The notes under the pieces: model-generated
Seen by the model: the letters and a program-made list of their open reading frames with translations, nothing else
The model's database searches: none
Told to the model about the DNA's origin: nothing
In this document: piece after piece, positions 1-64,000 of the stretch
How positions within the stretch are numbered: position 1 is the stretch's first letter
How the letters are laid out: each line of letters starts with the position of its first letter
Made by a program: the position numbers and the translations under genes
Assembly: GCA_963713975.1 (NCBI GenBank)
Contig: OY970218.1
Location: 2,272,001-2,336,000, forward strand
From: an uncultured Chloroflexia bacterium
GTDB taxonomy: Bacteria; Chloroflexota; Limnocylindria; Limnocylindrales; CSP1-4
Length of the DNA: 64,000 nt
Reading direction: 5' to 3'

Positions 1-296
1 TGGCATGCGAGACCGCCGTCGTCGCGTCGGCGGTGGGCGGGATCCCCGAGGTGGTGGTCCCCGAGGAGACGGGCCTCCTGGTCGATCCGCGGATCCTCCC
101 GGGCACGTTCGACCCGACCGATCCGGCGGCGTTCTCGGCCGATCTCGCCACGGCGATCAACCGCGTGGGGCTGGACGAGGCGCTGCGGGAGCGGATGGGC
201 CTCGCCGGCCGACGCCGCGCCGAGGCGCACTTCAGCTGGGCGGCGATCGCACGCCAGACGCTGGAGCTGTACGGCTCGCTGCTGGGCCGTCCGTAG
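1..296 (+). CDS. GT4 glycosyltransferase (GlgA/GlgM-like), C-terminal part; 5'-truncated by the window
   Basis: Frame from position 3 reads ACETAVVASAVGGIPEVV...GLLV...FSWAAIARQT, a typical GT4 C-terminus. Confidence 0.8.
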   Translation, partial: ACETAVVASAVGGIPEVVVPEETGLLVDPRILPGTFDPTDPAAFSADLATAINRVGLDEALRERMGLAGRRRAEAHFSWAAIARQTLELYGSLLGRP

Positions 297-334
297 CACG
301 CCGGACCTAGGCCCGGCCGAGGCCCGCGGATCCG

Positions 335-1069
335 TCAGTCCGCCTCGCCGATCTCGTAGACCTGGAGCCGGCGGATGGCGACCGCCAGGGCGACGGCGAG
401 GACGGCGATCGACAGGACGACCGCCGTGGCGCCGCCGATGAGCTCGCCCGAGGCAGCCCCGGCGCCGCCGGCGATGGCGTCGGCGATGGACATGGCGTAC
501 TCGTGGATGCTGAACATCCGCGTCCCCTCGAACAGGCCGGCCAGCACGCCCTCCCACACGAGGACGTAGATCAGCCCGATCGCGAGTGCCCGGGACGTGA
601 CCAGACTGAGGGCGAGGAACACCGTCGCGTACAGGGCCGCCGCGACCGCAGCGCCGACCCCGAACCCTGCCGCCGTCGCGAGGCCGGAATCGCCGCTCGA
701 CAGGATGGCCGCGGCAATGAAGGCGGCCGGCGCCGTGACCGCCACCGCCAGCCCCGCCGCGACCGCCGTCTTGGCGACGACGATCCGCCAGCGCTCGATC
801 GGCTTGGCGATCAGGTAGATGGCTGTGCCGTCGTCGATCTCGGACCCAAGGGCGGCGGTGCCGAACACGAGGGCGACCAGCGGCACGAGGGTCGAGATGG
901 CCAGCCCGTCCATGAGCGTGTCGGTGACCGGCTCGAGGTTGGACACCCGCCCGGACACCCTGACGAGCAGCGCGATCAGGATCGGAAGCGCCGCGAGCAA
1001 CGCGACCAGCAGGCTCCGCCGGCGACCGGCCAAGGCACGCACGGTGAGCGCCGCGATGACTCGGATCAC
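335..1069 (-). CDS. ABC-2 type transporter permease
   Basis: Hydrophobic 244 aa with EIDDGTAIYLIAKPIERWRIVVAK motif; coupled to the upstream ATPase. Confidence 0.85.
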   Translation of the reverse strand: MIRVIAALTVRALAGRRRSLLVALLAALPILIALLVRVSGRVSNLEPVTDTLMDGLAISTLVPLVALVFGTAALGSEIDDGTAIYLIAKPIERWRIVVAKTAVAAGLAVAVTAPAAFIAAAILSSGDSGLATAAGFGVGAAVAAALYATVFLALSLVTSRALAIGLIYVLVWEGVLAGLFEGTRMFSIHEYAMSIADAIAGGAGAASGELIGGATAVVLSIAVLAVALAVAIRRLQVYEIGEAD

Positions 1070-2049
1070 CGGCGCACCAGGTAGCCGAAGACGCTCTCGA
1101 GGTCCTCGTCGGTCGGACGGACCTCGAACAGGGTGAGACCGGCGTCGCGGGCGACAACGGCCAGCGAGCGCGCAAACCCCAGGAAGTCCGACGTGCGGAC
1201 CGACAGCCGGCCCGCGCTCAGCTCGACGCCGTACACCGCCGGGATCGCGACCAGCACCGCCGCCAGACGGCGATCGTCCGAGGACTGGATCGTGAAGGTG
1301 TGCGGCCGGTCGGTCATAAGTCGCCGGATCTCCCGGAAGTCGCCTGACGCGGCGAGACGCCCGGCGACGATGACCAGCACGTCCTGGGCCAGCCGCTCCA
1401 CCTCCTCCAGGATGTGGGAGCTGAACAGGATCGTGCGGCCCTCGCCGGCCATCCGGCTGAGGAGATCCATCATGTGCAGTCGCTGGCGAGGGTCCATGCC
1501 GTTGAACGGCTCATCGAGGAGGAGGATCGAGGGCTCGTGGACCAGCGCCCCGGCGATCTTGATGCGCTGGCGCATGCCCTTGGAATAGGTCCCGATCGCC
1601 CGGTCGGCGGCGTCGCCCATGTCGACCGTCGCGATCGCCCGGTCGGCGGCAGCACCAGGGTCGGGGAGTCCCTGGAGCCGTGCGTTGAGCAGGGCGAAGT
1701 CGCGCCCGGTGAGGAACGGATAGACGGCCTCGCGCTCAGGGACGAGCCCGATCCGCCGGTAGATCGCGGGATCGCGCCAGGCCGGTTGGCCGGCGATGAC
1801 GACCCGTCCCGCCGATGGCTTGAGCAGCCCCGACATCAGGTGGAGGAGCGTGGACTTCCCGGCGCCGTTGGGTCCCAGCAGGCCGGTGATCCCGGGCTTG
1901 AGGGTGAACGAGATGTCGTTGACCGCCACGACGTTGCCATACCAGCGCGACACGTCCTGGAGCTCCACGGCGGCGTCGGGGTCGAGGGCGCGCGGGGGGC
2001 TCCCCCCGGGCGTTCCCCAACCCGCCAGCCGCGGATCGCCGGCCGTCAC
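1066..2049 (-). CDS. ABC transporter ATP-binding protein
   Basis: Walker A GPNGAGKST, signature YSKGMRQR, Walker B LLLDEP; GTG start overlaps the upstream stop (GTGA). Confidence 0.92.
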   Translation of the reverse strand: MTAGDPRLAGWGTPGGSPPRALDPDAAVELQDVSRWYGNVVAVNDISFTLKPGITGLLGPNGAGKSTLLHLMSGLLKPSAGRVVIAGQPAWRDPAIYRRIGLVPEREAVYPFLTGRDFALLNARLQGLPDPGAAADRAIATVDMGDAADRAIGTYSKGMRQRIKIAGALVHEPSILLLDEPFNGMDPRQRLHMMDLLSRMAGEGRTILFSSHILEEVERLAQDVLVIVAGRLAASGDFREIRRLMTDRPHTFTIQSSDDRRLAAVLVAIPAVYGVELSAGRLSVRTSDFLGFARSLAVVARDAGLTLFEVRPTDEDLESVFGYLVRR

Positions 2050-2930
2050 GCCTCGATCCTCCGATAGCGCCAGACCAGCCCGACCGTGGACAGGATGGCG
2101 ACGGCCACCGCACCGAGCGCCAGGGCCCAGGCCGGGACATCGGATCCGAGAGCGGCCTCGACGCTCGGCCGGATGCCGAAGAACCACGCGTTGACCCCGT
2201 CGAGCAGCGAGCCGATGTCGGCCAGGATGATCCAGTCCGACAACCCGCCGGAATCCAGGGCGATCACGATCGCCGCGACGATCCCGGGGATGATGAACAC
2301 GCCGAAGATCGCCGCCGTCGCATAGGCCCGGCGCGGCGTGAATGACGCGACCAGCAGGGCCACCGCCGCCAGCGTGAACGCGATCACGACCGATGAGCCG
2401 ACCGCCGCCGGCAGGACGGCCGCCTCCTCTCCGAGCGCCTTGGCGATGTCGGGGTCGATCAGGATCGTCCCGGCCCCGAGCAGGACGTGGGGCACGATCA
2501 GGATCGTCAGGACCCCGATGGTCATGGCGGCGAGCTTGGCGAGGGCATAGTCGGTCCGCCGCAGGGCGCGCGAGAAGTACAGGGTGAGGACCCGGTACCG
2601 CTGGTCGCGGCCGAGCAGCTCGGGCGCCTGCGCCGCGACGAACAGCAGCGGGAACACCGAGATGGCCGCGTACAGCCCGTCATGGCCGGGAATGCCCGGG
2701 ACCTCGCCGACATCGATCTGGGCCCCGATGGCACGGATGGCGACGAGGATGAGGGCGGTCAGCGCAGGGAAGCCGACGCAGACGACGGGCAGGATCTTCG
2801 CCCGTCCGCTACGGCCGAGGCCGAAAACGCTCCGGGTCGCGTGACGGACGAGGGTCGAGACGGCGTGACGGCGGCCGAGCCGCGGTCCGTCGTAGCCGCG
2901 GTAGCCGATGTCGTAGATGCTGCCGCTCAT
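2046..2930 (-). CDS. ABC transporter permease
   Basis: Multi-TM protein with RDQRYRVLTLYFSRAL motif, lying between two ABC ATPases. Confidence 0.85.
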   Translation of the reverse strand: MSGSIYDIGYRGYDGPRLGRRHAVSTLVRHATRSVFGLGRSGRAKILPVVCVGFPALTALILVAIRAIGAQIDVGEVPGIPGHDGLYAAISVFPLLFVAAQAPELLGRDQRYRVLTLYFSRALRRTDYALAKLAAMTIGVLTILIVPHVLLGAGTILIDPDIAKALGEEAAVLPAAVGSSVVIAFTLAAVALLVASFTPRRAYATAAIFGVFIIPGIVAAIVIALDSGGLSDWIILADIGSLLDGVNAWFFGIRPSVEAALGSDVPAWALALGAVAVAILSTVGLVWRYRRIEA

Positions 2931-4042
2931 GACCCCGCTCCCGGGGGAGGGGGCGGCGGGGGCGGCGCCAGCGGCTGGTCCTGCGGAGGCGTCGTCGAGG
3001 GGCCCAGTGCGGGCGCCACCGGATGCGCGATCGGGGCCGCGACGGATGGCGCGATCGGGGCCGTTCGGCCTCGGCCGGCCGTGCCTTCGTCGCCCCGGTC
3101 CTGGTCGCGGAACAGGTCCTCCAGGCTGTGCCGGCTGCGCGTGATCCGGACGAGCGGGAGTCCCAGGTCTGCCACGACATCGCGGATGGCGTCGTACGGG
3201 GCGGTGTCGTCGAGCACGATTCGGACCTCGCGGCCATCTCCGGCACCCGCCGGGGCGAGCACCCGCACGCCGCGTTCCACCAATCGGTCGGCCAGGGCGT
3301 CGCGCCCTTCCTCGACCTCCACGCTCAGGACGCCGGTCTCGGTCGTGAACTCGGACAGCGGCGCAGCGCGGAGGAGGCGCCCGGCGTCGATGGCCACGAG
3401 ATAGTCGCAGACCTCCTCGATCTCGCCGAGCAGGTGGCTGGCCAGGATGATCGCGATCCCGAACTCGTGGCCAGTGCGACTGATGAGCTCGAGCATCTCG
3501 TCGCGACCCGCGGGGTCCAGGCCGTTGGTGGGCTCGTCGAGCAGGAGCAGCCGCGGGTCGTGGACGAGCGCCTGGGCAAGCTGGACGCGCTGGCGCATGC
3601 CGGTCGAGTAGCCACCGATCGGCCGGTAGCGCTCCTCGTACAGGCCCACGTGCCGCAGGACGTCGGAGGTCCGCTCACGGGCGGCCGCCCGGGGCAGGCC
3701 GGACAGCTGGCCCAGGTGGGCGACGAGCTCGGTCGCGCTGATGTCCGGCGGAAGGGCGTTGTGCTCCGGCATGTAACCGACCCAGCGGCGGAGCTCGGTC
3801 CCGCGGGTCGTGGGGTCCATGCCCAGGACGGCGACCTCGCCGCTCGTGGGCGGCAGGAGGCCGAGCAGGATCTTGATCAGGGTCGACTTGCCGGCGCCGT
3901 TCGCGCCGACCAGGCCCACGATCCCCGGCGCGAGCTCCAGCGTGAGGGCGTCGAGCGCGGTGACGCTGGTGAAGCGCTTCGTGAGCGTATCGGTGCGGAC
4001 GATCGGAGCACCGTCGTCTGGAGCGATCCGTTGGGCCGTCAC
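2927..4042 (-). CDS. ABC transporter ATP-binding protein with Pro-rich tail
   Basis: GANGAGKST, YSTGMRQR, LLLDEP; TACCAT -10 lies 6 nt before the GTG (leaderless). Confidence 0.92.
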   Translation of the reverse strand: MTAQRIAPDDGAPIVRTDTLTKRFTSVTALDALTLELAPGIVGLVGANGAGKSTLIKILLGLLPPTSGEVAVLGMDPTTRGTELRRWVGYMPEHNALPPDISATELVAHLGQLSGLPRAAARERTSDVLRHVGLYEERYRPIGGYSTGMRQRVQLAQALVHDPRLLLLDEPTNGLDPAGRDEMLELISRTGHEFGIAIILASHLLGEIEEVCDYLVAIDAGRLLRAAPLSEFTTETGVLSVEVEEGRDALADRLVERGVRVLAPAGAGDGREVRIVLDDTAPYDAIRDVVADLGLPLVRITRSRHSLEDLFRDQDRGDEGTAGRGRTAPIAPSVAAPIAHPVAPALGPSTTPPQDQPLAPPPPPPPPGAGS

Positions 4043-4125
4043 GGGTTCATGGTACCCGGCGACGATGCGGTCGCCGCCGTGGCCATCGGTCGGCGGCCGT
4101 CGCCTCCAGCGCCGCGGGCAGTCAG

Positions 4126-6180
4126 CTAACTTCCGGCGGGTGGCTTGGGCTGCGTGGTGCGGCGCCGCTCACTGCGACGGCGCTCCACGCCACCCGGCGC
4201 CATGGCGACCGCGTTCGTCCGCCGGTCGACCCGCCGTCGCTCGACGCCGGCCGACAACTGGGGCACGGACGTGGGCGCCGCATCGTCCTGCGGGCCGGTC
4301 GTGGCCCCGCGGTCCGGTGCGCTCGCACCGTCAGGTGCGGCCCCGCCCTCCTCGGCGATGATCCCGATCGAGATCCGGAAGCCGGCCCGGCGCTGCTGTG
4401 GCGGCATCAGCGTCCCTTGGCCCACGGGTGCATCGCCCGGGAACCACTTGATCCACTCCTCGCTGAACGGCTCGAACTCGGCCGGGTCGCGCAGGCACCA
4501 GTTGGCCCAGACGATCCTGTCCAGCGACGACCCCTGCGCCTCAAGGCTGGCCTGCAGGTTCCGGAGGCACTGGACCGCCTGCACCCGGATCGTGTCCCCG
4601 GCCAGCCGCCCGGTTGCCGGATCCACCGGACCCACGGACGAGATGTAGATCATGCCGCCGGCTCTGGCCGCCTTGCCCAGGCCGATCGTGAGGCGTGGCG
4701 CGTTCCTGGGGTCGCCCTGCTCGATGCCGATCGAGCGACCCTTGCCGATCCGGGTCTTGACGGGGTGCTCGGGATCCTCGGGCGGGATGCCGAACTCGCC
4801 GGGAGGCAGCTCAATGCCGTTGGCGGCGAACTTGGGCATGAACGTCGGCCGGACGCCGGTCGGCTCCAGCGTGCCCTGCACCCTGCTGTTCTCGTCGATG
4901 CCGGTCTGCTTGAACTCGAAGATGTCGTGGGTGAGGATCTGGTCGTCCTCGATCCCGTAGACCTCGGTGATGTTCATGATCTTGCGCGAGCCGTCCCCCA
5001 GGCGCGCGGTGTGGACGATGATGTCCACGGCGGAGGCGATCTGCTCGCGGATGGACCGCAGCGGCATCTCGTAGCCGGCCATCAGGATCATCGTCTCCAG
5101 GCGCCGGAGCATGTCCGGCGAGCTGTTCGCGTGGCCCGTTGACAGCGAGCCCTCCTGGCCGACCGTCATCGCCTGGATCATGTCCAGCGCCTCGCCACCT
5201 CGGCACTCGCCGACGATGATCCGGTCGGGGCGCATGTGGAGGGCGTTGCGCAGGAGGTCCCGGGTCGTGATCTCGCCGGAGCCCTCCAGGTTGGCCGGGC
5301 GCGCCTCCAGCGTGATGACGTGCTCCTGGCGCAGCTGCAGCTCGGCCGCGTCCTCGATCGTGATGATCCGCTCCTCCTCGGGAACGAACGCGGAGATCAC
5401 GTTGAGGGTGGTCGTCTTGCCCGAGCCGGTGCCCCCGGAGACGAAGAGGTTGAGGCGGGCCTCGACGCACGCGCGCAGGAAATCGAACATCTCCGCTGTG
5501 GCCGTACCGAACTGGACGAGGTCATCGACCGTGTACGGCCGGGCGGAGAACTTCCGGATCGTGATGACGGGCCCGATCAGGGACAGTGGCTCGATGATGC
5601 AGTTGACTCGCGAGCCGTCCGGGAGGCGGGCGTCGACCCGCGGGCTGGTCTGGTCGATGCGGCGGCCGAGCGGCGTGATGATCCGGTCGATGATCCGCAG
5701 GACGTGGTCGTCATTCAGGAAGCCGACGGCCACCCGTACGATCTTGCCCTTCCGCTCGATGTAGATGTGGTCCGGGCCGTTGACCATCACCTCCGTGATC
5801 GTGTCGTCGGCGAGCAGCGGCTCCAGAGGTCCGAGGCCCGTTACCTCGGCCATGACCTCCTCGACCAGGCGCATGCGCTCGTCCCGGGTGAGGGCGAGCC
5901 CGTTGGTCGTGACAAACCGGTCGACGATCCCCTCGACCTTGGCCCGCAGCTCCGTTCCGGCGGCGGCATCGAACAGGGCGTGCGACGAACCGACGACCTC
6001 GCCCTGGAGCCGGCGCCTGACCTCGCGCAGCCATGCTTCGCGGGCCGCGAGCTGGCCGGTCTGGACCGGTGGGGCGATGGGCACCACGGCGGTGGGCGGC
6101 GGGACGTCCCAGGCGCCCTCAGGCTCCTCCTCCGCCGGGATTCCCTGCTGGACGCGCCCGATGCGCTCGGTGAGCGACAT
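4126..6180 (-). CDS. CpaF/TadA-family secretion ATPase with C-terminal RidA/YjgF-like domain
   Basis: GLGPLEPLLAD, VDARLPDGSRVN, GGTGSGKTT, IEDAAEL, RPDRIIVGECRG; then GGMIYISSVGPVDP...QCLRNL RidA-like domain. Confidence 0.88.
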   Translation of the reverse strand: MSLTERIGRVQQGIPAEEEPEGAWDVPPPTAVVPIAPPVQTGQLAAREAWLREVRRRLQGEVVGSSHALFDAAAGTELRAKVEGIVDRFVTTNGLALTRDERMRLVEEVMAEVTGLGPLEPLLADDTITEVMVNGPDHIYIERKGKIVRVAVGFLNDDHVLRIIDRIITPLGRRIDQTSPRVDARLPDGSRVNCIIEPLSLIGPVITIRKFSARPYTVDDLVQFGTATAEMFDFLRACVEARLNLFVSGGTGSGKTTTLNVISAFVPEEERIITIEDAAELQLRQEHVITLEARPANLEGSGEITTRDLLRNALHMRPDRIIVGECRGGEALDMIQAMTVGQEGSLSTGHANSSPDMLRRLETMILMAGYEMPLRSIREQIASAVDIIVHTARLGDGSRKIMNITEVYGIEDDQILTHDIFEFKQTGIDENSRVQGTLEPTGVRPTFMPKFAANGIELPPGEFGIPPEDPEHPVKTRIGKGRSIGIEQGDPRNAPRLTIGLGKAARAGGMIYISSVGPVDPATGRLAGDTIRVQAVQCLRNLQASLEAQGSSLDRIVWANWCLRDPAEFEPFSEEWIKWFPGDAPVGQGTLMPPQQRRAGFRISIGIIAEEGGAAPDGASAPDRGATTGPQDDAAPTSVPQLSAGVERRRVDRRTNAVAMAPGGVERRRSERRRTTQPKPPAGS

Positions 6181-6310
6181 TTCCTGACTTGACTCCCCGT
6201 GCGGGCACAAACGGTCGCCCGATCACCGGATGGTATGCGCCTGCGATGGCGCACGGAACCCCCCACTCGGCCTACGGGGTCCCAGCGGCCCCACGGGTGC
6301 TCGAACTTCG

Positions 6311-6339
6311 TTGACGACGCAAGCAGCGCCCATTACCCT
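6311..6339 (+). promoter_or_regulatory. sigma70-type promoter TTGACG-N17-TACCCT
   Basis: -35 at 6311-6316 and -10 at 6334-6339; the predicted TSS coincides with ATG 6346. Confidence 0.6.
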
Positions 6340-6345
6340 TCGCCC

Positions 6346-6456
6346 ATGGTAGCGGCCGCCCTCACGGGCTGTATGGGTCAGTGGTGCGCCTGTCGACGGC
6401 GAGCGTCGGTGGGTGTCAAGCCCGTGGCCGCCCATTGGGGTTGCCGCGCCGGCTGA
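6346..6456 (+). CDS. Putative leaderless Cys-rich leader peptide (36 aa)
   Basis: MVAAALTGCMGQWCACRRRASVGVKPVAAHWGCRAG; starts at the predicted TSS upstream of DUF4395. Confidence 0.45.
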   Translation: MVAAALTGCMGQWCACRRRASVGVKPVAAHWGCRAG

Positions 6457-6531
6457 CCTTCCCGGGCCTCGCCACTCCCCGTGGTCCCACGCGCGATCGC
6501 GCGTCCGTCCCGCCCCACCCGGAGCCCCAAC

Positions 6532-7035
6532 ATGTCCCTGACCCCTGCCCCCGTTCGCCTGATCGATCCGCGCGGCCAGCGCTTTGGCGCCGGCGTGTCG
6601 GCCGCCCTCCTGTCAGTCGCCTTCCTCCAGGGCCATCCGTGGCTCGTCGCGCTGGTTGGCCTCAACCTGCTCGTCTCGGCGCTCCTCGGCACCCGCCTGT
6701 TCCTGCCGAGCCGCGCTTGGCCACTCGTCCGCTCCGCGTTCCGCCTCGGCCCCGCCGAGCCCGAGCACGAGTATCCGCCACGCTTCGCCCAGGCCCTCGG
6801 CGGCACCTTCCTCGCGCTCGCGTCGGTCGCGTTCCTGGTGGGCGTGCCGACTGCCGGCTGGCTCCTGACCGGTGCCGTTGCGGGCCTGCAGATCCTGCTG
6901 GCGGCCACCGGTATCTGCCTTGGCTGCAGGCTCTACTTCCTGCGCTGGTGGGTGCCGTCGGTCGTCGCGCGGGTATTCCGCCGGACGGACCGGCTGCGCC
7001 CGCTCGAGGTGCCTGTCCTCAACCGGCTCGACTAG
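6532..7035 (+). CDS. DUF4395 family membrane protein
   Basis: IDPRGQRF, EYPPRFAQALG and TGICLGCRLY motifs. Confidence 0.85.
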   Translation: MSLTPAPVRLIDPRGQRFGAGVSAALLSVAFLQGHPWLVALVGLNLLVSALLGTRLFLPSRAWPLVRSAFRLGPAEPEHEYPPRFAQALGGTFLALASVAFLVGVPTAGWLLTGAVAGLQILLAATGICLGCRLYFLRWWVPSVVARVFRRTDRLRPLEVPVLNRLD

Positions 7036-7067
7036 CCCCACGCCGGGGGCCGATGCCCGTTCCTGGC

Positions 7068-7895
7068 CTACGGGGCCTCGAGCCCGTGGGCCTCGAGGAG
7101 CGCGGTATCGGAGAGGATCGCGGCGGTCGATCCATCGGCGACCACCCGCCCGTCGTCCATCACGATGACCCTGGGGAAGACCTCGGCGACCAGCCGCATG
7201 TCGTGCGTGGACACCAGCATCGTCTGGTCCAGGGAGCGCAGCAGCCCGATGAGCTCCCGGCGCCCCCGCGGGTCCAGGCCCGCAGAGGGCTCGTCGAACA
7301 CCAGGATGGACGGGTTCATGGACAGGACCGTGGCCAGGGCCACGCGCTTGCGCTGGCCCAGCGACATGCGATGCGGCACCCGGTGGGCGAATGCGGCCAT
7401 CCCCACCGCCGCCAGGGCGCGCTCGACCCGGCGATGCACCTCGTCGGCCGGGAGGCCCATGTGCAACGGGCCGAACGCCACGTCGTCGAACACGGTGGGG
7501 CTGAACAGCTGGTCGTCGGGATCCTGGAACACGAGGCCGACCTCGGAGCGGACGCGCCGGATCGTGCCCTTGGCAACGGCGAGTCCGGCGACGCGCACGG
7601 TGCCGTGGGTCGGCCGCAGCGTCCCGTTGAGCTGGAGCATCAGCGTGCTCTTGCCGGCACCGTTAGGCCCGACGAGGGCCACCTTCTCCCCGCTGCCGAT
7701 GCGCATGTCGACCCCGAGCAATGCCTCGAACCCGTCGGGGTACTGGAAGTGGACATGGTCGAGCTCGATCGTGCCCCGAGCCTGCCCGTCGTCGGGCGCC
7801 GGATCGCCCGGCGCGGACGCATCGTGAACGTGCTGGTGGACGTGCGGTGGGACTCCGTCGTGGGCGTGCTCGTGGACGTGCGGTTCGGTGCTCAC
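7068..7895 (-). CDS. cbiO: ECF Ni/Co transporter ATPase (CbiO/NikO) with His-rich N-terminus
   Basis: GPNGAGKST, FQDPDDQLFSPTVFDDVAFGP, MSLGQRKR; N-terminus HVHEHAHDGVPPHVHQHVHD. Confidence 0.9.
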   Translation of the reverse strand: MSTEPHVHEHAHDGVPPHVHQHVHDASAPGDPAPDDGQARGTIELDHVHFQYPDGFEALLGVDMRIGSGEKVALVGPNGAGKSTLMLQLNGTLRPTHGTVRVAGLAVAKGTIRRVRSEVGLVFQDPDDQLFSPTVFDDVAFGPLHMGLPADEVHRRVERALAAVGMAAFAHRVPHRMSLGQRKRVALATVLSMNPSILVFDEPSAGLDPRGRRELIGLLRSLDQTMLVSTHDMRLVAEVFPRVIVMDDGRVVADGSTAAILSDTALLEAHGLEAP

Positions 7896-8686
7896 AGGCG
7901 TGGCAGCCACATGATGGCGATGACCTCGTAGGCGGCGAGCAGGGCAAGGACGGCGACCAGCCACGCGATCTCCGACCGGTGGAGCGCGTGAGTCTTCAGG
8001 TGTCGGAACTCGCCCTCGAACCCGCGCGCCTGCATGGCGGCGTAGATGCGCTCGCTGCGCTCGTAGGCCCGCAGGAACAGGGACCCGACCATGCGCCCCG
8101 TCACCGTCGCCCGCCAGCGGATGGAGCCGCCCGATGAGCCGTCCCCTCCCGCGGACCTTGCGGCGCGGGCGCGCAGCATCCGCGACCCCTCGTCGGTGAG
8201 CACGGCGAGGTAGCGGTACATGAAGGAGATGATCGAGATCAGGATGCCCGGCAGGTGCAGCTCCCGCAGGGCGTCGATCAGGTCGTGGAACGGCGTCGTG
8301 AACGCGAGCAGCAGCGCCACCTGGACCGACAGCCAGCTCCCGATCATGATCGTCAGGAAGCGCCGCAGGCCCTCGGCCGAGACGGTCAGGTCGATCGGGC
8401 CGATGGTCATCGTTGCGATGATCTGCTCCTGGACCGTGAAGATCAGCGGGAACGCGGCCAGCGCGAACGGCAGCGCGATCACGGCCGATCGCGACAGCCG
8501 GAATGGGCCCAGGCCGGCCGTTGCCGAACAGGCGACGAGCACGAGCCACACGATCAGCAGGGCCATGAACGACCCGATCGGCAGCAGCGAGATCAGCAGG
8601 ATCGTCGCGATGGCCAGGATGAACTTGAGGCGCGCGTCCGCCCGGTGGAACGGGCTGTCGCCCTCGACGTAGCGATCGAGCTCCAG
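7892..8686 (-). CDS. cbiQ: ECF transporter T component CbiQ/NikQ (probable CTG start)
   Basis: SPFHRADARLK, FMYRY, RAYERSERIYAAMQARGF; AGGAG lies 9 nt upstream of CTG 8686. Confidence 0.88.
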   Translation of the reverse strand: MELDRYVEGDSPFHRADARLKFILAIATILLISLLPIGSFMALLIVWLVLVACSATAGLGPFRLSRSAVIALPFALAAFPLIFTVQEQIIATMTIGPIDLTVSAEGLRRFLTIMIGSWLSVQVALLLAFTTPFHDLIDALRELHLPGILISIISFMYRYLAVLTDEGSRMLRARAARSAGGDGSSGGSIRWRATVTGRMVGSLFLRAYERSERIYAAMQARGFEGEFRHLKTHALHRSEIAWLVAVLALLAAYEVIAIMWLPRL

Positions 8687-8698
8687 GGCGCGGCGCTC

Positions 8699-9061
8699 CT
8701 ACCGGCGACGGCGCGCGAGCACGCGGCCGAGCAGGAACACGATCCCCAGCACGATGGCGACCCCGAGCAGGCCGGACAGGATGGTCGACAGGCGCGGGTC
8801 ACCGATCCCCGGGATCCCGTAGTCGGAGAACAGGCCCGAGAAGAAGTTGGTCGCCCGATCGATGAAGCCCTGGTCCGTGGCGACGCGCTCCAGGCCGTCC
8901 GGGTCTGGCGATGCCAGCGGGGCCAGGATGATGACGACGAGTGCGGCGACGCCGACGCCCGCGACCCACCACCACCGGCCGAGGCGGTGTCCGGTGGGCT
9001 CTGCCGGATCCTGGGCGGGGGCGGGCGGGGGCTCCATCACGGGTTGCGGGTCTCCTGTCAT
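8699..9061 (-). CDS. PDGLE-domain protein (NikN-like)
   Basis: ASPDPDGLERVA motif flanked by two TM helices. Confidence 0.88.
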   Translation of the reverse strand: MTGDPQPVMEPPPAPAQDPAEPTGHRLGRWWWVAGVGVAALVVIILAPLASPDPDGLERVATDQGFIDRATNFFSGLFSDYGIPGIGDPRLSTILSGLLGVAIVLGIVFLLGRVLARRRR

Positions 9062-9071
9062 GTCGATGGGA

Positions 9072-9821
9072 TCAGCCCGCGACCGGGACCGCACCGGCGA
9101 CCCTCGCGGCCTCCAGCCTCGCGGCACGGTCGGGACGCAGGTCCAGCAGATCCGGGCGGGTGGCGGCGATGAACGCCAGCGCCGCGGCCGTGATCAATGC
9201 CTCGCCGACGCCGATGAACACATGGGTTCCGACCATCGCGGGCACCACGAGCTCCGGCGCGATGGTTCCCGACGCGACGAGCATGAGCGCCATTGAGAGC
9301 GATCCGGCCACGACGGACGCCCAGCCGGCGATGCCCGACGCCGGGATGCGTCCCCGGTTCTCGCCACCGAACAGGCGGCACAGCACGCGGTACAGCGCGA
9401 ACCCGCCGAGCGTGCCGATCACCGCCATGTTGAAGATGTTGGCGCCCATCACCACGATGCCGCCATCGGAGAAGACGAGCGCCTGGACCGCGATCACGCA
9501 GGTCATCACGAGCGTGGCGGCCCACGGACCCAGCAGGACCGCGGCGAGGACGCCGCCCAGGAGATGTCCCGACGTGCCTCCCGCGACCTGGAAGTTGAAC
9601 ATCTGCGCCGCGAAGATGAACGCTGCCATCACGCCCATCAGCGGCACGGACCGCTCGTCCAGGGTCCGGTTCGTGCGCTTGACCGAGATGCCGACGACGA
9701 CGGCGATGACGACCCAGAAGAGGATCGAGATCGGCACGCTGAGGAACCGGTCCGGCGCATGCATCGAAGGGTCCAGCGCCCCGGTCGCCGGTGCGGCTGC
9801 GGTGATGGCGAAGAGGTCCAT
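9072..9821 (-). CDS. cbiM: ECF S component CbiM/NikM (alternative start 9764)
   Basis: MHAPDRFL, GTSGHLLGG, QALVFSDGG, GANIFNM. Confidence 0.9.
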   Translation of the reverse strand: MDLFAITAAAPATGALDPSMHAPDRFLSVPISILFWVVIAVVVGISVKRTNRTLDERSVPLMGVMAAFIFAAQMFNFQVAGGTSGHLLGGVLAAVLLGPWAATLVMTCVIAVQALVFSDGGIVVMGANIFNMAVIGTLGGFALYRVLCRLFGGENRGRIPASGIAGWASVVAGSLSMALMLVASGTIAPELVVPAMVGTHVFIGVGEALITAAALAFIAATRPDLLDLRPDRAARLEAARVAGAVPVAG

Positions 9822-9902
9822 GGGATCGGGCTCCCGGCGTGTCAGGGACGGGCTCGTGGTGGGACGGCCTCGAGGTCGGACAGATGCTAGACGCAACGTC
9901 CT

Positions 9903-9926
9903 GTTGTTGCAAGTAGTTGCAACAAC
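9903..9926. promoter_or_regulatory. Perfect 10-4-10 inverted repeat, probable Fur/Nur-family operator
   Basis: GTTGTTGCAA-GTAG-TTGCAACAAC, AT-rich, between divergent cbiM and the fur-family gene. Confidence 0.75.
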
Positions 9927-9953
9927 CCCAGGTCTCACCCTACTCTTCGTTCG

Positions 9954-10430
9954 ATGGACCCGACCGGATCTACCAGCCACACGGCACCCCCGGACGCCCC
10001 GGCACCCTGGCCGGACCTCCGCGAGCGGCTTCATGCGCGAGGGCTGCGCTGGACCCCCCAGCGGCGCGTCCTGGTGGGGGTCCTCGCACGCAGTGACGGC
10101 CACGTGACCGCAGCGGAGCTCATCGAGCGCTGCCGGGACCTGGATCCGGCGACCACGCCTTCGACGGTGTACCGGACGCTCGACGTGCTCGAGGAGCTCG
10201 GCATCGTGCGCCATGCGCACGGCGTGGACGGGCGCGAGGAGTTTCACGTCCTTCCCGATGCCGAGCACGGCCACCTGCACTGTGGCGGCTGCCGGCAGAC
10301 GTGGGAGATCGGCGCCGGGGAGGCGTCGGCCCTGGTCACGGCCCTGCGGGCCGAGCGCGGCTTCGTCGTGGACCTGTCGCACCTGTCGGTGGCCGGCCTG
10401 TGCCGGGAATGCGCCGCGACCGATGGCTGA
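9954..10430 (+). CDS. Fur-family regulator, Nur-like
   Basis: RWTPQRR, STVYRTLDVLEELG, HAH, HGHLHCGGC, HLSVAGLCREC; leaderless with TACTCT -10. Confidence 0.88.
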   Translation: MDPTGSTSHTAPPDAPAPWPDLRERLHARGLRWTPQRRVLVGVLARSDGHVTAAELIERCRDLDPATTPSTVYRTLDVLEELGIVRHAHGVDGREEFHVLPDAEHGHLHCGGCRQTWEIGAGEASALVTALRAERGFVVDLSHLSVAGLCRECAATDG

Positions 10431-10956
10431 CTCGCCCTACCGCAACTCCGGCCGCGTGCCGCCGGGGGTGGTGCCCGTGGTGCCGCGTCCGGGACAGGAG
10501 TCGGTGTGGGACTACCCCAGGCCCCCGGTCGTGGAGCCTGTGGCGGAGCGGATCCGCGTCATCGTGGATGGCGTCTCGATCGCGGACTCGACCCGCGCCG
10601 TTCGCGTCCTCGAGACCGCCGGCGCCCCGGTCTACTACCTGCCAGGCGAAGACGTTCGCAAGGACCTGCTGCGGCCATCGCCGTCGACCAGCCACTGCGA
10701 GTGGAAGGGCGCCGCGTCGTACTGGTCTCTGGAGTCGGGCGCACGGCGGATCCAGGATGTGGCGTGGTCCTACGAGCGCCCGAGCTCCGGGTTCGAGGCC
10801 ATCAGGGGCCACGTTGCCTTCTATGCGGCGAAGGTCGACGAGGCGTGGGTCGGCGTGGAGCGCGCGACGCCGCAGCCGGGTGGGTTCTACGGCGGCTGGA
10901 TGACGTCGCGGATCGTGGGGCCCGTGAAGGGGACCCCCGGCTCCTCGGGCTGGTAG
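10423..10956 (+). CDS. DUF427 family protein
   Basis: ESVWDYPRPP, CEWKGAASYW, QPGGFYGGW. Confidence 0.88.
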   Translation: MADSPYRNSGRVPPGVVPVVPRPGQESVWDYPRPPVVEPVAERIRVIVDGVSIADSTRAVRVLETAGAPVYYLPGEDVRKDLLRPSPSTSHCEWKGAASYWSLESGARRIQDVAWSYERPSSGFEAIRGHVAFYAAKVDEAWVGVERATPQPGGFYGGWMTSRIVGPVKGTPGSSGW

Positions 10957-11002
10957 GCCCGGGCCAAGCCGTCGTCGGCGGAGGGCCGCGGTGCGGAGCG
11001 GG

Positions 11003-11848
11003 TCAGCCGGCCGCGTTGGTCGCCAGCACGGCATCGGACAGCGCCGGCCACGCGGCCGCCGCCCACGGCCCGAACGGCCGGTCCGTCAGGCACGCGATCG
11101 CCAGGCCGGCATCCGGGTCCACCCACAGGAACGACCCACTGGCTCCGAAGTGCCCGAACGTCCTGGGCGAGTTCCGCGTTCCGGTCCAATGGGGCGCCTT
11201 CGTGCCGCGAACCTCGAACCCGAGACCCCAGTCGTTCGGGTCCTGCAGGCCGAACCCCGGCAGCACACCGCGCAGACCCGGGAACGCGACGGTCGTCGCC
11301 TCGACGAGGATGGCCGCCGGGAGGACCCGCGGCCGTAGCAGCTCGCAGGCGAACGCGGCAAGGTCCCGCGCCGGGCCAACCAGCCCCTGGGACGGCGGAC
11401 CGTCCAGGCGGGTCCCCTCCATTCCGAGCGGGTCGAGGACCCATTCCCGGAGCAGCGCCTCGAACGGCCGACTGGCGGCGCCTGCGAGCACATCCGCCAG
11501 GACGTCGTAGCCCGTGTTGGAGTAGATCCGGGTCCGCCCCGGCGGCGACACGACCGCCGGGCCGTCGAAGCCGTACCCGGCCGTGTGGGCCAGGAGATGG
11601 CGGACCGTTGCGCCCGGCGGGCCGGCTGGATCGTCCAGCCCCAGGACGCCCCGGTGGACGCCCGCAAGCACCGCGCAGGCCGTCAAGGGCTTGCTCACGG
11701 ACGCCCACGGCAGGGCCGCGTCCAGGGGCCCGCGGTCGGCCGCCGGGCCATGGCCGTCAACCACCGCCACCGCGGCCGTCACGGCGCCCCAGTCATCGAC
11801 GGCACGGAGCACGGACGCCTCGAGGTGGCGCCCGGAGTGGGGGATCAC
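11003..11848 (-). CDS. Serine hydrolase, beta-lactamase-like family
   Basis: SxxK (SVSK), LLAHTAG, YSN, FGHFG. Confidence 0.85.
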   Translation of the reverse strand: MIPHSGRHLEASVLRAVDDWGAVTAAVAVVDGHGPAADRGPLDAALPWASVSKPLTACAVLAGVHRGVLGLDDPAGPPGATVRHLLAHTAGYGFDGPAVVSPPGRTRIYSNTGYDVLADVLAGAASRPFEALLREWVLDPLGMEGTRLDGPPSQGLVGPARDLAAFACELLRPRVLPAAILVEATTVAFPGLRGVLPGFGLQDPNDWGLGFEVRGTKAPHWTGTRNSPRTFGHFGASGSFLWVDPDAGLAIACLTDRPFGPWAAAAWPALSDAVLATNAAG

Positions 11849-12183
11849 CCGCCCCCGGACCGGTAGACGACGACCTCGAGTTTCTCGAGCGTCACCAGGC
11901 CACCCCCGATCATCGGCTCCAGCTCCGGCAGGACCGCCCGGATCCGGTCGGCCTCGTCGACGGCCTCGACCAGGATCGGCAGGTCCTCGGACAGGGCCAG
12001 GATCCTCGTGGTGTGGACGCGCGAGGACCGCCCGTAGCCCTCGATACCCCGGAACACCGACACGCCGCGGATTCCGCGCTCGCGCATCAGCTGCACGATC
12101 GCGTCGTACAGCGGCTTCCCCTCGTGGTGGTCGGACTCGCCGATATAGATCCGGACCAGCAGGGCCTCGCCCTCGATCGTCAT
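11845..12183 (-). CDS. DUF190 (PII-like) protein
   Basis: RIYIGESD, RGIEGYG, LSEDLPI; standard neighbour of crcB. Confidence 0.88.
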   Translation of the reverse strand: MTIEGEALLVRIYIGESDHHEGKPLYDAIVQLMRERGIRGVSVFRGIEGYGRSSRVHTTRILALSEDLPILVEAVDEADRIRAVLPELEPMIGGGLVTLEKLEVVVYRSGGG

Positions 12184-12193
12184 GGCACGGACC

Positions 12194-12568
12194 TCACGGC
12201 AGCAGTCGACCGATGGCCAGGCCACCGACGACCGCGATCATCCCGAGCATCACGGACCCACCCAGGTTGAGCAGGGCTACCTGCCACGTCCCGTCCTCCA
12301 CCAGCCGCCACGACTCCAGCATCCACGTGGAGAACGTGGTGTAGGCGCCCAGAAAGCCGATCATGAGCGGCCCCCGGACCTCGCGCGGCAGGACGTCTCG
12401 CTCGATCGCCCAGGCGAACAGCACGCCAACCAGGAACGCCCCGGTCACGTTGACGACGAGCGTGCCGAACGGGAAGACGCCCCCGGCGCGGTCGCTGACC
12501 CACAGGTCGAGGGAGCGTCGGGCGATCGCGCCGGCGAACCCGCCGAGCCCGACCAGGACGAGGTCCAC
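12194..12568 (-). CDS. crcB: Fluoride channel CrcB/Fluc
   Basis: GGFAGAIAR, FPFGTLVVNVTG, GFLGAYTTFST. Confidence 0.93.
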   Translation of the reverse strand: MDLVLVGLGGFAGAIARRSLDLWVSDRAGGVFPFGTLVVNVTGAFLVGVLFAWAIERDVLPREVRGPLMIGFLGAYTTFSTWMLESWRLVEDGTWQVALLNLGGSVMLGMIAVVGGLAIGRLLP

Positions 12569-12571
12569 CAG

Positions 12572-13354
12572 CTACTCGGTGGGGGAGGGCACGCCGAGGA
12601 TGTTGAAGCCCCCGTCCACGTAGACGATCTCGCCGGTCACCGCCGTGGACAGGTCCGAGCCGAGGTAGACGGCGGTCTTGCCCACGTCCTCGATGGAGAT
12701 GTGGGCCCGCAGCGGAGCGACCTCGTTGAACGGGCCATACAGCTTGCGGAAGCCGGCGATGCCACCCGCGGACAGCGTGCGGATCGGGCCCGCGGAAATG
12801 GCGTTCACGCGGATTCCGTCGGGTCCCAGATCCGCGGCGAGGTACCGGACGGACGCCTCGAGCGCGGCCTTGGCCACGCCCATGACGTTGTAGTGGGTGA
12901 CGACCTTCTCCGCGCCGTAGTAGGTGAGCGTGATCACGCTGCTGCCGCGGTGGAGATAGGGCCGTGCCTCGCGGGCCAGGGCCACGAGCGAGTAGGCCGA
13001 GATGTCCATGGCGAGGGCGAAGCCGTCCCGCGAGGTGTCCACGAAGGACCCGTCAAGGTCCTCGCGCTTCCCGTAGGCCACCGCATGGACCAGGATGTCG
13101 ATGTCGCCCTGCTGCTCGTGCCACTTCGCCATGACCGAGCGGATCTGCTCATCCGACCCCACGTCGCAGGCCTCGACGAACGGACTGCCGATGGAGTCGG
13201 CGAGCGGCCGGACGCGGCGCTCGATGAGGCTCTCCACCGACGAGAAGCCGACGACGGCACCCTCGTCGTGGAAGGCCTTCGCGATCCCCCAGGCGATGGA
13301 GTGGTCGTTCGCTACCCCGAACACGAGCGCCTTGCGCCCCTCGAGCAGACCCAT
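12572..13354 (-). CDS. fabI: Enoyl-ACP reductase
   Basis: GVANDHSIAWGIA, YNVMGVAKAALE, NAISAGPIRTL. Confidence 0.93.
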   Translation of the reverse strand: MGLLEGRKALVFGVANDHSIAWGIAKAFHDEGAVVGFSSVESLIERRVRPLADSIGSPFVEACDVGSDEQIRSVMAKWHEQQGDIDILVHAVAYGKREDLDGSFVDTSRDGFALAMDISAYSLVALAREARPYLHRGSSVITLTYYGAEKVVTHYNVMGVAKAALEASVRYLAADLGPDGIRVNAISAGPIRTLSAGGIAGFRKLYGPFNEVAPLRAHISIEDVGKTAVYLGSDLSTAVTGEIVYVDGGFNILGVPSPTE

Positions 13355-13387
13355 GCGTGGCTCCTCCCTTCCGATACCCTGCGCATC

Positions 13388-14272
13388 ATGCCGCACCCGG
13401 TCGATCCCGACTCCGCCCTGCGTGCAGCCTTGCACGGGGTCCGCGCGCTGCTGCTTGACCTCGATGGCGTGCTGGTCGCCAAGGGGGCGGCCGTGCCCGG
13501 CGCGGTCGAGGCGCTGGCCGAGCTGGACCGGCGGCGGTTCCCATACCTGGTGGTGACCAACACCTCGCTCGTCTCGCGGGCGACGCTGGCCCGGTGGGGG
13601 AGGGGCGTCGGCTTCAACATCCCCGCGGACCGGTTCCAGTCGGCGCTCTCGGCGTCGGCCGCCATGGTGCGGCGGGAGTATGGCGACCGGCCGGTCTACG
13701 TGATCACGTCGGACGATGCACGGGTGGAGTTCGAGGGCGTCAACCTGGTGGATGCGGCGATGGCGGACGCGTCGCCGGCCGACGTCGCGGCGGTCGTCAT
13801 CGGCGATTCACCGGACCAGCTGACGAAGGCCAACCTGGACCGCGCCTTCCGGCTGGTCCGCGGCGGCGTGGCGCTCATCGGCATGCACCGCAATGCCTGG
13901 TGGCTGACCGAGCAGGGACCCACCCTGGATGCCGGCGCCTTCCTCGTCGGCCTCGAGTACGCGACCGGCAAGCGCGCGAGGACTGTCGGCAAGCCCTCCG
14001 CCGAGAGCTTCAGGCTGGGCTTCGGGCGGCTGGCCGCGGAGGCCCGCGAGCTCGGCGAGCCCCGGCTGCTCCGGCGCGAGGTGGCGATGGTTGGCGACGA
14101 CGTCACCAACGACATCGGCGGCGCGCAGCGGGCGAGCCTGCTCGGGATCTTCGTCCGCACCGGCAAGCACGGCGACGCGGAGCTGGCTGCGGCAGCGAGC
14201 CGCGGGCGGGGCGCGGTCCACCCGGCTGGGATCGCCCCATCGATCGCGGAGGTCGTCGCAGCGCTGCCGTAG
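13388..14272 (+). CDS. HAD-IIA family hydrolase
   Basis: DLDGVL, VTNTS, GKPS, MVGDDVTNDIGGA; leaderless with TACCCT -10. Confidence 0.88.
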   Translation: MPHPVDPDSALRAALHGVRALLLDLDGVLVAKGAAVPGAVEALAELDRRRFPYLVVTNTSLVSRATLARWGRGVGFNIPADRFQSALSASAAMVRREYGDRPVYVITSDDARVEFEGVNLVDAAMADASPADVAAVVIGDSPDQLTKANLDRAFRLVRGGVALIGMHRNAWWLTEQGPTLDAGAFLVGLEYATGKRARTVGKPSAESFRLGFGRLAAEARELGEPRLLRREVAMVGDDVTNDIGGAQRASLLGIFVRTGKHGDAELAAAASRGRGAVHPAGIAPSIAEVVAALP

Positions 14273-14289
14273 CCGACTGGCCATCCGCT

Positions 14290-15909
14290 TCAGCTCGACG
14301 GGCGCGTCACCCGCACGTCGTCGATCCCGGCCTCCACGAGGGACGACCGGCCGGCGTCTTCCGCTTCGAACAGGATCCGGATCCGCTGCCCCGCCCAGGC
14401 GTCCAGGTTCACGGACGCCGAGCCCCACCGCCCGGCGACAACGGCCGCCGACCCGGTCCGCTGCCAGACCGTGCTCCGCGTCCCGTCCTCCGCCTCCACC
14501 ACGACCCGCAGGTGGTCCGCCGCGGAGGATCTGGCGTTGTGGGCGAACAGCCATCGGAACGCCAGGCGCTGGCCGGCGGAGGCCGGCATGGCGATCGGCG
14601 CCGAGCGGACGGTCGTTCGCCCGTCCAGGTCGTTGGTGGACGGCCCGTTCCCGGCCGGCGCGCCCGTGACGAGGGCCATCCGTCCGGACGGCACGGCGCC
14701 GCGCTGCATCACGACAGCGGCCGCCTTCGTCGTCATCGGATCTCCTCGCGTCCAGCGGCCCGACGCCGGCGCCGTGTCGGTCCCGTCCGGGTTCACCGTC
14801 CAGCCCCCGGCCACCTCGAGGTCGTCGTCGAACGCCCCGCAGCGGGCATCGCGCACGGCCGCCCCGAGCACCCCGAGCGGGCACCATGCCCGCTCCGCGA
14901 GGTACAGGACGGCCTCCTTGTTGCGCGCGGTCTCGGACGCGATCCTCGTGTCCTTCGGGTAGTCGACCCTGGACAGCTCGAACGTGTAGGAGAAGATCCG
15001 GTACGTGCCGTACTCGTAGTCGCGCGTCGTGCCCGAGGTGACGTACAGGTCACTCGCCTGCTCGGGGTGATAGCCGTTGGTGGCGGCCATGTGCCGGCCG
15101 ATGGCGGCCAGCGCCGCGCGGTCCTGCGCCGTCATGTCGGCCGGCACGTCCTTCTTCGTGTAGCCGTAGGGCCACATGACGAGGCGGCCGTACTCGTGGA
15201 AGGTGATCGCCGCGCGGATCTGCTGGCGCCCGCCCACGACCCGGCTGGCGAGGAAGCTGCGGAAGGCGCGGGTCTCGGGCGCGGAGAAGGCGGAGCGACC
15301 GCGATACGTGATCGCCAGCGGGTTCTTGCTGGTCTTGCCGCCCCCGCCCCAGCGGTAGCCGTAGTTGCGGTTGAGGTCCGTGCCGACCGTCCCGTTCGCG
15401 TTCGGCTGGCGGTTCTTGCGCCAGTGGTGGAAGCGGCCGTCCCGGATGTCGAACTCGGCGCCGTCCGGGTTCGCCGCGAACACGATCCAGATCTCGCGGG
15501 TGTTGACGATGCTCGTGATCCGCTGGTCCGTCCCGTACCCGTCCGCCAGCCAGTGAAGGATCCGGAGTGTCATCTCGAGGCTCATGTGCTCGTCGCCGTG
15601 GTGGAGTCCGTCGAACAGGACCTCGGGCTCGGCCTCGTCCGTGGCGACGTTGTCGCTGATCTTGGCCGCCCACAGCTGGCGGCCCTTGTGGCTGGTTCCG
15701 ATCGAGAGCCGCTGGACGATGCCGGGGTGTGCGGCGGCCACGGCGGCGACCTCGGCGCTCATCTCCGCGTAGGTGTGGAACCCCTCGTAGCCCGGCGGGA
15801 ACTCGCTGGCCGCCAGGGCGGGGGACGCGGGCGCTCCCAGGCCTGCCAGGATGCCGGCGACGATCGCGACGACTGCGGTGGCTAACCGGGCTCGACGGAT
15901 GGGGGGCAT
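14290..15909 (-). CDS. Secreted M14 zinc carboxypeptidase (carboxypeptidase T-like) with C-terminal beta-sandwich domain
   Basis: Signal peptide; HxxE (HGDE), NPDG, WRKNR, DLNRNY, FH, TFEL. Confidence 0.88.
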   Translation of the reverse strand: MPPIRRARLATAVVAIVAGILAGLGAPASPALAASEFPPGYEGFHTYAEMSAEVAAVAAAHPGIVQRLSIGTSHKGRQLWAAKISDNVATDEAEPEVLFDGLHHGDEHMSLEMTLRILHWLADGYGTDQRITSIVNTREIWIVFAANPDGAEFDIRDGRFHHWRKNRQPNANGTVGTDLNRNYGYRWGGGGKTSKNPLAITYRGRSAFSAPETRAFRSFLASRVVGGRQQIRAAITFHEYGRLVMWPYGYTKKDVPADMTAQDRAALAAIGRHMAATNGYHPEQASDLYVTSGTTRDYEYGTYRIFSYTFELSRVDYPKDTRIASETARNKEAVLYLAERAWCPLGVLGAAVRDARCGAFDDDLEVAGGWTVNPDGTDTAPASGRWTRGDPMTTKAAAVVMQRGAVPSGRMALVTGAPAGNGPSTNDLDGRTTVRSAPIAMPASAGQRLAFRWLFAHNARSSAADHLRVVVEAEDGTRSTVWQRTGSAAVVAGRWGSASVNLDAWAGQRIRILFEAEDAGRSSLVEAGIDDVRVTRPSS

Positions 15910-16048
15910 GCCGCCCAGTGTGGCGCCTCCCGGCAAGCGCGTGTATGGCACGGGAGTCCCGGTCCCGGCACTAGACTCTTGGGCAACGAACCCGTCGACC
16001 CCGCGCGTCCGTCCGTGACACCGGCGCGCCCCAAGGGAGCCAACTCCA

Positions 16049-17614
16049 ATGGCCGAGCGGATCAAGATCACCTACGCGACCCTGCGCAACGACAACGAGG
16101 AGCTCCACGCGCTCTACGAGGCCGGGCTGGAGAAGGCCAAGGCCCGCCTGGGCGTCTACCACCGGAACTTCATCGACGGCGCGGAGCGCGACGGTGACGG
16201 CGCCTTCGAGGTCCGGTCGCCGATCGACCGGGACATCCTCGTGGGGACGTTTGCCCGCGGCACCCGGACCGACGTGCAGGACGCCGTCGCCGCCGCCCGC
16301 CGTGCGCAACCCGCCTGGTTCCGCCTGGGCTGGGAGAAGCGGCTCGAGATCCTCAAGGCCGCCGCGGAGCTCATCTCCGAGCGCCAGATGGAGTACGGCG
16401 GCCTGATGGCGATCGAGGTCGGCAAGACCCGTCTGGAGGCCCTGGGCGAGGTCGAGGAAGCAGCGGACCTGATCCGCTACTACGCGAAGACCGCCGAGGA
16501 CAACCTGCTCTACGACCACCCGATGGACAACCTGGGCGACGCGGCGGTGCACACCCGCTCGATCCTCCGGCCGCACGGCGTGTTCGCGGTCATCAGCCCG
16601 TTCAACTTCCCGATGGCGCTCTCGGTGGGGCCGTCCTCCGCTGCCCTGATGGCCGGCAACGCCGTCGTGTTCAAGCCGGCGTCCGTCGCGGCCATGTCGG
16701 CCATCGCGCTGATGGAGGTCTATCGCGACGCCGGTGTCCCCGACGGCGTGTTCAACCTCGTCATGGGCCCCGGCGACACGGTCGGCGCGGAGCTCCAGGA
16801 AAACCAGGGCATCGACGGCATCGTGTTCACCGGGTCGTACGAGGTGGGCTTCGAGCTGTTCCGCAACTTCAGCAAGCGCTATCCGCGCCCGTGCATCGTG
16901 GAGATGGGCGGGAAGAACCCGGCGATCGTGCTGCGCAGCGCGGACCTCGAGGAGGCCGCCGAGGGCATCATGCGGGCCGCGTTCGGCTACGGTGGCCAGA
17001 AGTGCTCGGCCAACAGCCGCGTCTACGTGGAGCGCCCGGTCCACGACGAGCTGGTCCGGATCCTGGTCGAGAAGACGGAGAAGCTGGTCGTCGGCGACCC
17101 GCTGCCGCGGACCGCGTTCCTCGGCCCCGTGATCGACGAGCGCGCCGTCGCCCGCCACCAGCAGGCCGTGGCCGAGGCCCGCCGTGACGGCACCGTGTTC
17201 ACCGGTGGCGAGCACCTCACCGACGGCGACTTCGCCCGGGGCTTCTACGTGGAGCCGACGGTCGTCGGCCTGCCGCCCCAGCATCGCCTGTTCCAGGACG
17301 AGCTGTTCGCGCCGTTCACGGCGGTCGCCGCCGTGAACTCGCTGGACGAGGCACTCGCCTTCGCCAACGACAACGTCTACGGCCTCACTGCCGGCGTGTA
17401 CTCGGAGGACCCGGCCGAGGTCCAGCAGTTCCTGGAGGAGATTCAGGCGGGCGTGCTGTACGTCAACCGGCGGGCCGGTGCCACGACCGGCGCCTGGCCG
17501 GGCGTGCAGGCGTTCGGCGGCTGGAAGGGCTCCGGTTCCACCGGCAAGTCCGGCCTGTCGATGTACTACGTGGCGCAGTTCCTGCGCGAGCAGAGCCACA
17601 CCGTCGTCGACTGA
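16049..17614 (+). CDS. Aldehyde dehydrogenase, P5C-dehydrogenase-like
   Basis: [41 protein letters not shown]. Confidence 0.88.
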
Positions 17615-17626
17615 CGGTGGAACCAG

Positions 17627-17651
17627 GCGGGACCCGGCAGCCGGGTCCCGC
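17627..17651. repeat. Perfect 11-bp inverted repeat (RNA hairpin) between ALDH and acdS
   Basis: GCGGGACCCGG-CAG-CCGGGTCCCGC. Confidence 0.7.
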
Positions 17652-17669
17652 TCGATGCCGGAGCCTGCC

Positions 17670-18689
17670 GTGACCCTCGCCGATTTTCCCCGTGTACCCC
17701 TCCTGTTCGGCCCGTCGCCGATCCATCGCCTCGATCGCCTGACGAAGCATCTCGCTGGCGCCACCATCTGGGCCAAGCGGGAGGACTGCAACAGCGGCCT
17801 CGCTTTCGGCGGCAACAAGGTGCGCAAGCTGGAGTACCTGCTCGCCGATGCGCTCGCGCAGGGATGCGACACGCTCGTGTCCATCGGCGGTGTCCAGTCC
17901 AACCACACCCGGCAGGTTGCGGCGGTCGCCGCCCACGCGGGCCTCGGCTGCGTGCTTGTCCAGGAGCACTGGGTGGACTGGCCGGATGTGACCTACGACC
18001 GGGTCGGGAACATCCTCATGTCCCGGCTCATGGGTGCGGACGTGCGCCTGCATCCGGCGGGCTTCGGGATCGGGTTCAAGGAGAGCTGGGAGCAGGCGCT
18101 CGCCGATGTCGAGGCGGCCGGCGGCAAGCCGTACGCGATCCCGGCCGGTGCCTCCGACCACCCGCTCGGCGGGCATGGGTTCGCGGGCTGGGCGATGGAG
18201 GTGGCCCGCCAGGAGGAGGAGCTGGGCGTCTTCTTCGACACGATCGTCGTCTGCTCGGTCACCGGGTCCACGCAGGCCGGGATGATCGCCGGGTTCGCGG
18301 TCCTGGAGGATGCCGGCGGACGGCCTCGGCGCGTCGTGGGTGTCGATGGGTCTGCCACGCCGCTCGAGACGCGGGAGCAGGTCGCCCGCATCGCGCGGAG
18401 GACGGCGACCGCCATCGGCCTGGGACGGGAGCTGCGCCCGGACGAGGTGATCCTTGACGACCGCTACCACGCCGGCGTGTACGGCATCCCGGACGAGGTG
18501 ACCCTCGAGGCCATGCGGCTTGTCGCGCGGCTCGAGGGGATGATCACGGACCCCGTCTACGAGGGGAAGTCGATGGCCGGCCTGGTCGACATGGTGGCCC
18601 GTGGGGAGATCGGGAAGGGGAGCAACGTCCTCTACGCGCACCTCGGAGGACAGCCGGCGATCAACGCCTACGCCTCGCTGTTCGGCTGA
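17670..18689 (+). CDS. acdS: 1-aminocyclopropane-1-carboxylate deaminase
   Basis: [47 protein letters not shown] (Glu), YAHLGG (Leu); 339 aa from a GTG with GGAG RBS. Confidence 0.9.
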
Positions 18690-18741
18690 CGATCCGCGGG
18701 CCGGTCGTCCCCGGTGAGGCCCAGGTCGCCCGGACGCGCTC

Positions 18742-18777
18742 TGCTATGCTCGTATGCACTCTGCATAGGATCTATGC
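18742..18777 (+). promoter_or_regulatory. Extended -10 promoter followed by overlapping palindromic operator(s)
   Basis: TGcTATGCT, then TATGCA-CTC-TGCATA and GCATAG-GAT-CTATGC. Confidence 0.55.
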
Positions 18778-18825
18778 GCTCGGGTCGTGGTTGGCCCGCC
18801 CGCCCAATGCCCTCGAGGAGGCCCC

Positions 18826-20184
18826 GTGACCACCCCGCTCCAGGAGCGTCCGCTGCCGGACATCGTGACCGACCTGCCGGGCCCTAAGGCCCGTGCCCAC
18901 ATCGAGTTCGACCACGCCTGGACGAGCCCCAGCCTCCCCCGCGCCTACCCGATCGTTCCCGTCCGTGGCATCGGCTGCGCCATCGAGGACATCGACGGCA
19001 ACGTGTTCCTGGACTTCGCCGCCGGAATCGCGGTGAACTCCACCGGCCACAGCCACCCCGATGTCGTCGCGGCGATCAAGCGCCAGGCCGACGAGCTCCA
19101 GCACTTCTCCGCGAGCGACTTCTACCTGCCGATCTACGCCCAGGCGGCCGCCGAGCTTGCCCGCATCGCGCCCATGGCCGGACCCGCCAGGGTGTTCATC
19201 GGCAACTCCGGCGCCGAGGCGGTTGAGGCAGCCCTCAAGCTCGCCCGGTACCACACCCGCCGCCCCAACTTGATCGCCTTCCTGGGGGCGTTCCACGGCA
19301 GGACGATGGGCGCGGTCAGCCTGACGGCGTCCAAGGCCAAGTACCACGCGCACTTCGGGCCCTTGATGCAGGGCGTCTACCACGTTCCGTACGGGCTCGA
19401 GGGCCTGGACGAGCTCGAGAGCCGGGTCTTCAAGCGCCTGATGCCCGCCGATGAGTTCGCAGCCGTGATCGTGGAGCCGATCCAGGGGGAGGGCGGCTAC
19501 GTCGTTCCCGAGGACGACTTCCTGCCGCGGCTCCGCGAGCTGTGCGATCGGCACGGCATGCTGCTGATCGCGGACGAGATCCAGTCGGGCGCGGGTCGCA
19601 CCGGCAAGATGTGGGCGATCCAGCACTGGGACGTGGAGCCCGACATCCTGCTGACCGCCAAGGGCATCGGCTCGGGCATGCCGGTGGGCGCCATGATCGC
19701 ACGCTCCGACGTGATGAGCTGGGGTCCGGGGGCCCACGGCAGCACCTACGGTGGCAACCCCATCTCCCTGGCCGCGCTGATGGAAACGGTCCGGCTGCTC
19801 GAGGGCGGCCTGATCGCCAACGCCGGCCTGCGGGGCCGCCAGATCCAGGACGGCCTCCGACCGCTGCTGGACGAGTTCCCGGCAATCGTGAAGGACGTCC
19901 GTGGCAAGGGGTTGATGATCGGCATCCAGTTCGACTCGGGCGACACGGCCGAGGCTGTGCAGATGCAGGCGTTCGATCGTGGCCTGCTGGTGCTCGAGGC
20001 CGGCGACGACTGCGTACGGATGTCGCCACCGCTGGTGGTCACCGACGCCGAGGCCACAACCGCCGTGCGGATCTTCGCGGAGGCGGTCGCCCATGTCGCC
20101 GCCCATCGCTCGGAGGACATGCGGGAGGTCGATCTCGAGGTCAGCCAGGGGTTGTCGACACGCGGGATCGAGTCGGCCGGCTGA
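18826..20184 (+). CDS. Class III aminotransferase (GABA/ornithine omega-aminotransferase-like)
   Basis: FLDFAAGIAV, SGAEAVEAALK, FHGRT, EPIQGEGG, DEIQSGAGRTG, AKGIGSG. Confidence 0.9.
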   Translation: MTTPLQERPLPDIVTDLPGPKARAHIEFDHAWTSPSLPRAYPIVPVRGIGCAIEDIDGNVFLDFAAGIAVNSTGHSHPDVVAAIKRQADELQHFSASDFYLPIYAQAAAELARIAPMAGPARVFIGNSGAEAVEAALKLARYHTRRPNLIAFLGAFHGRTMGAVSLTASKAKYHAHFGPLMQGVYHVPYGLEGLDELESRVFKRLMPADEFAAVIVEPIQGEGGYVVPEDDFLPRLRELCDRHGMLLIADEIQSGAGRTGKMWAIQHWDVEPDILLTAKGIGSGMPVGAMIARSDVMSWGPGAHGSTYGGNPISLAALMETVRLLEGGLIANAGLRGRQIQDGLRPLLDEFPAIVKDVRGKGLMIGIQFDSGDTAEAVQMQAFDRGLLVLEAGDDCVRMSPPLVVTDAEATTAVRIFAEAVAHVAAHRSEDMREVDLEVSQGLSTRGIESAG

Positions 20185-20230
20185 GCCTGGCGGATGACGG
20201 GGACGAGCTGACGACCGGAGGAGGATCGCC

Positions 20231-21157
20231 ATGCCGGGCAAGGTCGCATCGATGCGCGATGCCGTCGCCGGGCTCGTGCGCGACGGCGACACCGTGGCGA
20301 TCGAGGGGTTCACCCACCTCATCGGCTTCTCGGCCGGCCACGAGATCATCCGCCAGCGCAAGCGTGACCTGACCCTCGCCCGCATGACCCCGGACGTCAT
20401 CTACGACCAGATGATCGCCGGCGGCGTCGCCCGCAAGCTGATCTTCTCCTGGCTGGGCAACCCGGGCGTTGGCGGCCTGAACGCCATCCGGCGCCGCATC
20501 GAGCCGGCCTCGGTGGGGGAGGGGACGGCGCTCGAGGTCGAGGAGTACAGCCACTTCGGCATGGTCGCCCGGTACACCGCCGGTGCCTCCAACCTGCCGT
20601 TCATGCCGCTGCGCTCGTACTTCGAGACGGACCTGCCGAAGGCGAACCCGCTCATCCGCGAGATCCGGTCCCCGTACTCGGACGAGGTCGTCTACGCGGT
20701 GCCGCCGCTCACCCCGGACGTGACGGTGATCCACGCCCAGCGGGCAGATGCGAACGGCAACACCCAGATCTGGGGCCTGCTGGGCTGCCAGAAGGAAGCC
20801 GCGTTCGCCGCCGATCGCGTCATCGTCGTGGTCGAGGAGCTGGTCGAGGAGGCGGTCATCCGGGCGGACCCCAACCGCACGGTGATCCCGGGGCTGATCG
20901 TCGACGCCGTGGTGGTGGACCCGTTCGGTGCGCACCCGAGCTACGTCCAGGGCGCCTACGACCGTGACAACCGCTTCTATCTCGACTGGGATCCGATCAG
21001 CCGGGACGAGGAGAGGACCCAGGCCTGGCTCCGCGAGTGGGTCTACGACCTGTCGGACCGGTCCGCCTATGTCCAGAAGATGGGTGCCGAGCGCTGGGCC
21101 GGCCTCAAGCCCGGCAGCGCCCCGTCGGGCTCCGTCGACTACGGTGCCTACCGATGA
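20231..21157 (+). CDS. CoA-transferase subunit A (GctA/CatI-like)
   Basis: EGFTHLIGFSAGHEIIRQ, SWLGNPGVG, HAQRADANGN. Confidence 0.88.
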   Translation: MPGKVASMRDAVAGLVRDGDTVAIEGFTHLIGFSAGHEIIRQRKRDLTLARMTPDVIYDQMIAGGVARKLIFSWLGNPGVGGLNAIRRRIEPASVGEGTALEVEEYSHFGMVARYTAGASNLPFMPLRSYFETDLPKANPLIREIRSPYSDEVVYAVPPLTPDVTVIHAQRADANGNTQIWGLLGCQKEAAFAADRVIVVVEELVEEAVIRADPNRTVIPGLIVDAVVVDPFGAHPSYVQGAYDRDNRFYLDWDPISRDEERTQAWLREWVYDLSDRSAYVQKMGAERWAGLKPGSAPSGSVDYGAYR

Positions 21158-21948
21158 CGGGCACGTCGGCCCCCAGCCTCGGCTTCTCGAAGTCCGAGAT
21201 GATGATCGTCGCCGCCGCGCGCGAGCTCGAGGGACAGCACGTCTGCTTCGTCGGGGTAGGGCTGCCCAACATCGCGGTCAACCTCGCCAAGCGCACGGTT
21301 GCCCTCGACATGGAGCTGGTGTACGAGGCGGGCGTCTTCGGCGCCCGTCCGGCCCGGCTGCCGCTCTCCATCGGAGATCCCACCATCGTGACCGGCGCCA
21401 CCGCGGTGGTCTCCATGTTCGAGCTGTTCTCGTTCTACCTGCAGCGGGGCCTGATCGACGTGGGCTTCCTGGGGGCCGCCCAGATCGACAGGTTCGGCAA
21501 CATCAACACCACGGTGATCGGGGACTACGAGCACCCGAAGACGCGGTTGCCGGGGTCCGGCGGTGCCTGCGAGATCGCGATCAACGCCCGGCAGGTGTTC
21601 GTGATCATGCGCCAATCGTCCCGGTCGTTCGTCGAGCAGATCGACTTCCGCACCTCGCCCGGCAATCTCGGCGGCGCCGAGCAGGCGGAGCGGATCCGCA
21701 AGGCCGGCGGCTGGAAGGGGCGAGGCCCGTCGGTCGTCGTCACGGACCTCGGGATCTGGCACTTCGACGAGACCGGCGAGATGCGCCTGGACTTCCTCCA
21801 CCCCGGCGCCACCCTGGAAGAGGTCCGCGCCACGATCGCGTGGGAGCCGAAGATCAGCCCGGAGCTGCGGGCGACGCCCGCCCCGACGGCGGAGGAGCTG
21901 CGCCTCGTCCGCGAGGAGCTGGATCCCGAGGGCGTCTACACCAAGTAG
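21154..21948 (+). CDS. CoA-transferase subunit B (GctB/CatJ-like)
   Basis: FVGVGLP, YEAG, GFLGAAQIDRFGNINTT, RLPGSGGA. Confidence 0.88.
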   Translation: MTGTSAPSLGFSKSEMMIVAAARELEGQHVCFVGVGLPNIAVNLAKRTVALDMELVYEAGVFGARPARLPLSIGDPTIVTGATAVVSMFELFSFYLQRGLIDVGFLGAAQIDRFGNINTTVIGDYEHPKTRLPGSGGACEIAINARQVFVIMRQSSRSFVEQIDFRTSPGNLGGAEQAERIRKAGGWKGRGPSVVVTDLGIWHFDETGEMRLDFLHPGATLEEVRATIAWEPKISPELRATPAPTAEELRLVREELDPEGVYTK

Positions 21949-21968
21949 CGTGGGGAATGGCCTCCCGG

Positions 21969-22340
21969 CTACGCGGCGCGACGGGTCGTGAGCGCGGCGG
22001 CCTCCCAGCGCGTGATCGGCCTGGTCCGACGCCCCGACGCCGGCAGCAGGTGCTCGAGGACGTACTCGACCGTGTCCGCGAAGATGATCTCGGCGTGGGT
22101 CATCGGCAGCCGGAGGACCCCGCACGCCATGCTGGCTGCGCGCCGGTAGCGCCGGAGGGTTGTCCGATCGGGGGCCAGTTCCGATGTGCCGGTCCGGTCG
22201 GCATCGACGGTCATGAGGTCGACGGCAAGGTTCCGGGCTGCAGCCTCGCGATCCCCCTCGTGCAGCGCCAGGTAGCGTCGTTCGAGCTCATCGACCACGG
22301 GGCTCCGACGGGCGAACGGCGTCGTGGGCTGGGCGAACAC
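21969..22340 (-). CDS. Hypothetical protein (about 123 aa)
   Basis: GGAGG RBS before a GTG; helical, protein-like composition; no family recognised. Confidence 0.55.
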   Translation of the reverse strand: MFAQPTTPFARRSPVVDELERRYLALHEGDREAAARNLAVDLMTVDADRTGTSELAPDRTTLRRYRRAASMACGVLRLPMTHAEIIFADTVEYVLEHLLPASGRRTRPITRWEAAALTTRRAA

Positions 22341-22531
22341 GGGTGGATCCTCCGTTGACTGGACGTCGGCCGCAGCGAAGGCCGCCGGGCCGCCGGGCCG
22401 GCGGGACACGTCCGCGGTCGGCCATCCCGAGCATGGCCGCCAACGGACAGCGGGTCATCCGGCCAAGCGTGCAGTCCGATGGTCAGTCGATTGCCGCAAC
22501 GACACGATCCGTCGCCGCCCGACGGAACGGG

Positions 22532-22564
22532 CCGGGCGGGGTCCGGGCGGAGTCCGGGCGGAGT
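22532..22564. repeat. Tandem repeat, 3 x 11 bp (CCGGGCGGRGT)
   Basis: Read directly from the sequence, abutting the stop of the 22564-23340 gene. Confidence 0.8.
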
Positions 22565-23340
22565 CAGACCCCGACGTTCTGGGGCAGGCTGGCGATGACC
22601 ACGAGGCCGATCATGAACACCACGGCGGCCATCGAGATCATCGTCCGGCGCGTGATCGTGCCCTTGAACTTCGTCCCGACGCCGGCGAAGAACAGCACCG
22701 ATGCCATGAGCACGGCGACCAGGATGAAGTTGTCGCCGGTCTGGTTCGCCGCGCGAGCCTCGGCGGCGAGGTCCTCGGCCTGGGTCAACAGCTGATCAGA
22801 CTCCTGCTGCGCGGCGAGCTGGTACTCCGGCATCGAGAAGGGCGAGCCGTCGGGGACGGAGCCCGCCGGGACCGAGCCGAGCCAGGCCTGGAAGGCGGGC
22901 TTGAACTCCGCCCGGAACCGGTCCTCGTAGAAGGCCTTGAGGACGGGTCGTTCGGCGGCGTAGGCGTCCAGCCAGCCAATGAACGTGGCGACATCGACCT
23001 GCCGTTCGGCAAGCGCCGTGTTGGACGCCCGCACCGACTCGGACCGGGTCGCGCCCGCCGCACTGTAGGCGTTTGCCTGGACGCCGCCCCAGCGCGTCGC
23101 CTGGTAGGCCGACCAGGCCGAGGCGATCGTTGCCAGCGCCAGCAGCAGGGTGGCGGCAAGCTCGATCCAGTCGCTCTTGCCAAACCGCTCGGCCATCAGG
23201 TCGGCTCGATCCGCGAGGCTCCGGCTCCCATCCTCGTCGGGCTCGGCCGCCACCTCGCCGACGGGCTCCGGCGCGGGTTCGGCCGCCACCTCGCCGACGG
23301 GCTCCGGCGCAGGTTCGGTTCTGTCGTCAACAGGCGGCAT
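22564..23340 (-). CDS. Hypothetical membrane protein (DUF4337-like)
   Basis: TM-periplasmic-TM-TM layout; ASAWSAYQATRW, SPFSMPEY, ASVLFFAG. Confidence 0.7.
   Translation of the reverse strand: MPPVDDRTEPAPEPVGEVAAEPAPEPVGEVAAEPDEDGSRSLADRADLMAERFGKSDWIELAATLLLALATIASAWSAYQATRWGGVQANAYSAAGATRSESVRASNTALAERQVDVATFIGWLDAYAAERPVLKAFYEDRFRAEFKPAFQAWLGSVPAGSVPDGSPFSMPEYQLAAQQESDQLLTQAEDLAAEARAANQTGDNFILVAVLMASVLFFAGVGTKFKGTITRRTMISMAAVVFMIGLVVIASLPQNVGV
23243..23314. repeat. 36-bp in-frame tandem duplication (EPAPEPVGEVAA x2)
   Basis: Direct repeat in the N-terminal coding region. Confidence 0.85.
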
Positions 23341-23443
23341 CGACCGGGGTCCTCTGGCGTGGTGGGGGGGTTGGCCGGATCATAGCGTGAGCGTTCGGCT
23401 ACAGCGCGACGATCGGTTGTGGGCCCGGAGGCGTGGCGCCGGC

Positions 23444-23962
23444 CTACTGGGCGTCCGACTCCCGGGGCCGGACCACAAGGACGGGACACGAGGCGTTGCG
23501 GACCACGTGCTCCGACACCGAACCGAGGAAGAGCCGTCCCACGGCACCGCGACCATGGCTGCCGACCAGCACCATGTCCACGCGCTCCGCCTCGGCGGCC
23601 TCCACGATCTGGTCACCCGGATCGCCGGTCCAGATCAGGAACGACACGTCGATGCCAAGCCGGCGGCCGCGCTCGACGAGCTCTTGCGCCTGCTGCTCGC
23701 GTCGCTCGCGGACCTGGTCCACGCGGGCTCGGAAGCGGCCCCCGGGCATCAGGAGTGAGCCCGGGTCGATGACCGAGACGATCAGCAGCGCCGCACCCAG
23801 CCGGGACGCCAGCTCGAATGCGTGCTCCGTTGCCGAGGACGAGGCCTCGCTCAGATCGGTCGCCAGGAGCAGCTTCTGCGGGCCGGTCGGCGGCGCGTCA
23901 TCGCGCGAGGGCTCCAGCCGGGGAGCTGTCTCGCGTTGTGATCGCGTCGCCATGACCGTCAT
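23444..23962 (-). CDS. Universal stress protein
   Basis: LLATDLSEAS, GDPGDQI, VGSHGRG, LGSVSEHVVRNASCPVLVV. Confidence 0.92.
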   Translation of the reverse strand: MTVMATRSQRETAPRLEPSRDDAPPTGPQKLLLATDLSEASSSATEHAFELASRLGAALLIVSVIDPGSLLMPGGRFRARVDQVRERREQQAQELVERGRRLGIDVSFLIWTGDPGDQIVEAAEAERVDMVLVGSHGRGAVGRLFLGSVSEHVVRNASCPVLVVRPRESDAQ

Positions 23963-23976
23963 CCGTCCGATCCAGA

Positions 23977-25341
23977 CTAGGCGAGGAGCGACTGGATGAT
24001 CGCGTCCACGTGGGCCTTCTCGGGCACCACCACCAGCGCGGTCACCATGCCGAACATGCCGTCGAGGCCCTCGACGTGGGAGAGGATGTGGCAGTGGAAT
24101 GCCCACAGGCCGACGCGGTCGGCGGTGATGTTCACGTCGTAGCGCTCGCCCGGGTTCACGCCCAGCGTGTCGCAGTAGAACGAGGCGCCCTCGAGCGGGT
24201 ACCCGTCTCGAGCGACGACCTTCATCCGATACCCGTGGCTGTGCCAGGGATGCATCATGAACCCCTCGTTCATGAACCGGATGCGCACCGTCTCACCCTG
24301 CGCCGCCAGCACCGGGACCACCGCCGGAAAGCCGTGCCCGTTGATGGTGAAGCCGCCAAGGGCGTCGTTGGAGATCCAGACGTACTCGCGGTCGTACTTG
24401 TCGTCGGCCGTGGGCTTCTTGGGGTCCACGATCAATGCCCCCAGGAGTCCTCGCCCAACCTGGTCCGTGGCGTTGTGGTGGGAGTGGTACATCAGCGACC
24501 CCGGCCGGGAGGCCACGAAGTTGTAGGCGAACTCCTCGCCGTTGGCGAACGGCTTCTGGTTGAGGAAGGCGACCCCGTCCTCGAAGGAGTCGACGAACTC
24601 CTGCCCGTGGAAGTGGACGGCCGTGGTCTCGTTGAGGTTGTTCCTGAAGATCACGCGGACCTTGTCGCCCTCGGTCACGCGGATCGTGGGTCCCGGCCAC
24701 TGGGCGTTGAAGCCAAGCGCGGCCACTGTCGGCAGCTTCTCGTCGATGGGCCACTCCATCTCATCGACGGTCAGGTTGAAGACCTTGACGTCCCCGTCCA
24801 TCTGGTAGGCAAGCGGGGTGACCGTGTCCGTGATGACGAGGTTGGAGACCTGCGCGAACGCAGGCTTCATCTCGAGCTCCGGGTAGCCTTCGGCGACATC
24901 CAGGATGTCGGCGACCTTCGCGTATGTGGTCTCGCCGAAGACGTCCTTGAAGGCCGGCACGAGGTTGCCCAGGTAGCGACGCACGACCTGGCGGGCGGCG
25001 ATGTCATGCTCCGACCAGCCAGGCGGGATGGCCGCGCCTGCCGGCGCAGAGGCGGACGGCGCAACAGACGGCGCTGCGGTCGGAGCGGCGGTGGCCGGGG
25101 CGGCCGTTGGTGCGGCGGGAGCCTGGGTGGCTGCGGCCGATGCCGCCGGAGCGCCGAAGCTCCATGCGGGGGCGGCGGCGGCGCTGCAGGCGGCGACGCT
25201 GGCTGCGACGCCGGTGAGGCCGGCCACGCCGGCGACGCGCAGGAAGCCACGGCGGCTCAGTGCATTGGCGGCGACGCCGTTCTGATCGGGCTCGACCGGG
25301 GACGGGGCGGGCGGGTTGGGAACGGTGGGCTCCACAGGCAC
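23977..25341 (-). CDS. Tat-exported two-domain multicopper oxidase (small-laccase/type B-like), probable lipoprotein
   Basis: SRRGFL Tat motif, VAAC lipobox, HFHG, YHSH, HPWHSHG, HCHILSH...M. Confidence 0.85.
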   Translation of the reverse strand: MPVEPTVPNPPAPSPVEPDQNGVAANALSRRGFLRVAGVAGLTGVAASVAACSAAAAPAWSFGAPAASAAATQAPAAPTAAPATAAPTAAPSVAPSASAPAGAAIPPGWSEHDIAARQVVRRYLGNLVPAFKDVFGETTYAKVADILDVAEGYPELEMKPAFAQVSNLVITDTVTPLAYQMDGDVKVFNLTVDEMEWPIDEKLPTVAALGFNAQWPGPTIRVTEGDKVRVIFRNNLNETTAVHFHGQEFVDSFEDGVAFLNQKPFANGEEFAYNFVASRPGSLMYHSHHNATDQVGRGLLGALIVDPKKPTADDKYDREYVWISNDALGGFTINGHGFPAVVPVLAAQGETVRIRFMNEGFMMHPWHSHGYRMKVVARDGYPLEGASFYCDTLGVNPGERYDVNITADRVGLWAFHCHILSHVEGLDGMFGMVTALVVVPEKAHVDAIIQSLLA

Positions 25342-25476
25342 GGGCTCTCCGCTGTTGGGGGGATGAAGGATCGAGCCATGGTGGCTGGGCCGCAATGGTA
25401 AACGTAGTGGCCAATGGCCTGATCACCGTGGGCCCGGTGTCCCCGTGGCCGTGCGCGGGCTGGTAGGCTCGCGCCG

Positions 25477-27072
25477 ATGACGCTGCCCGCCCGACCAGTG
25501 CAAGCTCGCCCGGATCCCTTTCCGCTCGTGACGACCCTCGACGCGCTCGAAGGGTGGCGACGCGACCCCTCCGCGGCCGCGCGTGATGCCATCGAGGCGT
25601 CGCTGGCCGGTGTGCTCCTGGTGGCGGGAGCGCGGGGCGCGATCCTCGAGCTCAGCGCCCCTCCCCTCGCTCCGCTCGAGGTTGGGGCAGGCACGCTGGC
25701 CAGGATCCCGCCGCCAGACGAGCGTTCCGCGCTTACCAGCGTTCCGCTCGGGTCCCACGAGGGCCACGAGATGCTCGGGCGCCTGTACCTGGATGCGCCG
25801 GAGGGAGCACTCGAGCCAGTCGTTCGCGGTCTCGAGCTCGTGGTCGACGCCGCCTGGTCCCGTGCCGAGGTCCACGGCCGGGCGGAGCGCCTCGCCGCCC
25901 TCGAGGCCGCCACACGTGCCGTGGCCGCCGAGCTCGACGTCGACCGGGTCTTGGGCGTCATCGTGGACCGGGTCCGCCACCTGGTGGGTGCCCGCTACGC
26001 CGCCATGGGCGTCGCCGACAGCCAGGGTCGCATCGAGCGGTTCATCGCCAGCGGCCTCTCACCCGAGAGTCGGGCGGCCATCGGGTCGGTCCCGCGGGGG
26101 CACGGGCTCCTCGGGGTCATCATCCGCGAAGGCCAGGTCGTGCGGGCCGACGACATCGCCCGCCATCCGACCAGCTATGGCTTCCCGCCGCACCACCCCC
26201 CGATGACCTCGTTCCTGGGCGCGCCCGTCCTCGTCAAGGGTCGATCGGTCGGCAACCTCTACCTCACCGACAAGCCCGATGGGGAGCCGTTCACCGACGA
26301 CGACGAGCACCTCGTGGAGATGTTCGCCGTCCACGCCGGGATCGCCATCGAGAACGCACGTCTCCACGACCAGGTGCAGCGCATGGCGGTGGTGGAGGAG
26401 CGGGAGCGGATCGGCAAGGACCTCCACGACGGGATCATCCAGGCGATCTATGCCGTGGGACTGTCGCTGGAGGACGTTCCGGAGCTCGTCGAGGATGAGG
26501 CCGGCCGGCAGGATGCGGTGGCCCGCGTGGATCGCGCCATCGACGCGCTCAACCTGGTCATCGCGGACATCCGCTCCTACATCCTCCGCCTGCGCCCGAC
26601 CCTGGGGGGCGAGGAGGACCCGGTCGAGGCCCTCGCGCGCCAGGCGGAGGAGCTGGGCATGCACGCGGTCATCGATCTCGAGGTCGATCTCGAGGACGGG
26701 GCGGACATCATGCGAGCGATGCCGCCAGATCGCCACTCGGACCTGCTGTTCATCGTCCGGGAGGCCCTTTCGAACGTTGCCCGCCACGCCAGCGCGACGC
26801 GTGCGGCGCTGCTCCTCACCCTTGAAGGGGACGACCTCGTGCTGTGCGTCGAGGACAATGGCCGCGGCTTCGACCCGGCCCGGGTTCCCGCGCCGGACGC
26901 CCTCGGCCGTCACCAGGGGCTCACCAACATGCGGGACCGGGCCACGGGGATGGGCGGGACGTTCGCCATCGAGCGTCCGGACGGTTCCGGCACGCGTATC
27001 ATCGTTCGCGTACCGGCTCCGACCCGTGCCGGTGCCGGGGAGCGTCCCCCCGCCGCCACCGGAGAGAGCTGA
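25477..27072 (+). CDS. GAF-domain sensor histidine kinase, DosS/DevS-like
   Basis: GFPPHHPPMTSFLGAPV (DosS heme-His region), ERERIGKDLHDGIIQ (HisKA_3), EALSNVARHA, DNGRGF. Confidence 0.9.
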   Translation: MTLPARPVQARPDPFPLVTTLDALEGWRRDPSAAARDAIEASLAGVLLVAGARGAILELSAPPLAPLEVGAGTLARIPPPDERSALTSVPLGSHEGHEMLGRLYLDAPEGALEPVVRGLELVVDAAWSRAEVHGRAERLAALEAATRAVAAELDVDRVLGVIVDRVRHLVGARYAAMGVADSQGRIERFIASGLSPESRAAIGSVPRGHGLLGVIIREGQVVRADDIARHPTSYGFPPHHPPMTSFLGAPVLVKGRSVGNLYLTDKPDGEPFTDDDEHLVEMFAVHAGIAIENARLHDQVQRMAVVEERERIGKDLHDGIIQAIYAVGLSLEDVPELVEDEAGRQDAVARVDRAIDALNLVIADIRSYILRLRPTLGGEEDPVEALARQAEELGMHAVIDLEVDLEDGADIMRAMPPDRHSDLLFIVREALSNVARHASATRAALLLTLEGDDLVLCVEDNGRGFDPARVPAPDALGRHQGLTNMRDRATGMGGTFAIERPDGSGTRIIVRVPAPTRAGAGERPPAATGES

Positions 27073-27074
27073 AC

Positions 27075-27746
27075 GTGACTGATCTCACAACGCGTCCCCT
27101 GCGTCTGCTCGTGGTCGACGACCACGAGGTGGTCCGCCAGGGTCTCGTGGCACTTCTCGACCGCCGTGAGGGGTTCCAGGTCGTGGCCGAGGCCGGCACC
27201 GCGGCCGAGTCGATCGAGCAGGCCCGCCGGTTCCAGCCCGACATCGTCGTCATGGACGTGCGTCTCCCGGATGGCTCAGGGATCGAGGCCTGTCGCGAGA
27301 TCCGGGCGGAGCTGCCGGGCACCCGCGTCGTCATGCTGACCTCGTACCCGGACGAGGAAGCGGTCCTGTCCGCCATCGTCGCCGGCGCGTCGGGCTACCT
27401 GCTCAAGCAGATCCGCGCGCGGGACCTGGTCGCAGCCCTTGAGTCAGTGGGGCGCGGCGAGTCGCTGCTCGACCCGGCGGTCACCGAGAAGGTCCTCGAA
27501 CGCGTCCGCAGGATCGCCACAGGTGCCTACACGGACGAGATGGCCCAGCTCACCGCCCAGGAGCAGCGCATCCTGCTGCTCGTCGCAGAGGGCAAGACCA
27601 ACAAGGAGATCGCCGCCGAGGTCTTCCTGTCGGACAAGACGGTCAAGAACTACGTGAGTTCCATCCTGTCCAAACTCAACCTCGAGCGGCGCGCCCAGGC
27701 GGCGGCATTCGTCGCCAAGCACCGTCTCGATCGCGGCGGCGCGTAG
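27075..27746 (+). CDS. NarL/LuxR response regulator, DosR/DevR-like
   Basis: VDDHEVVRQGL, DVRLPDGSGIEACREI, KTVKNYVSSILSKL. Confidence 0.92.
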   Translation: MTDLTTRPLRLLVVDDHEVVRQGLVALLDRREGFQVVAEAGTAAESIEQARRFQPDIVVMDVRLPDGSGIEACREIRAELPGTRVVMLTSYPDEEAVLSAIVAGASGYLLKQIRARDLVAALESVGRGESLLDPAVTEKVLERVRRIATGAYTDEMAQLTAQEQRILLLVAEGKTNKEIAAEVFLSDKTVKNYVSSILSKLNLERRAQAAAFVAKHRLDRGGA

Positions 27747-27788
27747 CCCCGCCGTTCCTCCCGGTCCGCACACGCCTCGTCAGACCCG

Positions 27789-28148
27789 GTGGAGGACGAC
27801 CTCGTCTCCTGGGGCAGGGTGCTGCGCATCGAGACGCGTGGTCGCGTGTCCGGTCGTCCCGCGTCGGCCGTCGTCGGGTTCGTGGAGCGTGATCAGTCCA
27901 CGCTCGTCGTCGCCGCAGGATCGCCGGGCGCCGATTGGGCGCTCAACCTGCTGGTCGACCCTGCCTGCCGGATCACCATCGGCGACGTCGTGACAGAGGC
28001 CGTTGCCCGCGAGCTCACTGGCGCCGGGCACGCCGCCGCGGTCCGCGACCTGATCCTCAAGTACGGCACCCCGGCCGAGGGTCTCGGCGCCGGTCCCTCG
28101 TTCGAGCTGCTCCCCGTTCCGCCTGAGGGACACGGGCGCTCCGCCTGA
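27789..28148 (+). CDS. Deazaflavin-dependent nitroreductase/DDN-like protein
   Basis: ETRGRVSGRP and DWALNL motifs. Confidence 0.7.
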   Translation: MEDDLVSWGRVLRIETRGRVSGRPASAVVGFVERDQSTLVVAAGSPGADWALNLLVDPACRITIGDVVTEAVARELTGAGHAAAVRDLILKYGTPAEGLGAGPSFELLPVPPEGHGRSA

Positions 28149-28226
28149 GCGACAGGGGCGATCCGGCTCGGGGCGACGGGCCATCCGGCCGGACGAACGT
28201 CCGCGTCACCTGCCTAGACTCCGGGC

Positions 28227-29501
28227 ATGCGTATCGTCAGCCCGGAAGAAGCGGTCGCGGGGATCAAGTCCGGCGACCAGATCTACGTCCAGATGGCGTC
28301 TGCGGCGCCCACGCACCTCCTTGACGCCCTCGTCGCGCGCGCCCCGGAGCTCCGTGACGTCACCCTCACCCATCTCCACCTGGAGGGACCGGGGCCGCAC
28401 CTCGCGCCCGAGATGGCGGGCCACTTCCGTCACCGGGCCCTGTTCATCGGCCCCAGCGCCCGCAAGGCGGTCAACGAGGGCCGGGCGGACTTCGTCCCGG
28501 TGTTCTTCTCCGACATCCCGGCCCTGTTCCGGTCGGGTGCCTATCCGCTCGACGCCGTGTTCGCCAACGTCACCCCTCCCGATGCCCATGGGTTCTGCTC
28601 GCTGGGCGTATCCGTGGAGGCCATGCATGCGGCGGTCGACACGGCGAAGACCGTCATCGTCCAGTTCAATCCGTCGATCCCGCGGACGCTCGGGGATGCC
28701 TTCATCCACGTCGGCCAGATCGACCTGGCGATCGAGGTGGACCAGCCGCCGTACGAGCACGCACGCCCCCTGGTCGGTGAGGTCGAGCAGCGGATCGGGG
28801 CGTATGTCGCCGACCTGATCCCGGACGGAGCCACCCTGCAGCTGGGGATCGGGGCGATCCCAAGCGCCACGGCCGAGCTGCTCAACGGCAAGAAGGACCT
28901 CGGCATCCACACCGAGATGTTCACAGACGCCGTCGTGGACCTGGTCGAGGCCGGCGTCGTGACGGGCGACCGCAAGGCTCGCAACCGCGGCAAGCTCGTG
29001 GCGACATTCCTCATGGGCACAGACCGGCTGTACCGGTTCGTCCACGACAATCCGATGGTCGAGATGCGACCGGTCGACTTCACGAACGACACTCACGTGA
29101 TCCGCTCGCTGGCGAGCATGATCGCCATCAACTCGGCGATCGAGGTCGACCTCACGGGCCAGGTCGTGGCCGACTCGATCGGCTACCGGATGTACTCGGG
29201 CGTCGGGGGCCAGATGGACTTCATGCGCGGGGCTGCTCTCGCCCCGGGGGGACGCGCGATCATCGCGCTCCCGTCCACCGCGGGCGCCGATGGCAAGGTG
29301 TCCCGGATCACCTCGCACCTCGCCGAGGGGGCCGGGGTCGTCACGACGCGGGCGCACGTCCGGACGGTCGTGACGGAGTTCGGCGTCGCCGAGCTGTGGG
29401 GAAAGAGCCTGCGGGAGCGCGCGAAGGCACTGATCGCGATCGCCCACCCCGACCAACGCGACTGGCTGGCGAGCCAGGCACGCCGGCACCACGAGCTGTA
29501 G
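28227..29501 (+). CDS. Acetyl-CoA hydrolase / 4-hydroxybutyrate CoA-transferase family
   Basis: TLQLGIGAIP, LGIHTEMF, SGVGGQMDF, VVTEFGVAEL. Confidence 0.9.
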   Translation: MRIVSPEEAVAGIKSGDQIYVQMASAAPTHLLDALVARAPELRDVTLTHLHLEGPGPHLAPEMAGHFRHRALFIGPSARKAVNEGRADFVPVFFSDIPALFRSGAYPLDAVFANVTPPDAHGFCSLGVSVEAMHAAVDTAKTVIVQFNPSIPRTLGDAFIHVGQIDLAIEVDQPPYEHARPLVGEVEQRIGAYVADLIPDGATLQLGIGAIPSATAELLNGKKDLGIHTEMFTDAVVDLVEAGVVTGDRKARNRGKLVATFLMGTDRLYRFVHDNPMVEMRPVDFTNDTHVIRSLASMIAINSAIEVDLTGQVVADSIGYRMYSGVGGQMDFMRGAALAPGGRAIIALPSTAGADGKVSRITSHLAEGAGVVTTRAHVRTVVTEFGVAELWGKSLRERAKALIAIAHPDQRDWLASQARRHHEL

Positions 29502-29551
29502 ACGGTCCGCGGAATCAAGAACCCCCGCCGATGGGCGAGGGCAGGGTTTCG

Positions 29552-29590
29552 GGTGGGTGCCGGGCGTCCCCTCCGGCACCCACCTCGCTT
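29552..29590 (+). terminator. Probable intrinsic terminator hairpin
   Basis: GGTGGGTGCCGG-N9-CCGGCACCCACC followed by TCGCTT. Confidence 0.55.
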
Positions 29591-29802
29591 GCAGTCTCGG
29601 GGGTTCGCCCCCCGACGGTGAGTGCCGATCGGACCGCCTTGCCGGGACCTGCGGACCCCCACGCCGGGTCCTCCGCATGGCGACCGGCACCGCCGTCGCC
29701 GTCCATCATCTCCTGACGGGGAGGCGGCTACCGTCGCGCTCGCCTGCTGATCCCCGCGGACCGGCGCGGAGTGCCCACGGCCCCCCTCTCGAAAGGTCGA
29801 GT

Positions 29803-31143
29803 ATGCGCACCGAACGCGTGCTGATCATGGGCGCCGCTGGCCGGGACTTCCACGACTTCAACGTCGCCTACCGGAACGACCCGGCGGCCCACGTGGTCGC
29901 CTTCACGGCGACGCAGATCCCGGGCATCGCGGACCGCCGTTACCCGCCGGAGCTCGCCGGCGAGCGCTATCCCGAGGGCATCCCGATTCGTCCCGAGGCG
30001 GAGCTCGAGACGCTCATCCGCGACCTTGCGGTCGACACTGTCGTCTTCGCCTACTCGGACGTCAGTCACGAGCAGGTCATGCACGCCGCCAGCAGGGTGC
30101 TCGCGGCGGGCGCGGACTTCAGCCTGCTCGGCCCCAATCGCACCCTGCTCGACAGCACGCGCCCCGTCGTGGCGGTGTGCGCGGTCCGGACCGGCTGCGG
30201 CAAGAGTCAGACGAGCCGCCACGTCGCGTCACTGCTGGAGGCCCAGGGCCTCAAGGTCGCGGTGGTCCGTCACCCGATGCCGTACGGCGACCTCGTCGCC
30301 CAGCGCTGCCAGCGCTTCGAGACCTACGCGGATCTCGACCGTCACGAGACCACGATCGAGGAGCGCGAGGAGTACGAGCCGCACCTCGATGCCGGACGCC
30401 TTGTCTTTGCCGGCGTGGACTACGAGGAGATCTTGCGCGCGGCCGAGGCCGAGGCGGACGTCGTGATCTGGGACGGCGGCAACAACGACCTGCCGTTCTA
30501 TCGCCCGGACCTGATGATCGTGGTGGTCGACCCGCTGCGGCCCGGCCACGAGCTGCGCTACCACCCGGGCGAGGCCAACCTGCGCCTGGCCGACGTGGTC
30601 GTGATCAACAAGGTCGATTCCGCCACGCCCGAGGCGCTGGCCACCGTCAGGGCAGGCATTGCCGACGCCAACCCGAGGGCGGTCGTCGTCGAGGCGCGGT
30701 CCGCCCTCGCGCTCGAGGGTGGCGAGATCCGCGGCCGCAGCGTCGCGGTCGTGGAGGACGGACCCACCCTGACCCACGGCGGCATGACCTACGGTGCCGG
30801 CATCGTCGCGGCGAGGCGTTTCGGCGCGGCCGAGGTGGTGGACCCGCGACCGTATGCCACCGGCGAGCTGGCCGCGACGCTGGCCAGGTACCCGGCCCTC
30901 GAGAACCTGCTGCCCGCCATGGGCTACGGGGACAAGCAGGTCCACGAGCTGGAGGCCGCCCTCACGGCGGTCCCGGCCGACGTGATCCTGGCTGCCACCC
31001 CCATCGACATCGGCCGTGTCCTGACCGTCCCCAAGCCGGTCGTCCGTGTCCGGTACGAGCTGGAGCCGGTGTCGGGCACCGTCGAGGAGCACCTTGTGCC
31101 CGTGATCGCCCGAGCGAAGGAGGCACAGGCCGTCGGCGGCTGA
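29803..31143 (+). CDS. COG2403 P-loop protein (cyclic 2,3-diphosphoglycerate synthetase-like / arginine synthetase ArcE-like)
   Basis: IMGAAGRDFHDFN, AFTATQIP, AVRTGCGKSQT, RHPMPYG, TIEEREEYE, WDGGNND, EDGPTLTHGGM. Confidence 0.85.
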   Translation: MRTERVLIMGAAGRDFHDFNVAYRNDPAAHVVAFTATQIPGIADRRYPPELAGERYPEGIPIRPEAELETLIRDLAVDTVVFAYSDVSHEQVMHAASRVLAAGADFSLLGPNRTLLDSTRPVVAVCAVRTGCGKSQTSRHVASLLEAQGLKVAVVRHPMPYGDLVAQRCQRFETYADLDRHETTIEEREEYEPHLDAGRLVFAGVDYEEILRAAEAEADVVIWDGGNNDLPFYRPDLMIVVVDPLRPGHELRYHPGEANLRLADVVVINKVDSATPEALATVRAGIADANPRAVVVEARSALALEGGEIRGRSVAVVEDGPTLTHGGMTYGAGIVAARRFGAAEVVDPRPYATGELAATLARYPALENLLPAMGYGDKQVHELEAALTAVPADVILAATPIDIGRVLTVPKPVVRVRYELEPVSGTVEEHLVPVIARAKEAQAVGG

Positions 31144-31162
31144 CCACCCACCGCAGTTAATA

Positions 31163-31195
31163 AGGGCCGGCCGGGCGCATGCCACGGCCGGCCCT
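31163..31195. terminator. Hairpin, probable terminator
   Basis: AGGGCCGGCCG-N11-CGGCCGGCCCT, preceded by AT-rich GTTAATA. Confidence 0.55.
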
Positions 31196-31318
31196 CGATT
31201 CACCCGGGGCGGCCGGTCACACGAAGGCGAGACCGCCGGCGGGCTCCTTCGGGACGAACGGCAGGCGAAGCGCGCGGGCCGCCGGCCGACGATGTGCACG
31301 ACGCCAAGGAGAGGGTCG

Positions 31319-31678
31319 ATGCACGGAACGACACGCCCGCGGACACTCGAACGGCCGGCGGCGACCGGGATCAGCGCGGCGGTCTGGATCGAGCCGGGAC
31401 GCGCGATCGTGGTGCGGAGCGCCGGCGGGGAAGCGGTCACCACCACGGAGCTGCCGATCCCCTCGCTGCCGGCGACCACGCCTCCGGCCCTGGCCGAGGT
31501 GGCGCACCTGATCGGTGACGTGGACCAGGTGCTGGTCCTCGGGGCCCCAGACCTGCGAACGGCGCTCGAGCGCGAGATCGTCGCCATCGGGCACAGGCCC
31601 GAGATCATCCGCGACTCGGGTGCCGAGGGACCCCTGGACGCTGCCGCCCTGACTGCTCGCCTGGCCCACATCCGCTAG
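31319..31678 (+). CDS. Small eRF1-M-domain / host-attachment-like protein, reduced
   Basis: AAVWIEPGRAIVV...LAEVAHLIGDVDQVLVLGAP; similar to 41182-41682. Confidence 0.55.
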   Translation: MHGTTRPRTLERPAATGISAAVWIEPGRAIVVRSAGGEAVTTTELPIPSLPATTPPALAEVAHLIGDVDQVLVLGAPDLRTALEREIVAIGHRPEIIRDSGAEGPLDAAALTARLAHIR

Positions 31679-31875
31679 CTCGCCTCCCTGATCCGTGCCA
31701 CAGCGGCACGCGGCCGCCGGGCCGTCCGGCAGGGGCCCGCTGCCGGTCGGCCCGGCGCCCCGGCGACGGACGGCACTCACGCGTCGGCAGTGCCCGGGCT
31801 GACCATGAGCATGCGGCCCCGGAGCGCGCGAGTCCGTCGTGGCGATCCGCAACCACGTAGTGAGGTCACCTCCCT

Positions 31876-32388
31876 ATGTCGCTCACGTCGCCGCTTCCTT
31901 CCCCCCACCTCGTGATGGCCCTGAGCTCATCGTGGTTTGGGGGTGGCCTGCCACCTGACGCGATCGAGCGGCTGGCGGCGATCGCGACCATCCGCGAGGT
32001 GGACCCCGGCACGGAGCTGTTCCACGAGGGCCAGGTGACGGACTCGATGTCCATCGTCCTCGTCGGCCGCGTGGCCCTCCGCACCCTCGTCCCGGAGCGG
32101 GGCATGGTCACGATCCTGACCGTCGAGCCTGGCGACATCGTCGGCTGGTCGGCCATCGTGCCCCCGCACCGGGCGACGTCCGTGGGGATCGCGATCGAGC
32201 CGGTGACGCTCCTGGACTTCCCCGGCGAGCGACTCCGATCGCTCCTGCGGGCCGACAACGCCCTTGCCGCGTCCGTCTACCCGCGGGTCCTCCAGGCCGT
32301 GAGCCGACGCCTCTCGGCGACCCGGCTCCAGCTGCTCGACCTGTTCGCACGTGAGGAGTGGGGACGGCCCGAGGTCCAGTCGTGGTGA
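31876..32388 (+). CDS. Cyclic-nucleotide-binding domain protein
   Basis: LFHEG, PGDIVGWSAIVPP, RLSATRLQLLDL; typical accessory of group 3b hydrogenase operons. Confidence 0.85.
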   Translation: MSLTSPLPSPHLVMALSSSWFGGGLPPDAIERLAAIATIREVDPGTELFHEGQVTDSMSIVLVGRVALRTLVPERGMVTILTVEPGDIVGWSAIVPPHRATSVGIAIEPVTLLDFPGERLRSLLRADNALAASVYPRVLQAVSRRLSATRLQLLDLFAREEWGRPEVQSW

Positions 32389-34424
32389 CCGACGAGCGTC
32401 TGCCCTACGCACCGTATCCGGTGCCGACCGGGACGGCCGTCGGCGCGCCGCCATCTCCGGTCCTGTCCGGAAACGGAAGCGGGCCATGGTTCCTGGCGCA
32501 CGCGAACCTCGGCGTGCTGATCGACCTCCTGCGCGAGGACGGCCGCACGGTGATCGGCCCGACGGTGCAGGACGGCGCGGTCGTCTATGCCGAGATCGAG
32601 TCCGTCGACGACCTGCCGACCGGGATCGGCGACGAGCAGGTGGCGGGCCACTATGGCCTGGTCACCCACGGAGACCACAGGGTCTTCGACTACAACGTCG
32701 GACCCCTCAGCCCCAAGCGCTGGACGTTCCCGCCGGTCGTGCCGCTCAACGTGGGCCGGCGCGACGGGAAGACTGTCACCTTCGAGCCGGCACCCATCGA
32801 TCCGCCGAGGCTCGCCTTCCTCGGCGTCCGCGCATGCGAGCTGGCCGCCCTGGGCATCCAGGATCGCGTGTTCCTCGGCGGCCCGTACACCGACGAGGAC
32901 TACCGCGCCCGGCGCCAGAACGCCCTCGTGATCGCCGTCAACTGCACCACATCCGCATCGACCTGCTTCTGTACCTCCATGGGCACCGGGCCCGAGGTCC
33001 GGGGTGGCTACGACCTGGCCATCACGGAGCTCGACGAAGGGTTCGTGATCCGCGCCGGCTCTTCGGAGGGCGCCGACATCGTCGCCCGGATGCCGGTCCG
33101 CGGCGCGGATGCCGGCCAGATGTTCCGGGCCGCCGAAGCGGTTGGCAAGGTGGCCGCTACGATGGGCGACGCCGTCTCGACCGCGGGCCTGCACGACCGG
33201 CTCATGGCCCAGTTCGACAGCCCCCAGTGGGCGAAGGTGGCCGAACGGTGCCTGTCGTGCGCGAACTGCACGATGGTCTGTCCGACCTGCTTCTGTTCCA
33301 GCGTGACGCAGCGGTCCGACCTGGACGGCGGCGTGTCCACGTCCGAACGGGTCTGGGACTTCTGCTTCACCGCCGGTTTTGCCAAGGTTGCCGGTGGCAA
33401 CTTCCGAAGCCGGCCGCGCGACCGCTACCGGCAGTGGCTGACCCACAAGTTCGCGACCTGGGTGGACCAGTTCGGGACGTTCGGATGTGTGGGCTGCGGC
33501 CGATGCATCGCGTGGTGCCCGGTGGGCATCGACATCCGCCAGGAGCTGCTCGCCGTCGCGCCGCCGCTGGCCGTCCGCCCCGAGCCAGCCCACGCGCAGC
33601 CGGTCGCGGCGACGCCGGGCTACTACGCCACCGCGCGGATCGTGTCCGTGCGCACCGAGACCCACGACGTCACCACGCTCACCGTCGGTGACGTGGACCC
33701 TGCGTTCCTGGCCGGGCAATTCGGCCAGTTCGCGATGGTTGCGGTCCCGGCCTTCCCGCCGGTGCCGATCTCCATCTCCCGCTTCGGGCGCGACACGATC
33801 GACCTCACGATCCGGGCTGCAGGTCCGGCGACCGCGGCGATCATCGGGATGGGTCCGCGCGACGAGATCGGCGTGCGCGGCCCGCTGGGGACATCGTGGC
33901 CGATCGAGCGGGCAATGGGCCACGACGTGGTCATTGTCACCGGTGGCATCGGGCTTGCACCGCTGCGGCCGCTGATCGACGGCCTCATCGCCCAGCGCGA
34001 CCGGTTCGAGGCGATCCGCCTCTACTACGGCGCCCGGACCCCGGGCGACCAGCTGTACCGCGAGGAGCTGCGCGGCTGGGCGGCCAGGGGTGACGTGGAC
34101 GTCAAGCTCATCGTCGATCGCGAGGGTCCGGGGTGGACCGGTCCCGTCGGCGTGGTCACCCACCTGTTCGACCGGGAGACCTGGGACGGGGAGCGATCCC
34201 TGGCCTTCGTGTGTGGCCCGGAGCGGATGATGGAGGCCACGGTCGAGGCCCTCGAGGGCCGCGGACTGTCCTCCGATCGAATCTTCGTCACGCTCGAACG
34301 GCACATGGAGTGCGGGATCGGCCTGTGCGGACACTGCCAGACCGGCCGCCTGTTCGTGTGCCGGGACGGGCCCGTGTTCGCCCTCTCACAGCTGGGCGAC
34401 GTCTTCGGCAGGGAGGGCATGTGA
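32382..34424 (+). CDS. Group 3b hydrogenase fused beta (4Fe-4S) + gamma (FAD/NAD(P), 2Fe-2S) subunit
   Basis: CLSCANCTMVCPTCFC, CVGCGRCIAWCPVGID; then RGPLG, GGIGLAPLR, CGPE, CGIGLCGHC. Confidence 0.88.
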   Translation: MVTDERLPYAPYPVPTGTAVGAPPSPVLSGNGSGPWFLAHANLGVLIDLLREDGRTVIGPTVQDGAVVYAEIESVDDLPTGIGDEQVAGHYGLVTHGDHRVFDYNVGPLSPKRWTFPPVVPLNVGRRDGKTVTFEPAPIDPPRLAFLGVRACELAALGIQDRVFLGGPYTDEDYRARRQNALVIAVNCTTSASTCFCTSMGTGPEVRGGYDLAITELDEGFVIRAGSSEGADIVARMPVRGADAGQMFRAAEAVGKVAATMGDAVSTAGLHDRLMAQFDSPQWAKVAERCLSCANCTMVCPTCFCSSVTQRSDLDGGVSTSERVWDFCFTAGFAKVAGGNFRSRPRDRYRQWLTHKFATWVDQFGTFGCVGCGRCIAWCPVGIDIRQELLAVAPPLAVRPEPAHAQPVAATPGYYATARIVSVRTETHDVTTLTVGDVDPAFLAGQFGQFAMVAVPAFPPVPISISRFGRDTIDLTIRAAGPATAAIIGMGPRDEIGVRGPLGTSWPIERAMGHDVVIVTGGIGLAPLRPLIDGLIAQRDRFEAIRLYYGARTPGDQLYREELRGWAARGDVDVKLIVDREGPGWTGPVGVVTHLFDRETWDGERSLAFVCGPERMMEATVEALEGRGLSSDRIFVTLERHMECGIGLCGHCQTGRLFVCRDGPVFALSQLGDVFGREGM

Positions 34425-35263
34425 TGGTCGCCGTCGCCGCCCGGCCCCGTCTGCGTGTCGGCATCGTCAAGATGGCGTCCTGCGACGGCTGCCAGCTCAC
34501 GCTCCTCGACCTCGAGGACGAGCTGCTGGCGCTCGGGGACCGGTTCGAGATCGTGGAGTTCCCCGAGGCAAGCTCGCTGCGTTCGGCGGGTCCATACGAC
34601 GTCCTGCTCGTCGAGGGCTCGGTGAGCACGCCCGACCAGGCGGCGGAGATCGTGGACCTCCGCCGTGAGGCGAAGCTCCTCGTGACCATCGGGGCCTGTG
34701 CCAGCTACGGCGGCATCCAGGCGCTCCGCAACTGGTCCGATCACGACGAGTTCCGTGCCGCGGTCTACGCCCACCCCGAGTTCATCGAGTCCCTGGCCAC
34801 CGCCACGCCCGTGTCGGACCACGTCAAGGTCGACGCCGAGCTCCACGGCTGTCCGATCAGCCCCGAGCAGCTCCGCGAGGTGCTGGTCTCGGTCGCGGTC
34901 GGGCGCCGTCCCCAGATCCGCGAGGAGGCCGTGTGCCTTGAGTGCAAGCGTCGTGGCGCCGTCTGCGTGATGGTCGCGCGCGGCATCCCCTGCCTGGGGC
35001 CCGTGACGCAGAACGGCTGCGGGGCGCTATGCCCCACCTTCGGTCGCGGCTGTTACGGCTGCTTCGGGCCGCGGGAGCAGGCGAACACGGACAGCCTCGC
35101 GCACGTGTTCGAGATGGGTGGTCGCGAAGGGGAGGATCTCAGCCGCCTGTTTGCGGGGTTCACCGGCTGGGCCGGCCCGTTCCGCGCCATCGTCGGCGAG
35201 CACGGGGGTCCTCCCGGCATGACGCCGGCGGCCTCTACGGAAGGAGTCCGCGATGGGCGGTGA
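34424..35263 (+). CDS. Group 3b [NiFe] hydrogenase small (delta) subunit
   Basis: SCDGC, VEGS, GACASYGGIQ, GCP, CLEC..CVM..CLGP, CYGCFGP. Confidence 0.92.
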   Translation: MVAVAARPRLRVGIVKMASCDGCQLTLLDLEDELLALGDRFEIVEFPEASSLRSAGPYDVLLVEGSVSTPDQAAEIVDLRREAKLLVTIGACASYGGIQALRNWSDHDEFRAAVYAHPEFIESLATATPVSDHVKVDAELHGCPISPEQLREVLVSVAVGRRPQIREEAVCLECKRRGAVCVMVARGIPCLGPVTQNGCGALCPTFGRGCYGCFGPREQANTDSLAHVFEMGGREGEDLSRLFAGFTGWAGPFRAIVGEHGGPPGMTPAASTEGVRDGR

Positions 35264-36608
35264 CAAGGGCGGCGCGCTCGTCAAGGACGCTCCCGGCGCC
35301 GAGCGCGAGTTCAAGGTCCCGTACATCACCCGGGTCGAGGGAGAGGGCAGCCTGGACCTGCGGGTCCGCGACGGAGAGGTGGTCGAGGCGCGCCTGAAGA
35401 TCTTCGAGGCGCCCAGGTACTTCGAGCGCATCGTCGTGGGCCGGACCGGCGACGAGGTCATCGACATCGTCGCGCGCATCTGCGGCATCTGCCCCATCGC
35501 CTACCAGATGACCGCGGTCCACGCCTTCGAGGACTGCTACGGAGTGGAGATCGACCCGGCGGTCCGTGCGCTCCGCCGTCTCCTCTACAGCGGCGAGTGG
35601 ATCCAGAGCCACGCCCTGCACGTGTACCTGCTGCACGCTCCGGACTACCTCGGCTATCCGTCCGCGCTGGCGATGGCCGTGGACCACCGGGCGGTCGTGG
35701 AGCAGGGCCTTGCCCTCAAGAAGGTCGGCAACCAGCTGATCGCGGCCCTCGGCGGCCGGCCGATCCACCCCATCTCCGTGCGGGTGGGCGGCTTCTCCAA
35801 GATCCCGCGACGTGCCGACCTGGACGGGATCCGCCAGGCGCTTGACACGGCCGTGGAGCAGTCGCTCGCGACCGTCCGCCTCGTGGCCACGTGGGATCCC
35901 CCTGCGCTCGAGCACCCGCAGCCCCTCGTGGCGATGCGGCACCCGGACGAGTATCCGTACAACGACGGCCGGATCGTGTCGTCCGATGGGCTGGATATCG
36001 CGCTCGGAGCGTGGACCGAGGCATTCGAGGAGCACCAACTGGAGGGCTCCAATGCCCTCCACGCGAGGACCAGGGATGGCGAGGTCTACCTCCTGGGCCC
36101 GACCGCCCGCCTCGCCCTCGCCGAGGAGGGCCTGCATCCCATCGCGCGCGAGGCCCTCGAGGCCACCGGCCTCCGCGACGCCATCAGGACGAACATCCAC
36201 CGCTCGATCGTGGCCCGGGCGGTCGAGCTCCTGCACGCCTGCGCCGAAGCCCGGGACATCATCGACGGCTACCGCCCGTCGTCCGCGCCAAAGGTCCCAT
36301 GGTCGCCACGCGCCGGTGTGGCCGCCTGGTCCACGGAAGCCCCTCGGGGACTCCTCCACCACCGGTACGAGATGGACGAGAAGGGCCACGTGGTCCACGC
36401 CCAGATCGTCCCCCCCACGAGCCAGAACCAGGGAGCCATCGAGGCCGATCTGACGGCGTTCGCGCCGAGCGTCCTCGATCTTCCCCATGCCGAGGCGGTC
36501 CACCGCCTGGAGATGCTGGTCCGGGCCTACGACCCGTGCATCAGCTGCGCGACCCACTTCCTCGATCTCCGGATCCTGGAGTCGGGCGCAGACGAGGGAA
36601 TCACATGA
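35253..36608 (+). CDS. Group 3b [NiFe] hydrogenase large (alpha) subunit
   Basis: RVEGEG, L1 RICGICPIAY, EAPRG, L2 RAYDPCISCATH plus C-terminal extension. Confidence 0.95.
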   Translation: MGGDKGGALVKDAPGAEREFKVPYITRVEGEGSLDLRVRDGEVVEARLKIFEAPRYFERIVVGRTGDEVIDIVARICGICPIAYQMTAVHAFEDCYGVEIDPAVRALRRLLYSGEWIQSHALHVYLLHAPDYLGYPSALAMAVDHRAVVEQGLALKKVGNQLIAALGGRPIHPISVRVGGFSKIPRRADLDGIRQALDTAVEQSLATVRLVATWDPPALEHPQPLVAMRHPDEYPYNDGRIVSSDGLDIALGAWTEAFEEHQLEGSNALHARTRDGEVYLLGPTARLALAEEGLHPIAREALEATGLRDAIRTNIHRSIVARAVELLHACAEARDIIDGYRPSSAPKVPWSPRAGVAAWSTEAPRGLLHHRYEMDEKGHVVHAQIVPPTSQNQGAIEADLTAFAPSVLDLPHAEAVHRLEMLVRAYDPCISCATHFLDLRILESGADEGIT

Positions 36609-37123
36609 CCCAGCTCGCCCCGCCGTCGGTCCGTCTTCTCATCTGCGGCAACGCGGACCGGGGAGATGACGGAGCGGCCCTGAGCGCCGTTGCCACGCTC
36701 CTGCCGTCGCTGCCGTCAGCCCTGCTCGAGCGCATCGAGGTCCGCCGTTGCGGCCACCTCCGCGTGGAGGACCTGACCGACGTTCCGGCGGGTGAGCTGA
36801 CCCTCGTGGTCGATGCCGCCGTGGGCATTCCGCCTGGCCACGTCGTCACCCTGCCGATCCGCCAGATCCTGTCGGACGCCGCGTCCCCCGCGCCCCGGTC
36901 GTCGCACGAGCTGCCGATCGACCAGGTCCTCGGCCTGGCGGACACGCTCCGCCCGGGCGGCCTGCCGGGCGGCACGTTCATCGGCATCGGGGGGCGGAGG
37001 TTCGGCTACGGCCGCCCCCTGTCGAGATCGGTGCGGCTCAACATGGCGACCTTCCAGGCCGCGATCGCCGCCGAGCTTGGGCGCCTGACGCGCGTGCCCG
37101 AGGGCCCTGCCGCTTCGGGGTAG
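36605..37123 (+). CDS. Hydrogenase maturation endopeptidase
   Basis: GNADRGDDG, VVDA, SSHEL. Confidence 0.85.
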   Translation: MTQLAPPSVRLLICGNADRGDDGAALSAVATLLPSLPSALLERIEVRRCGHLRVEDLTDVPAGELTLVVDAAVGIPPGHVVTLPIRQILSDAASPAPRSSHELPIDQVLGLADTLRPGGLPGGTFIGIGGRRFGYGRPLSRSVRLNMATFQAAIAAELGRLTRVPEGPAASG

Positions 37124-37178
37124 GCCCAGGGTCGCCGCCGGGCCCGATGCGCCCCGGAGCAGTCCGTCCGCGCCCGGG

Positions 37179-38204
37179 TCAGCCCAGGACCGCGCGCAGG
37201 AAGCGGCATGCCCGCAGGGTCACCCACGGGCTCGCGACACCCGGCTCGTCGACGTCCGCCCAGAGCTTGCCGCGATACGGGTACTCGTTCCGCCACCGGC
37301 CGGCCTCGTCCTGCTTGGCCAGGATCCGGTCCGCCAATGGGCCCAGGCGGGGGTCGGCCGCGTGCCCGGCGTCCACGAGCACCTCGCCGGCCTGCAGGAT
37401 GTCCGCGACGTACCCGGACGGGAACCCGAGCCGGAACCACCCGCGCGAGATGCCCCCACCCCAGCCAGCCGGGTAGGCCGCCACGGACGGATCGACCGAC
37501 AGCAGCAGATCGGCGCCCGCGGCGATCCCTGCCTCGACCAGCGGATCCCGCTCGTCCCTCGGGATGGCCTCGAGGCCCCGGAGCGCCTTCACTGCACCCC
37601 AGGCACACGGTAGGCCCTCGTTGACGCCGCAGGCGAAGCCCGGCCCGGACGTACCCGAAGCGTAGTACCGCGGGGCGCCTGGACCTCCGACGATCGCGCG
37701 TGCCTGCCAGTCCACCGCCGCGGCAACCCTCGGGTCGCGCAGCCACCCGAGGGCGATCAGCGCCCGCAGCAGGTTGCCGCCCAGGCAGTGGAGGACCGAG
37801 GAGGGTGGCGGGGGCCGGTCCGCCCGGTGGGACCCGGAACAGCCGAAGCCCCCGGAGTCCGCCTGCGTGTGGGCGAGCACGTACTCGCAGCCCGCGGCGA
37901 TCCGGGGGTCGTCTGGATCCGCGCCCAGCTGTTCGAGCACGATCAGGCTCCAGACCGTGCCCCGGTACTTGGGGGCGTACCCGGGTCCCGGTTTGACCCA
38001 CCATCCCGCCGGGTCCTGGGCATCGAGGATGGGCGCGATGGGCCCACCCGCCATGGCGGCTGCCCGCGCCGCGACGACATCCGGGTCGTCGGCGGGCCGA
38101 TCCTCGAGCCAGCGGAGGGCGAGTTGTGCGACGGCGGGCCGTGAAGCGTCGAGAAGCCATGGCCTCGGGTCGCCACGGAGCGAGTCCAGCCACCGGGCGG
38201 CCAT
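37179..38204 (-). CDS. Prenyltransferase/squalene-cyclase-like alpha-alpha barrel repeat protein
   Basis: QW-like repeats (AQDPAGWW, KQDEAGRW), PKYRGTVW, SPWVTLRA. Confidence 0.7.
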   Translation of the reverse strand: MAARWLDSLRGDPRPWLLDASRPAVAQLALRWLEDRPADDPDVVAARAAAMAGGPIAPILDAQDPAGWWVKPGPGYAPKYRGTVWSLIVLEQLGADPDDPRIAAGCEYVLAHTQADSGGFGCSGSHRADRPPPPSSVLHCLGGNLLRALIALGWLRDPRVAAAVDWQARAIVGGPGAPRYYASGTSGPGFACGVNEGLPCAWGAVKALRGLEAIPRDERDPLVEAGIAAGADLLLSVDPSVAAYPAGWGGGISRGWFRLGFPSGYVADILQAGEVLVDAGHAADPRLGPLADRILAKQDEAGRWRNEYPYRGKLWADVDEPGVASPWVTLRACRFLRAVLG

Positions 38205-38210
38205 GTCGCG

Positions 38211-38762
38211 CTACGCGATGACCGGTTCCAGACCGGCCTCGTAGCCGGCATCGAAGGCAGCCAGGTCGGCCGCGACCAGGTCCGGCCGCTTGTCGCCGAG
38301 CAGGATCGCGAGCGCCCGGTGGACGCTCGCGGGCTCCACGAACCGCCGCCGTCCGACCAGTGCCCCCAGCGCCACCACGGAGACCAGCTTGTCGTCGCCC
38401 GCCCGGCGTGCCAGCGACGTGCACGGGACCTCGAGGACGTCCAGATCATCGCGACCGGGCTCCGCCTCGATCAGCGTGGTGTTCACCACCAGCAGCCCGC
38501 CCTCGGCCACCAGTGGTGCGTACCTCGCCATCGACGGCGGGTTGAGGACGACGGCATGGTCCGCGCGGTCCACGACGGGGGAGCCGATCACCCGGTCCGC
38601 GACGATCACCGTGCAGGACGCCGTGCCGCCGCGCATCTCCGGACCGTATGAGGGGATCCACAGGACCTCCCGGCCCTCCAGCATGGCGGCCTCGGCCAGC
38701 ACCTTGCCGGCGAACAGGATGCCCTGGCCACCGAACCCGGCGAAGATGGTCGAGCGCTCCAT
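38211..38762 (-). CDS. 2-oxoacid:ferredoxin oxidoreductase gamma subunit
   Basis: AGFGGQGIL, PSYGPEMRGGTA. Confidence 0.9.
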   Translation of the reverse strand: MERSTIFAGFGGQGILFAGKVLAEAAMLEGREVLWIPSYGPEMRGGTASCTVIVADRVIGSPVVDRADHAVVLNPPSMARYAPLVAEGGLLVVNTTLIEAEPGRDDLDVLEVPCTSLARRAGDDKLVSVVALGALVGRRRFVEPASVHRALAILLGDKRPDLVAADLAAFDAGYEAGLEPVIA

Positions 38763-38764
38763 GC

Positions 38765-39642
<878 letters not shown>

Positions 39643-39646
<4 letters not shown>

Positions 39647-40830
39647 CGCCCGCCCTCCTCGTCCGGGGTTCCGGCGGGGATCGGCGTGCCTGCTCCCGCG
39701 AGCGACCACGCACGGCGAGCCGCGGCCACGACCTCGTCCGGGGTGGGCACGACGCCGCCCATGCGGCCGTGGAGGGTCACGGGGACCGCCCCTGCGATCG
39801 CGAGGCGGACGTCCTCGACCAGCTGCCCGGCCGACAGCTCCACGGTCAGGACGGCTCGGGCCGTGGCCGCTGCGTTGCGCAGCTCGGCCGCGGGGAAGGG
39901 CCACAGCGTGATCGGTCGGAACAGGCCCGCCCGCAGTCCCTGCGATCTTGCCCGCTCCACGGCGGTCCGGGCGACCCGTGCCGCCGTCCCGTAGGCGACC
40001 AGGATCACCTCGGCATCCTCGAGGTCCTCGCCGGCCCACCGGATCTCACGATCCGTGATCTCGGCGTAGGTGGCCTGGAGGGCCAGGTTGGTCCGCTCGA
40101 GGTCCTCGGCGTGGAGGTTGAGCGACCTGATGGAGCGCGGCTCGCGTCCTGCCGCACCCTCGATATTCCAGTCCGGGGACTGTCGCTCGAGCTGCGGGAA
40201 CGTGGGCTGCACGGGTTCCATCGCCTGGCCCAGGATCCCGTCGGCAAGGATCATCACGGGCGTCCGGTAGCGCTCGGCCAGCGCGAAAGCGTCTCCGACC
40301 AGCTCGATGGCCTCGGCGATCGACGACGGGGCGAGGACCGGGACGTGGTAGTCGCCGTGACCGTGGCCCTTCGTGGCCTGGAGGTAGTCGGCCTGCGCGG
40401 CTCCGATGCCGCCGAGGCCGGGCCCGCCACGCATCACGTTCACGACGACGCATGGCAGCCGGGAGCCGGCCATGTAGCTCATGCCCTCGGCCATGAGGCT
40501 GATCCCGGGGCTGGAGCTCGAGACCATGACCCTCGCCCCGGCGGCAGCGGCCCCCAGGGCCATGTTGATCGCCCCGAGCTCACTCTCCGCCTGGACGAAG
40601 ACGCGACCCTCCTCCGGCATCCGGCGCGCCATCCACTCAAGCAGCTCCGCCTGGGGGGTGATCGGGTAGCCGAAGTAGGCGTCGCACCCTGCCGCGATCG
40701 CGGCCTCGGCGATCGCCTCGTTGCCCTTCATCAGGACGCGGCCCCCGGTGGCGGACGGGTTGCCGGTGCCCGGATCTGGGGCCACGAGGTGGGGGGGCGC
40801 AACCCCCGCCGTTCGAGCGAGGACGGCCAT
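39643..40830 (-). CDS. 2-oxoisovalerate-type oxidoreductase alpha subunit (VorB-like)
   Basis: [43 protein letters not shown]. Confidence 0.9.
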
Positions 40831-40835
40831 GCGAC

Positions 40836-41120
40836 TCAGGCCTCCCTGGGGCGGGCGAAGACGGTAAGGGCGGCATCGGGGCACATCCGGGCGCACTTGG
40901 CGCAGCTGGTACACGCCTCGGGGCGAACCAGGTGGACCGCGTGATGGCCCATCGCGTTCACGGATTGGGTGTCGAGGGCGAGCGCGCCGGGCTGACAGGC
41001 GTCGATGCACAGGCCGCAGCCCTTGCAGCGATCGCGCGCGACCAGGATGGGCCGGAACGATTGGGTGCCGCCGTCCTGGCGCCGGAATGGGGCGTCGACC
41101 AGCGGTGCGGACTGGGCCAT
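40836..41120 (-). CDS. 2x[4Fe-4S] ferredoxin (delta subunit)
   Basis: [11 protein letters not shown] and [12 protein letters not shown]. Confidence 0.9.
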
Positions 41121-41181
41121 GCTTGGCACCTCCAGGACCCGAGGATGGGCTGCTAGCGGTCGGCGCGCGAGGACCCAAACG

Positions 41182-41682
41182 TCATCTCTGCGAGGGCCGG
41201 TCATCCCCTCTGCCGACGAGGGCATCCACCCGGTCCGGCGTGCCTACGCGCGGAGGTTCATCGCCGGCCAGCGCCCGCACGTGGGCCACCAGCTCCTGCT
41301 CCGAGAGGCGCTCCGCCGCAGCCGAGTGCACCACGCGTCGTCGTCCGTGATGACGGTCGGCCTCGCGCAGGGTTCGCTCCAGCTGGCCGCGGAGCACGCC
41401 CGGCCCGACGACCATCACGTCGTCGATGACGGGGACGCGGTCCGCAACGTTGCCAACGAACTGGCGCAGGCTATCGCGCCGGGCTCGCTCGGCGGCGTCG
41501 GCCGTGCCTCCTCCCTGCCGAACCGCCGGGTCCATGCGGACGTGGCCGCTCGACTTGTGTCGCCCCGGCACGTCGGAGCGGATGCGCTCCACGGTCGCCC
41601 GGTCGTCCCAGCGCACCACGATGGCTTCCTCGCTGTCGATCCAGACAAGGGTCGTCGCTCCCTCGTCCCTTCGCGCGTGCAT
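41182..41682 (-). CDS. eRF1-M-domain / baeRF / host-attachment-like protein
   Basis: LVWIDSEEAIVV...RQGGG...FVGNVADRV...VMVVGPG...LSEQELVAHVR. Confidence 0.6.
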   Translation of the reverse strand: MHARRDEGATTLVWIDSEEAIVVRWDDRATVERIRSDVPGRHKSSGHVRMDPAVRQGGGTADAAERARRDSLRQFVGNVADRVPVIDDVMVVGPGVLRGQLERTLREADRHHGRRRVVHSAAAERLSEQELVAHVRALAGDEPPRVGTPDRVDALVGRGDDRPSQR

Positions 41683-41880
41683 GGATCGCTCCGATCGGCG
41701 GGTCCGCTGGACCCGCACCACATGTCGGCCGCCAGGGCCCTGCGACCCCAAGGGCGCCTCCCGCAGCATGCGCACGGGCGAGGGTGTTTGCCAGTGGCAT
41801 CCGGCGGTCCTGCGACAGCCCGATGGCCCGTCGTCCCCAAGCCCGGCTCTGCCGTGCACGGCCGTTTCGACGACCGGGCG

Positions 41881-41942
41881 CCGGCCCGTAGACCGCCGGC
41901 CCGCAGTCCGGCCCGTAGACCGCCGGCCCGCAGTCCGGCCCG
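41881..41942. repeat. 27-bp tandem repeat (about 2.3 copies)
   Basis: CCGGCCCGTAGACCGCCGGCCCGCAGT x2 plus CCGGCCCG, in a divergent intergenic region. Confidence 0.85.
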
Positions 41943-41997
41943 GGCCATCGCGACCGCCGGGACCCGGGAGGTCCCGGCCGCTTGTGACGGATGGCAC

Positions 41998-42022
41998 TCA
42001 TGCGCATTTGCGAATACCATGA
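41998..42022. promoter_or_regulatory. Probable ArsR-family operator overlapping the promoter
   Basis: ATGC-N8-GAAT core flanked by TCATG...CATGA, AT-rich, just upstream of arsR. Confidence 0.5.
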
Positions 42023-42033
42023 TGATTGCACGC

Positions 42034-42378
42034 ATGGACGAGATCACGATCCTGCAGGCCGAGGTCCTGAAGACGCTCGCAAACCCCCGACGCTTGGAGA
42101 TCCTCCACCGCCTGGCGGAGGGACCCTGCGAAGTGCGACGGCTCGCCGACGAGCTCGGTGTCAGCCAGCCCAACGTCTCCCAGCATCTCTCGGTCCTGCG
42201 GAACGCGGGTCTCGTGGACGCGGAGCGCGACGGTCGCGAGGTCAGGTACCGGCTTGCCGATCCCGACGTCATCACCGCGTGCGCCGTCATGCGCGGCGTC
42301 CTCCAACGCCGCCTCAGTCGACTCGGCCGCCTATCGCTTCAAGATCAGGTCGCCACTGAGCTCGTGGAGATCCAGTAG
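42034..42378 (+). CDS. ArsR/SmtB family regulator (probably sulfur-responsive)
   Basis: LKTLANPRRLEIL, SQPNVSQHLSVLR, YRLAD; two Cys. Confidence 0.9.
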   Translation: MDEITILQAEVLKTLANPRRLEILHRLAEGPCEVRRLADELGVSQPNVSQHLSVLRNAGLVDAERDGREVRYRLADPDVITACAVMRGVLQRRLSRLGRLSLQDQVATELVEIQ

Positions 42379-42399
42379 TCAAGGCGAGGAGCCACGCGC

Positions 42400-42813
42400 A
42401 TGGACGAATCCATCAACCTGGTGCTGTTCTCGGGCACGGATGACAAGCTGCAGGCTGCCGCCGTGATGGCCGCCGGGGCCGCCGCCCTGGGCAAGCCCGT
42501 CAACATCTTCCTGCAGTACTGGGCGCTCCGCAGCTTCACTAAGGCTGAGATCGGCGCCGATCATGGCCTTGCCGCCGAGGCCGGCGAGACCGGCCGCCAG
42601 AACGTGGATGCCCTTGCGAAGGCTGGACAGGCCAGCTGGGCCGAGACTCTGCGCCAGGCCAAGGAGCTGGGCGAGGTCGACATCCAGGCCTGCTCGCTGT
42701 CCATGGACGTCCTCCAGATCGAGGACGAGGACCTGGACCCGCTCGTGGATGGCGTCGAGGGCGTGACCGCCTTCTATCTCAATGCCGGCGACGGCCGCAT
42801 CATCTTCATCTAG
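42400..42813 (+). CDS. DsrE/DsrF/DrsH-like sulfur carrier
   Basis: FSGTDDK, ACSLSMD, GVTAF. Confidence 0.85.
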   Translation: MDESINLVLFSGTDDKLQAAAVMAAGAAALGKPVNIFLQYWALRSFTKAEIGADHGLAAEAGETGRQNVDALAKAGQASWAETLRQAKELGEVDIQACSLSMDVLQIEDEDLDPLVDGVEGVTAFYLNAGDGRIIFI

Positions 42814-42819
42814 GAGAGC

Positions 42820-43050
42820 ATGGACATGGCAGACCAGCAGGTCGACGCACGCGGGCTGAACTGCCCGATGCCGATCGTCAAGACCGCCCAGGCCATCAAG
42901 GGCCTCACATCGGGCCAGACCCTCGAGATCCTTGCCACCGACCCGGGGTCGGTCAAGGACTTCGCCGCCTGGTCCAAGTCCACCGGCAACGAGCTGGTGG
43001 AGCAGACCGTGGACGGTGGCGTGTACCGCTTCGTCATGCGCAGGAAGTAG
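42820..43050 (+). CDS. tusA: TusA sulfur carrier
   Basis: DARGLNCPMP, TDPGSVKDF. Confidence 0.92.
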   Translation: MDMADQQVDARGLNCPMPIVKTAQAIKGLTSGQTLEILATDPGSVKDFAAWSKSTGNELVEQTVDGGVYRFVMRRK

Positions 43051-43058
43051 GGACCGAG

Positions 43059-43607
43059 ATGACTGTCGCCGAATCCACCATCACGCCCGAGACGCTGCCG
43101 GCCCCCGCCGCGGAGCCCGAGGCGGCGACCAAGCCCCAGAGCCTCGCGTTCATCTGCTACAGCGGTGAGCTCGAGAAGATCTGGGCGGGCATGATCCTGG
43201 CCTCCACCGCGGGTGCGATGGCGATGCCGACCAAGGTCTTCGTGACCTTCTGGGGCCTCCAGGCCTTCGTCAAGGACGGCAAGCGCATCACCGGCGAGAA
43301 CTGGATGCAGAAGATGATGTCCGCGATGCAGCGCCCCGGCATCGCCCATCGCAAGCTGTCGAAGATGAACTTCCTGGGCATGGGTCCCTGGATGATGCGC
43401 AAGCTCGCCAAGCAGTACAACGTCGCCAGCCCCAAGGAGCTGCTCGAGATGGCCCAGCTGATGGGCGTCGAGTTCATCCCCTGCCAGATGACCATGGACA
43501 TGTTCGGCCTCAAGCGCGAGGACCTCATGGATGGGATGGGGGAGCCGGTCGGCGCCGCCACCTACCTGGGCTTCGTCGCCGAGGGCGCGTCGCCGATCTT
43601 CATCTGA
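43059..43607 (+). CDS. DsrE2-like (DrsE_2) protein
   Basis: SGELEK, FVTFWGL, LSKMNFLGMG, CQMTMD. Confidence 0.88.
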   Translation: MTVAESTITPETLPAPAAEPEAATKPQSLAFICYSGELEKIWAGMILASTAGAMAMPTKVFVTFWGLQAFVKDGKRITGENWMQKMMSAMQRPGIAHRKLSKMNFLGMGPWMMRKLAKQYNVASPKELLEMAQLMGVEFIPCQMTMDMFGLKREDLMDGMGEPVGAATYLGFVAEGASPIFI

Positions 43608-43682
43608 TCTCTCCCTCGCGGGTGGCGGTCCGTCCCCGGTCGTCACCCACGGCGTCCCAACCGTGAAGAAGGATTTCCCACC

Positions 43683-43931
43683 GTGACTGAGACCGCTATC
43701 CCGCCCGTGACCCGCACCATCGACGCCCGCGGCTCCTTCTGCCCGGGCCCGCTGATGGAGCTCATCCGCGGCATGAAGGAGTCCGAGGTCGGCGAGGTGA
43801 TCGCCGTCCTGTCCACGGACAAGGGCAGCAAGACCGACATCCCGAAGTGGGTCGGGAAGGCCGGCCACAACCTGATCGGTGTGTTCACCCGCGACGGCTA
43901 CGACGAGCTGATCGTCGAGAAGGTCCGGTAG
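43683..43931 (+). CDS. TusA-family sulfur carrier (second copy)
   Basis: DARGSFCPGPLMEL. Confidence 0.88.
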   Translation: MTETAIPPVTRTIDARGSFCPGPLMELIRGMKESEVGEVIAVLSTDKGSKTDIPKWVGKAGHNLIGVFTRDGYDELIVEKVR

Positions 43932-43938
43932 GCGTCCC

Positions 43939-45138
43939 GTGCAGCACGTTGTCGTCCTGGGCGGCGGAGTTGGGGGAACCCTCTCCGCCAACCTGATCGC
44001 TCGCAAGCTCAAGAAGCGCATCGCGGCCGGCGAGGCCAAGGTGACGGTCGTCGACGCGACCGGCAATCACGCCTACCAGCCCGGCTACATGTACATCGCG
44101 ATGGGCCAGGAGCGCGCCGAGAAGCTCGTCCGTCCGGAACGCAAGCTCCTCGACGGCAACGTCGACCTGATCGTGGACACCGTCGAGCGCATCGACACGG
44201 CCGGCCAGGTTGTCGAGCTCGCGTCGGGGCAGCGCCTCGAATACGCCCAGCTCGTGATCGCCACGGGCTCGCGCATCGTCCCGGAGGAGATGGCCGGCTT
44301 CGACACCGAGGCCCACCACTTCTACTCCGCGGAGGCTGCCGCCAAGCTGCGAACGGCACTCGATAGCTTCGAGGGCGGCCGCATCGTCATCGGCATCGCG
44401 GGCATTCCCTACAAGTGCCCGCCGGCGCCGCTCGAGGTGGCATTCCTCGTCGAGTCCGAGCTGCGCGACCGCGGCCTGCGGGCCAAGAGCGAGCTCACCT
44501 TCCTGTCGCCGATCAACCGCGCGTTCACCATCGAGAGCGTCTCCGAGATGGCCACGCCCATCTTCGCCGAGAAGGGCATCAACCTCGAGCTCCTGGCCGG
44601 CGTGTCCGAGATCGACGCCGAGCGCAAGGTGGTCATCACCGACGCCTTCGAGGAGCACCCGTACGACCTGCTGGTCTGCGTGCCCCCGCACAAGGGCGCC
44701 CAGGTCCTCATCGACTCCGGGCTCGCGCCCAAGTCCGGCTGGCTGCCCACCGATCGCCAGACCCTCCAGGTGAAGACGGTCGCGAAGCCGGCCCCGGGCC
44801 AGGCCGACGAGGACGTTCCGCGCTACGCGAACGTCTACGCCCTGGGCGACACGACCGACCTGCCGTTGTCCAAGGCGGGCTCCACGGCGCACTTCGAGGC
44901 GCCGATCATCGCCGAGCGTGTGGCCGCCGCGGTCGAGGGGCGCGAGCCCAGCGGCAAGCACGCGGACTACACCGGGAAGGTGATGTGCTTCTTCGAGGTG
45001 GGCGACGGGAAGGGCACGCTCCTCCAGTTCGACTACGACCACCCGCCCAAGCCTCCCAAGCCCGGCAGGATCTGGCACCTGGGCAAGATCGTGTTCAACA
45101 AGACCTACTGGCACACGGTGCCCAAGGGCCGCGTCTAG
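43939..45138 (+). CDS. Sulfide:quinone oxidoreductase-like flavoprotein (type III-like)
   Basis: GGGVGG, YQPG, IATG, YKCPPAPLE, YALGD, SKAG, YTGKVMCF. Confidence 0.82.
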   Translation: MQHVVVLGGGVGGTLSANLIARKLKKRIAAGEAKVTVVDATGNHAYQPGYMYIAMGQERAEKLVRPERKLLDGNVDLIVDTVERIDTAGQVVELASGQRLEYAQLVIATGSRIVPEEMAGFDTEAHHFYSAEAAAKLRTALDSFEGGRIVIGIAGIPYKCPPAPLEVAFLVESELRDRGLRAKSELTFLSPINRAFTIESVSEMATPIFAEKGINLELLAGVSEIDAERKVVITDAFEEHPYDLLVCVPPHKGAQVLIDSGLAPKSGWLPTDRQTLQVKTVAKPAPGQADEDVPRYANVYALGDTTDLPLSKAGSTAHFEAPIIAERVAAAVEGREPSGKHADYTGKVMCFFEVGDGKGTLLQFDYDHPPKPPKPGRIWHLGKIVFNKTYWHTVPKGRV

Positions 45139-45223
45139 CAGTCCTCCCCACCTGCCGCGTTTCGCGCCTGTCGCCCGCCACCAGGGGCGGGACACCAATC
45201 CGATCGCCGCCGTCCCGCCTACA

Positions 45224-45254
45224 ATCCCGGGGTGAGTTGCCACCACCCCGGGAT
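45224..45254. repeat. Perfect 11-bp inverted repeat overlapping a TACAAT -10
   Basis: ATCCCGGGGTG-N9-CACCCCGGGAT. Confidence 0.7.
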
Positions 45255-45260
45255 CTTCGC

Positions 45261-46607
45261 GTGAGCGGCCGCGTCTTCCTCCGCTCCGCCTGGCCGGACC
45301 CGGCCGTCGCCGTGTCGGCGCACGACTCCACGATCGTCGATGCCGGCGGGCGGGAATACCTCGATGCCGCCGGCGGTGCGGTGGTCGTCAACGTGGGACA
45401 CGGACGACACGAGGTTGCCGCGGCCGCGGCCGAGCAGGCTGGCCGCCTCGCCTACGCCCATGGGTCCGCATTCACGACCGAGGCGCTCGAGCAGTACGCG
45501 GCGGCGGTGGGTCCGCACCTGCCCATTGACGACCCCTTCCTGTACCCGGTCTCGGGCGGCTCCGAGGCCATTGAGACGGCACTCAAGATGGCACGGGCCG
45601 TGCACCTGGCCCAGGGCGATGTCGACCGCCAGATCGTGTTCGCCCGGTGGGGGAGCTACCACGGCAACACGCTCGGAGCGCTGGACCTGTCCGGCCGTCG
45701 GCCGCTGCGCCGTCCGTACGAGGGCTGGCTCGGCCGCTTCCGGCACGTGAGCGCCGCCTACCCGTACCGAGCGGACGAGCCGGGCTCGCAGGCGCTCGGC
45801 ACCGCCGCCGAGCTGGCCGATGAGCTGGAGCGGGCGATCAGCGCGGCCGGGCCGGGGACGGTTGCCGCATTCGTGGGTGAGCCGATCGTCGGTGCGACGC
45901 TGGGTGCCGTGGAGCCGCCGGACGGCTACTGGCCGGCGATCGCCGAAGTCTGCCGGCGCCACGGGGTGCTGCTGATCGCGGACGAGGTGATGACGGGCTT
46001 CGGGCGGACCGGTGCCTGGTTTGCGATGGACCACTACGGCGTCCGACCGGATCTCCTGGTGGCAGCCAAGGGCGCGACGTCGGGCTACTGGCCGTTCGGG
46101 TTCGTGGCGACGTCCGGCGACGTCCGGGCCGCGATCTCCCGCGGCGGCGCGTTCGTGCACGGGTTCACGTACTCGCACCAGCCGGTCGCGGCCGCCGTCG
46201 CGCACGAGGTGCTGCGGATCATCGAGGCCGAGTCGCTGGTCGAGGCGTCCGCGGTCAAGGGCGAGCGCCTGCTGGCGCTGTTGCGCGCGCGGCTGGGCGA
46301 CCACCCGGCGGTCGGCGACATCCGCGGGCGCGGGCTGATGGTCGGCGTGGAGCTGGTGCAGGACCGCGAGACCAAGGCGGCGTTCCCGCGTGGCGCCCGA
46401 CTGACCGAGACCGTGGTCCGCATCGCCCACGGGCGCGGGCTGCTGCTCTACTCCGGGACCGGGAACGCGGACGGGACGAACGGCGACGTCATCCTGCTCG
46501 GGCCGCCGTTCGTGGTCACGGACGCGGAGCTGGCACGGATCGTGGACGGCCTCGGCGATGCGCTGGACCTGGCGCTGGAGACCGTCGAGACGCTCGGGCG
46601 TCCCTGA
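45261..46607 (+). CDS. Class III aminotransferase (BioA-like subfamily)
   Basis: YLDAAGG, GGSEAIETALK, SYHGNT, DEVMTGFGRTG, AKG, HGFTY. Confidence 0.9.
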   Translation: MSGRVFLRSAWPDPAVAVSAHDSTIVDAGGREYLDAAGGAVVVNVGHGRHEVAAAAAEQAGRLAYAHGSAFTTEALEQYAAAVGPHLPIDDPFLYPVSGGSEAIETALKMARAVHLAQGDVDRQIVFARWGSYHGNTLGALDLSGRRPLRRPYEGWLGRFRHVSAAYPYRADEPGSQALGTAAELADELERAISAAGPGTVAAFVGEPIVGATLGAVEPPDGYWPAIAEVCRRHGVLLIADEVMTGFGRTGAWFAMDHYGVRPDLLVAAKGATSGYWPFGFVATSGDVRAAISRGGAFVHGFTYSHQPVAAAVAHEVLRIIEAESLVEASAVKGERLLALLRARLGDHPAVGDIRGRGLMVGVELVQDRETKAAFPRGARLTETVVRIAHGRGLLLYSGTGNADGTNGDVILLGPPFVVTDAELARIVDGLGDALDLALETVETLGRP

Positions 46608-46941
46608 CGAACCTCAGCGGCGGACTGGCGGCGTCCGTCGGTCTGGCGGCGGGTGGGTCGCCCGCGAGTCCGCGCCCGCGACGTGCGGAGCCCCGAAACC
46701 CGAACGATCCAAGGCCGGTCCCGGCCGCCGGGCGGCCAATGGAACGTTCGTAGCTTCTGCCTTGCTCGCTATGGCGAGCACCGGGAGCGCCTGATCGCCG
46801 AATCCTGGCCCGCTGCTCGTCTGGGCGAGCGAGACAGCGGTTGTGGGCCCTTGTTCGCTCGCGTCGCGGCCGGGGGAAGCACGCGGATGGCTCGCGCCGC
46901 GGCCGGGGACAGCCCGCCGCCCACTCGCGCCCGCCGGGCGC

Positions 46942-47502
46942 CTACCGGCGCGCCGAAGACGCGCGGATCACCACGAAGCCGCCCAGGCCGAGCAGAATCA
47001 GCGGCCAGAACAGCTCGCTGAAGCCCGGGATCGCGAACGACGACACCCCGATCAGCGCGAGGATGGCGCCCAGCCCCGCTTGCCAGCCAACGCCGCCGCC
47101 GCTGACCGCTCGGACGAGCGCGATGAACAGGAACGCGAGGCCCAGGCACAGCGTCCCGAGGCCCGACTGGTCCTGCACACCGGCCGCGACGAGCAGGTCA
47201 GGCGCGGCGAGCGCGGTGATGATCGCGCCAAGGTAGAGGGATCCGACCCCCCGGTTCACCAGCCACGAGACGAGGAACGCCACACCCACTGCGAGGAACA
47301 CCAGGGAGCCCGCCGTCTCGAGCGCCGGGAATGCGGTCCGCAGCAGGAGCAGGACGCCGAATACGAGGAGGAAGATCCCGAACCAGGGCAGGCGGCTCCG
47401 GCCCCGTGGTGCGCCGCTTCCGGTCCACTCCCAAGAGTAGGCACGGACCACGTCGCCCTCGATCACGTCGCCCGTGACGGGCGTCTCCCGTCGCTCGGTC
47501 AT
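46942..47502 (-). CDS. Hypothetical multi-TM membrane protein (LiaF/DUF5668-like)
   Basis: About 6 hydrophobic helices; WPLILLGLG motif; GAGGA RBS. Confidence 0.7.
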   Translation of the reverse strand: MTERRETPVTGDVIEGDVVRAYSWEWTGSGAPRGRSRLPWFGIFLLVFGVLLLLRTAFPALETAGSLVFLAVGVAFLVSWLVNRGVGSLYLGAIITALAAPDLLVAAGVQDQSGLGTLCLGLAFLFIALVRAVSGGGVGWQAGLGAILALIGVSSFAIPGFSELFWPLILLGLGGFVVIRASSARR

Positions 47503-47594
47503 GTCGTCCTCCAGTCGCTGAGAGGCCGAGCGTAGCGCGCCTTGCGTCGCGAGGCTCCACGGACCGGTCGCGACGGGTCTACGATGCCCGCGAG

Positions 47595-48533
47595 ATGCCG
47601 CACGTCATGACCGTCCAGGGCCCGGTCGACCCTTTGACCCTGGGTTTCATCCTTCCTCATGAGCACACCCAGTGCACGCTCTGGCACATTCAGGACCGCT
47701 GGGACTACTGGGAGCTCACGCCGGACGAGCCGGTGATCCTCGAGGAGCTCCGCCTGTTCAAGGAGGCCGGCGGGACCGCACTGGCGGACCTCACGCTGCC
47801 CGGGATCGGGCGGAACCCCGCCTGGCTCCTGCGGATCAGCGAGCTGAGCAGGCTGCCCATCGTCATGGGCGGCGGTTGGTATCGCACCGCCTATTACCCG
47901 CCCGAGGTGCTCATCGAGCGCCGTTCGGTGGACTCCCTCGCCGAGGAGCTGGTCCACGATGCGACCGTCGGGGTGGGGGAGAGCGGGATCCGGATCGGGA
48001 TCCTGGGCGAGATCGGCACCGACAAGCCGTGGGTCACGCCAGCCGAGGAGCGCGTGTTCCGCGCCGTCGCCCGGTGCTCGCGCCGCACCGGCCTCGCGGT
48101 CTCGACCCACGCGGTGCTCTCCGACGTGGGCGCCGCACAGCTGACGATCCTCGAGGAGGAGGGCGTCGACCCGGGAAGGGTCGTCATCGGCCACGCGGAC
48201 AGCTACCCGGTCCTGGACCACTACCTGTCGCTGATCGAACGCGGTGCTTCCATCGAGTACGACTTCCTGGGCATGTCGTTCACGGTCATGGAGCGGCTGG
48301 GCGAGGAGCGGATCATCGACCTGCTGCTGGAGCTGCTCCATCGGGGCCACGCCGATCGGGTCCTGCTCAGCCACGATGTCTGCCACAACAGCCAGCTGCG
48401 CCACTACGACGGCAACGGCTACACGTACCTGACGTCGACGTTCCTGCCGCGGCTGCGCGAGCGAGGCGTGTCCGAGGCGGAGATCAAGCAGCTCACGGTC
48501 ACGAACCCGCGGCGGATCCTCACGATCGGCTAG
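47595..48533 (+). CDS. Phosphotriesterase-family amidohydrolase
   Basis: PHEH, GEIG, STH, IGHAD, LLSHD, NPRR. Confidence 0.9.
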   Translation: MPHVMTVQGPVDPLTLGFILPHEHTQCTLWHIQDRWDYWELTPDEPVILEELRLFKEAGGTALADLTLPGIGRNPAWLLRISELSRLPIVMGGGWYRTAYYPPEVLIERRSVDSLAEELVHDATVGVGESGIRIGILGEIGTDKPWVTPAEERVFRAVARCSRRTGLAVSTHAVLSDVGAAQLTILEEEGVDPGRVVIGHADSYPVLDHYLSLIERGASIEYDFLGMSFTVMERLGEERIIDLLLELLHRGHADRVLLSHDVCHNSQLRHYDGNGYTYLTSTFLPRLRERGVSEAEIKQLTVTNPRRILTIG

Positions 48534-48556
48534 GGCCTGGCCCGGGAATTCGAGAC

Positions 48557-48582
48557 GCCGGCCACCCGTGAGGGCGACCGGC
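48557..48582. terminator. Hairpin between convergent genes
   Basis: GCCGGCCACCC-GTGA-GGGCGACCGGC. Confidence 0.45.
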
Positions 48583-48607
48583 GCCGGACCTGCGCTGTTC
48601 GGAGGGG

Positions 48608-49048
48608 TCAGGCGAGCGCGGCGTCCACCGACAGCTCGACGTTGCCCTTGAGCGCCTGTGACACTGGGCAGCCGTCCTTGGCCGCGTTGGCGAGCTCGAC
48701 GAACTTCGCCTCGTCGATGCCGGGAACCGCGCCGCGGACGGTGAGGTCACTGCGGGCGATCATCCAGCCGGCGTCGCCCTTGTCGAAGGTCACGACCGCC
48801 TTGACGTCCAGCTTCGTGGCCGGAGTGCCGTTCTTGGCAAGCTGGGAGGAGAAGGCCATCGAGAAGCACGCGGCATGGGCCGAGGCGATGAGCTCCTCGG
48901 GGCTGGTCCGCCCGTTGTGCACCTCGGTGCGCGACGCCCAGGTCACGGGGAGCCGGCTGAACGTGCCGGACGAGACGTAGTCGATGGTGCCGCTCCCACT
49001 GAGCAGGTCGCCGTTCCAGGTCGCCTCTGCGAACCGGGTGATCGCCAT
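48608..49048 (-). CDS. osmC: OsmC peroxiredoxin
   Basis: SPEELIASAHAACFSMA and AKDGCPVS. Confidence 0.92.
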   Translation of the reverse strand: MAITRFAEATWNGDLLSGSGTIDYVSSGTFSRLPVTWASRTEVHNGRTSPEELIASAHAACFSMAFSSQLAKNGTPATKLDVKAVVTFDKGDAGWMIARSDLTVRGAVPGIDEAKFVELANAAKDGCPVSQALKGNVELSVDAALA

Positions 49049-49162
49049 CGGAGCCTCCTTGGCATGGGGTGGGGGGATGGATGTGGAGCCCGGGCGTAGC
49101 CCACGCCCTCTAGGGTGCCACGGGCGGCGCCGAGCCGCCCGTGGCTGGTGGGTGCAAAGACC

Positions 49163-52100
49163 TCAGGCGGGCGTCGGTTGTGCCTCGACCGCGTCCGGGG
49201 TCGCGTCAGCCCGCTTCCCGCGCCGCCAGTGGCGCGCCCCATCCACGAGTGAGTACACGACCGGGATAACGAGCAGGGTGAGGAACGTCGAGGTGAACAG
49301 GCCGCCGATGACGACCGTGCCGAGCTCGGCCGCGATGATGCTGCCCTGGTTGAAGCCCGCGGCGAGCGGGATCAGGGCCAGGATCGTGGCGATCGCGGTC
49401 ATCAGGATCGGTCGCAGGCGCGTCCGGCCACCCTCGATGAGGGCCTCCGTGGTCGCCATCCCCTGCGCCCGCAACCGTTCCACCAGGTCCAGCAGCACGA
49501 TCGCGTTGGTCACCACGATGCCGATCAGCATCAGCATGCCGATCAGGGCACTGACGCCGAGCGGCTTGCCCGTGAAGTACAGGGCCGGGAGGGCTCCGAT
49601 GGTCGCCAGCGGGAGCGTGAACAGGATGATGAACGGCGTCACGAGAGAGTTGAACGTCAGGACCATCGCCACGTAGACGACGAGGATGGCCACGCCCATC
49701 GAGAAGAACAGGCCACCGAACGCCTCGTCCATCTGCGCCGAGACGCCGGCGAGCCGGACGTCCACGCCCTGCGGGATCCGGCCCGCGGCCACGAGATCGT
49801 CGATCTCGGCCTGGACGTCCATGCTGACCTTGCCCGTGTTGGTGGACGCGATCTCGGCTGAGATCGAGGCCGCGGGCGCCTGGTCGATGCGGGTGATGGA
49901 GCCCTGGGCGTCGACCTGCTCGACCGTCGCCACATCGCCCAGCGGCAGTTTGGCGACGGCCCCGACAGACAGGGCGGAGAGATCCTCGACCGAGCCGACG
50001 GCGGCCGGGTCCACCTGGACGAAGACGTCCGTGGCCGCCCCGTTCTCGTCGAGCACGATGCGCGTGGCGACCGTGCCGACGAGCGCGCTCCGGACCTCCT
50101 GGGCGACCTGGGCGGCGGTGAGGCCCACCATGATCGCCTTGTTCGGGTCCGGGGTCACCTGGATCTCGGGCGTGCCCTTGGACAGGTCGGACTTGAGGTT
50201 GAGCAGCTCGGTGTTGCCCGACAGCGCGGCCAGGACCGCGTCGTTGGCCGTGGCCACGTCGGTGGCGTTCTCGCCCGAGACCACGACGTTGAGGTTGTTC
50301 GACGTGAAGCCGGCAGACTGCGAGACCGCGACGTCGTAGCCGTCGGTCTTGACCGAGGCGAGGGAGTCCGAGAGGACCTTCGCGTATTCCGTCAGGTCGA
50401 CGGTATCGACCAGGCGGACGACCAGCCGGGCGCTGTTGGCAGGCAGGCCGCTCATGGACGCGACGACGGTCTGGAAGCCGGCCTCGCCCTCGCCCGGGAT
50501 GGACGACTGGGTGAGCTCGACGTTCTCATCGGCCGCGAGGATCTGCTCGGCCTGCTGGGTCTTCTCCAGCACCGCCTGCGAGCTGGAGCCGGCGGGCGGC
50601 GCGATGGTGACCTGGAGGATGTTCTCGCCGCCCGCGTTGATGAACGCGGTCGGCAGCAGCGGTGCCAGGGCCGCGGTGGCCATGAACAGGACGACGGCGA
50701 CGCCCACCACGCCCAGCTTCGTCCCGCGGCTGCGGAGGGCGAGCTTGATGGTCGGCGTGTAGGCCTTGATCCAGATGGAGTTCTTGGGCTCGCCGTCCTC
50801 GTCGACGTTGCTCTTGACTTCGCGGATGAGCAGGTACGCGAGCACCGGCACCACGGTGAGGGCGCAGATGAGCGAGGCGAGGAGCGCGAAGGTCACCGTG
50901 AGCGCGAAGGGCAGGAAGAACTGGGACACGAGGCCGCCGACGAAGCCGAGCGGCAGGAAGACGCCGACCGTGGTGATCGTCGCGGCCGTGATGGCGCCCG
51001 CGACCTCCTTCGGTCCCTGGATCGAGGCGGTCAGGCGGTCCTCGCCGAGGGCACGATGCCGGTAGATGTTCTCGAGGACGACGATCGAGTCATCCACCAC
51101 CCTCCCGATGGCAACCGCCAGGCCGCCCAGGGTCATGATGTTGATGGTGACCCCGGTTGCCTGCATGACCACGAGGGCCGCGAGCAGCGAGAGGGGGATG
51201 CTGACCGCCGCCACGAGGGTGGCGCGGATACTGAACAGGAACAGGAAGATGGTCAGAATGGCGAACATGGCGCCCAGACCGCCCTCCCGGAGCAGGCCGT
51301 CACGGGACTCCTTGATGAAGTCCGAGAGGTCCGAGACCACGGTGACCGTGACCGCATCGGCGTGCTGGGCACCCAGCTCGTTGAGCTTGGCCGTCACCTC
51401 GTCCGCCACCTGGACCGTGTTCGCGTCCGAGGTCTTGGAGACCGAGAGCGAGAGTGCCGGCTGGCCGTTGGTGCGCGAGTAGCCGGTCGTCGCCACTCCC
51501 TTGAGCTCGACCGTCCCGAGGTCGCCGATGGTGATGGGCGTGGGCGGGACGGGCACGGCGGATGCTGCCGGGTCGTCCGACGCTGCGGGGTTGGCCGGCA
51601 TGCCGCCGGCGCCCGCCGGGGCCGCCACCCCGACGACGAGGTTGGCCACCTCGTCCACAGAGGAGATGCGGCCGATGGTCGAGACCGGGATCTTCGAGGT
51701 CTCGTTGGTGACCTGACCGGATGGGAAGGTCAGGTTGTTGGCCGCCAGGACCCCCGTGATCTGGGCCAGGGAGACGCCGTTCGCAGCCAGCTTGTCGGGG
51801 TCGAGCGTGATCAGGACGCGCTGCTCCTCGCCACCGGTGACGTCGACGCTGCCGACGCCCTCGATGCCCAGGAGGGCGGGCTTGATCTCGTCCTGGGCGA
51901 TGGCCGCCGCCTCGGCGAGACCGTCCTCGGAGTTGGCGGCGATCGACGCGATGATGACCGGCGAGGAGTTGATGTTGAGCGCAGTGACTTGCGGCGTGAC
52001 GCTGGCCGGGAGGCCCGCGTTCTGCAGGTTCTGCTCGATGGCCGCCCTGATCTCCTTGACGTCGGACCCGAATGCGAACTGCGCGACGACCAGACCCAGC

Positions 52101-52363
52101 GAGTTCGCCGAGGTGGACTGGAGGCCTTCGAGGCGCGGTACGCCGGAGACGGCCCGCTCGATCGGCTTGGTCACCTGCTCCGCCACGTCGGCGGCACCGG
52201 CGCCGGGCAGCGGCGCGACGACGGTGATGACCGGGAACTCGATGTCGGGCAGGAGCTCTTGCTTGAGATTGCCCCAGGCGAGCAGCCCGGCGATGAACAG
52301 GGCTCCGGCAAGCAGGAGCGTGACGCTCCGCTTGGAGACGGCGAACTCCGAGAGGCGGCTCAT
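49163..52363 (-). CDS. AcrB/SwrC-family RND efflux permease
   Basis: 1066 aa; ELLPDIEFP, GRVVDDSIVVLENI, GIVVTNAIVL, RLRPILMT. Confidence 0.93.
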   Translation of the reverse strand: MSRLSEFAVSKRSVTLLLAGALFIAGLLAWGNLKQELLPDIEFPVITVVAPLPGAGAADVAEQVTKPIERAVSGVPRLEGLQSTSANSLGLVVAQFAFGSDVKEIRAAIEQNLQNAGLPASVTPQVTALNINSSPVIIASIAANSEDGLAEAAAIAQDEIKPALLGIEGVGSVDVTGGEEQRVLITLDPDKLAANGVSLAQITGVLAANNLTFPSGQVTNETSKIPVSTIGRISSVDEVANLVVGVAAPAGAGGMPANPAASDDPAASAVPVPPTPITIGDLGTVELKGVATTGYSRTNGQPALSLSVSKTSDANTVQVADEVTAKLNELGAQHADAVTVTVVSDLSDFIKESRDGLLREGGLGAMFAILTIFLFLFSIRATLVAAVSIPLSLLAALVVMQATGVTINIMTLGGLAVAIGRVVDDSIVVLENIYRHRALGEDRLTASIQGPKEVAGAITAATITTVGVFLPLGFVGGLVSQFFLPFALTVTFALLASLICALTVVPVLAYLLIREVKSNVDEDGEPKNSIWIKAYTPTIKLALRSRGTKLGVVGVAVVLFMATAALAPLLPTAFINAGGENILQVTIAPPAGSSSQAVLEKTQQAEQILAADENVELTQSSIPGEGEAGFQTVVASMSGLPANSARLVVRLVDTVDLTEYAKVLSDSLASVKTDGYDVAVSQSAGFTSNNLNVVVSGENATDVATANDAVLAALSGNTELLNLKSDLSKGTPEIQVTPDPNKAIMVGLTAAQVAQEVRSALVGTVATRIVLDENGAATDVFVQVDPAAVGSVEDLSALSVGAVAKLPLGDVATVEQVDAQGSITRIDQAPAASISAEIASTNTGKVSMDVQAEIDDLVAAGRIPQGVDVRLAGVSAQMDEAFGGLFFSMGVAILVVYVAMVLTFNSLVTPFIILFTLPLATIGALPALYFTGKPLGVSALIGMLMLIGIVVTNAIVLLDLVERLRAQGMATTEALIEGGRTRLRPILMTAIATILALIPLAAGFNQGSIIAAELGTVVIGGLFTSTFLTLLVIPVVYSLVDGARHWRRGKRADATPDAVEAQPTPA

Positions 52364-52824
52364 GCGGGATCCTTTCGCTGGGCGAGATGCGCTGCGGCCC
52401 GGTCGAGCGCGGAGAGCGCGTCGTGGAGCAGGGCGAGGTCAGAGTCGGAGACGTGGGTGAGGAGCTCGCGCATCTGGCGTGCGTTGAGCTCGCGGAAGCG
52501 GTCGATGAACTCCCGCCCCGCCTGCGTCAGGCCGACCACGACCTGGCGACGGTCGGCGGTGTCCTCGCGGCGCGTGGCGAGGCCGTGGTCAACGATGCGG
52601 TCGACGAGGCCGCTGACGGTGGACAGCGAGACGCCCAGGCGCTGGACGAGCTCCGACATGTGGAGGTCACCCGCGGCCCCGAGCAGGTACAGGAGCTTGG
52701 CCTGGGGCATCGTGACGTCGATCTCCAGGAACTCGGGAGCATGACCGCCGGCCAGCCGCTGCATGAGCGACTCGAACCCGGCGATCACCCCGTCGATGGC
52801 GGTCGTGCGAGCGATGGTGGTGAT
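52360..52824 (-). CDS. MarR family regulator (start uncertain: ATC 52824 or GTG 52788)
   Basis: TMPQAKLL, STVSGLVDRIVDHGL, DRRQVVVGLT. Confidence 0.88.
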   Translation of the reverse strand: MTTIARTTAIDGVIAGFESLMQRLAGGHAPEFLEIDVTMPQAKLLYLLGAAGDLHMSELVQRLGVSLSTVSGLVDRIVDHGLATRREDTADRRQVVVGLTQAGREFIDRFRELNARQMRELLTHVSDSDLALLHDALSALDRAAAHLAQRKDPA

Positions 52825-52850
52825 GGCAGCTATTCCTTCGGTTGAGGCAG

Positions 52851-52873
52851 ATGCTTCGGTAGCACCGAACCAT
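52851..52873. promoter_or_regulatory. Probable MarR operator
   Basis: ATGcTTCGGT-AGC-ACCGAAcCAT inverted repeat; extra TTCGGT half-site at 52837. Confidence 0.6.
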
Positions 52874-53024
52874 TCGGCCGGGACGATACAACGGATTGCC
52901 GGATCGGCCCCGCGCCGGAGGCTCGCGGAGTCGTGGTGCTGTCGACCGACCGCCTCGGGTAGCATCAGCCGCGAAGGGCCTCGAACCGTCCGTAGGGACG
53001 CGGGGAACTCGCAGGAGGACGACG

Positions 53025-53501
53025 ATGAACCTCGTGACGCGTTTCCGGCTGCAGCGCCGGCCCGGCCTCGTGCTCCTGGCCCTGGTTGCCACGCTGGTGC
53101 TCGGAGGCTGCGGATCGGCTGCCGCCACGCCGACGCCCACCTACGGGCCCGTCACGCTGGAAGGGACCGAGTGGGTGCTCCTGAACTACATGGACGCCAC
53201 CGGCGCGGTCTTCACCGTCCCGATGGCGGTCACGCCGACCGCGAAGTTCGCCGGCGGCCAGTTCTCCGGCTTCGCGGGCTGCAACACGTTCAGCGGCCCG
53301 TACACCCAGGACGGCGAAACCATCCACATCGGGCCGCTGGCGGGGACCAAGATGGCCTGCGACGAGCCGCTGACCGCGGTCGAGATCGCGTACGTCCGCG
53401 CGCTCGAGGTCGTCAACACCGCCCGTGCGGCGGGTGACTCCCTGCTCCTGAACGACAGCGACGGCAACAACGCGCTCGAGTTCCAGCGGGCCTCGAACTA
53501 G
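53025..53501 (+). CDS. META-domain (HslJ-like) lipoprotein
   Basis: LGGC lipobox, LEGTEW, GFAGCNTFSG, TKMAC. Confidence 0.88.
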   Translation: MNLVTRFRLQRRPGLVLLALVATLVLGGCGSAAATPTPTYGPVTLEGTEWVLLNYMDATGAVFTVPMAVTPTAKFAGGQFSGFAGCNTFSGPYTQDGETIHIGPLAGTKMACDEPLTAVEIAYVRALEVVNTARAAGDSLLLNDSDGNNALEFQRASN

Positions 53502-53584
53502 CGGCGGCCGAGTGTTCCGCCCGCCATCGACCGCGACTCCCCGCCGACGCCCCTGCTGACCGGCGACGCCCCGAGCATGCCCGC

Positions 53585-54856
53585 GTGAGCCAGGCCCATC
53601 GATCGGTGTCGGCCGCGGCCGCGCGCCGCTTCCTCGTCCGCCGCCACCTGCTGGCGCCCCCTCGCGCCCTGCCCGCCGAGCCCGCATCGGTGATGCGCGT
53701 CATGGACCGGCTGGGCTCGCTCCAGTTCGATCCCCTCGAGGTGGCGGGCCGCAACCACGACCTGGTCCTGCTGGCGCGCGTGGCCGGGTACCGGCGGAGC
53801 TGGACGGACGACCTGCTCTACCGCGACCGCGTGCTGTACGAGACGTACAACAAGATGCTCTCGATCGTGCCGACCGCCGAGCTCCCGTGGTACCGGATCA
53901 CCTGGGACCGGCGGCGCGAGGGCCACGATGGCGGGGCGTTCGACGAGCACGCGCCGCTGGTGGAGGAGCTCCTCGAGCGGATCCGGGCCAGCGGCCCCCT
54001 GTCCTCCACGGACGTGGAGCCTCGGGCGGCGATCGACTGGTACTGGCGGCCCACCAACCAGGTGCGTGCCCTGCTGGAGGCGCTCGGGGAGGCCGGCCTC
54101 CTGGGGATCGCCAGGCGCGAGGGCAACCGTCGTGTCTACGACCTCGTCGAGCGACTGTTCCCGGCGGACCTCCTGTCCCGGCGGCCTCCGGAGCGCGAGC
54201 AGCTGCGGCACAAGCTGCTGTCACGCTTCCGCGCCAACGGCCTGCTGGGCGCGACGGGGGAGTACACGCTCTGGGCCGGGACGGGCAAGGCCCCGGAACG
54301 CAGGTCCCTGCGCGAGGAGCTGGTCGACCTGGGGGAGATCGTCCCCGTCGACGTCGAGGGGCTCCGCGGGGTGCGGTTCATCCCCGGCGACGAGCTCGCC
54401 ATGCTGGATGCCGCTGAGGCAGAGGTCGGCATGGCTACACCGATGGAGGGGGCCGGCGTCGCGTTCCTCGCCCCGCTGGACCCGATGGCCTGGGACCGGG
54501 ACCTGCTGCTCCGCCTCTGGGGATTCGACTACCGCTGGGAGGTCTACGTCCCCGCCGCAAAGCGGCGATGGGGATACTACGTGCTGCCCCTGCTGTTCGG
54601 GGACCGGCTCGTGGGCCGGATCGAACCGCGGATCGACCGCAAGACCGGCACGCTGCGGGTCCTGGGCGTCTGGTGGGAGGACGGCTTCGACCCCATGTCC
54701 GACGCGAACCCGGAGTTCATCGGGGCCGTCGCCGAGGCGCTGCGGGCCCACATCGCCTTTGCCGGCCTGCGCAAGGCCGCCATGCCCAGGACGGTGCGGG
54801 ACCGGGCGTTCGCCGCGGCCGTCCGGGCCCACCTGGAGGAGCACGTGCCGACGTGA
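53585..54856 (+). CDS. YcaQ/AlkZ-family crosslink-repair DNA glycosylase
   Basis: LQFDP, FLAPLDP, WEVYVPAAKRRWGYYVLP. Confidence 0.88.
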   Translation: MSQAHRSVSAAAARRFLVRRHLLAPPRALPAEPASVMRVMDRLGSLQFDPLEVAGRNHDLVLLARVAGYRRSWTDDLLYRDRVLYETYNKMLSIVPTAELPWYRITWDRRREGHDGGAFDEHAPLVEELLERIRASGPLSSTDVEPRAAIDWYWRPTNQVRALLEALGEAGLLGIARREGNRRVYDLVERLFPADLLSRRPPEREQLRHKLLSRFRANGLLGATGEYTLWAGTGKAPERRSLREELVDLGEIVPVDVEGLRGVRFIPGDELAMLDAAEAEVGMATPMEGAGVAFLAPLDPMAWDRDLLLRLWGFDYRWEVYVPAAKRRWGYYVLPLLFGDRLVGRIEPRIDRKTGTLRVLGVWWEDGFDPMSDANPEFIGAVAEALRAHIAFAGLRKAAMPRTVRDRAFAAAVRAHLEEHVPT

Positions 54857-55341
54857 ATGCCGACGCCTTTCGCCAGTACTACGACTACCACTTCAGCGAG
54901 AACCGCACGATCTGGGACTCGTACGTCATGAAGATCTCGGACGAGCAGTTCACGCGGGAGTCCGGCTACTCCGCCGGATCGGTCCGCGACCAGGTCGTGC
55001 ACCTCGCGTCCGTCGACGACGCGTGGTTCGGCGACCTTCGAGGCGCGCGGCCGCCGGACTCGCCCGATCCCGCCACGCTCGCGGACCGGGACGGCATCCG
55101 CGCGTACTGGGATGCCGTCGAGCAGCGCATGCGCGAGTACCTGGCGGGACTGCGCGACGACATGCTGCTCGAGAAGCCGTTCACGGAGGGCGAGGACAAG
55201 GACCTCATCCTGTGGCAGGTACTCCTCCACGTCGCCAACCACGGCACCGATCACCGGGCCCAGCTGCTCAGGCTCCTGCACGACCTTGGCGTCGAGACCG
55301 TGTCCCAGGACTACATCTTCTACGCGTACGACCACCCGTAG
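54853..55341 (+). CDS. DinB family protein
   Basis: GSVRDQVVH and HVANHGTDHRAQ. Confidence 0.88.
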   Translation: MNADAFRQYYDYHFSENRTIWDSYVMKISDEQFTRESGYSAGSVRDQVVHLASVDDAWFGDLRGARPPDSPDPATLADRDGIRAYWDAVEQRMREYLAGLRDDMLLEKPFTEGEDKDLILWQVLLHVANHGTDHRAQLLRLLHDLGVETVSQDYIFYAYDHP

Positions 55342-55391
55342 GACCATCGCACCCGTCGCGCGCGGCCGCATGGCGCCGCCACGCCGGGACG

Positions 55392-56657
55392 TCAGCCTCC
55401 GGTCGTCCGCCCGATCATGCCCGCGCCGACGGTCTTGTTCGACGCCTCGTCCACCAGGATGAACGACCCTGTCTGCCGGTTCTGCTGGTACGGGTCGACG
55501 AACAGGGGCTGCGTCACCCGCAGCTGCACGCGGCCGATCTCGTTGAGGACCAGCTCCGTGGCCTGCTCGTCGCGGTGCAGCGTGTTGACATCGATCCGGT
55601 AGCTGAGCTCCCTGACCAACGCCTTGGCCCAGCGGGTCGTGTGCTTGATCGCATACTTGCGCCCCGGCATCAGCGTCGCGCTCTCGTCCATCCAGCACAC
55701 CTGGGCATCGACGTCCTGCACCACGGACGGCATGTTGTGCGGCCGGCAGAGCATGTCGCCCCGTGAGATGTCGAGCTCGTCGGCCAGGGTGATCGTGACC
55801 GCCATCGGCGGGTAGGCCTCCTCGACCTCGCCGTCGGCGGTCTGGATCGAGGCGATCGTGGACTCGAGGCCGCTGGGCAGGGCGACGACCCTGTCGCCCG
55901 GCTTGAGCACGCCGGAGGCAACGGTCCCCGCGTACCCGCGATAGTCGATGACGTCGTAGGACTGCGGCCGGACCACGTACTGGACGGGGAACCGGACGTC
56001 CACGAAGTTGCGGTCCGACGCGACGTGCAGCCGCTCGAGATGCGAGAGGAGCGGTGACCCGTCGAACCACGGCATCCGCTTCGAGCGTGTCACCACGTTG
56101 TCGCCCTGGAGCGCGGACACCGGGATGAAGGTCAGGTCGCGGACGCGGAGACGGGTTGCGAACTCGCCGAACTCGTCGCGGATGGCCTCGAACACGGACT
56201 CGTCGAAGTCCACGAGGTCCATCTTGTTGACGCACACGACAACGTGCGGCACGCCCAGCAGCGTGGCCAGGAAGGCGTGCCGACGGCTCTGCTCGGTGAT
56301 CCCCTTGCGGGCGTCGAGCAGGATCAGTGCGACGTCTGCCGTGGAGGCGCCCGTGACCATGTTGCGCGTGTACTGCGTGTGGCCGGGCGTGTCCGCGATG
56401 ATGAACTTGCGGCGCGGCGTGGCGAAGTAGCGGTAGGCGACGTCGATCGTGATGCCCTGCTCGCGCTCGGCCCGCAGCCCGTCGGTCAGGAGGGCGAGGT
56501 CCGTGAAGTCGTTGCCGCGATCACGGCTCACCCGCTCGACGGCCTCCAGCTGGTCCGAGAAGAGCGCCTTGCTGTCGTACAGCAGGCGGCCGATAAGCGT
56601 GCTCTTGCCGTCGTCGACGGATCCGGCTGTCGCCAGCCGGAGGAGGTCCATCGGCAT
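55392..56657 (-). CDS. cysN: Sulfate adenylyltransferase GTPase subunit
   Basis: TAGSVDDGKSTLIGRLL, EREQGITIDVAYRYF, DTPGH. Confidence 0.95.
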   Translation of the reverse strand: MPMDLLRLATAGSVDDGKSTLIGRLLYDSKALFSDQLEAVERVSRDRGNDFTDLALLTDGLRAEREQGITIDVAYRYFATPRRKFIIADTPGHTQYTRNMVTGASTADVALILLDARKGITEQSRRHAFLATLLGVPHVVVCVNKMDLVDFDESVFEAIRDEFGEFATRLRVRDLTFIPVSALQGDNVVTRSKRMPWFDGSPLLSHLERLHVASDRNFVDVRFPVQYVVRPQSYDVIDYRGYAGTVASGVLKPGDRVVALPSGLESTIASIQTADGEVEEAYPPMAVTITLADELDISRGDMLCRPHNMPSVVQDVDAQVCWMDESATLMPGRKYAIKHTTRWAKALVRELSYRIDVNTLHRDEQATELVLNEIGRVQLRVTQPLFVDPYQQNRQTGSFILVDEASNKTVGAGMIGRTTGG

Positions 56658-57559
56658 CAGAAGTAGCCTTCCCGCTTGCGGTCTTCCATCGAGGTCTCGC
56701 TGGTCTTGTCATCGCCACGCGTGGCACCACGCTCCGTGATCCGGACGGCGGCGATCTCGGCGACGATCTGGGCCACCGTGTCGGCGTCCGACTCCACCGC
56801 GGCGGTGAGGTTGGCATCGCCGACGGTGCGGTAGCGGACCCGCGCCACCCTGGCGACGTCGCCGTCGCGGACGGGCGTGAACTGGTTCACGGCATAGAGC
56901 ATGCCGTCGCGCTCCACGACCTCGCGTTCCCGGGCCAGGTAGAGCTCCGGGATCTCGATCTCCTCGGCCTGGATGTACGTCCAGACATCGAGCTCCGTCC
57001 AGTTGGACAGCGGGAAGACCCTGATGCTCTGGCCCTGGTGGACCCGGCCGTTGTAGAGGCTCCAGATCTCGGGTCGCTGGTTCTTGGGGTCCCACTGGCC
57101 GAACTCGTCACGGAACGAGAACACGCGCTCCTTGGCCCGGGCCTTCTCCTCGTCGCGCCGGGCCCCGCCGAACAGCGCGTCGAAGCGGTGGCGCTCCGCC
57201 GCCTCCAGGAGCACCGGCGTCTGGATCCGGTTCCGCGAGCCGTTCGGCTCCTCCTGCACGAGGCCGCGCTCGATGGCGTCCGGGACGGAGGCCACCACCA
57301 GCGTGAGGCCCAGCTTTTCGATCCAGCGGTCCCGGTAGGCAAGGATCTCGGGGAAGTTGAGGCCCGTGTCGACATGCATCACCGGGAACGGGATGCGTGC
57401 CGGCGCGAACGCCTTGCGGGCGATGTGCAGCATCACGATCGAGTCCTTGCCGCCCGAGAACAGGAGGCACGGGCGCTGCATCTCGGCCGCGACCTCGCGG
57501 AAGATGTGAGTGCTCTCGGCTTCCAGGGCGCGGAGCTGGCTCAGGACGTGGGTGATCAT
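56657..57559 (-). CDS. cysD: Sulfate adenylyltransferase catalytic subunit
   Basis: FSGGKDS, GGARRDEEKARAKER, WDPKNQRPE, KREGYF. Confidence 0.95.
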   Translation of the reverse strand: MITHVLSQLRALEAESTHIFREVAAEMQRPCLLFSGGKDSIVMLHIARKAFAPARIPFPVMHVDTGLNFPEILAYRDRWIEKLGLTLVVASVPDAIERGLVQEEPNGSRNRIQTPVLLEAAERHRFDALFGGARRDEEKARAKERVFSFRDEFGQWDPKNQRPEIWSLYNGRVHQGQSIRVFPLSNWTELDVWTYIQAEEIEIPELYLAREREVVERDGMLYAVNQFTPVRDGDVARVARVRYRTVGDANLTAAVESDADTVAQIVAEIAAVRITERGATRGDDKTSETSMEDRKREGYF

Positions 57560-58422
57560 GGGCGTGCTCCTGGCTCCTCGTCCGAGCCCGACTCCGCCAG
57601 CAGGCGGCGCAGGTGGGCGAGGAGCGCGGGGTGGCAGACCACGAGGTCGGGAGACCAGGGGTCCGGCTGGTTGTAGAGCAGGGGGGACCCGTCGAGCCGG
57701 GTCGCGACGAGCCCCGCCGCATGGGCGACGGCGACCGGCGCCGCCGAGTCCCACTCGAACTGGCCCCCGGCGTGCACGTAGGCGTCGGCCGTCCCGTCCA
57801 CGACGGCCATGACCTTCACGCCGCAGGAGCCCATCTGGACCAGGTCCACATCGTCACGCGCCGCAAGCCGCTGCACGACCGCCGGTGGTCGGGTCCGGCT
57901 GGCGGCGATCCGCAGGGGACGGAGACCGGCGAGGACCTCCTCGGGACCGGTGCCCGGGGTTGGGGCCACGCTGGCGGTGTCGAACGCCTGGTCCCGCGCC
58001 GGGAGCGCCACGGCGCCGGCGACGAGGCCCCGGCCGGCCTCCCACAGGGCGACGTGAACGGCGAAGTCCGAGCGCCGCGTTCCGTCCGGGACCATCTCGG
58101 CAAACTCGCGGGTGCCGTCGAGCGGGTCGATGATCCAGACGCGGGCCGCGGTCAGCCGGCGCTGGTCCTGCTCTGCCTCCTCGGACAGGATGACGTCATC
58201 GGGTCGTGCGTCCGCGAGGGCTGCAGCCAGCCATGCCTGTGCGGCGGCATCGCCCGCGTCGCCGAGCGGCTTCCCGGCGGCAGGCACGTCCCCGGCGCTG
58301 GCGCGCTCGCGAAGGCTCATCAGCACGCGGCCGGCCCCGGTGGCGAGGATCGCGGCCAGCCGGGAGTCGTCGATGGGGTCCGGGTTCGGTGCGATCGAGT
58401 CGTCCACGCGCTCGCTGGTCAC
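57556..58422 (-). CDS. cysQ: 3'(2'),5'-bisphosphate nucleotidase
   Basis: LSEE, WIIDPLDGTREF, EWDSAAP. Confidence 0.88.
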   Translation of the reverse strand: MTSERVDDSIAPNPDPIDDSRLAAILATGAGRVLMSLRERASAGDVPAAGKPLGDAGDAAAQAWLAAALADARPDDVILSEEAEQDQRRLTAARVWIIDPLDGTREFAEMVPDGTRRSDFAVHVALWEAGRGLVAGAVALPARDQAFDTASVAPTPGTGPEEVLAGLRPLRIAASRTRPPAVVQRLAARDDVDLVQMGSCGVKVMAVVDGTADAYVHAGGQFEWDSAAPVAVAHAAGLVATRLDGSPLLYNQPDPWSPDLVVCHPALLAHLRRLLAESGSDEEPGARP

Positions 58423-58574
58423 CAAGGCCTGCCTGCCATCATCCGTCGCTTCGTGCTCCCGCGTCGTGCTACAACACCGCGGCGGGGCCCGGATGGGGCC
58501 GCGCGGCCGGACCGAAGTTATCATCCACGCATGCCTTGCACCGTCCGGACCCGGCCGCGCGCGCACGCGACCCG

Positions 58575-59579
58575 ATGATCTTCGACCTGCCGCTGGCGAT
58601 CGGCGGGCTCGTGGTGGGCATCGTGGTGGGTCTCACCGGCATGGGCGGTGGGGCGCTGATGACCCCGATGCTCGTGTTCGTGTTCGGGGTCAACCCGCTG
58701 ACGGCGATCTCGAGCGACATCGTCGTGAGCCTCCTCATGAAGCCCGTCGGTGCGGCGGTCCACCTCCGTCGTGGGACCGTGAACAAGGACCTTGTGAAGT
58801 GGCTCTGCGTGGGCTCGGTGCCCATGGCGTTCGCCGGCGCCTGGCTCATCTCCCAGATGCCCATGGAGCAGGTGGACGAGATCCTCAAGCGGGTCCTGGG
58901 GATCGCGCTCCTCACGTCCACCTTCGGGTTGTTCGTCCGCGCGTCCCTGCAGATGTGGCGCAACCGCCTGCCGCTCGGTGAGGGTCCCGCCCCCATGACG
59001 CGGCCGGCGCCCGTGGTGGTCCGGCCGATCCGGACGATCATCCTCGGGGCCGTGGCGGGGCTCATGGTCGGCCTGACCTCGGTTGGCGCGGGGTCGATCG
59101 TCGTGGTGACGCTCCTGCTCATGTACCCGCGCCTCAAGGCGTCCTCGCTGGTGGGCACCGATCTCGCCCAGGCGATCCCGCTCGTGGCCGCGGCAGCCGC
59201 CGGCCACCTGTTGTTCGGCGACTTCTCGGTCGTCCTGGCCGTGCCGCTGCTGGTGGGGGCGATCCCGGGGGCGTGGATCGGGGCCCAGATCTCCAGCCGT
59301 GCGCCGGGCGGCGTGATCCGGCGCATCCTGGCGGTGATCCTGCTCGCGACCGGTTTGAAGTTGCTCGGTGTGCCCGACATGCTCGTGATCCTCGCCGCAG
59401 CCGCCGCGGTCGCCTTCGCGTTCGTGGCGTGGGGCCTCATCAGGAACCGGGTCGCCAGCCCCGCGGCGCGCACCCGCGGCCGTGCCGGGGAGCCGGTGGC
59501 GCCGGGTGGTCAGGGCGGCACACCCCGCCCGGCCGTCGCCGACGACACGGGCCCCGAGCCCGAGGGCCTGGGCCGGTGA
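58575..59579 (+). CDS. TauE/SafE family sulfite/sulfate transporter
   Basis: GLTGMGGGALMTP, TSVGAGS, LVGTDL. Confidence 0.9.
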   Translation: MIFDLPLAIGGLVVGIVVGLTGMGGGALMTPMLVFVFGVNPLTAISSDIVVSLLMKPVGAAVHLRRGTVNKDLVKWLCVGSVPMAFAGAWLISQMPMEQVDEILKRVLGIALLTSTFGLFVRASLQMWRNRLPLGEGPAPMTRPAPVVVRPIRTIILGAVAGLMVGLTSVGAGSIVVVTLLLMYPRLKASSLVGTDLAQAIPLVAAAAAGHLLFGDFSVVLAVPLLVGAIPGAWIGAQISSRAPGGVIRRILAVILLATGLKLLGVPDMLVILAAAAAVAFAFVAWGLIRNRVASPAARTRGRAGEPVAPGGQGGTPRPAVADDTGPEPEGLGR

Positions 59580-60862
59580 CCGGGGCCGACGGGACCGGCC
59601 GGCCGGCGGAGATCGCCGGACTGCCGCGACGGGTGCTCGACGGGGATGGACTGGACCGCCTCGAGCTCGTGCTCGGCGGCTGGCTCCCCGCGTCCGCGCT
59701 CCCCGTCTCTGCGCTCCCGTCGGCCGGCGACGGGGAGGTCGTCCTCACGGATGCCGAGAACACCCCACTGGCCGTCGTGGCGGCCGGGCCCGGGATCCAC
59801 GACCTGCCGGCGGTCCGGGCGCTCGCGCCGCTCGCCCGCGGCTCGGGGCCACACTGGGACCCGGCCGTGCGCCTCGATGCCGCCGCCGTCCGCGCGCGCC
59901 TCGGCGATCCAGCATGGGACGCGACCGCGATCGTCGTGGACACGGTGCCCACCCAGACGATGGTGGAGACGGCGGCCATGCTCGGGCGGACATACCCCGT
60001 GGTGGTGGTCGTCGCACCCGGACGCACGCCGCGACCCGCGGGCGAGGTCGGCTGGGCCGGGCTCACCCGCGCCGCCTGGGCGATGGCCGACCGGCTGGAG
60101 GCGGCGGCACCGGGCCGCTCCGTCGTGCGCCTCGTGGTCCCGTGGCCTGAGGGCCGGCATCCGGAGCTCGAGCGGGCCGGCATCGGGGCCTGGGTCACGC
60201 TCTCGGAGCTGGGTTCCGAGGAGGACGCGGCACGCGTCGCCGCGCTGGACGCGCACGTCGAGCAGGAGCTGGCAGCCGTCTACCCGCCCGTTTCGGCCCG
60301 CGAGGTCCTGCGCGCGCGCCGGGCGGCGACCCACGCGGGCGCTGTCGTCCTGTTCACCGGCTTCTCCGGGTCCGGCAAGTCCACGATCGCCCGCGCCCTC
60401 GCCGACGCCCTCGAGGACGACGGACGCCGGGTCACGCTGCTCGACGGGGACGAGGTCCGCCAGCACCTCTCGGCGGAGCTGGGCTTCGATGCGGCGTCCC
60501 GGGAGCGCAACGTGGAACGCATCGGGTGGGTGGCGTCCCAGGTCGCGGCCCACGGAGGCATCGCGGTGGCGGCACCGATTGCGCCATTCGCGTCGTCACG
60601 GGCCCGGGTCCGCGCGATGGCCGAGGCGGACGGAGCCTTCGTCCTCGTCTGGGTGAGCACGCCCCTCGAGGTCTGCGAGGCCCGCGACCGGAAGGGGCTG
60701 TACGCCCGCGCCCGCGCTGGCGACGTCCCGGAGTTCACGGGGATCTCGTCGCCTTACGAGGCACCGCAGGACGCCGACCTGGAGGTCGACACCACGACGA
60801 CGGACGTCGGCGACGCCGTGGCCGCGATCCGATCCCTGCTGGAGACACGCCTGGACGCGTGA
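59576..60862 (+). CDS. cysC: APS kinase with degenerate N-terminal ATP-sulfurylase-like region
   Basis: TGFSGSGKST, LLDGD, RDRKGLY, FTGISSPYE; N-terminus LTDAENTPLA with no QTRN/HxGH motif. Confidence 0.88.
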   Translation: MTGADGTGRPAEIAGLPRRVLDGDGLDRLELVLGGWLPASALPVSALPSAGDGEVVLTDAENTPLAVVAAGPGIHDLPAVRALAPLARGSGPHWDPAVRLDAAAVRARLGDPAWDATAIVVDTVPTQTMVETAAMLGRTYPVVVVVAPGRTPRPAGEVGWAGLTRAAWAMADRLEAAAPGRSVVRLVVPWPEGRHPELERAGIGAWVTLSELGSEEDAARVAALDAHVEQELAAVYPPVSAREVLRARRAATHAGAVVLFTGFSGSGKSTIARALADALEDDGRRVTLLDGDEVRQHLSAELGFDAASRERNVERIGWVASQVAAHGGIAVAAPIAPFASSRARVRAMAEADGAFVLVWVSTPLEVCEARDRKGLYARARAGDVPEFTGISSPYEAPQDADLEVDTTTTDVGDAVAAIRSLLETRLDA

Positions 60863-60899
60863 GTGATCGCGGCGGCCTGCCCGTCGCAGGTTCGGCGTG

Positions 60900-62159
60900 T
60901 CAGCCCCTGCGCAGGCGCCTGCCAACGGATCGGGCCCGGCGGGTGAGCAGCCCACGAGCCCGCCTCGCGACGATGCCCGCCAGGTGGAGCGTGGGCACCA
61001 GCTCCACGCCGGAGGGCTCGCCACCCTGTTCCGCATCCTCTGTATCGCCATGGCGGGCAAGCCCGCTTGCCGTCAGGACGCCGATGGTCATCGATGCTGC
61101 GACCTCGGGCGGGATGCCGACGACGGCCGGGACGCTCTCCACGGCCCCGTCCAACGGTCCCGTCGCGAGCAGCTCCAGGTCACCGACGACACGGACGCCG
61201 GAGCCGCGGATCCCGTCGACCATCTCCCGGGCGATCTCCGTGGCTCGGTCTGCCGCCCATGCGGGCAGCATGATCCGTTGCCATTCCGGCGACGGGGTAC
61301 GAGTCGTCATGTGCTTCGCCGCACCGAAGTGCATCACCTTCTGCAGGAGATCCGGATCGAGGTCGGCCTTCCGGAAGGCGATGTTGAAGGCCCTGACGGC
61401 CTCGATCTCGGGCAAGGTCAGGGACCTGTTCGCGAGTGAGCGGTCGGACACCAACGTCCCCGTCTCCAGGCCGAGCAGCTTCTCGAACACGCGCAAGGAT
61501 CCATCCGGGGCTCGGTCGTCCACAACGACAACGCTGATGCGTTCGACACCCGTCACCGCCGCCCAGCGCCGGATGAGGGCATCGTGCCGGTGGCGGCGCC
61601 AGAACGTCGGCGTCGTGGTGCCGCCGTCCTCCTCGAGCACGGCGTGCAGCCATGGCTCGAAGCCACGCCGCAGTCCTGACTTGACGTACTGCTGCCATTG
61701 CGACGGCAGGAGCTTCGCCAGCGGCCGCAGGGTGAGGACGACGTGGGTCAGATCGCCGCCCAGGTCCTCGATGATCCGAGGGATGACCTCCGGGGTTGCA
61801 TCGGCGAGGAGCTCGCTGCTGACCACCACGCGGGGCTCCGCCGCCGTGCGCACCTCGTGGGCCAGCGAGGTCCAACGCGAGATGGGGCTCGATGACAGGA
61901 CGCCCGTGAATGACGAACGCCCGGTCACTGCCAGGACTGCCGCCCTGGGATGGCGCCCGCGGCCCGCATATCGCACGCCTTGCACGAGCATCGCGCTTCG
62001 AGCCAGGTGGAGCGCGCCCTGCAGCGTCGTCGTCCCGGTCTTGGGTGGTCCGATGTGCACCAGCCTCGTGCCTTCGGGCAGCAGCAGCGAGCGGTCCGCG
62101 GGTCCCAGCTCCATCGCTTCGGTCAGCGCGTTTCCTGCAGCCGCTGGATCACGCCCCAT
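60900..62159 (-). CDS. Sulfotransferase-like P-loop protein
   Basis: HIGPPKTGTTTLQ (5'-PSB-like), VVSSE, LRP...SQWQQ. Confidence 0.7.
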   Translation of the reverse strand: MGRDPAAAGNALTEAMELGPADRSLLLPEGTRLVHIGPPKTGTTTLQGALHLARSAMLVQGVRYAGRGRHPRAAVLAVTGRSSFTGVLSSSPISRWTSLAHEVRTAAEPRVVVSSELLADATPEVIPRIIEDLGGDLTHVVLTLRPLAKLLPSQWQQYVKSGLRRGFEPWLHAVLEEDGGTTTPTFWRRHRHDALIRRWAAVTGVERISVVVVDDRAPDGSLRVFEKLLGLETGTLVSDRSLANRSLTLPEIEAVRAFNIAFRKADLDPDLLQKVMHFGAAKHMTTRTPSPEWQRIMLPAWAADRATEIAREMVDGIRGSGVRVVGDLELLATGPLDGAVESVPAVVGIPPEVAASMTIGVLTASGLARHGDTEDAEQGGEPSGVELVPTLHLAGIVARRARGLLTRRARSVGRRLRRG

Positions 62160-62187
62160 CCTGAGGTGGACCGCATCGGCCGCCGGG

Positions 62188-63402
62188 TCATGCCGCGCGG
62201 CCTCGCCTAGGCGAGATTCCGCGGAGCACTGCGCCCCGGACGCGGCGCAGGATCACGGCGATCAGCTGCGGCGTCGAGACGCGTGCAACCTCGATGGGCT
62301 CGATCCAGACGTCTCCGGCCCCTCGTCCGCCGTGCGGCCGGGCCAGCCCGCTTGAGATCAGTACCCCCATCGCCATGCGGGCGGCTACCTCGGGGGTGAC
62401 CTGGACCTCGGGAGCCGGGTTCTCGCCGGCCCGACCCTCCTGGACCCGCGTGAGGCTGTCCAGGTCACCGACGATCCGCACGCCGGACGACGCGATGACC
62501 GGGATCATGGTGGAGGCCACGGCGGCCGCGCGATCGAGCGCCCACTGCGGAGTCTCGATCCGCGCTTCCCCGGGACCTGGGACGCGCATCTTCATGTGGA
62601 TCGCGGACCCGAACCGCATCGACTTGGCGTGGACGGCGCGGCTCACGCCCATCTCCCTGGCCGCCACGTTGAAGTGCCGGACAGTCTCGATCTCGGCAAG
62701 GGTCATGGATCGGTTGGCGAGGTCCCGATCCGGGGCGAGCGTGCCCTCGCTGAGGCCGAGCATCTCCCCGAACGCGCGGAGGAGCATGGAGTGGTCGTGC
62801 TCGTCGACGACGACCGCCGTCATCCGCTCCGGCCCCACCACGTCCGCCCAACGTGCGATGAGCTGGTCGTGCCGGTGCAATTTCCAGAATGGTTTGGCGG
62901 GACGGCCCGGCGGGTCGCCAAGCACGGCGCGCAGCCAGTCCTCATACCCCAGGTGCGCCCCGGCCTGGACGTTCTGCTGCCACTGGGACGGCAGGATCTT
63001 GCCGAGCGGTCGCAGCGTGACGACGATGTGCAGCCGGTCCCGGTCCAGATCGTTGACGATCCGCTGAATGATGTCAGGCGTCGCCCAGGAGAAGAACTCG
63101 CTGCTGACGACGACCCGCGGCTCGCGGGCCCTCCGGAACTCGCCCACGAGGTCCCGCCAGTACCGGATCGACGGTGGCGTGTCTGTCGAGGTGGGCGCGT
63201 TCTGGCCGGTGACCGCGCGGACTGCGCTCGCCGGGTTGCGGGTCCTCCCGACGTGGCGGACGCCCTGTGCGAGCATCGCGGGGCGGGCACCGTAGAGGGC
63301 CGCCTGGAGCGAGGTGGTGCCGGTCTTGTGGGGCCCGATGTGCACGAGCCGGGCGCCCTCGGGCAGGAGCAGGTCTCGCCGGTCCAGGACCTGTTCGCTC
63401 AC
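62188..63402 (-). CDS. Sulfotransferase-like P-loop protein (paralog)
   Basis: HIGPHKTGTTSLQ, VVSSE, LRP...SQWQQ. Confidence 0.7.
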   Translation of the reverse strand: MSEQVLDRRDLLLPEGARLVHIGPHKTGTTSLQAALYGARPAMLAQGVRHVGRTRNPASAVRAVTGQNAPTSTDTPPSIRYWRDLVGEFRRAREPRVVVSSEFFSWATPDIIQRIVNDLDRDRLHIVVTLRPLGKILPSQWQQNVQAGAHLGYEDWLRAVLGDPPGRPAKPFWKLHRHDQLIARWADVVGPERMTAVVVDEHDHSMLLRAFGEMLGLSEGTLAPDRDLANRSMTLAEIETVRHFNVAAREMGVSRAVHAKSMRFGSAIHMKMRVPGPGEARIETPQWALDRAAAVASTMIPVIASSGVRIVGDLDSLTRVQEGRAGENPAPEVQVTPEVAARMAMGVLISSGLARPHGGRGAGDVWIEPIEVARVSTPQLIAVILRRVRGAVLRGISPRRGRAA

Positions 63403-63476
63403 GCGTGCCCGCTCCTCTCCGCTTTACGATTCCGCCCAAGTCTAGCGTGCGTCCGGCCGGTGCTAGAGTCGCCGCC

Positions 63477-64000
63477 ATGGGCATCGAGATCAGGACGGCT
63501 GTCCCGGCCGAGTTCGAGGCGGCCATCGACGTCATCAGCACCGCCTTCCTGGAGCGGCCGGACCTGCGGCTCGTGGCGGAGTCGGTCAGTGACTCCTGGG
63601 ACCCGGAGCGCACCTGGATCGCGTTCGACGGCGGGCGTGCCTGCGGCACCTTCCGCTCCTGGCCGACCGAGCTGACCGTTCCCGGCGGCGCAATGCTCCC
63701 GGCGGCTGCCGTGTCGGCCGTGACGGTGCTTCCCAGCCATCGCCGGCGGGGGATCCTCACGGGGATGGCGGCGAAGGAGCACGCGGCATTGCGCGAGCGC
63801 GGCGAGGTGGTCGGCCTGCTGTACGCGTCCGAGTACCGGATCTACGGCCGGTTCGGCTACGCACCGGGCACCCGCTGGACAGACTGGATCGTCAACGCCC
63901 GGGCCACTGGCATGCACGGCTCGCCGTGCGGCAGCGTGGAGCTGGTGGCGCCCGATGCCTCGGTCAAGGAGACGCTCAAGGCCGTGTTCGACGCGTCGAG
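63477..64000 (+). CDS. Eis-family GNAT acetyltransferase, 3'-truncated by the window
   Basis: VTVLPSHRRRG, LYASEYRIYGRFGY; leaderless with TAGAGT -10. Confidence 0.88.
   Translation, partial: MGIEIRTAVPAEFEAAIDVISTAFLERPDLRLVAESVSDSWDPERTWIAFDGGRACGTFRSWPTELTVPGGAMLPAAAVSAVTVLPSHRRRGILTGMAAKEHAALRERGEVVGLLYASEYRIYGRFGYAPGTRWTDWIVNARATGMHGSPCGSVELVAPDASVKETLKAVFDAS

Follow-up and report, generated by a model that had tools for sequence, protein, structure and literature searches.

Introduction

The closest described relatives of the protein reported here are the CpaF/TadA ATPases of Tad (Flp, type IVc) pili, represented by CpaF of Caulobacter crescentus (PDB 8rkd, 8rjf, and 9e24), and the RidA/YjgF/UK114 proteins. 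In the structural account of Caulobacter CpaF, R347 of the neighbouring subunit is described as stabilising the gamma-phosphate and is counted among the residues best conserved in type 4 filament motors (PMC11300603). In type IVa pili, two paralogous hexameric ATPases, PilB and PilT, share one platform through opposite faces, as set out in a recent preprint (bioRxiv 10.64898/2026.02.24.707734). The same preprint contains the newest proposal for Tad pili, in which the CpaF ring flips and presents its C-terminal face for retraction. The proposal is based on models, point mutants, and an mCherry cap; either R387A or a C-terminal mCherry fusion is reported to abolish visible retraction in Caulobacter, extension going on in the case of the mCherry fusion (bioRxiv 10.64898/2026.02.24.707734). 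This orientation-flip model comes from that one preprint, is largely AlphaFold3-based, and concerns a diderm species distant from the host considered here. Regarding the Rid proteins, PMC4433059 describes Arg105 as essential for imine hydrolysis, small carboxylates as ligands of Rid folds at the trimer clefts, and tandem Rid fusions. The Rid4-Rid7 groups in that account lack this Arg, which is replaced by Trp in Rid4 and Rid7 and is variable in Rid5 and Rid6; the Glu is retained in them and, in most, so is the aromatic residue. What these Arg-less proteins do is given there as unknown.

The DNA analyzed here, hereafter the window, is a stretch of 64,000 nucleotides from an uncultured Chloroflexia bacterium of the class Limnocylindria (assembly GCA_963713975.1, contig OY970218.1, positions 2,272,001 to 2,336,000). 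An initial annotation, made from the letters alone, described in it an orphan CpaF-type ATPase fused to a RidA domain, gave this architecture as not known to be characterised, and proposed a ligand-sensing regulatory ATPase variant. A literature search has likewise found no description of a CpaF plus RidA architecture, and the same holds for the literature on Limnocylindria pili. The reading that we favour, at a probability of roughly 40%, is that the fused protein is an orientation-locked, slow auxiliary motor or regulator of the Tad pilus, paralogous to CpaF/TadA; its assembly into hexamers, its ATPase rate, and its binding and orientation on the platform are features that we infer.

Domain Organization of the Fused Protein

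The gene occupies the coordinates originally assigned to it and lies on the minus strand. Its 684-residue product begins with a full CpaF/TadA ATPase, which a conserved linker joins to a RidA-fold domain, and ends in an Arg-rich tail that is disordered. The features are as follows:

4126..6180, minus strand: whole coding sequence, 684 amino acids plus stop (ATG at 6180, stop codon at 4126-4128)
5842..6180, minus strand: N-terminal part, residues 1-113, disordered at first and then a helical bundle, resembling CpaF NTD0/NTD1 (full-length model)
5002..5841, minus strand: T2SSE ATPase core, residues 114-393 (Pfam PF00437, 205.1 bits against a cut-off of 24.9)
4693..4785, minus strand: conserved linker, residues 466-496, GIPPEDP.HPVK.R.GKGR... 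(conservation among homologues)
4348..4692, minus strand: Rid (RidA/YjgF) fold domain, residues ~497-611 (Pfam PF01042, profile against PDB, Foldseek)
4129..4347, minus strand: disordered C-terminal tail, residues 612-684 (pLDDT ~32)

The names NTD0 and NTD1 are taken from PMC11300603. The reading frame is free of internal stops and has a coding-like codon-position GC (GC3 0.92). The N-terminus MSL..RI is common to the homologues and to the canonical CpaF paralog of the same genome, with which residues 1-113 align from residue 1 and the fused ATPase is 61% identical over residues 1-465. Residues 81-457 align with Caulobacter CpaF without gaps save for a one-residue insertion near 443 (E 6e-112), and the two proteins are alike in domain order, Walker A and B motifs, Asp box, the H382 equivalent, and the cis arginines. 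By contrast, the linker, the Rid-fold domain, and here also the tail are additions to the Caulobacter plan. Both Pfam domains score above their cut-offs in one frame and the RidA fold is matched, in agreement with the domains read in the initial annotation. Upstream of the gene, neither a riboswitch nor another RNA was detected (Rfam, 0 matches at E ≤ 0.1 over positions 1-16000), and a promoter and terminator scan of positions 3900-6600 returned 0 sites. In a survey of sequencing runs, no RNA run was listed and the word share was at most 0.07 in all 24 rows.

Distribution and Origin of the Fusion

Over 100 protein clusters share the fused architecture, at identities of 62-91%, and PF00437 and PF01042 occur together in all but two of the 120 best clusters; PF27713 is precomputed on all fused proteins among these best clusters. 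It is present in approximately 60 species-representative genomes originating from many studies, and the fused form is encoded at 58 of the 78 loci from such genomes. The fused-type domain was found in 63 of the 91 sampled genomes of one Limnocylindria family; in three other families of the class, it was absent from every genome sampled (12, 92, and 2, respectively). Among the best 150 of 8392 profile hits, 16 proteins were scanned for a pairing of T2SSE and Rid outside the fused family and its fragments and none had one; the remaining long hits scanned were tandem Rid fusions. Compared with close relatives, the ATPase has a dN/dS of 0.09-0.14 and the linker plus Rid-like domain one of 0.12-0.29. 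That the gene is an artefact, whether an assembly chimera, two genes read through as one, or a pseudogene in decay, is therefore extremely improbable: the same junction is seen in independent clusters and genomes, the linker is conserved within a stop-free frame, and both halves have dN/dS values far below 1. The sole hints of it are possible sequence errors in two relatives, one of which reads through for 568 amino acids (L009) and one of which has a broken second tail motif (L020).

In a quick IQ-TREE run, the fused clade (59 rows) received an SH-aLRT support of 100, its sister was the genome's own canonical CpaF, and both were nested among Chloroflexota CpaF proteins. The tree shows the fusion as a single event within one Limnocylindria (Chloroflexota) family, by duplication of the cpaF gene of the tad locus. 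The Rid part was recruited from stand-alone Rid proteins that belong to this class and keep the catalytic Arg.

Genomic Context and the Tad Machinery

The fused gene is an orphan cpaF paralog. As the initial annotation noted, no tadB, tadC, or flp gene adjoins it, and T2SSF is not found in the window. In the 3.62 Mb genome, all four T2SSF matches adjoin its other two T2SSE ATPases. One of these belongs to the canonical tad locus, which lies 0.9 Mb from the fused gene at C1:1.355-1.367 Mb (HK-RR-HK-flp-flp-cpaB-tadZ(REC)-cpaF-tadB-tadC); the other belongs to a second, divergent Tad-like locus (T2SSE and two T2SSF genes) at C1:1.235 Mb, and its ATPase is 39% identical to the fused ATPase. The neighbours of the fused gene in the window, namely ABC-2 exporter genes, a DUF4395 gene, and a CbiMNQO cluster, recur in close relatives only. 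Neither a conserved neighbourhood nor a functional partner emerged from all-against-all clustering of the flanking open reading frames, in which the best neighbour family was present at 13 of 58 fused loci and clusters were inflated by shadow frames of the high-GC DNA.

Of 30 genomes with a fused-type gene, 26 also have canonical CpaF (at least 78% identity), and this coexistence speaks for a distinct role of the fused copy. In 26 of the 91 sampled family genomes, the fused gene is lacking and Tad genes are kept, so the fused gene is dispensable. T2SSF was detected in 111 of 120 family genomes (110 of 119 without one genome flagged as unpublished). Of the genomes included in both samples, the 33 with the fused gene each have two or more T2SSF matches, as do genomes without it. 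Since T2SSF occurs in almost every member of the family, co-occurrence with TadB/TadC carries no information.

The fused ATPase might instead act away from the canonical Tad pilus, powering or regulating, e.g., the divergent second Tad-like locus or some substrate unrelated to it, with the Rid trimer as an adaptor to the new partner. The orphan position, the changing neighbours, and the very existence of the second locus are in keeping with such a role, as is a score of 313.2 bits against the NCBIfam TadA model TIGR03819, which is below the cut-off of 373.15. Furthermore, in two incomplete genomes (G321, 87% complete; G307, 73%) the fused gene is present and neither T2SSF nor canonical CpaF is seen, which, if real, would argue for a Tad-independent role. 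We nevertheless consider this rather unlikely, given that the sister clade is canonical Tad CpaF, that the N-terminal, platform-facing half is highly conserved, that the second-locus ATPase is so distant, that most family genomes have two T2SSF matches, i.e., one platform pair, and that the tail motif described below points to the regulator of the canonical tad locus.

Catalytic Residues and the Retraction Face of the ATPase

Residue equivalences were obtained by alignment to the Caulobacter CpaF structures 8rkd and 9e24, with an offset of 32. The fused ATPase retains Walker A K255, Asp-box E280, Walker B E325, R327, His-box H350, and the cis arginines R185 and R191 (Caulobacter K287, E312, E357, R359, H382, R217, and R223, respectively), and all seven of these nucleotide-binding and cis-catalytic residues are invariant in 57 homologues. 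Three other positions, all placed by alignment, are changed:

5236..5238, minus strand: codon CAC of His315, at the trans-acting Arg position (Caulobacter R347; FlaI R326)
5155..5157, minus strand: codon CAG of Gln342, at the first His of the His box (GHDG to GQEG)
5116..5118, minus strand: codon of Pro355, at the Caulobacter R387 position on the C-terminal (retraction) face

In all 59 fused genes the R347-equivalent position is occupied by His; all 17 unfused relatives have Arg there, as do two further unfused paralogs (19 of 19 unfused proteins in all). A pattern of this kind is not drift, and the contrast between fused and unfused ATPases at this position, as read from the alignment, is new here. 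His is able at times to substitute for Arg, so a slow turnover of the fused ATPase can be suggested only as a consequence that such a residue may have. The R387-equivalent position is Pro in 37 of the 59 fused genes, Arg in 8, Ala in 7, Lys in 4, and another residue in 3; Arg is thus lost in 51 of 59, as opposed to its presence in 17 of 17 unfused relatives, and the positions equivalent to R469, K478, and E484 are likewise changed in the fused clade.

The change from GHDG to GQEG was correctly read in the initial annotation. It is, however, no hallmark of the fused family and was rejected as such: Gln is a subclade trait found in 45 of 59 fused genes, and the other 14 keep GHDG. It also spares the functional His of the box, H350, which corresponds to the gamma-phosphate contact H382 in Caulobacter. 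The changes at the trans-acting Arg and R387 positions are more telling than those originally listed.

These counts also bear on a structural explanation, in which the Rid-like domain would be a mere clamp on a normal bidirectional hexamer and the changes at His315 and the R387 position would be neutral drift. Such a hexamer agrees with the intact cis-catalytic residues and with the trimer modelled with high confidence for the Rid-like domain (see below), and the retention of GHDG in a part of the clade makes clear that some changes are drift. Fixation of His315 throughout the clade against an unbroken series of Arg in unfused proteins is not, canonical CpaF is kept alongside in 26 of 30 genomes, and we regard the clamp as quite improbable relative to a slow, orientation-locked motor.

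The Rid-Like Domain

Pfam Ribonuc_L-PSP (PF01042) matches residues 502-585 with 46.3 bits against a cut-off of 27.3, a profile of the domain matches PDB entries at E 1.9e-19, and the domain model (pLDDT 77) superposes on the RidA structure 5hp7 with E 2.6e-9, a TM score of 0.90 on the target, and an rmsd of 1.7 Å over 106 columns (Foldseek). The score against the RidA subfamily model TIGR00004, 42.8 bits, is below the cut-off of 106.25. The domain is like RidA/YjgF/UK114 in fold (TM 0.9) and Pfam membership, and it is modelled as a trimer. The trimer model scored 0.89 against 0.02 for the best control; among solved pairs, 20 of 30 reached the mark, as did 1 of 23 single chains. Solved Rid trimers exist, so the pass may reflect likeness to them only. 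At least 64% of the contacts agreed between runs, and pLDDT was at least 77.

The catalytic Arg position of the domain is the following:

4420..4422, minus strand: codon GGC of Gly587, at the catalytic Arg105 position of RidA (alignment of the profile with PDB)

Both this alignment and that with the stand-alone relatives place P-V-G against the P-A-R motif of RidA and I-S-I against its V-E-V strand, which bears out the PVG and ISIG readings of the initial annotation. All 46 fused domains compared have Gly at the Arg105 position, whereas the stand-alone Rid relatives of the same class, at 44-50% identity, have P-A-R in nine of nine cases and Phe or Tyr at the Tyr17 position in eight of nine; the fused domain has Leu501 at the latter, in a variable column. 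The Glu120 position is occupied by Ser604. Since this Ser is shared with the Arg-bearing stand-alone relatives, it is no mark of the fusion, and the change from Glu120 to Ser was rejected as a sign of degeneration. The domain had been called catalytically degenerate, which holds for the loss of Arg105 and of the Tyr17 aromatic residue and does not extend to the Glu. The Rid part has lost the residues needed for imine deaminase chemistry, and yet it is under purifying selection.

In lacking the Arg needed for imine hydrolysis, the fused domain resembles Rid4-Rid7. It is set apart from them, by the residues described in PMC4433059, through Gly in place of Arg, the absence of the aromatic residue, and Ser in place of Glu; furthermore, its nearest relatives are Arg-bearing stand-alone Rid proteins of its own class, and its partner is an ATPase, whereas the fusions described in PMC4433059 are tandem Rid fusions. 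It may be considered a clear case of the Rid fold being reused beyond imine hydrolysis.

The fused domain has invariant cleft-side residues of its own, namely R597/R598, Q588, W561, and W576, and the R597/R598 pair lies within a two-residue insertion that is missing from the stand-alone relatives. Together with the binding of small carboxylates by Rid clefts (PMC4433059), these residues speak for an alternative in which a fully active CpaF motor senses a metabolite through its Rid cleft; in a variant of it the tail would bind c-di-GMP, and in both the pilus would be coupled to the metabolic or second-messenger state. The carboxylate-binding Arg and the Tyr17 aromatic residue are, however, gone, the gene context points to no ligand, no riboswitch lies upstream, and a sensing function would leave both His315 and the loss of the R387-type Arg unexplained. 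We therefore regard this as unlikely; of the earlier proposal, the regulatory role is plausible, whereas ligand sensing is unsupported.

The Linker, with a Proposed Cap and Role in Pilus Dynamics

The linker is absent from unfused CpaF, and unfused relatives are gapped from residue 466 onward. K480, G481, and R482 are invariant among homologues, and residues 473-492 are of low confidence and modelled as disordered. With approximately 30 residues that are disordered in the model, the linker is long enough that the Rid trimers need not occupy or block the C-terminal face.

In the auxiliary motor that we favour, the fused protein would be a CpaF-type hexamer with two Rid-like trimers on its C-terminal face, so that only the N-terminal (extension) face would meet the TadB/TadC platform. 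ATP turnover would be slow, and the fused motor, working beside the canonical reversible CpaF, would be a one-way motor, a holder, or a brake that biases pilus dynamics. [quoted passage not shown] The present fusion differs in being natural, in carrying a trimerising domain on a conserved linker, in belonging to a monoderm-type member of Chloroflexota, in having unfused CpaF alongside, and in being known from sequence alone. The idea of two paralogous ATPases on one platform is that of PilB and PilT; here, the split would have arisen inside a single-motor Tad system by capping one face of the duplicate. A CpaF copy that ends in a bulky, trimerising cap has been retained over an entire bacterial family, next to a copy left unmodified, and fused CpaF proteins accordingly provide natural material for probing the inversion model as well as what the arginine finger does.

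The C-Terminal Tail

The tail is confined to the nearest clade of the window, and 45 of 58 species-representative fused genes end two residues past the aligned domain segment (residue 609) without it. Both ERR..RR motifs reported in the initial annotation are present:

4219..4248, minus strand: tail motif 1, GVERRRVDRR, residues 645-654
4159..4191, minus strand: tail motif 2, GVERRRSERRR, residues 664-674

The motifs contain the RxxxR spacings for which binding of c-di-GMP had been suggested. This suggestion is unsupported: the tail is missing from most family members and disordered in the model, no D/NxSxxG is apparent by eye, and no PilZ match was obtained in the fused protein with Pfam at E ≤ 0.01.

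Among the coding-like frames of the genome, as judged from codon GC, ERRRx(D/E)RR occurs three times, twice in the tail and once at the N-terminus of the response regulator of the tad locus. In the clade of the window, the tail carries two copies of a motif that is otherwise the N-terminal tag of this NarL-type regulator, and it would probably give the motor the regulator's own partner; the motif is short, and the link could be convergence. An extended version of the auxiliary-motor reading, which we put forward as speculative and, on balance, unlikely, is that of a second dedicated Tad motor in which the Rid trimers block the retraction face and the change from Arg to His in the trans finger slows the cycle. 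The fused protein would then be an extension-only motor or 'latch' beside a reversible canonical CpaF, and the tail would borrow the Arg-rich tag of the regulator, perhaps competing for one docking site. If true, nature would have arrived independently a second time at a PilB/PilT-like split of tasks and would have put the motor-inversion model to a test of its own, and the competition for a docking site would link pilus mechanics with tad transcription. The Arg-rich tag shared by the motor tail and the tad-locus regulator provides a new lead to pilus regulation in uncultured soil and freshwater bacteria, and on the regulator this N-terminal ERRR tag is conserved in 27 of 30 orthologues.

Gene and Domain Composition

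The initial annotation described a CpaF/TadA ATPase, a RidA-like domain and a repeat tail in one open frame. Every detail of that observation is borne out by the Pfam, NCBIfam, CpaF-alignment and RidA-fold matches, and the strand, left unstated there, is minus. The coding sequence (CDS) and its Pfam domains are as follows.

4126–6180, minus strand: fused CDS, 684 amino acids, ATG at 6180
Residues 114–393 of the fused protein: T2SSE (Pfam, 205 bits)
Residues 502–585 of the fused protein: Ribonuc_L-PSP (Pfam, 46.3 bits against a cut-off of 27.3)

A longer TTG-started frame reaching 6210 is unnecessary for the CDS, and the GC3 of the fused frame (0.92; window G+C approximately 70%) is the coding pattern of its own genome. 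The top NCBIfam model is the TadA family ATPase at 313 bits, under the cut-off of 373, and residues 81–457 align with Caulobacter crescentus CpaF structures (E 6e-112) without gaps except for a one-residue insertion near 443. A model of residues 470–609, with 46 homologues as input, has a mean pLDDT of 77 and a disordered stretch in its first 19 residues; it matches solved RidA proteins (5hp7, E 2.6e-9, TM 0.90 on the target, rmsd 1.7 Å over 106 columns), which upholds the RidA fold of the C-terminal domain. In the full-length model, blocks of the Rid part reach pLDDT 83–94, but block 491–500 only 66, and values fall below 50 in the linker (473–492) and the tail (614–684).

Distribution and Selection

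PF00437 and PF01042 occur in all but two of the best 120 protein clusters (62–91% identity to the query, many sources), most of whose proteins are 600–611 amino acids long; PF27713.1, a precomputed Pfam annotation, is present on every fused protein among these clusters. Relatives are encoded by 519 stretches in species-representative genomes, from which 78 loci were kept, all labelled Chloroflexota and mainly Limnocylindrales or Limnocylindria; 58 of the 78 are fused, in that the match extends to query residue 580. Across 301 sampled genomes of the class, a fused-strength match to the Rid-domain profile (E ≤ 1e-53) was obtained in 63 of the 91 genomes of the window's family and in none of those sampled from three other families (12, 92 and 2), and a fourth family gave only a weaker, stand-alone-type match (4/103). 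Furthermore, dN/dS against four close relatives is 0.09–0.14 for the ATPase and 0.12–0.29 for the linker plus Rid; in more distant pairs, synonymous sites are saturated. The linker is itself conserved, with K480, G481 and R482 shared by all of 57 sequences. Purifying selection thus acts on both halves of the gene. The assembly chimera considered initially is excluded by the recurrence of the fusion, which is neither an artefact nor rare.

Several genomes carry two profile matches, as locus pairs (L036/L038, L029/L044, L022/L053 and L051/L054) that are often near each other in the tree, or in sampled genomes in which both matches are of fused strength (G182, G194, G295) or the second is of the weaker, stand-alone type (G128, G131, G227).

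Origin of the Fused Gene

The window's own genome (3.62 Mb, one contig, C1) encodes three T2SSE ATPases, and the two unfused ones each adjoin two T2SSF genes. The canonical cpaF–tadBC locus sought elsewhere in the genome is present and complete around C1:1358428–1359843, comprising genes for a histidine kinase, a NarL/LuxR response regulator and a kinase-like protein, two flp, cpaB/rcpC, tadZ, cpaF, tadB and tadC; two histidine-kinase genes lie on either side of the response regulator.

C1:1358428–1359843: canonical CpaF, with 61% identity to residues 1–465 of the fused protein
C1:1359890–1361158 (L095:9890–11158, in the tad locus), minus strand: TadZ/CpaE-type ParA/MinD ATPase with an N-terminal response-regulator receiver domain
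C1:1364841–1365575 (L095:14838–15575), minus strand: NarL/LuxR response regulator, orthologues in loci L096–L125

A quick tree search with 77 ATPase cores places all 59 fused sequences in a single clade (SH-aLRT 100, stem length 0.33) whose sister is canonical CpaF, and other unfused Limnocylindria and Anaerolineae CpaF proteins fall outside this grouping. Stand-alone Rid relatives of approximately 125 amino acids, with 44–50% identity to the fused Rid part, are found in the same class. The single clade, its sister and these relatives together show that the fused gene is a Tad motor duplicate that acquired a local Rid gene in a single event.

A second, divergent Tad-like locus (C1:1234959–1237766, plus strand; loci L003, L006 and L007) has a T2SSE ATPase 39% identical to the fused protein, weak T2SSF matches and, preceding the ATPase core, an open frame that is long and rich in Arg and Pro. 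In loci L086 and L087 (genomes G171 and G195), a stand-alone Rid relative lies directly 3′ of a gene for a protein of approximately 560–600 amino acids, in the same frame in L087; the arrangement may be a further Rid fusion or two overlapping genes.

Genomic Neighborhood and Coexistence With Tad Genes

The neighbors of the fused gene in the window are unrelated to pili. Two ABC ATPases and ABC-2 permeases lie downstream; upstream are a divergent DUF4395 membrane protein and then CbiQ, a PDGLE-domain protein, CbiM, an ABC ATPase, a Fur-type regulator and others.

7068–10430, minus strand: CbiM, PDGLE-domain, CbiQ and ABC ATPase cluster (ECF cobalt/nickel uptake)
9954–10430, plus strand: divergent Fur-family regulator
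11845–12568, minus strand: DUF190 gene and CrcB fluoride-channel gene, overlapping by 32 bases

The long open frames at 7068–8549 and 9072–10382 each combine a genuine gene with an extension that is out of frame. An Rfam search gave no riboswitch at the 7068–10430 cluster and no fluoride riboswitch at the DUF190/CrcB pair at E ≤ 0.1.

No family neighbors the fused gene in more than 13 of 58 loci, as might be expected if its role were independent of Tad; we consider such a role quite unlikely. Of 120 family genomes, 111 have T2SSF (110 of 119 without G341, flagged unpublished), and by hand count canonical CpaF (at least 78% identity) co-occurs with a fused-type gene in 26 of 30 genomes. Canonical CpaF was not found in G323 (79% complete), nor in G321 (87%) and G307 (73%), where T2SSF matches are also absent. 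In the fourth exception, G312, the canonical cpaF appears frameshifted: at locus L128 (G312:C4:22000–31000) the gene adjoining tadB/C matches as five pieces in different frames, with the fused paralog intact, and is either a pseudogene or affected by assembly indel errors.

Active Site and Assembly of the Rid Domain

In a profile alignment with solved RidA, the fused domain has P-V-G in place of P-A-R and I-S-I in place of the V-E-V strand. The Arg105 position is Gly in 46 of 46 fused domains. Stand-alone Rid relatives keep P-P-A-R-Q-G (9/9) and F or Y at the Tyr17 position (8/9) yet read R-I-S-I at the Glu120 strand, so loss of the Arg and the aromatic residue is specific to the fusion, and the Ser is inherited; these Arg-bearing stand-alone ancestors are newly described here. 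Niehaus et al. (PMC4433059) state that imine hydrolysis requires the Arg, give Tyr17 and Glu120 little weight, and list the functions of the Rid4–7 subfamilies, without the Arg, as unknown. The catalytic degeneracy first proposed thus stands, with the Ser as an inherited feature, and the Rid part is predicted to be disabled as an enzyme. A non-catalytic Rid domain could still sense a metabolite, and c-di-GMP was suggested through the RxxxR-like motifs of the tail; Pfam detects no PilZ domain in the fused protein, and we consider ligand sensing unlikely.

Relative to the stand-alone proteins, the fused domain has also gained an insertion of two residues, which carries an RR pair (R597, R598) that never varies. 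A three-copy model scores 0.89 against 0.02 for the best control, with at least 64% of contacts shared between runs and pLDDT of at least 77; the mark it passes was cleared by 20 of 30 solved pairs and by 1 of 23 single chains. The usual Rid trimer is supported by this model, although the pass may reflect mere likeness, because Rid trimers have already been solved. The modelled interface takes in the old active-site strand (domain residues 116–122). Such a trimer could act as a plain structural clamp, a role we judge unlikely.

ATPase Residues

With an offset of 32 to Caulobacter CpaF numbering, K255, E280, E325, R327, H350, R185 and R191 (K287, E312, E357, R359, H382, R217 and R223, respectively) are retained and invariant in 57 homologues. 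The GQEG reported in place of GH(D/E)G is present in the window, where Gln342 takes the place of the first His-box His (GHDG in the canonical paralog), but it is a subclade trait, since 14 of 59 fused genes keep GHDG; the γ-phosphate His is H382 (Hohl et al., PMC11300603), whose equivalent H350 is intact. Only five differences are fixed between 59 fused and 17 unfused sequences. The R347 position is His (His315) in all 59 and Arg in all 17, as in two further unfused paralogs (G209, G161); according to Hohl et al., R347 reaches in from the neighboring subunit, where it stabilizes the γ-phosphate, and conservation of this residue is among the highest in motors of type 4 filaments, CpaF included. 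At the R387 position, which lies on the C-terminal face, all 17 unfused sequences have Arg; the 59 fused ones have P (37), R (8), A (7), K (4) or other (3), with Pro355 in the window, and the R469, K478 and E484 positions are likewise altered. By these residues, the ATPase is intact in cis and altered in trans and on the C-terminal face. Newly described here are the Arg-to-His replacement fixed at the trans finger, the R387 counts and the demotion of GQEG.

Proposed Function

The fused protein is a CpaF paralog that arose once and is under selection. Its Rid-fold domain is non-catalytic, its trans-Arg position is occupied by His, the Arg of its retraction face has decayed, and a canonical Tad motor is present alongside it. 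In the proposal of Whitfield et al. (bioRxiv 10.64898/2026.02.24.707734), CpaF reverses by a flip, its C-terminal face then meeting the platform for retraction. They report no visible retraction with R387A or a C-terminal mCherry fusion, and decayed C-terminal-face motifs in "single-orientation" orthologues. Likewise, the fused family is decayed at R387, is changed in the C-terminal motif and has a folded C-terminal domain, here trimerizing by model; by analogy, it looks like a natural version of this Caulobacter experiment. We infer, with a probability of about 0.4, that the ATPase hexamer would carry two Rid trimers as a cap, engage the platform by its extension face only and cycle slowly; on the platform shared with canonical CpaF, it would be a motor working in one direction, a holder or a brake. 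In literature on CpaF with RidA, judged by title and abstract, and on Limnocylindria pili, no description of the CpaF–Rid architecture was found, and it is regarded as new to print; the accessible text of the Rid family survey (PMC4433059) records tandem Rid fusions only.

Tail and Regulator Tag

Most species-representative fused genes (45/58) end two residues past the aligned domain segment (query residue 609), and nine have tails of at least 40 amino acids. The motif ERRRx(D/E/Q)RR occurs in the window and in five of those (L008, L020, L024, L025 and L059), twice in four of those, and all motif-bearing tails fall in the window's nearest clade. A pattern recognized the domain end in 99 of 121 stored proteins; of these 99, 84 have tails shorter than 10 amino acids, ten (nine distinct, the window protein being stored twice) carry two motifs, and a further protein has just one.

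Over all six frames of the genome, the strict motif occurs three times and a loose one 54 times, with only three of the latter in frames of coding-like codon GC: two in the fused tail and one at the N-terminus of the tad-locus NarL-type response regulator. An orthologue of this regulator is found in 56 of 60 sampled family genomes, and its Arg-rich tag, Y.GPERRRGGPDRR, before the receiver domain and without Pfam annotation, is kept in full by 27 of 30 orthologues and in part by the other three. The tag also occurs in five genomes without a detected fused gene (G008, G074, G107, G152 and G218), which points to a putative partner of its own; in the window's clade, the motor tail seems to have gained this tag as well. 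That tail and regulator share the motif is likewise new. Two tails look frameshifted, whether truly or through assembly: the fused gene in L009 (9797 onward) runs 568 amino acids past the Rid domain, and L020 has unrelated sequence in place of the second motif.
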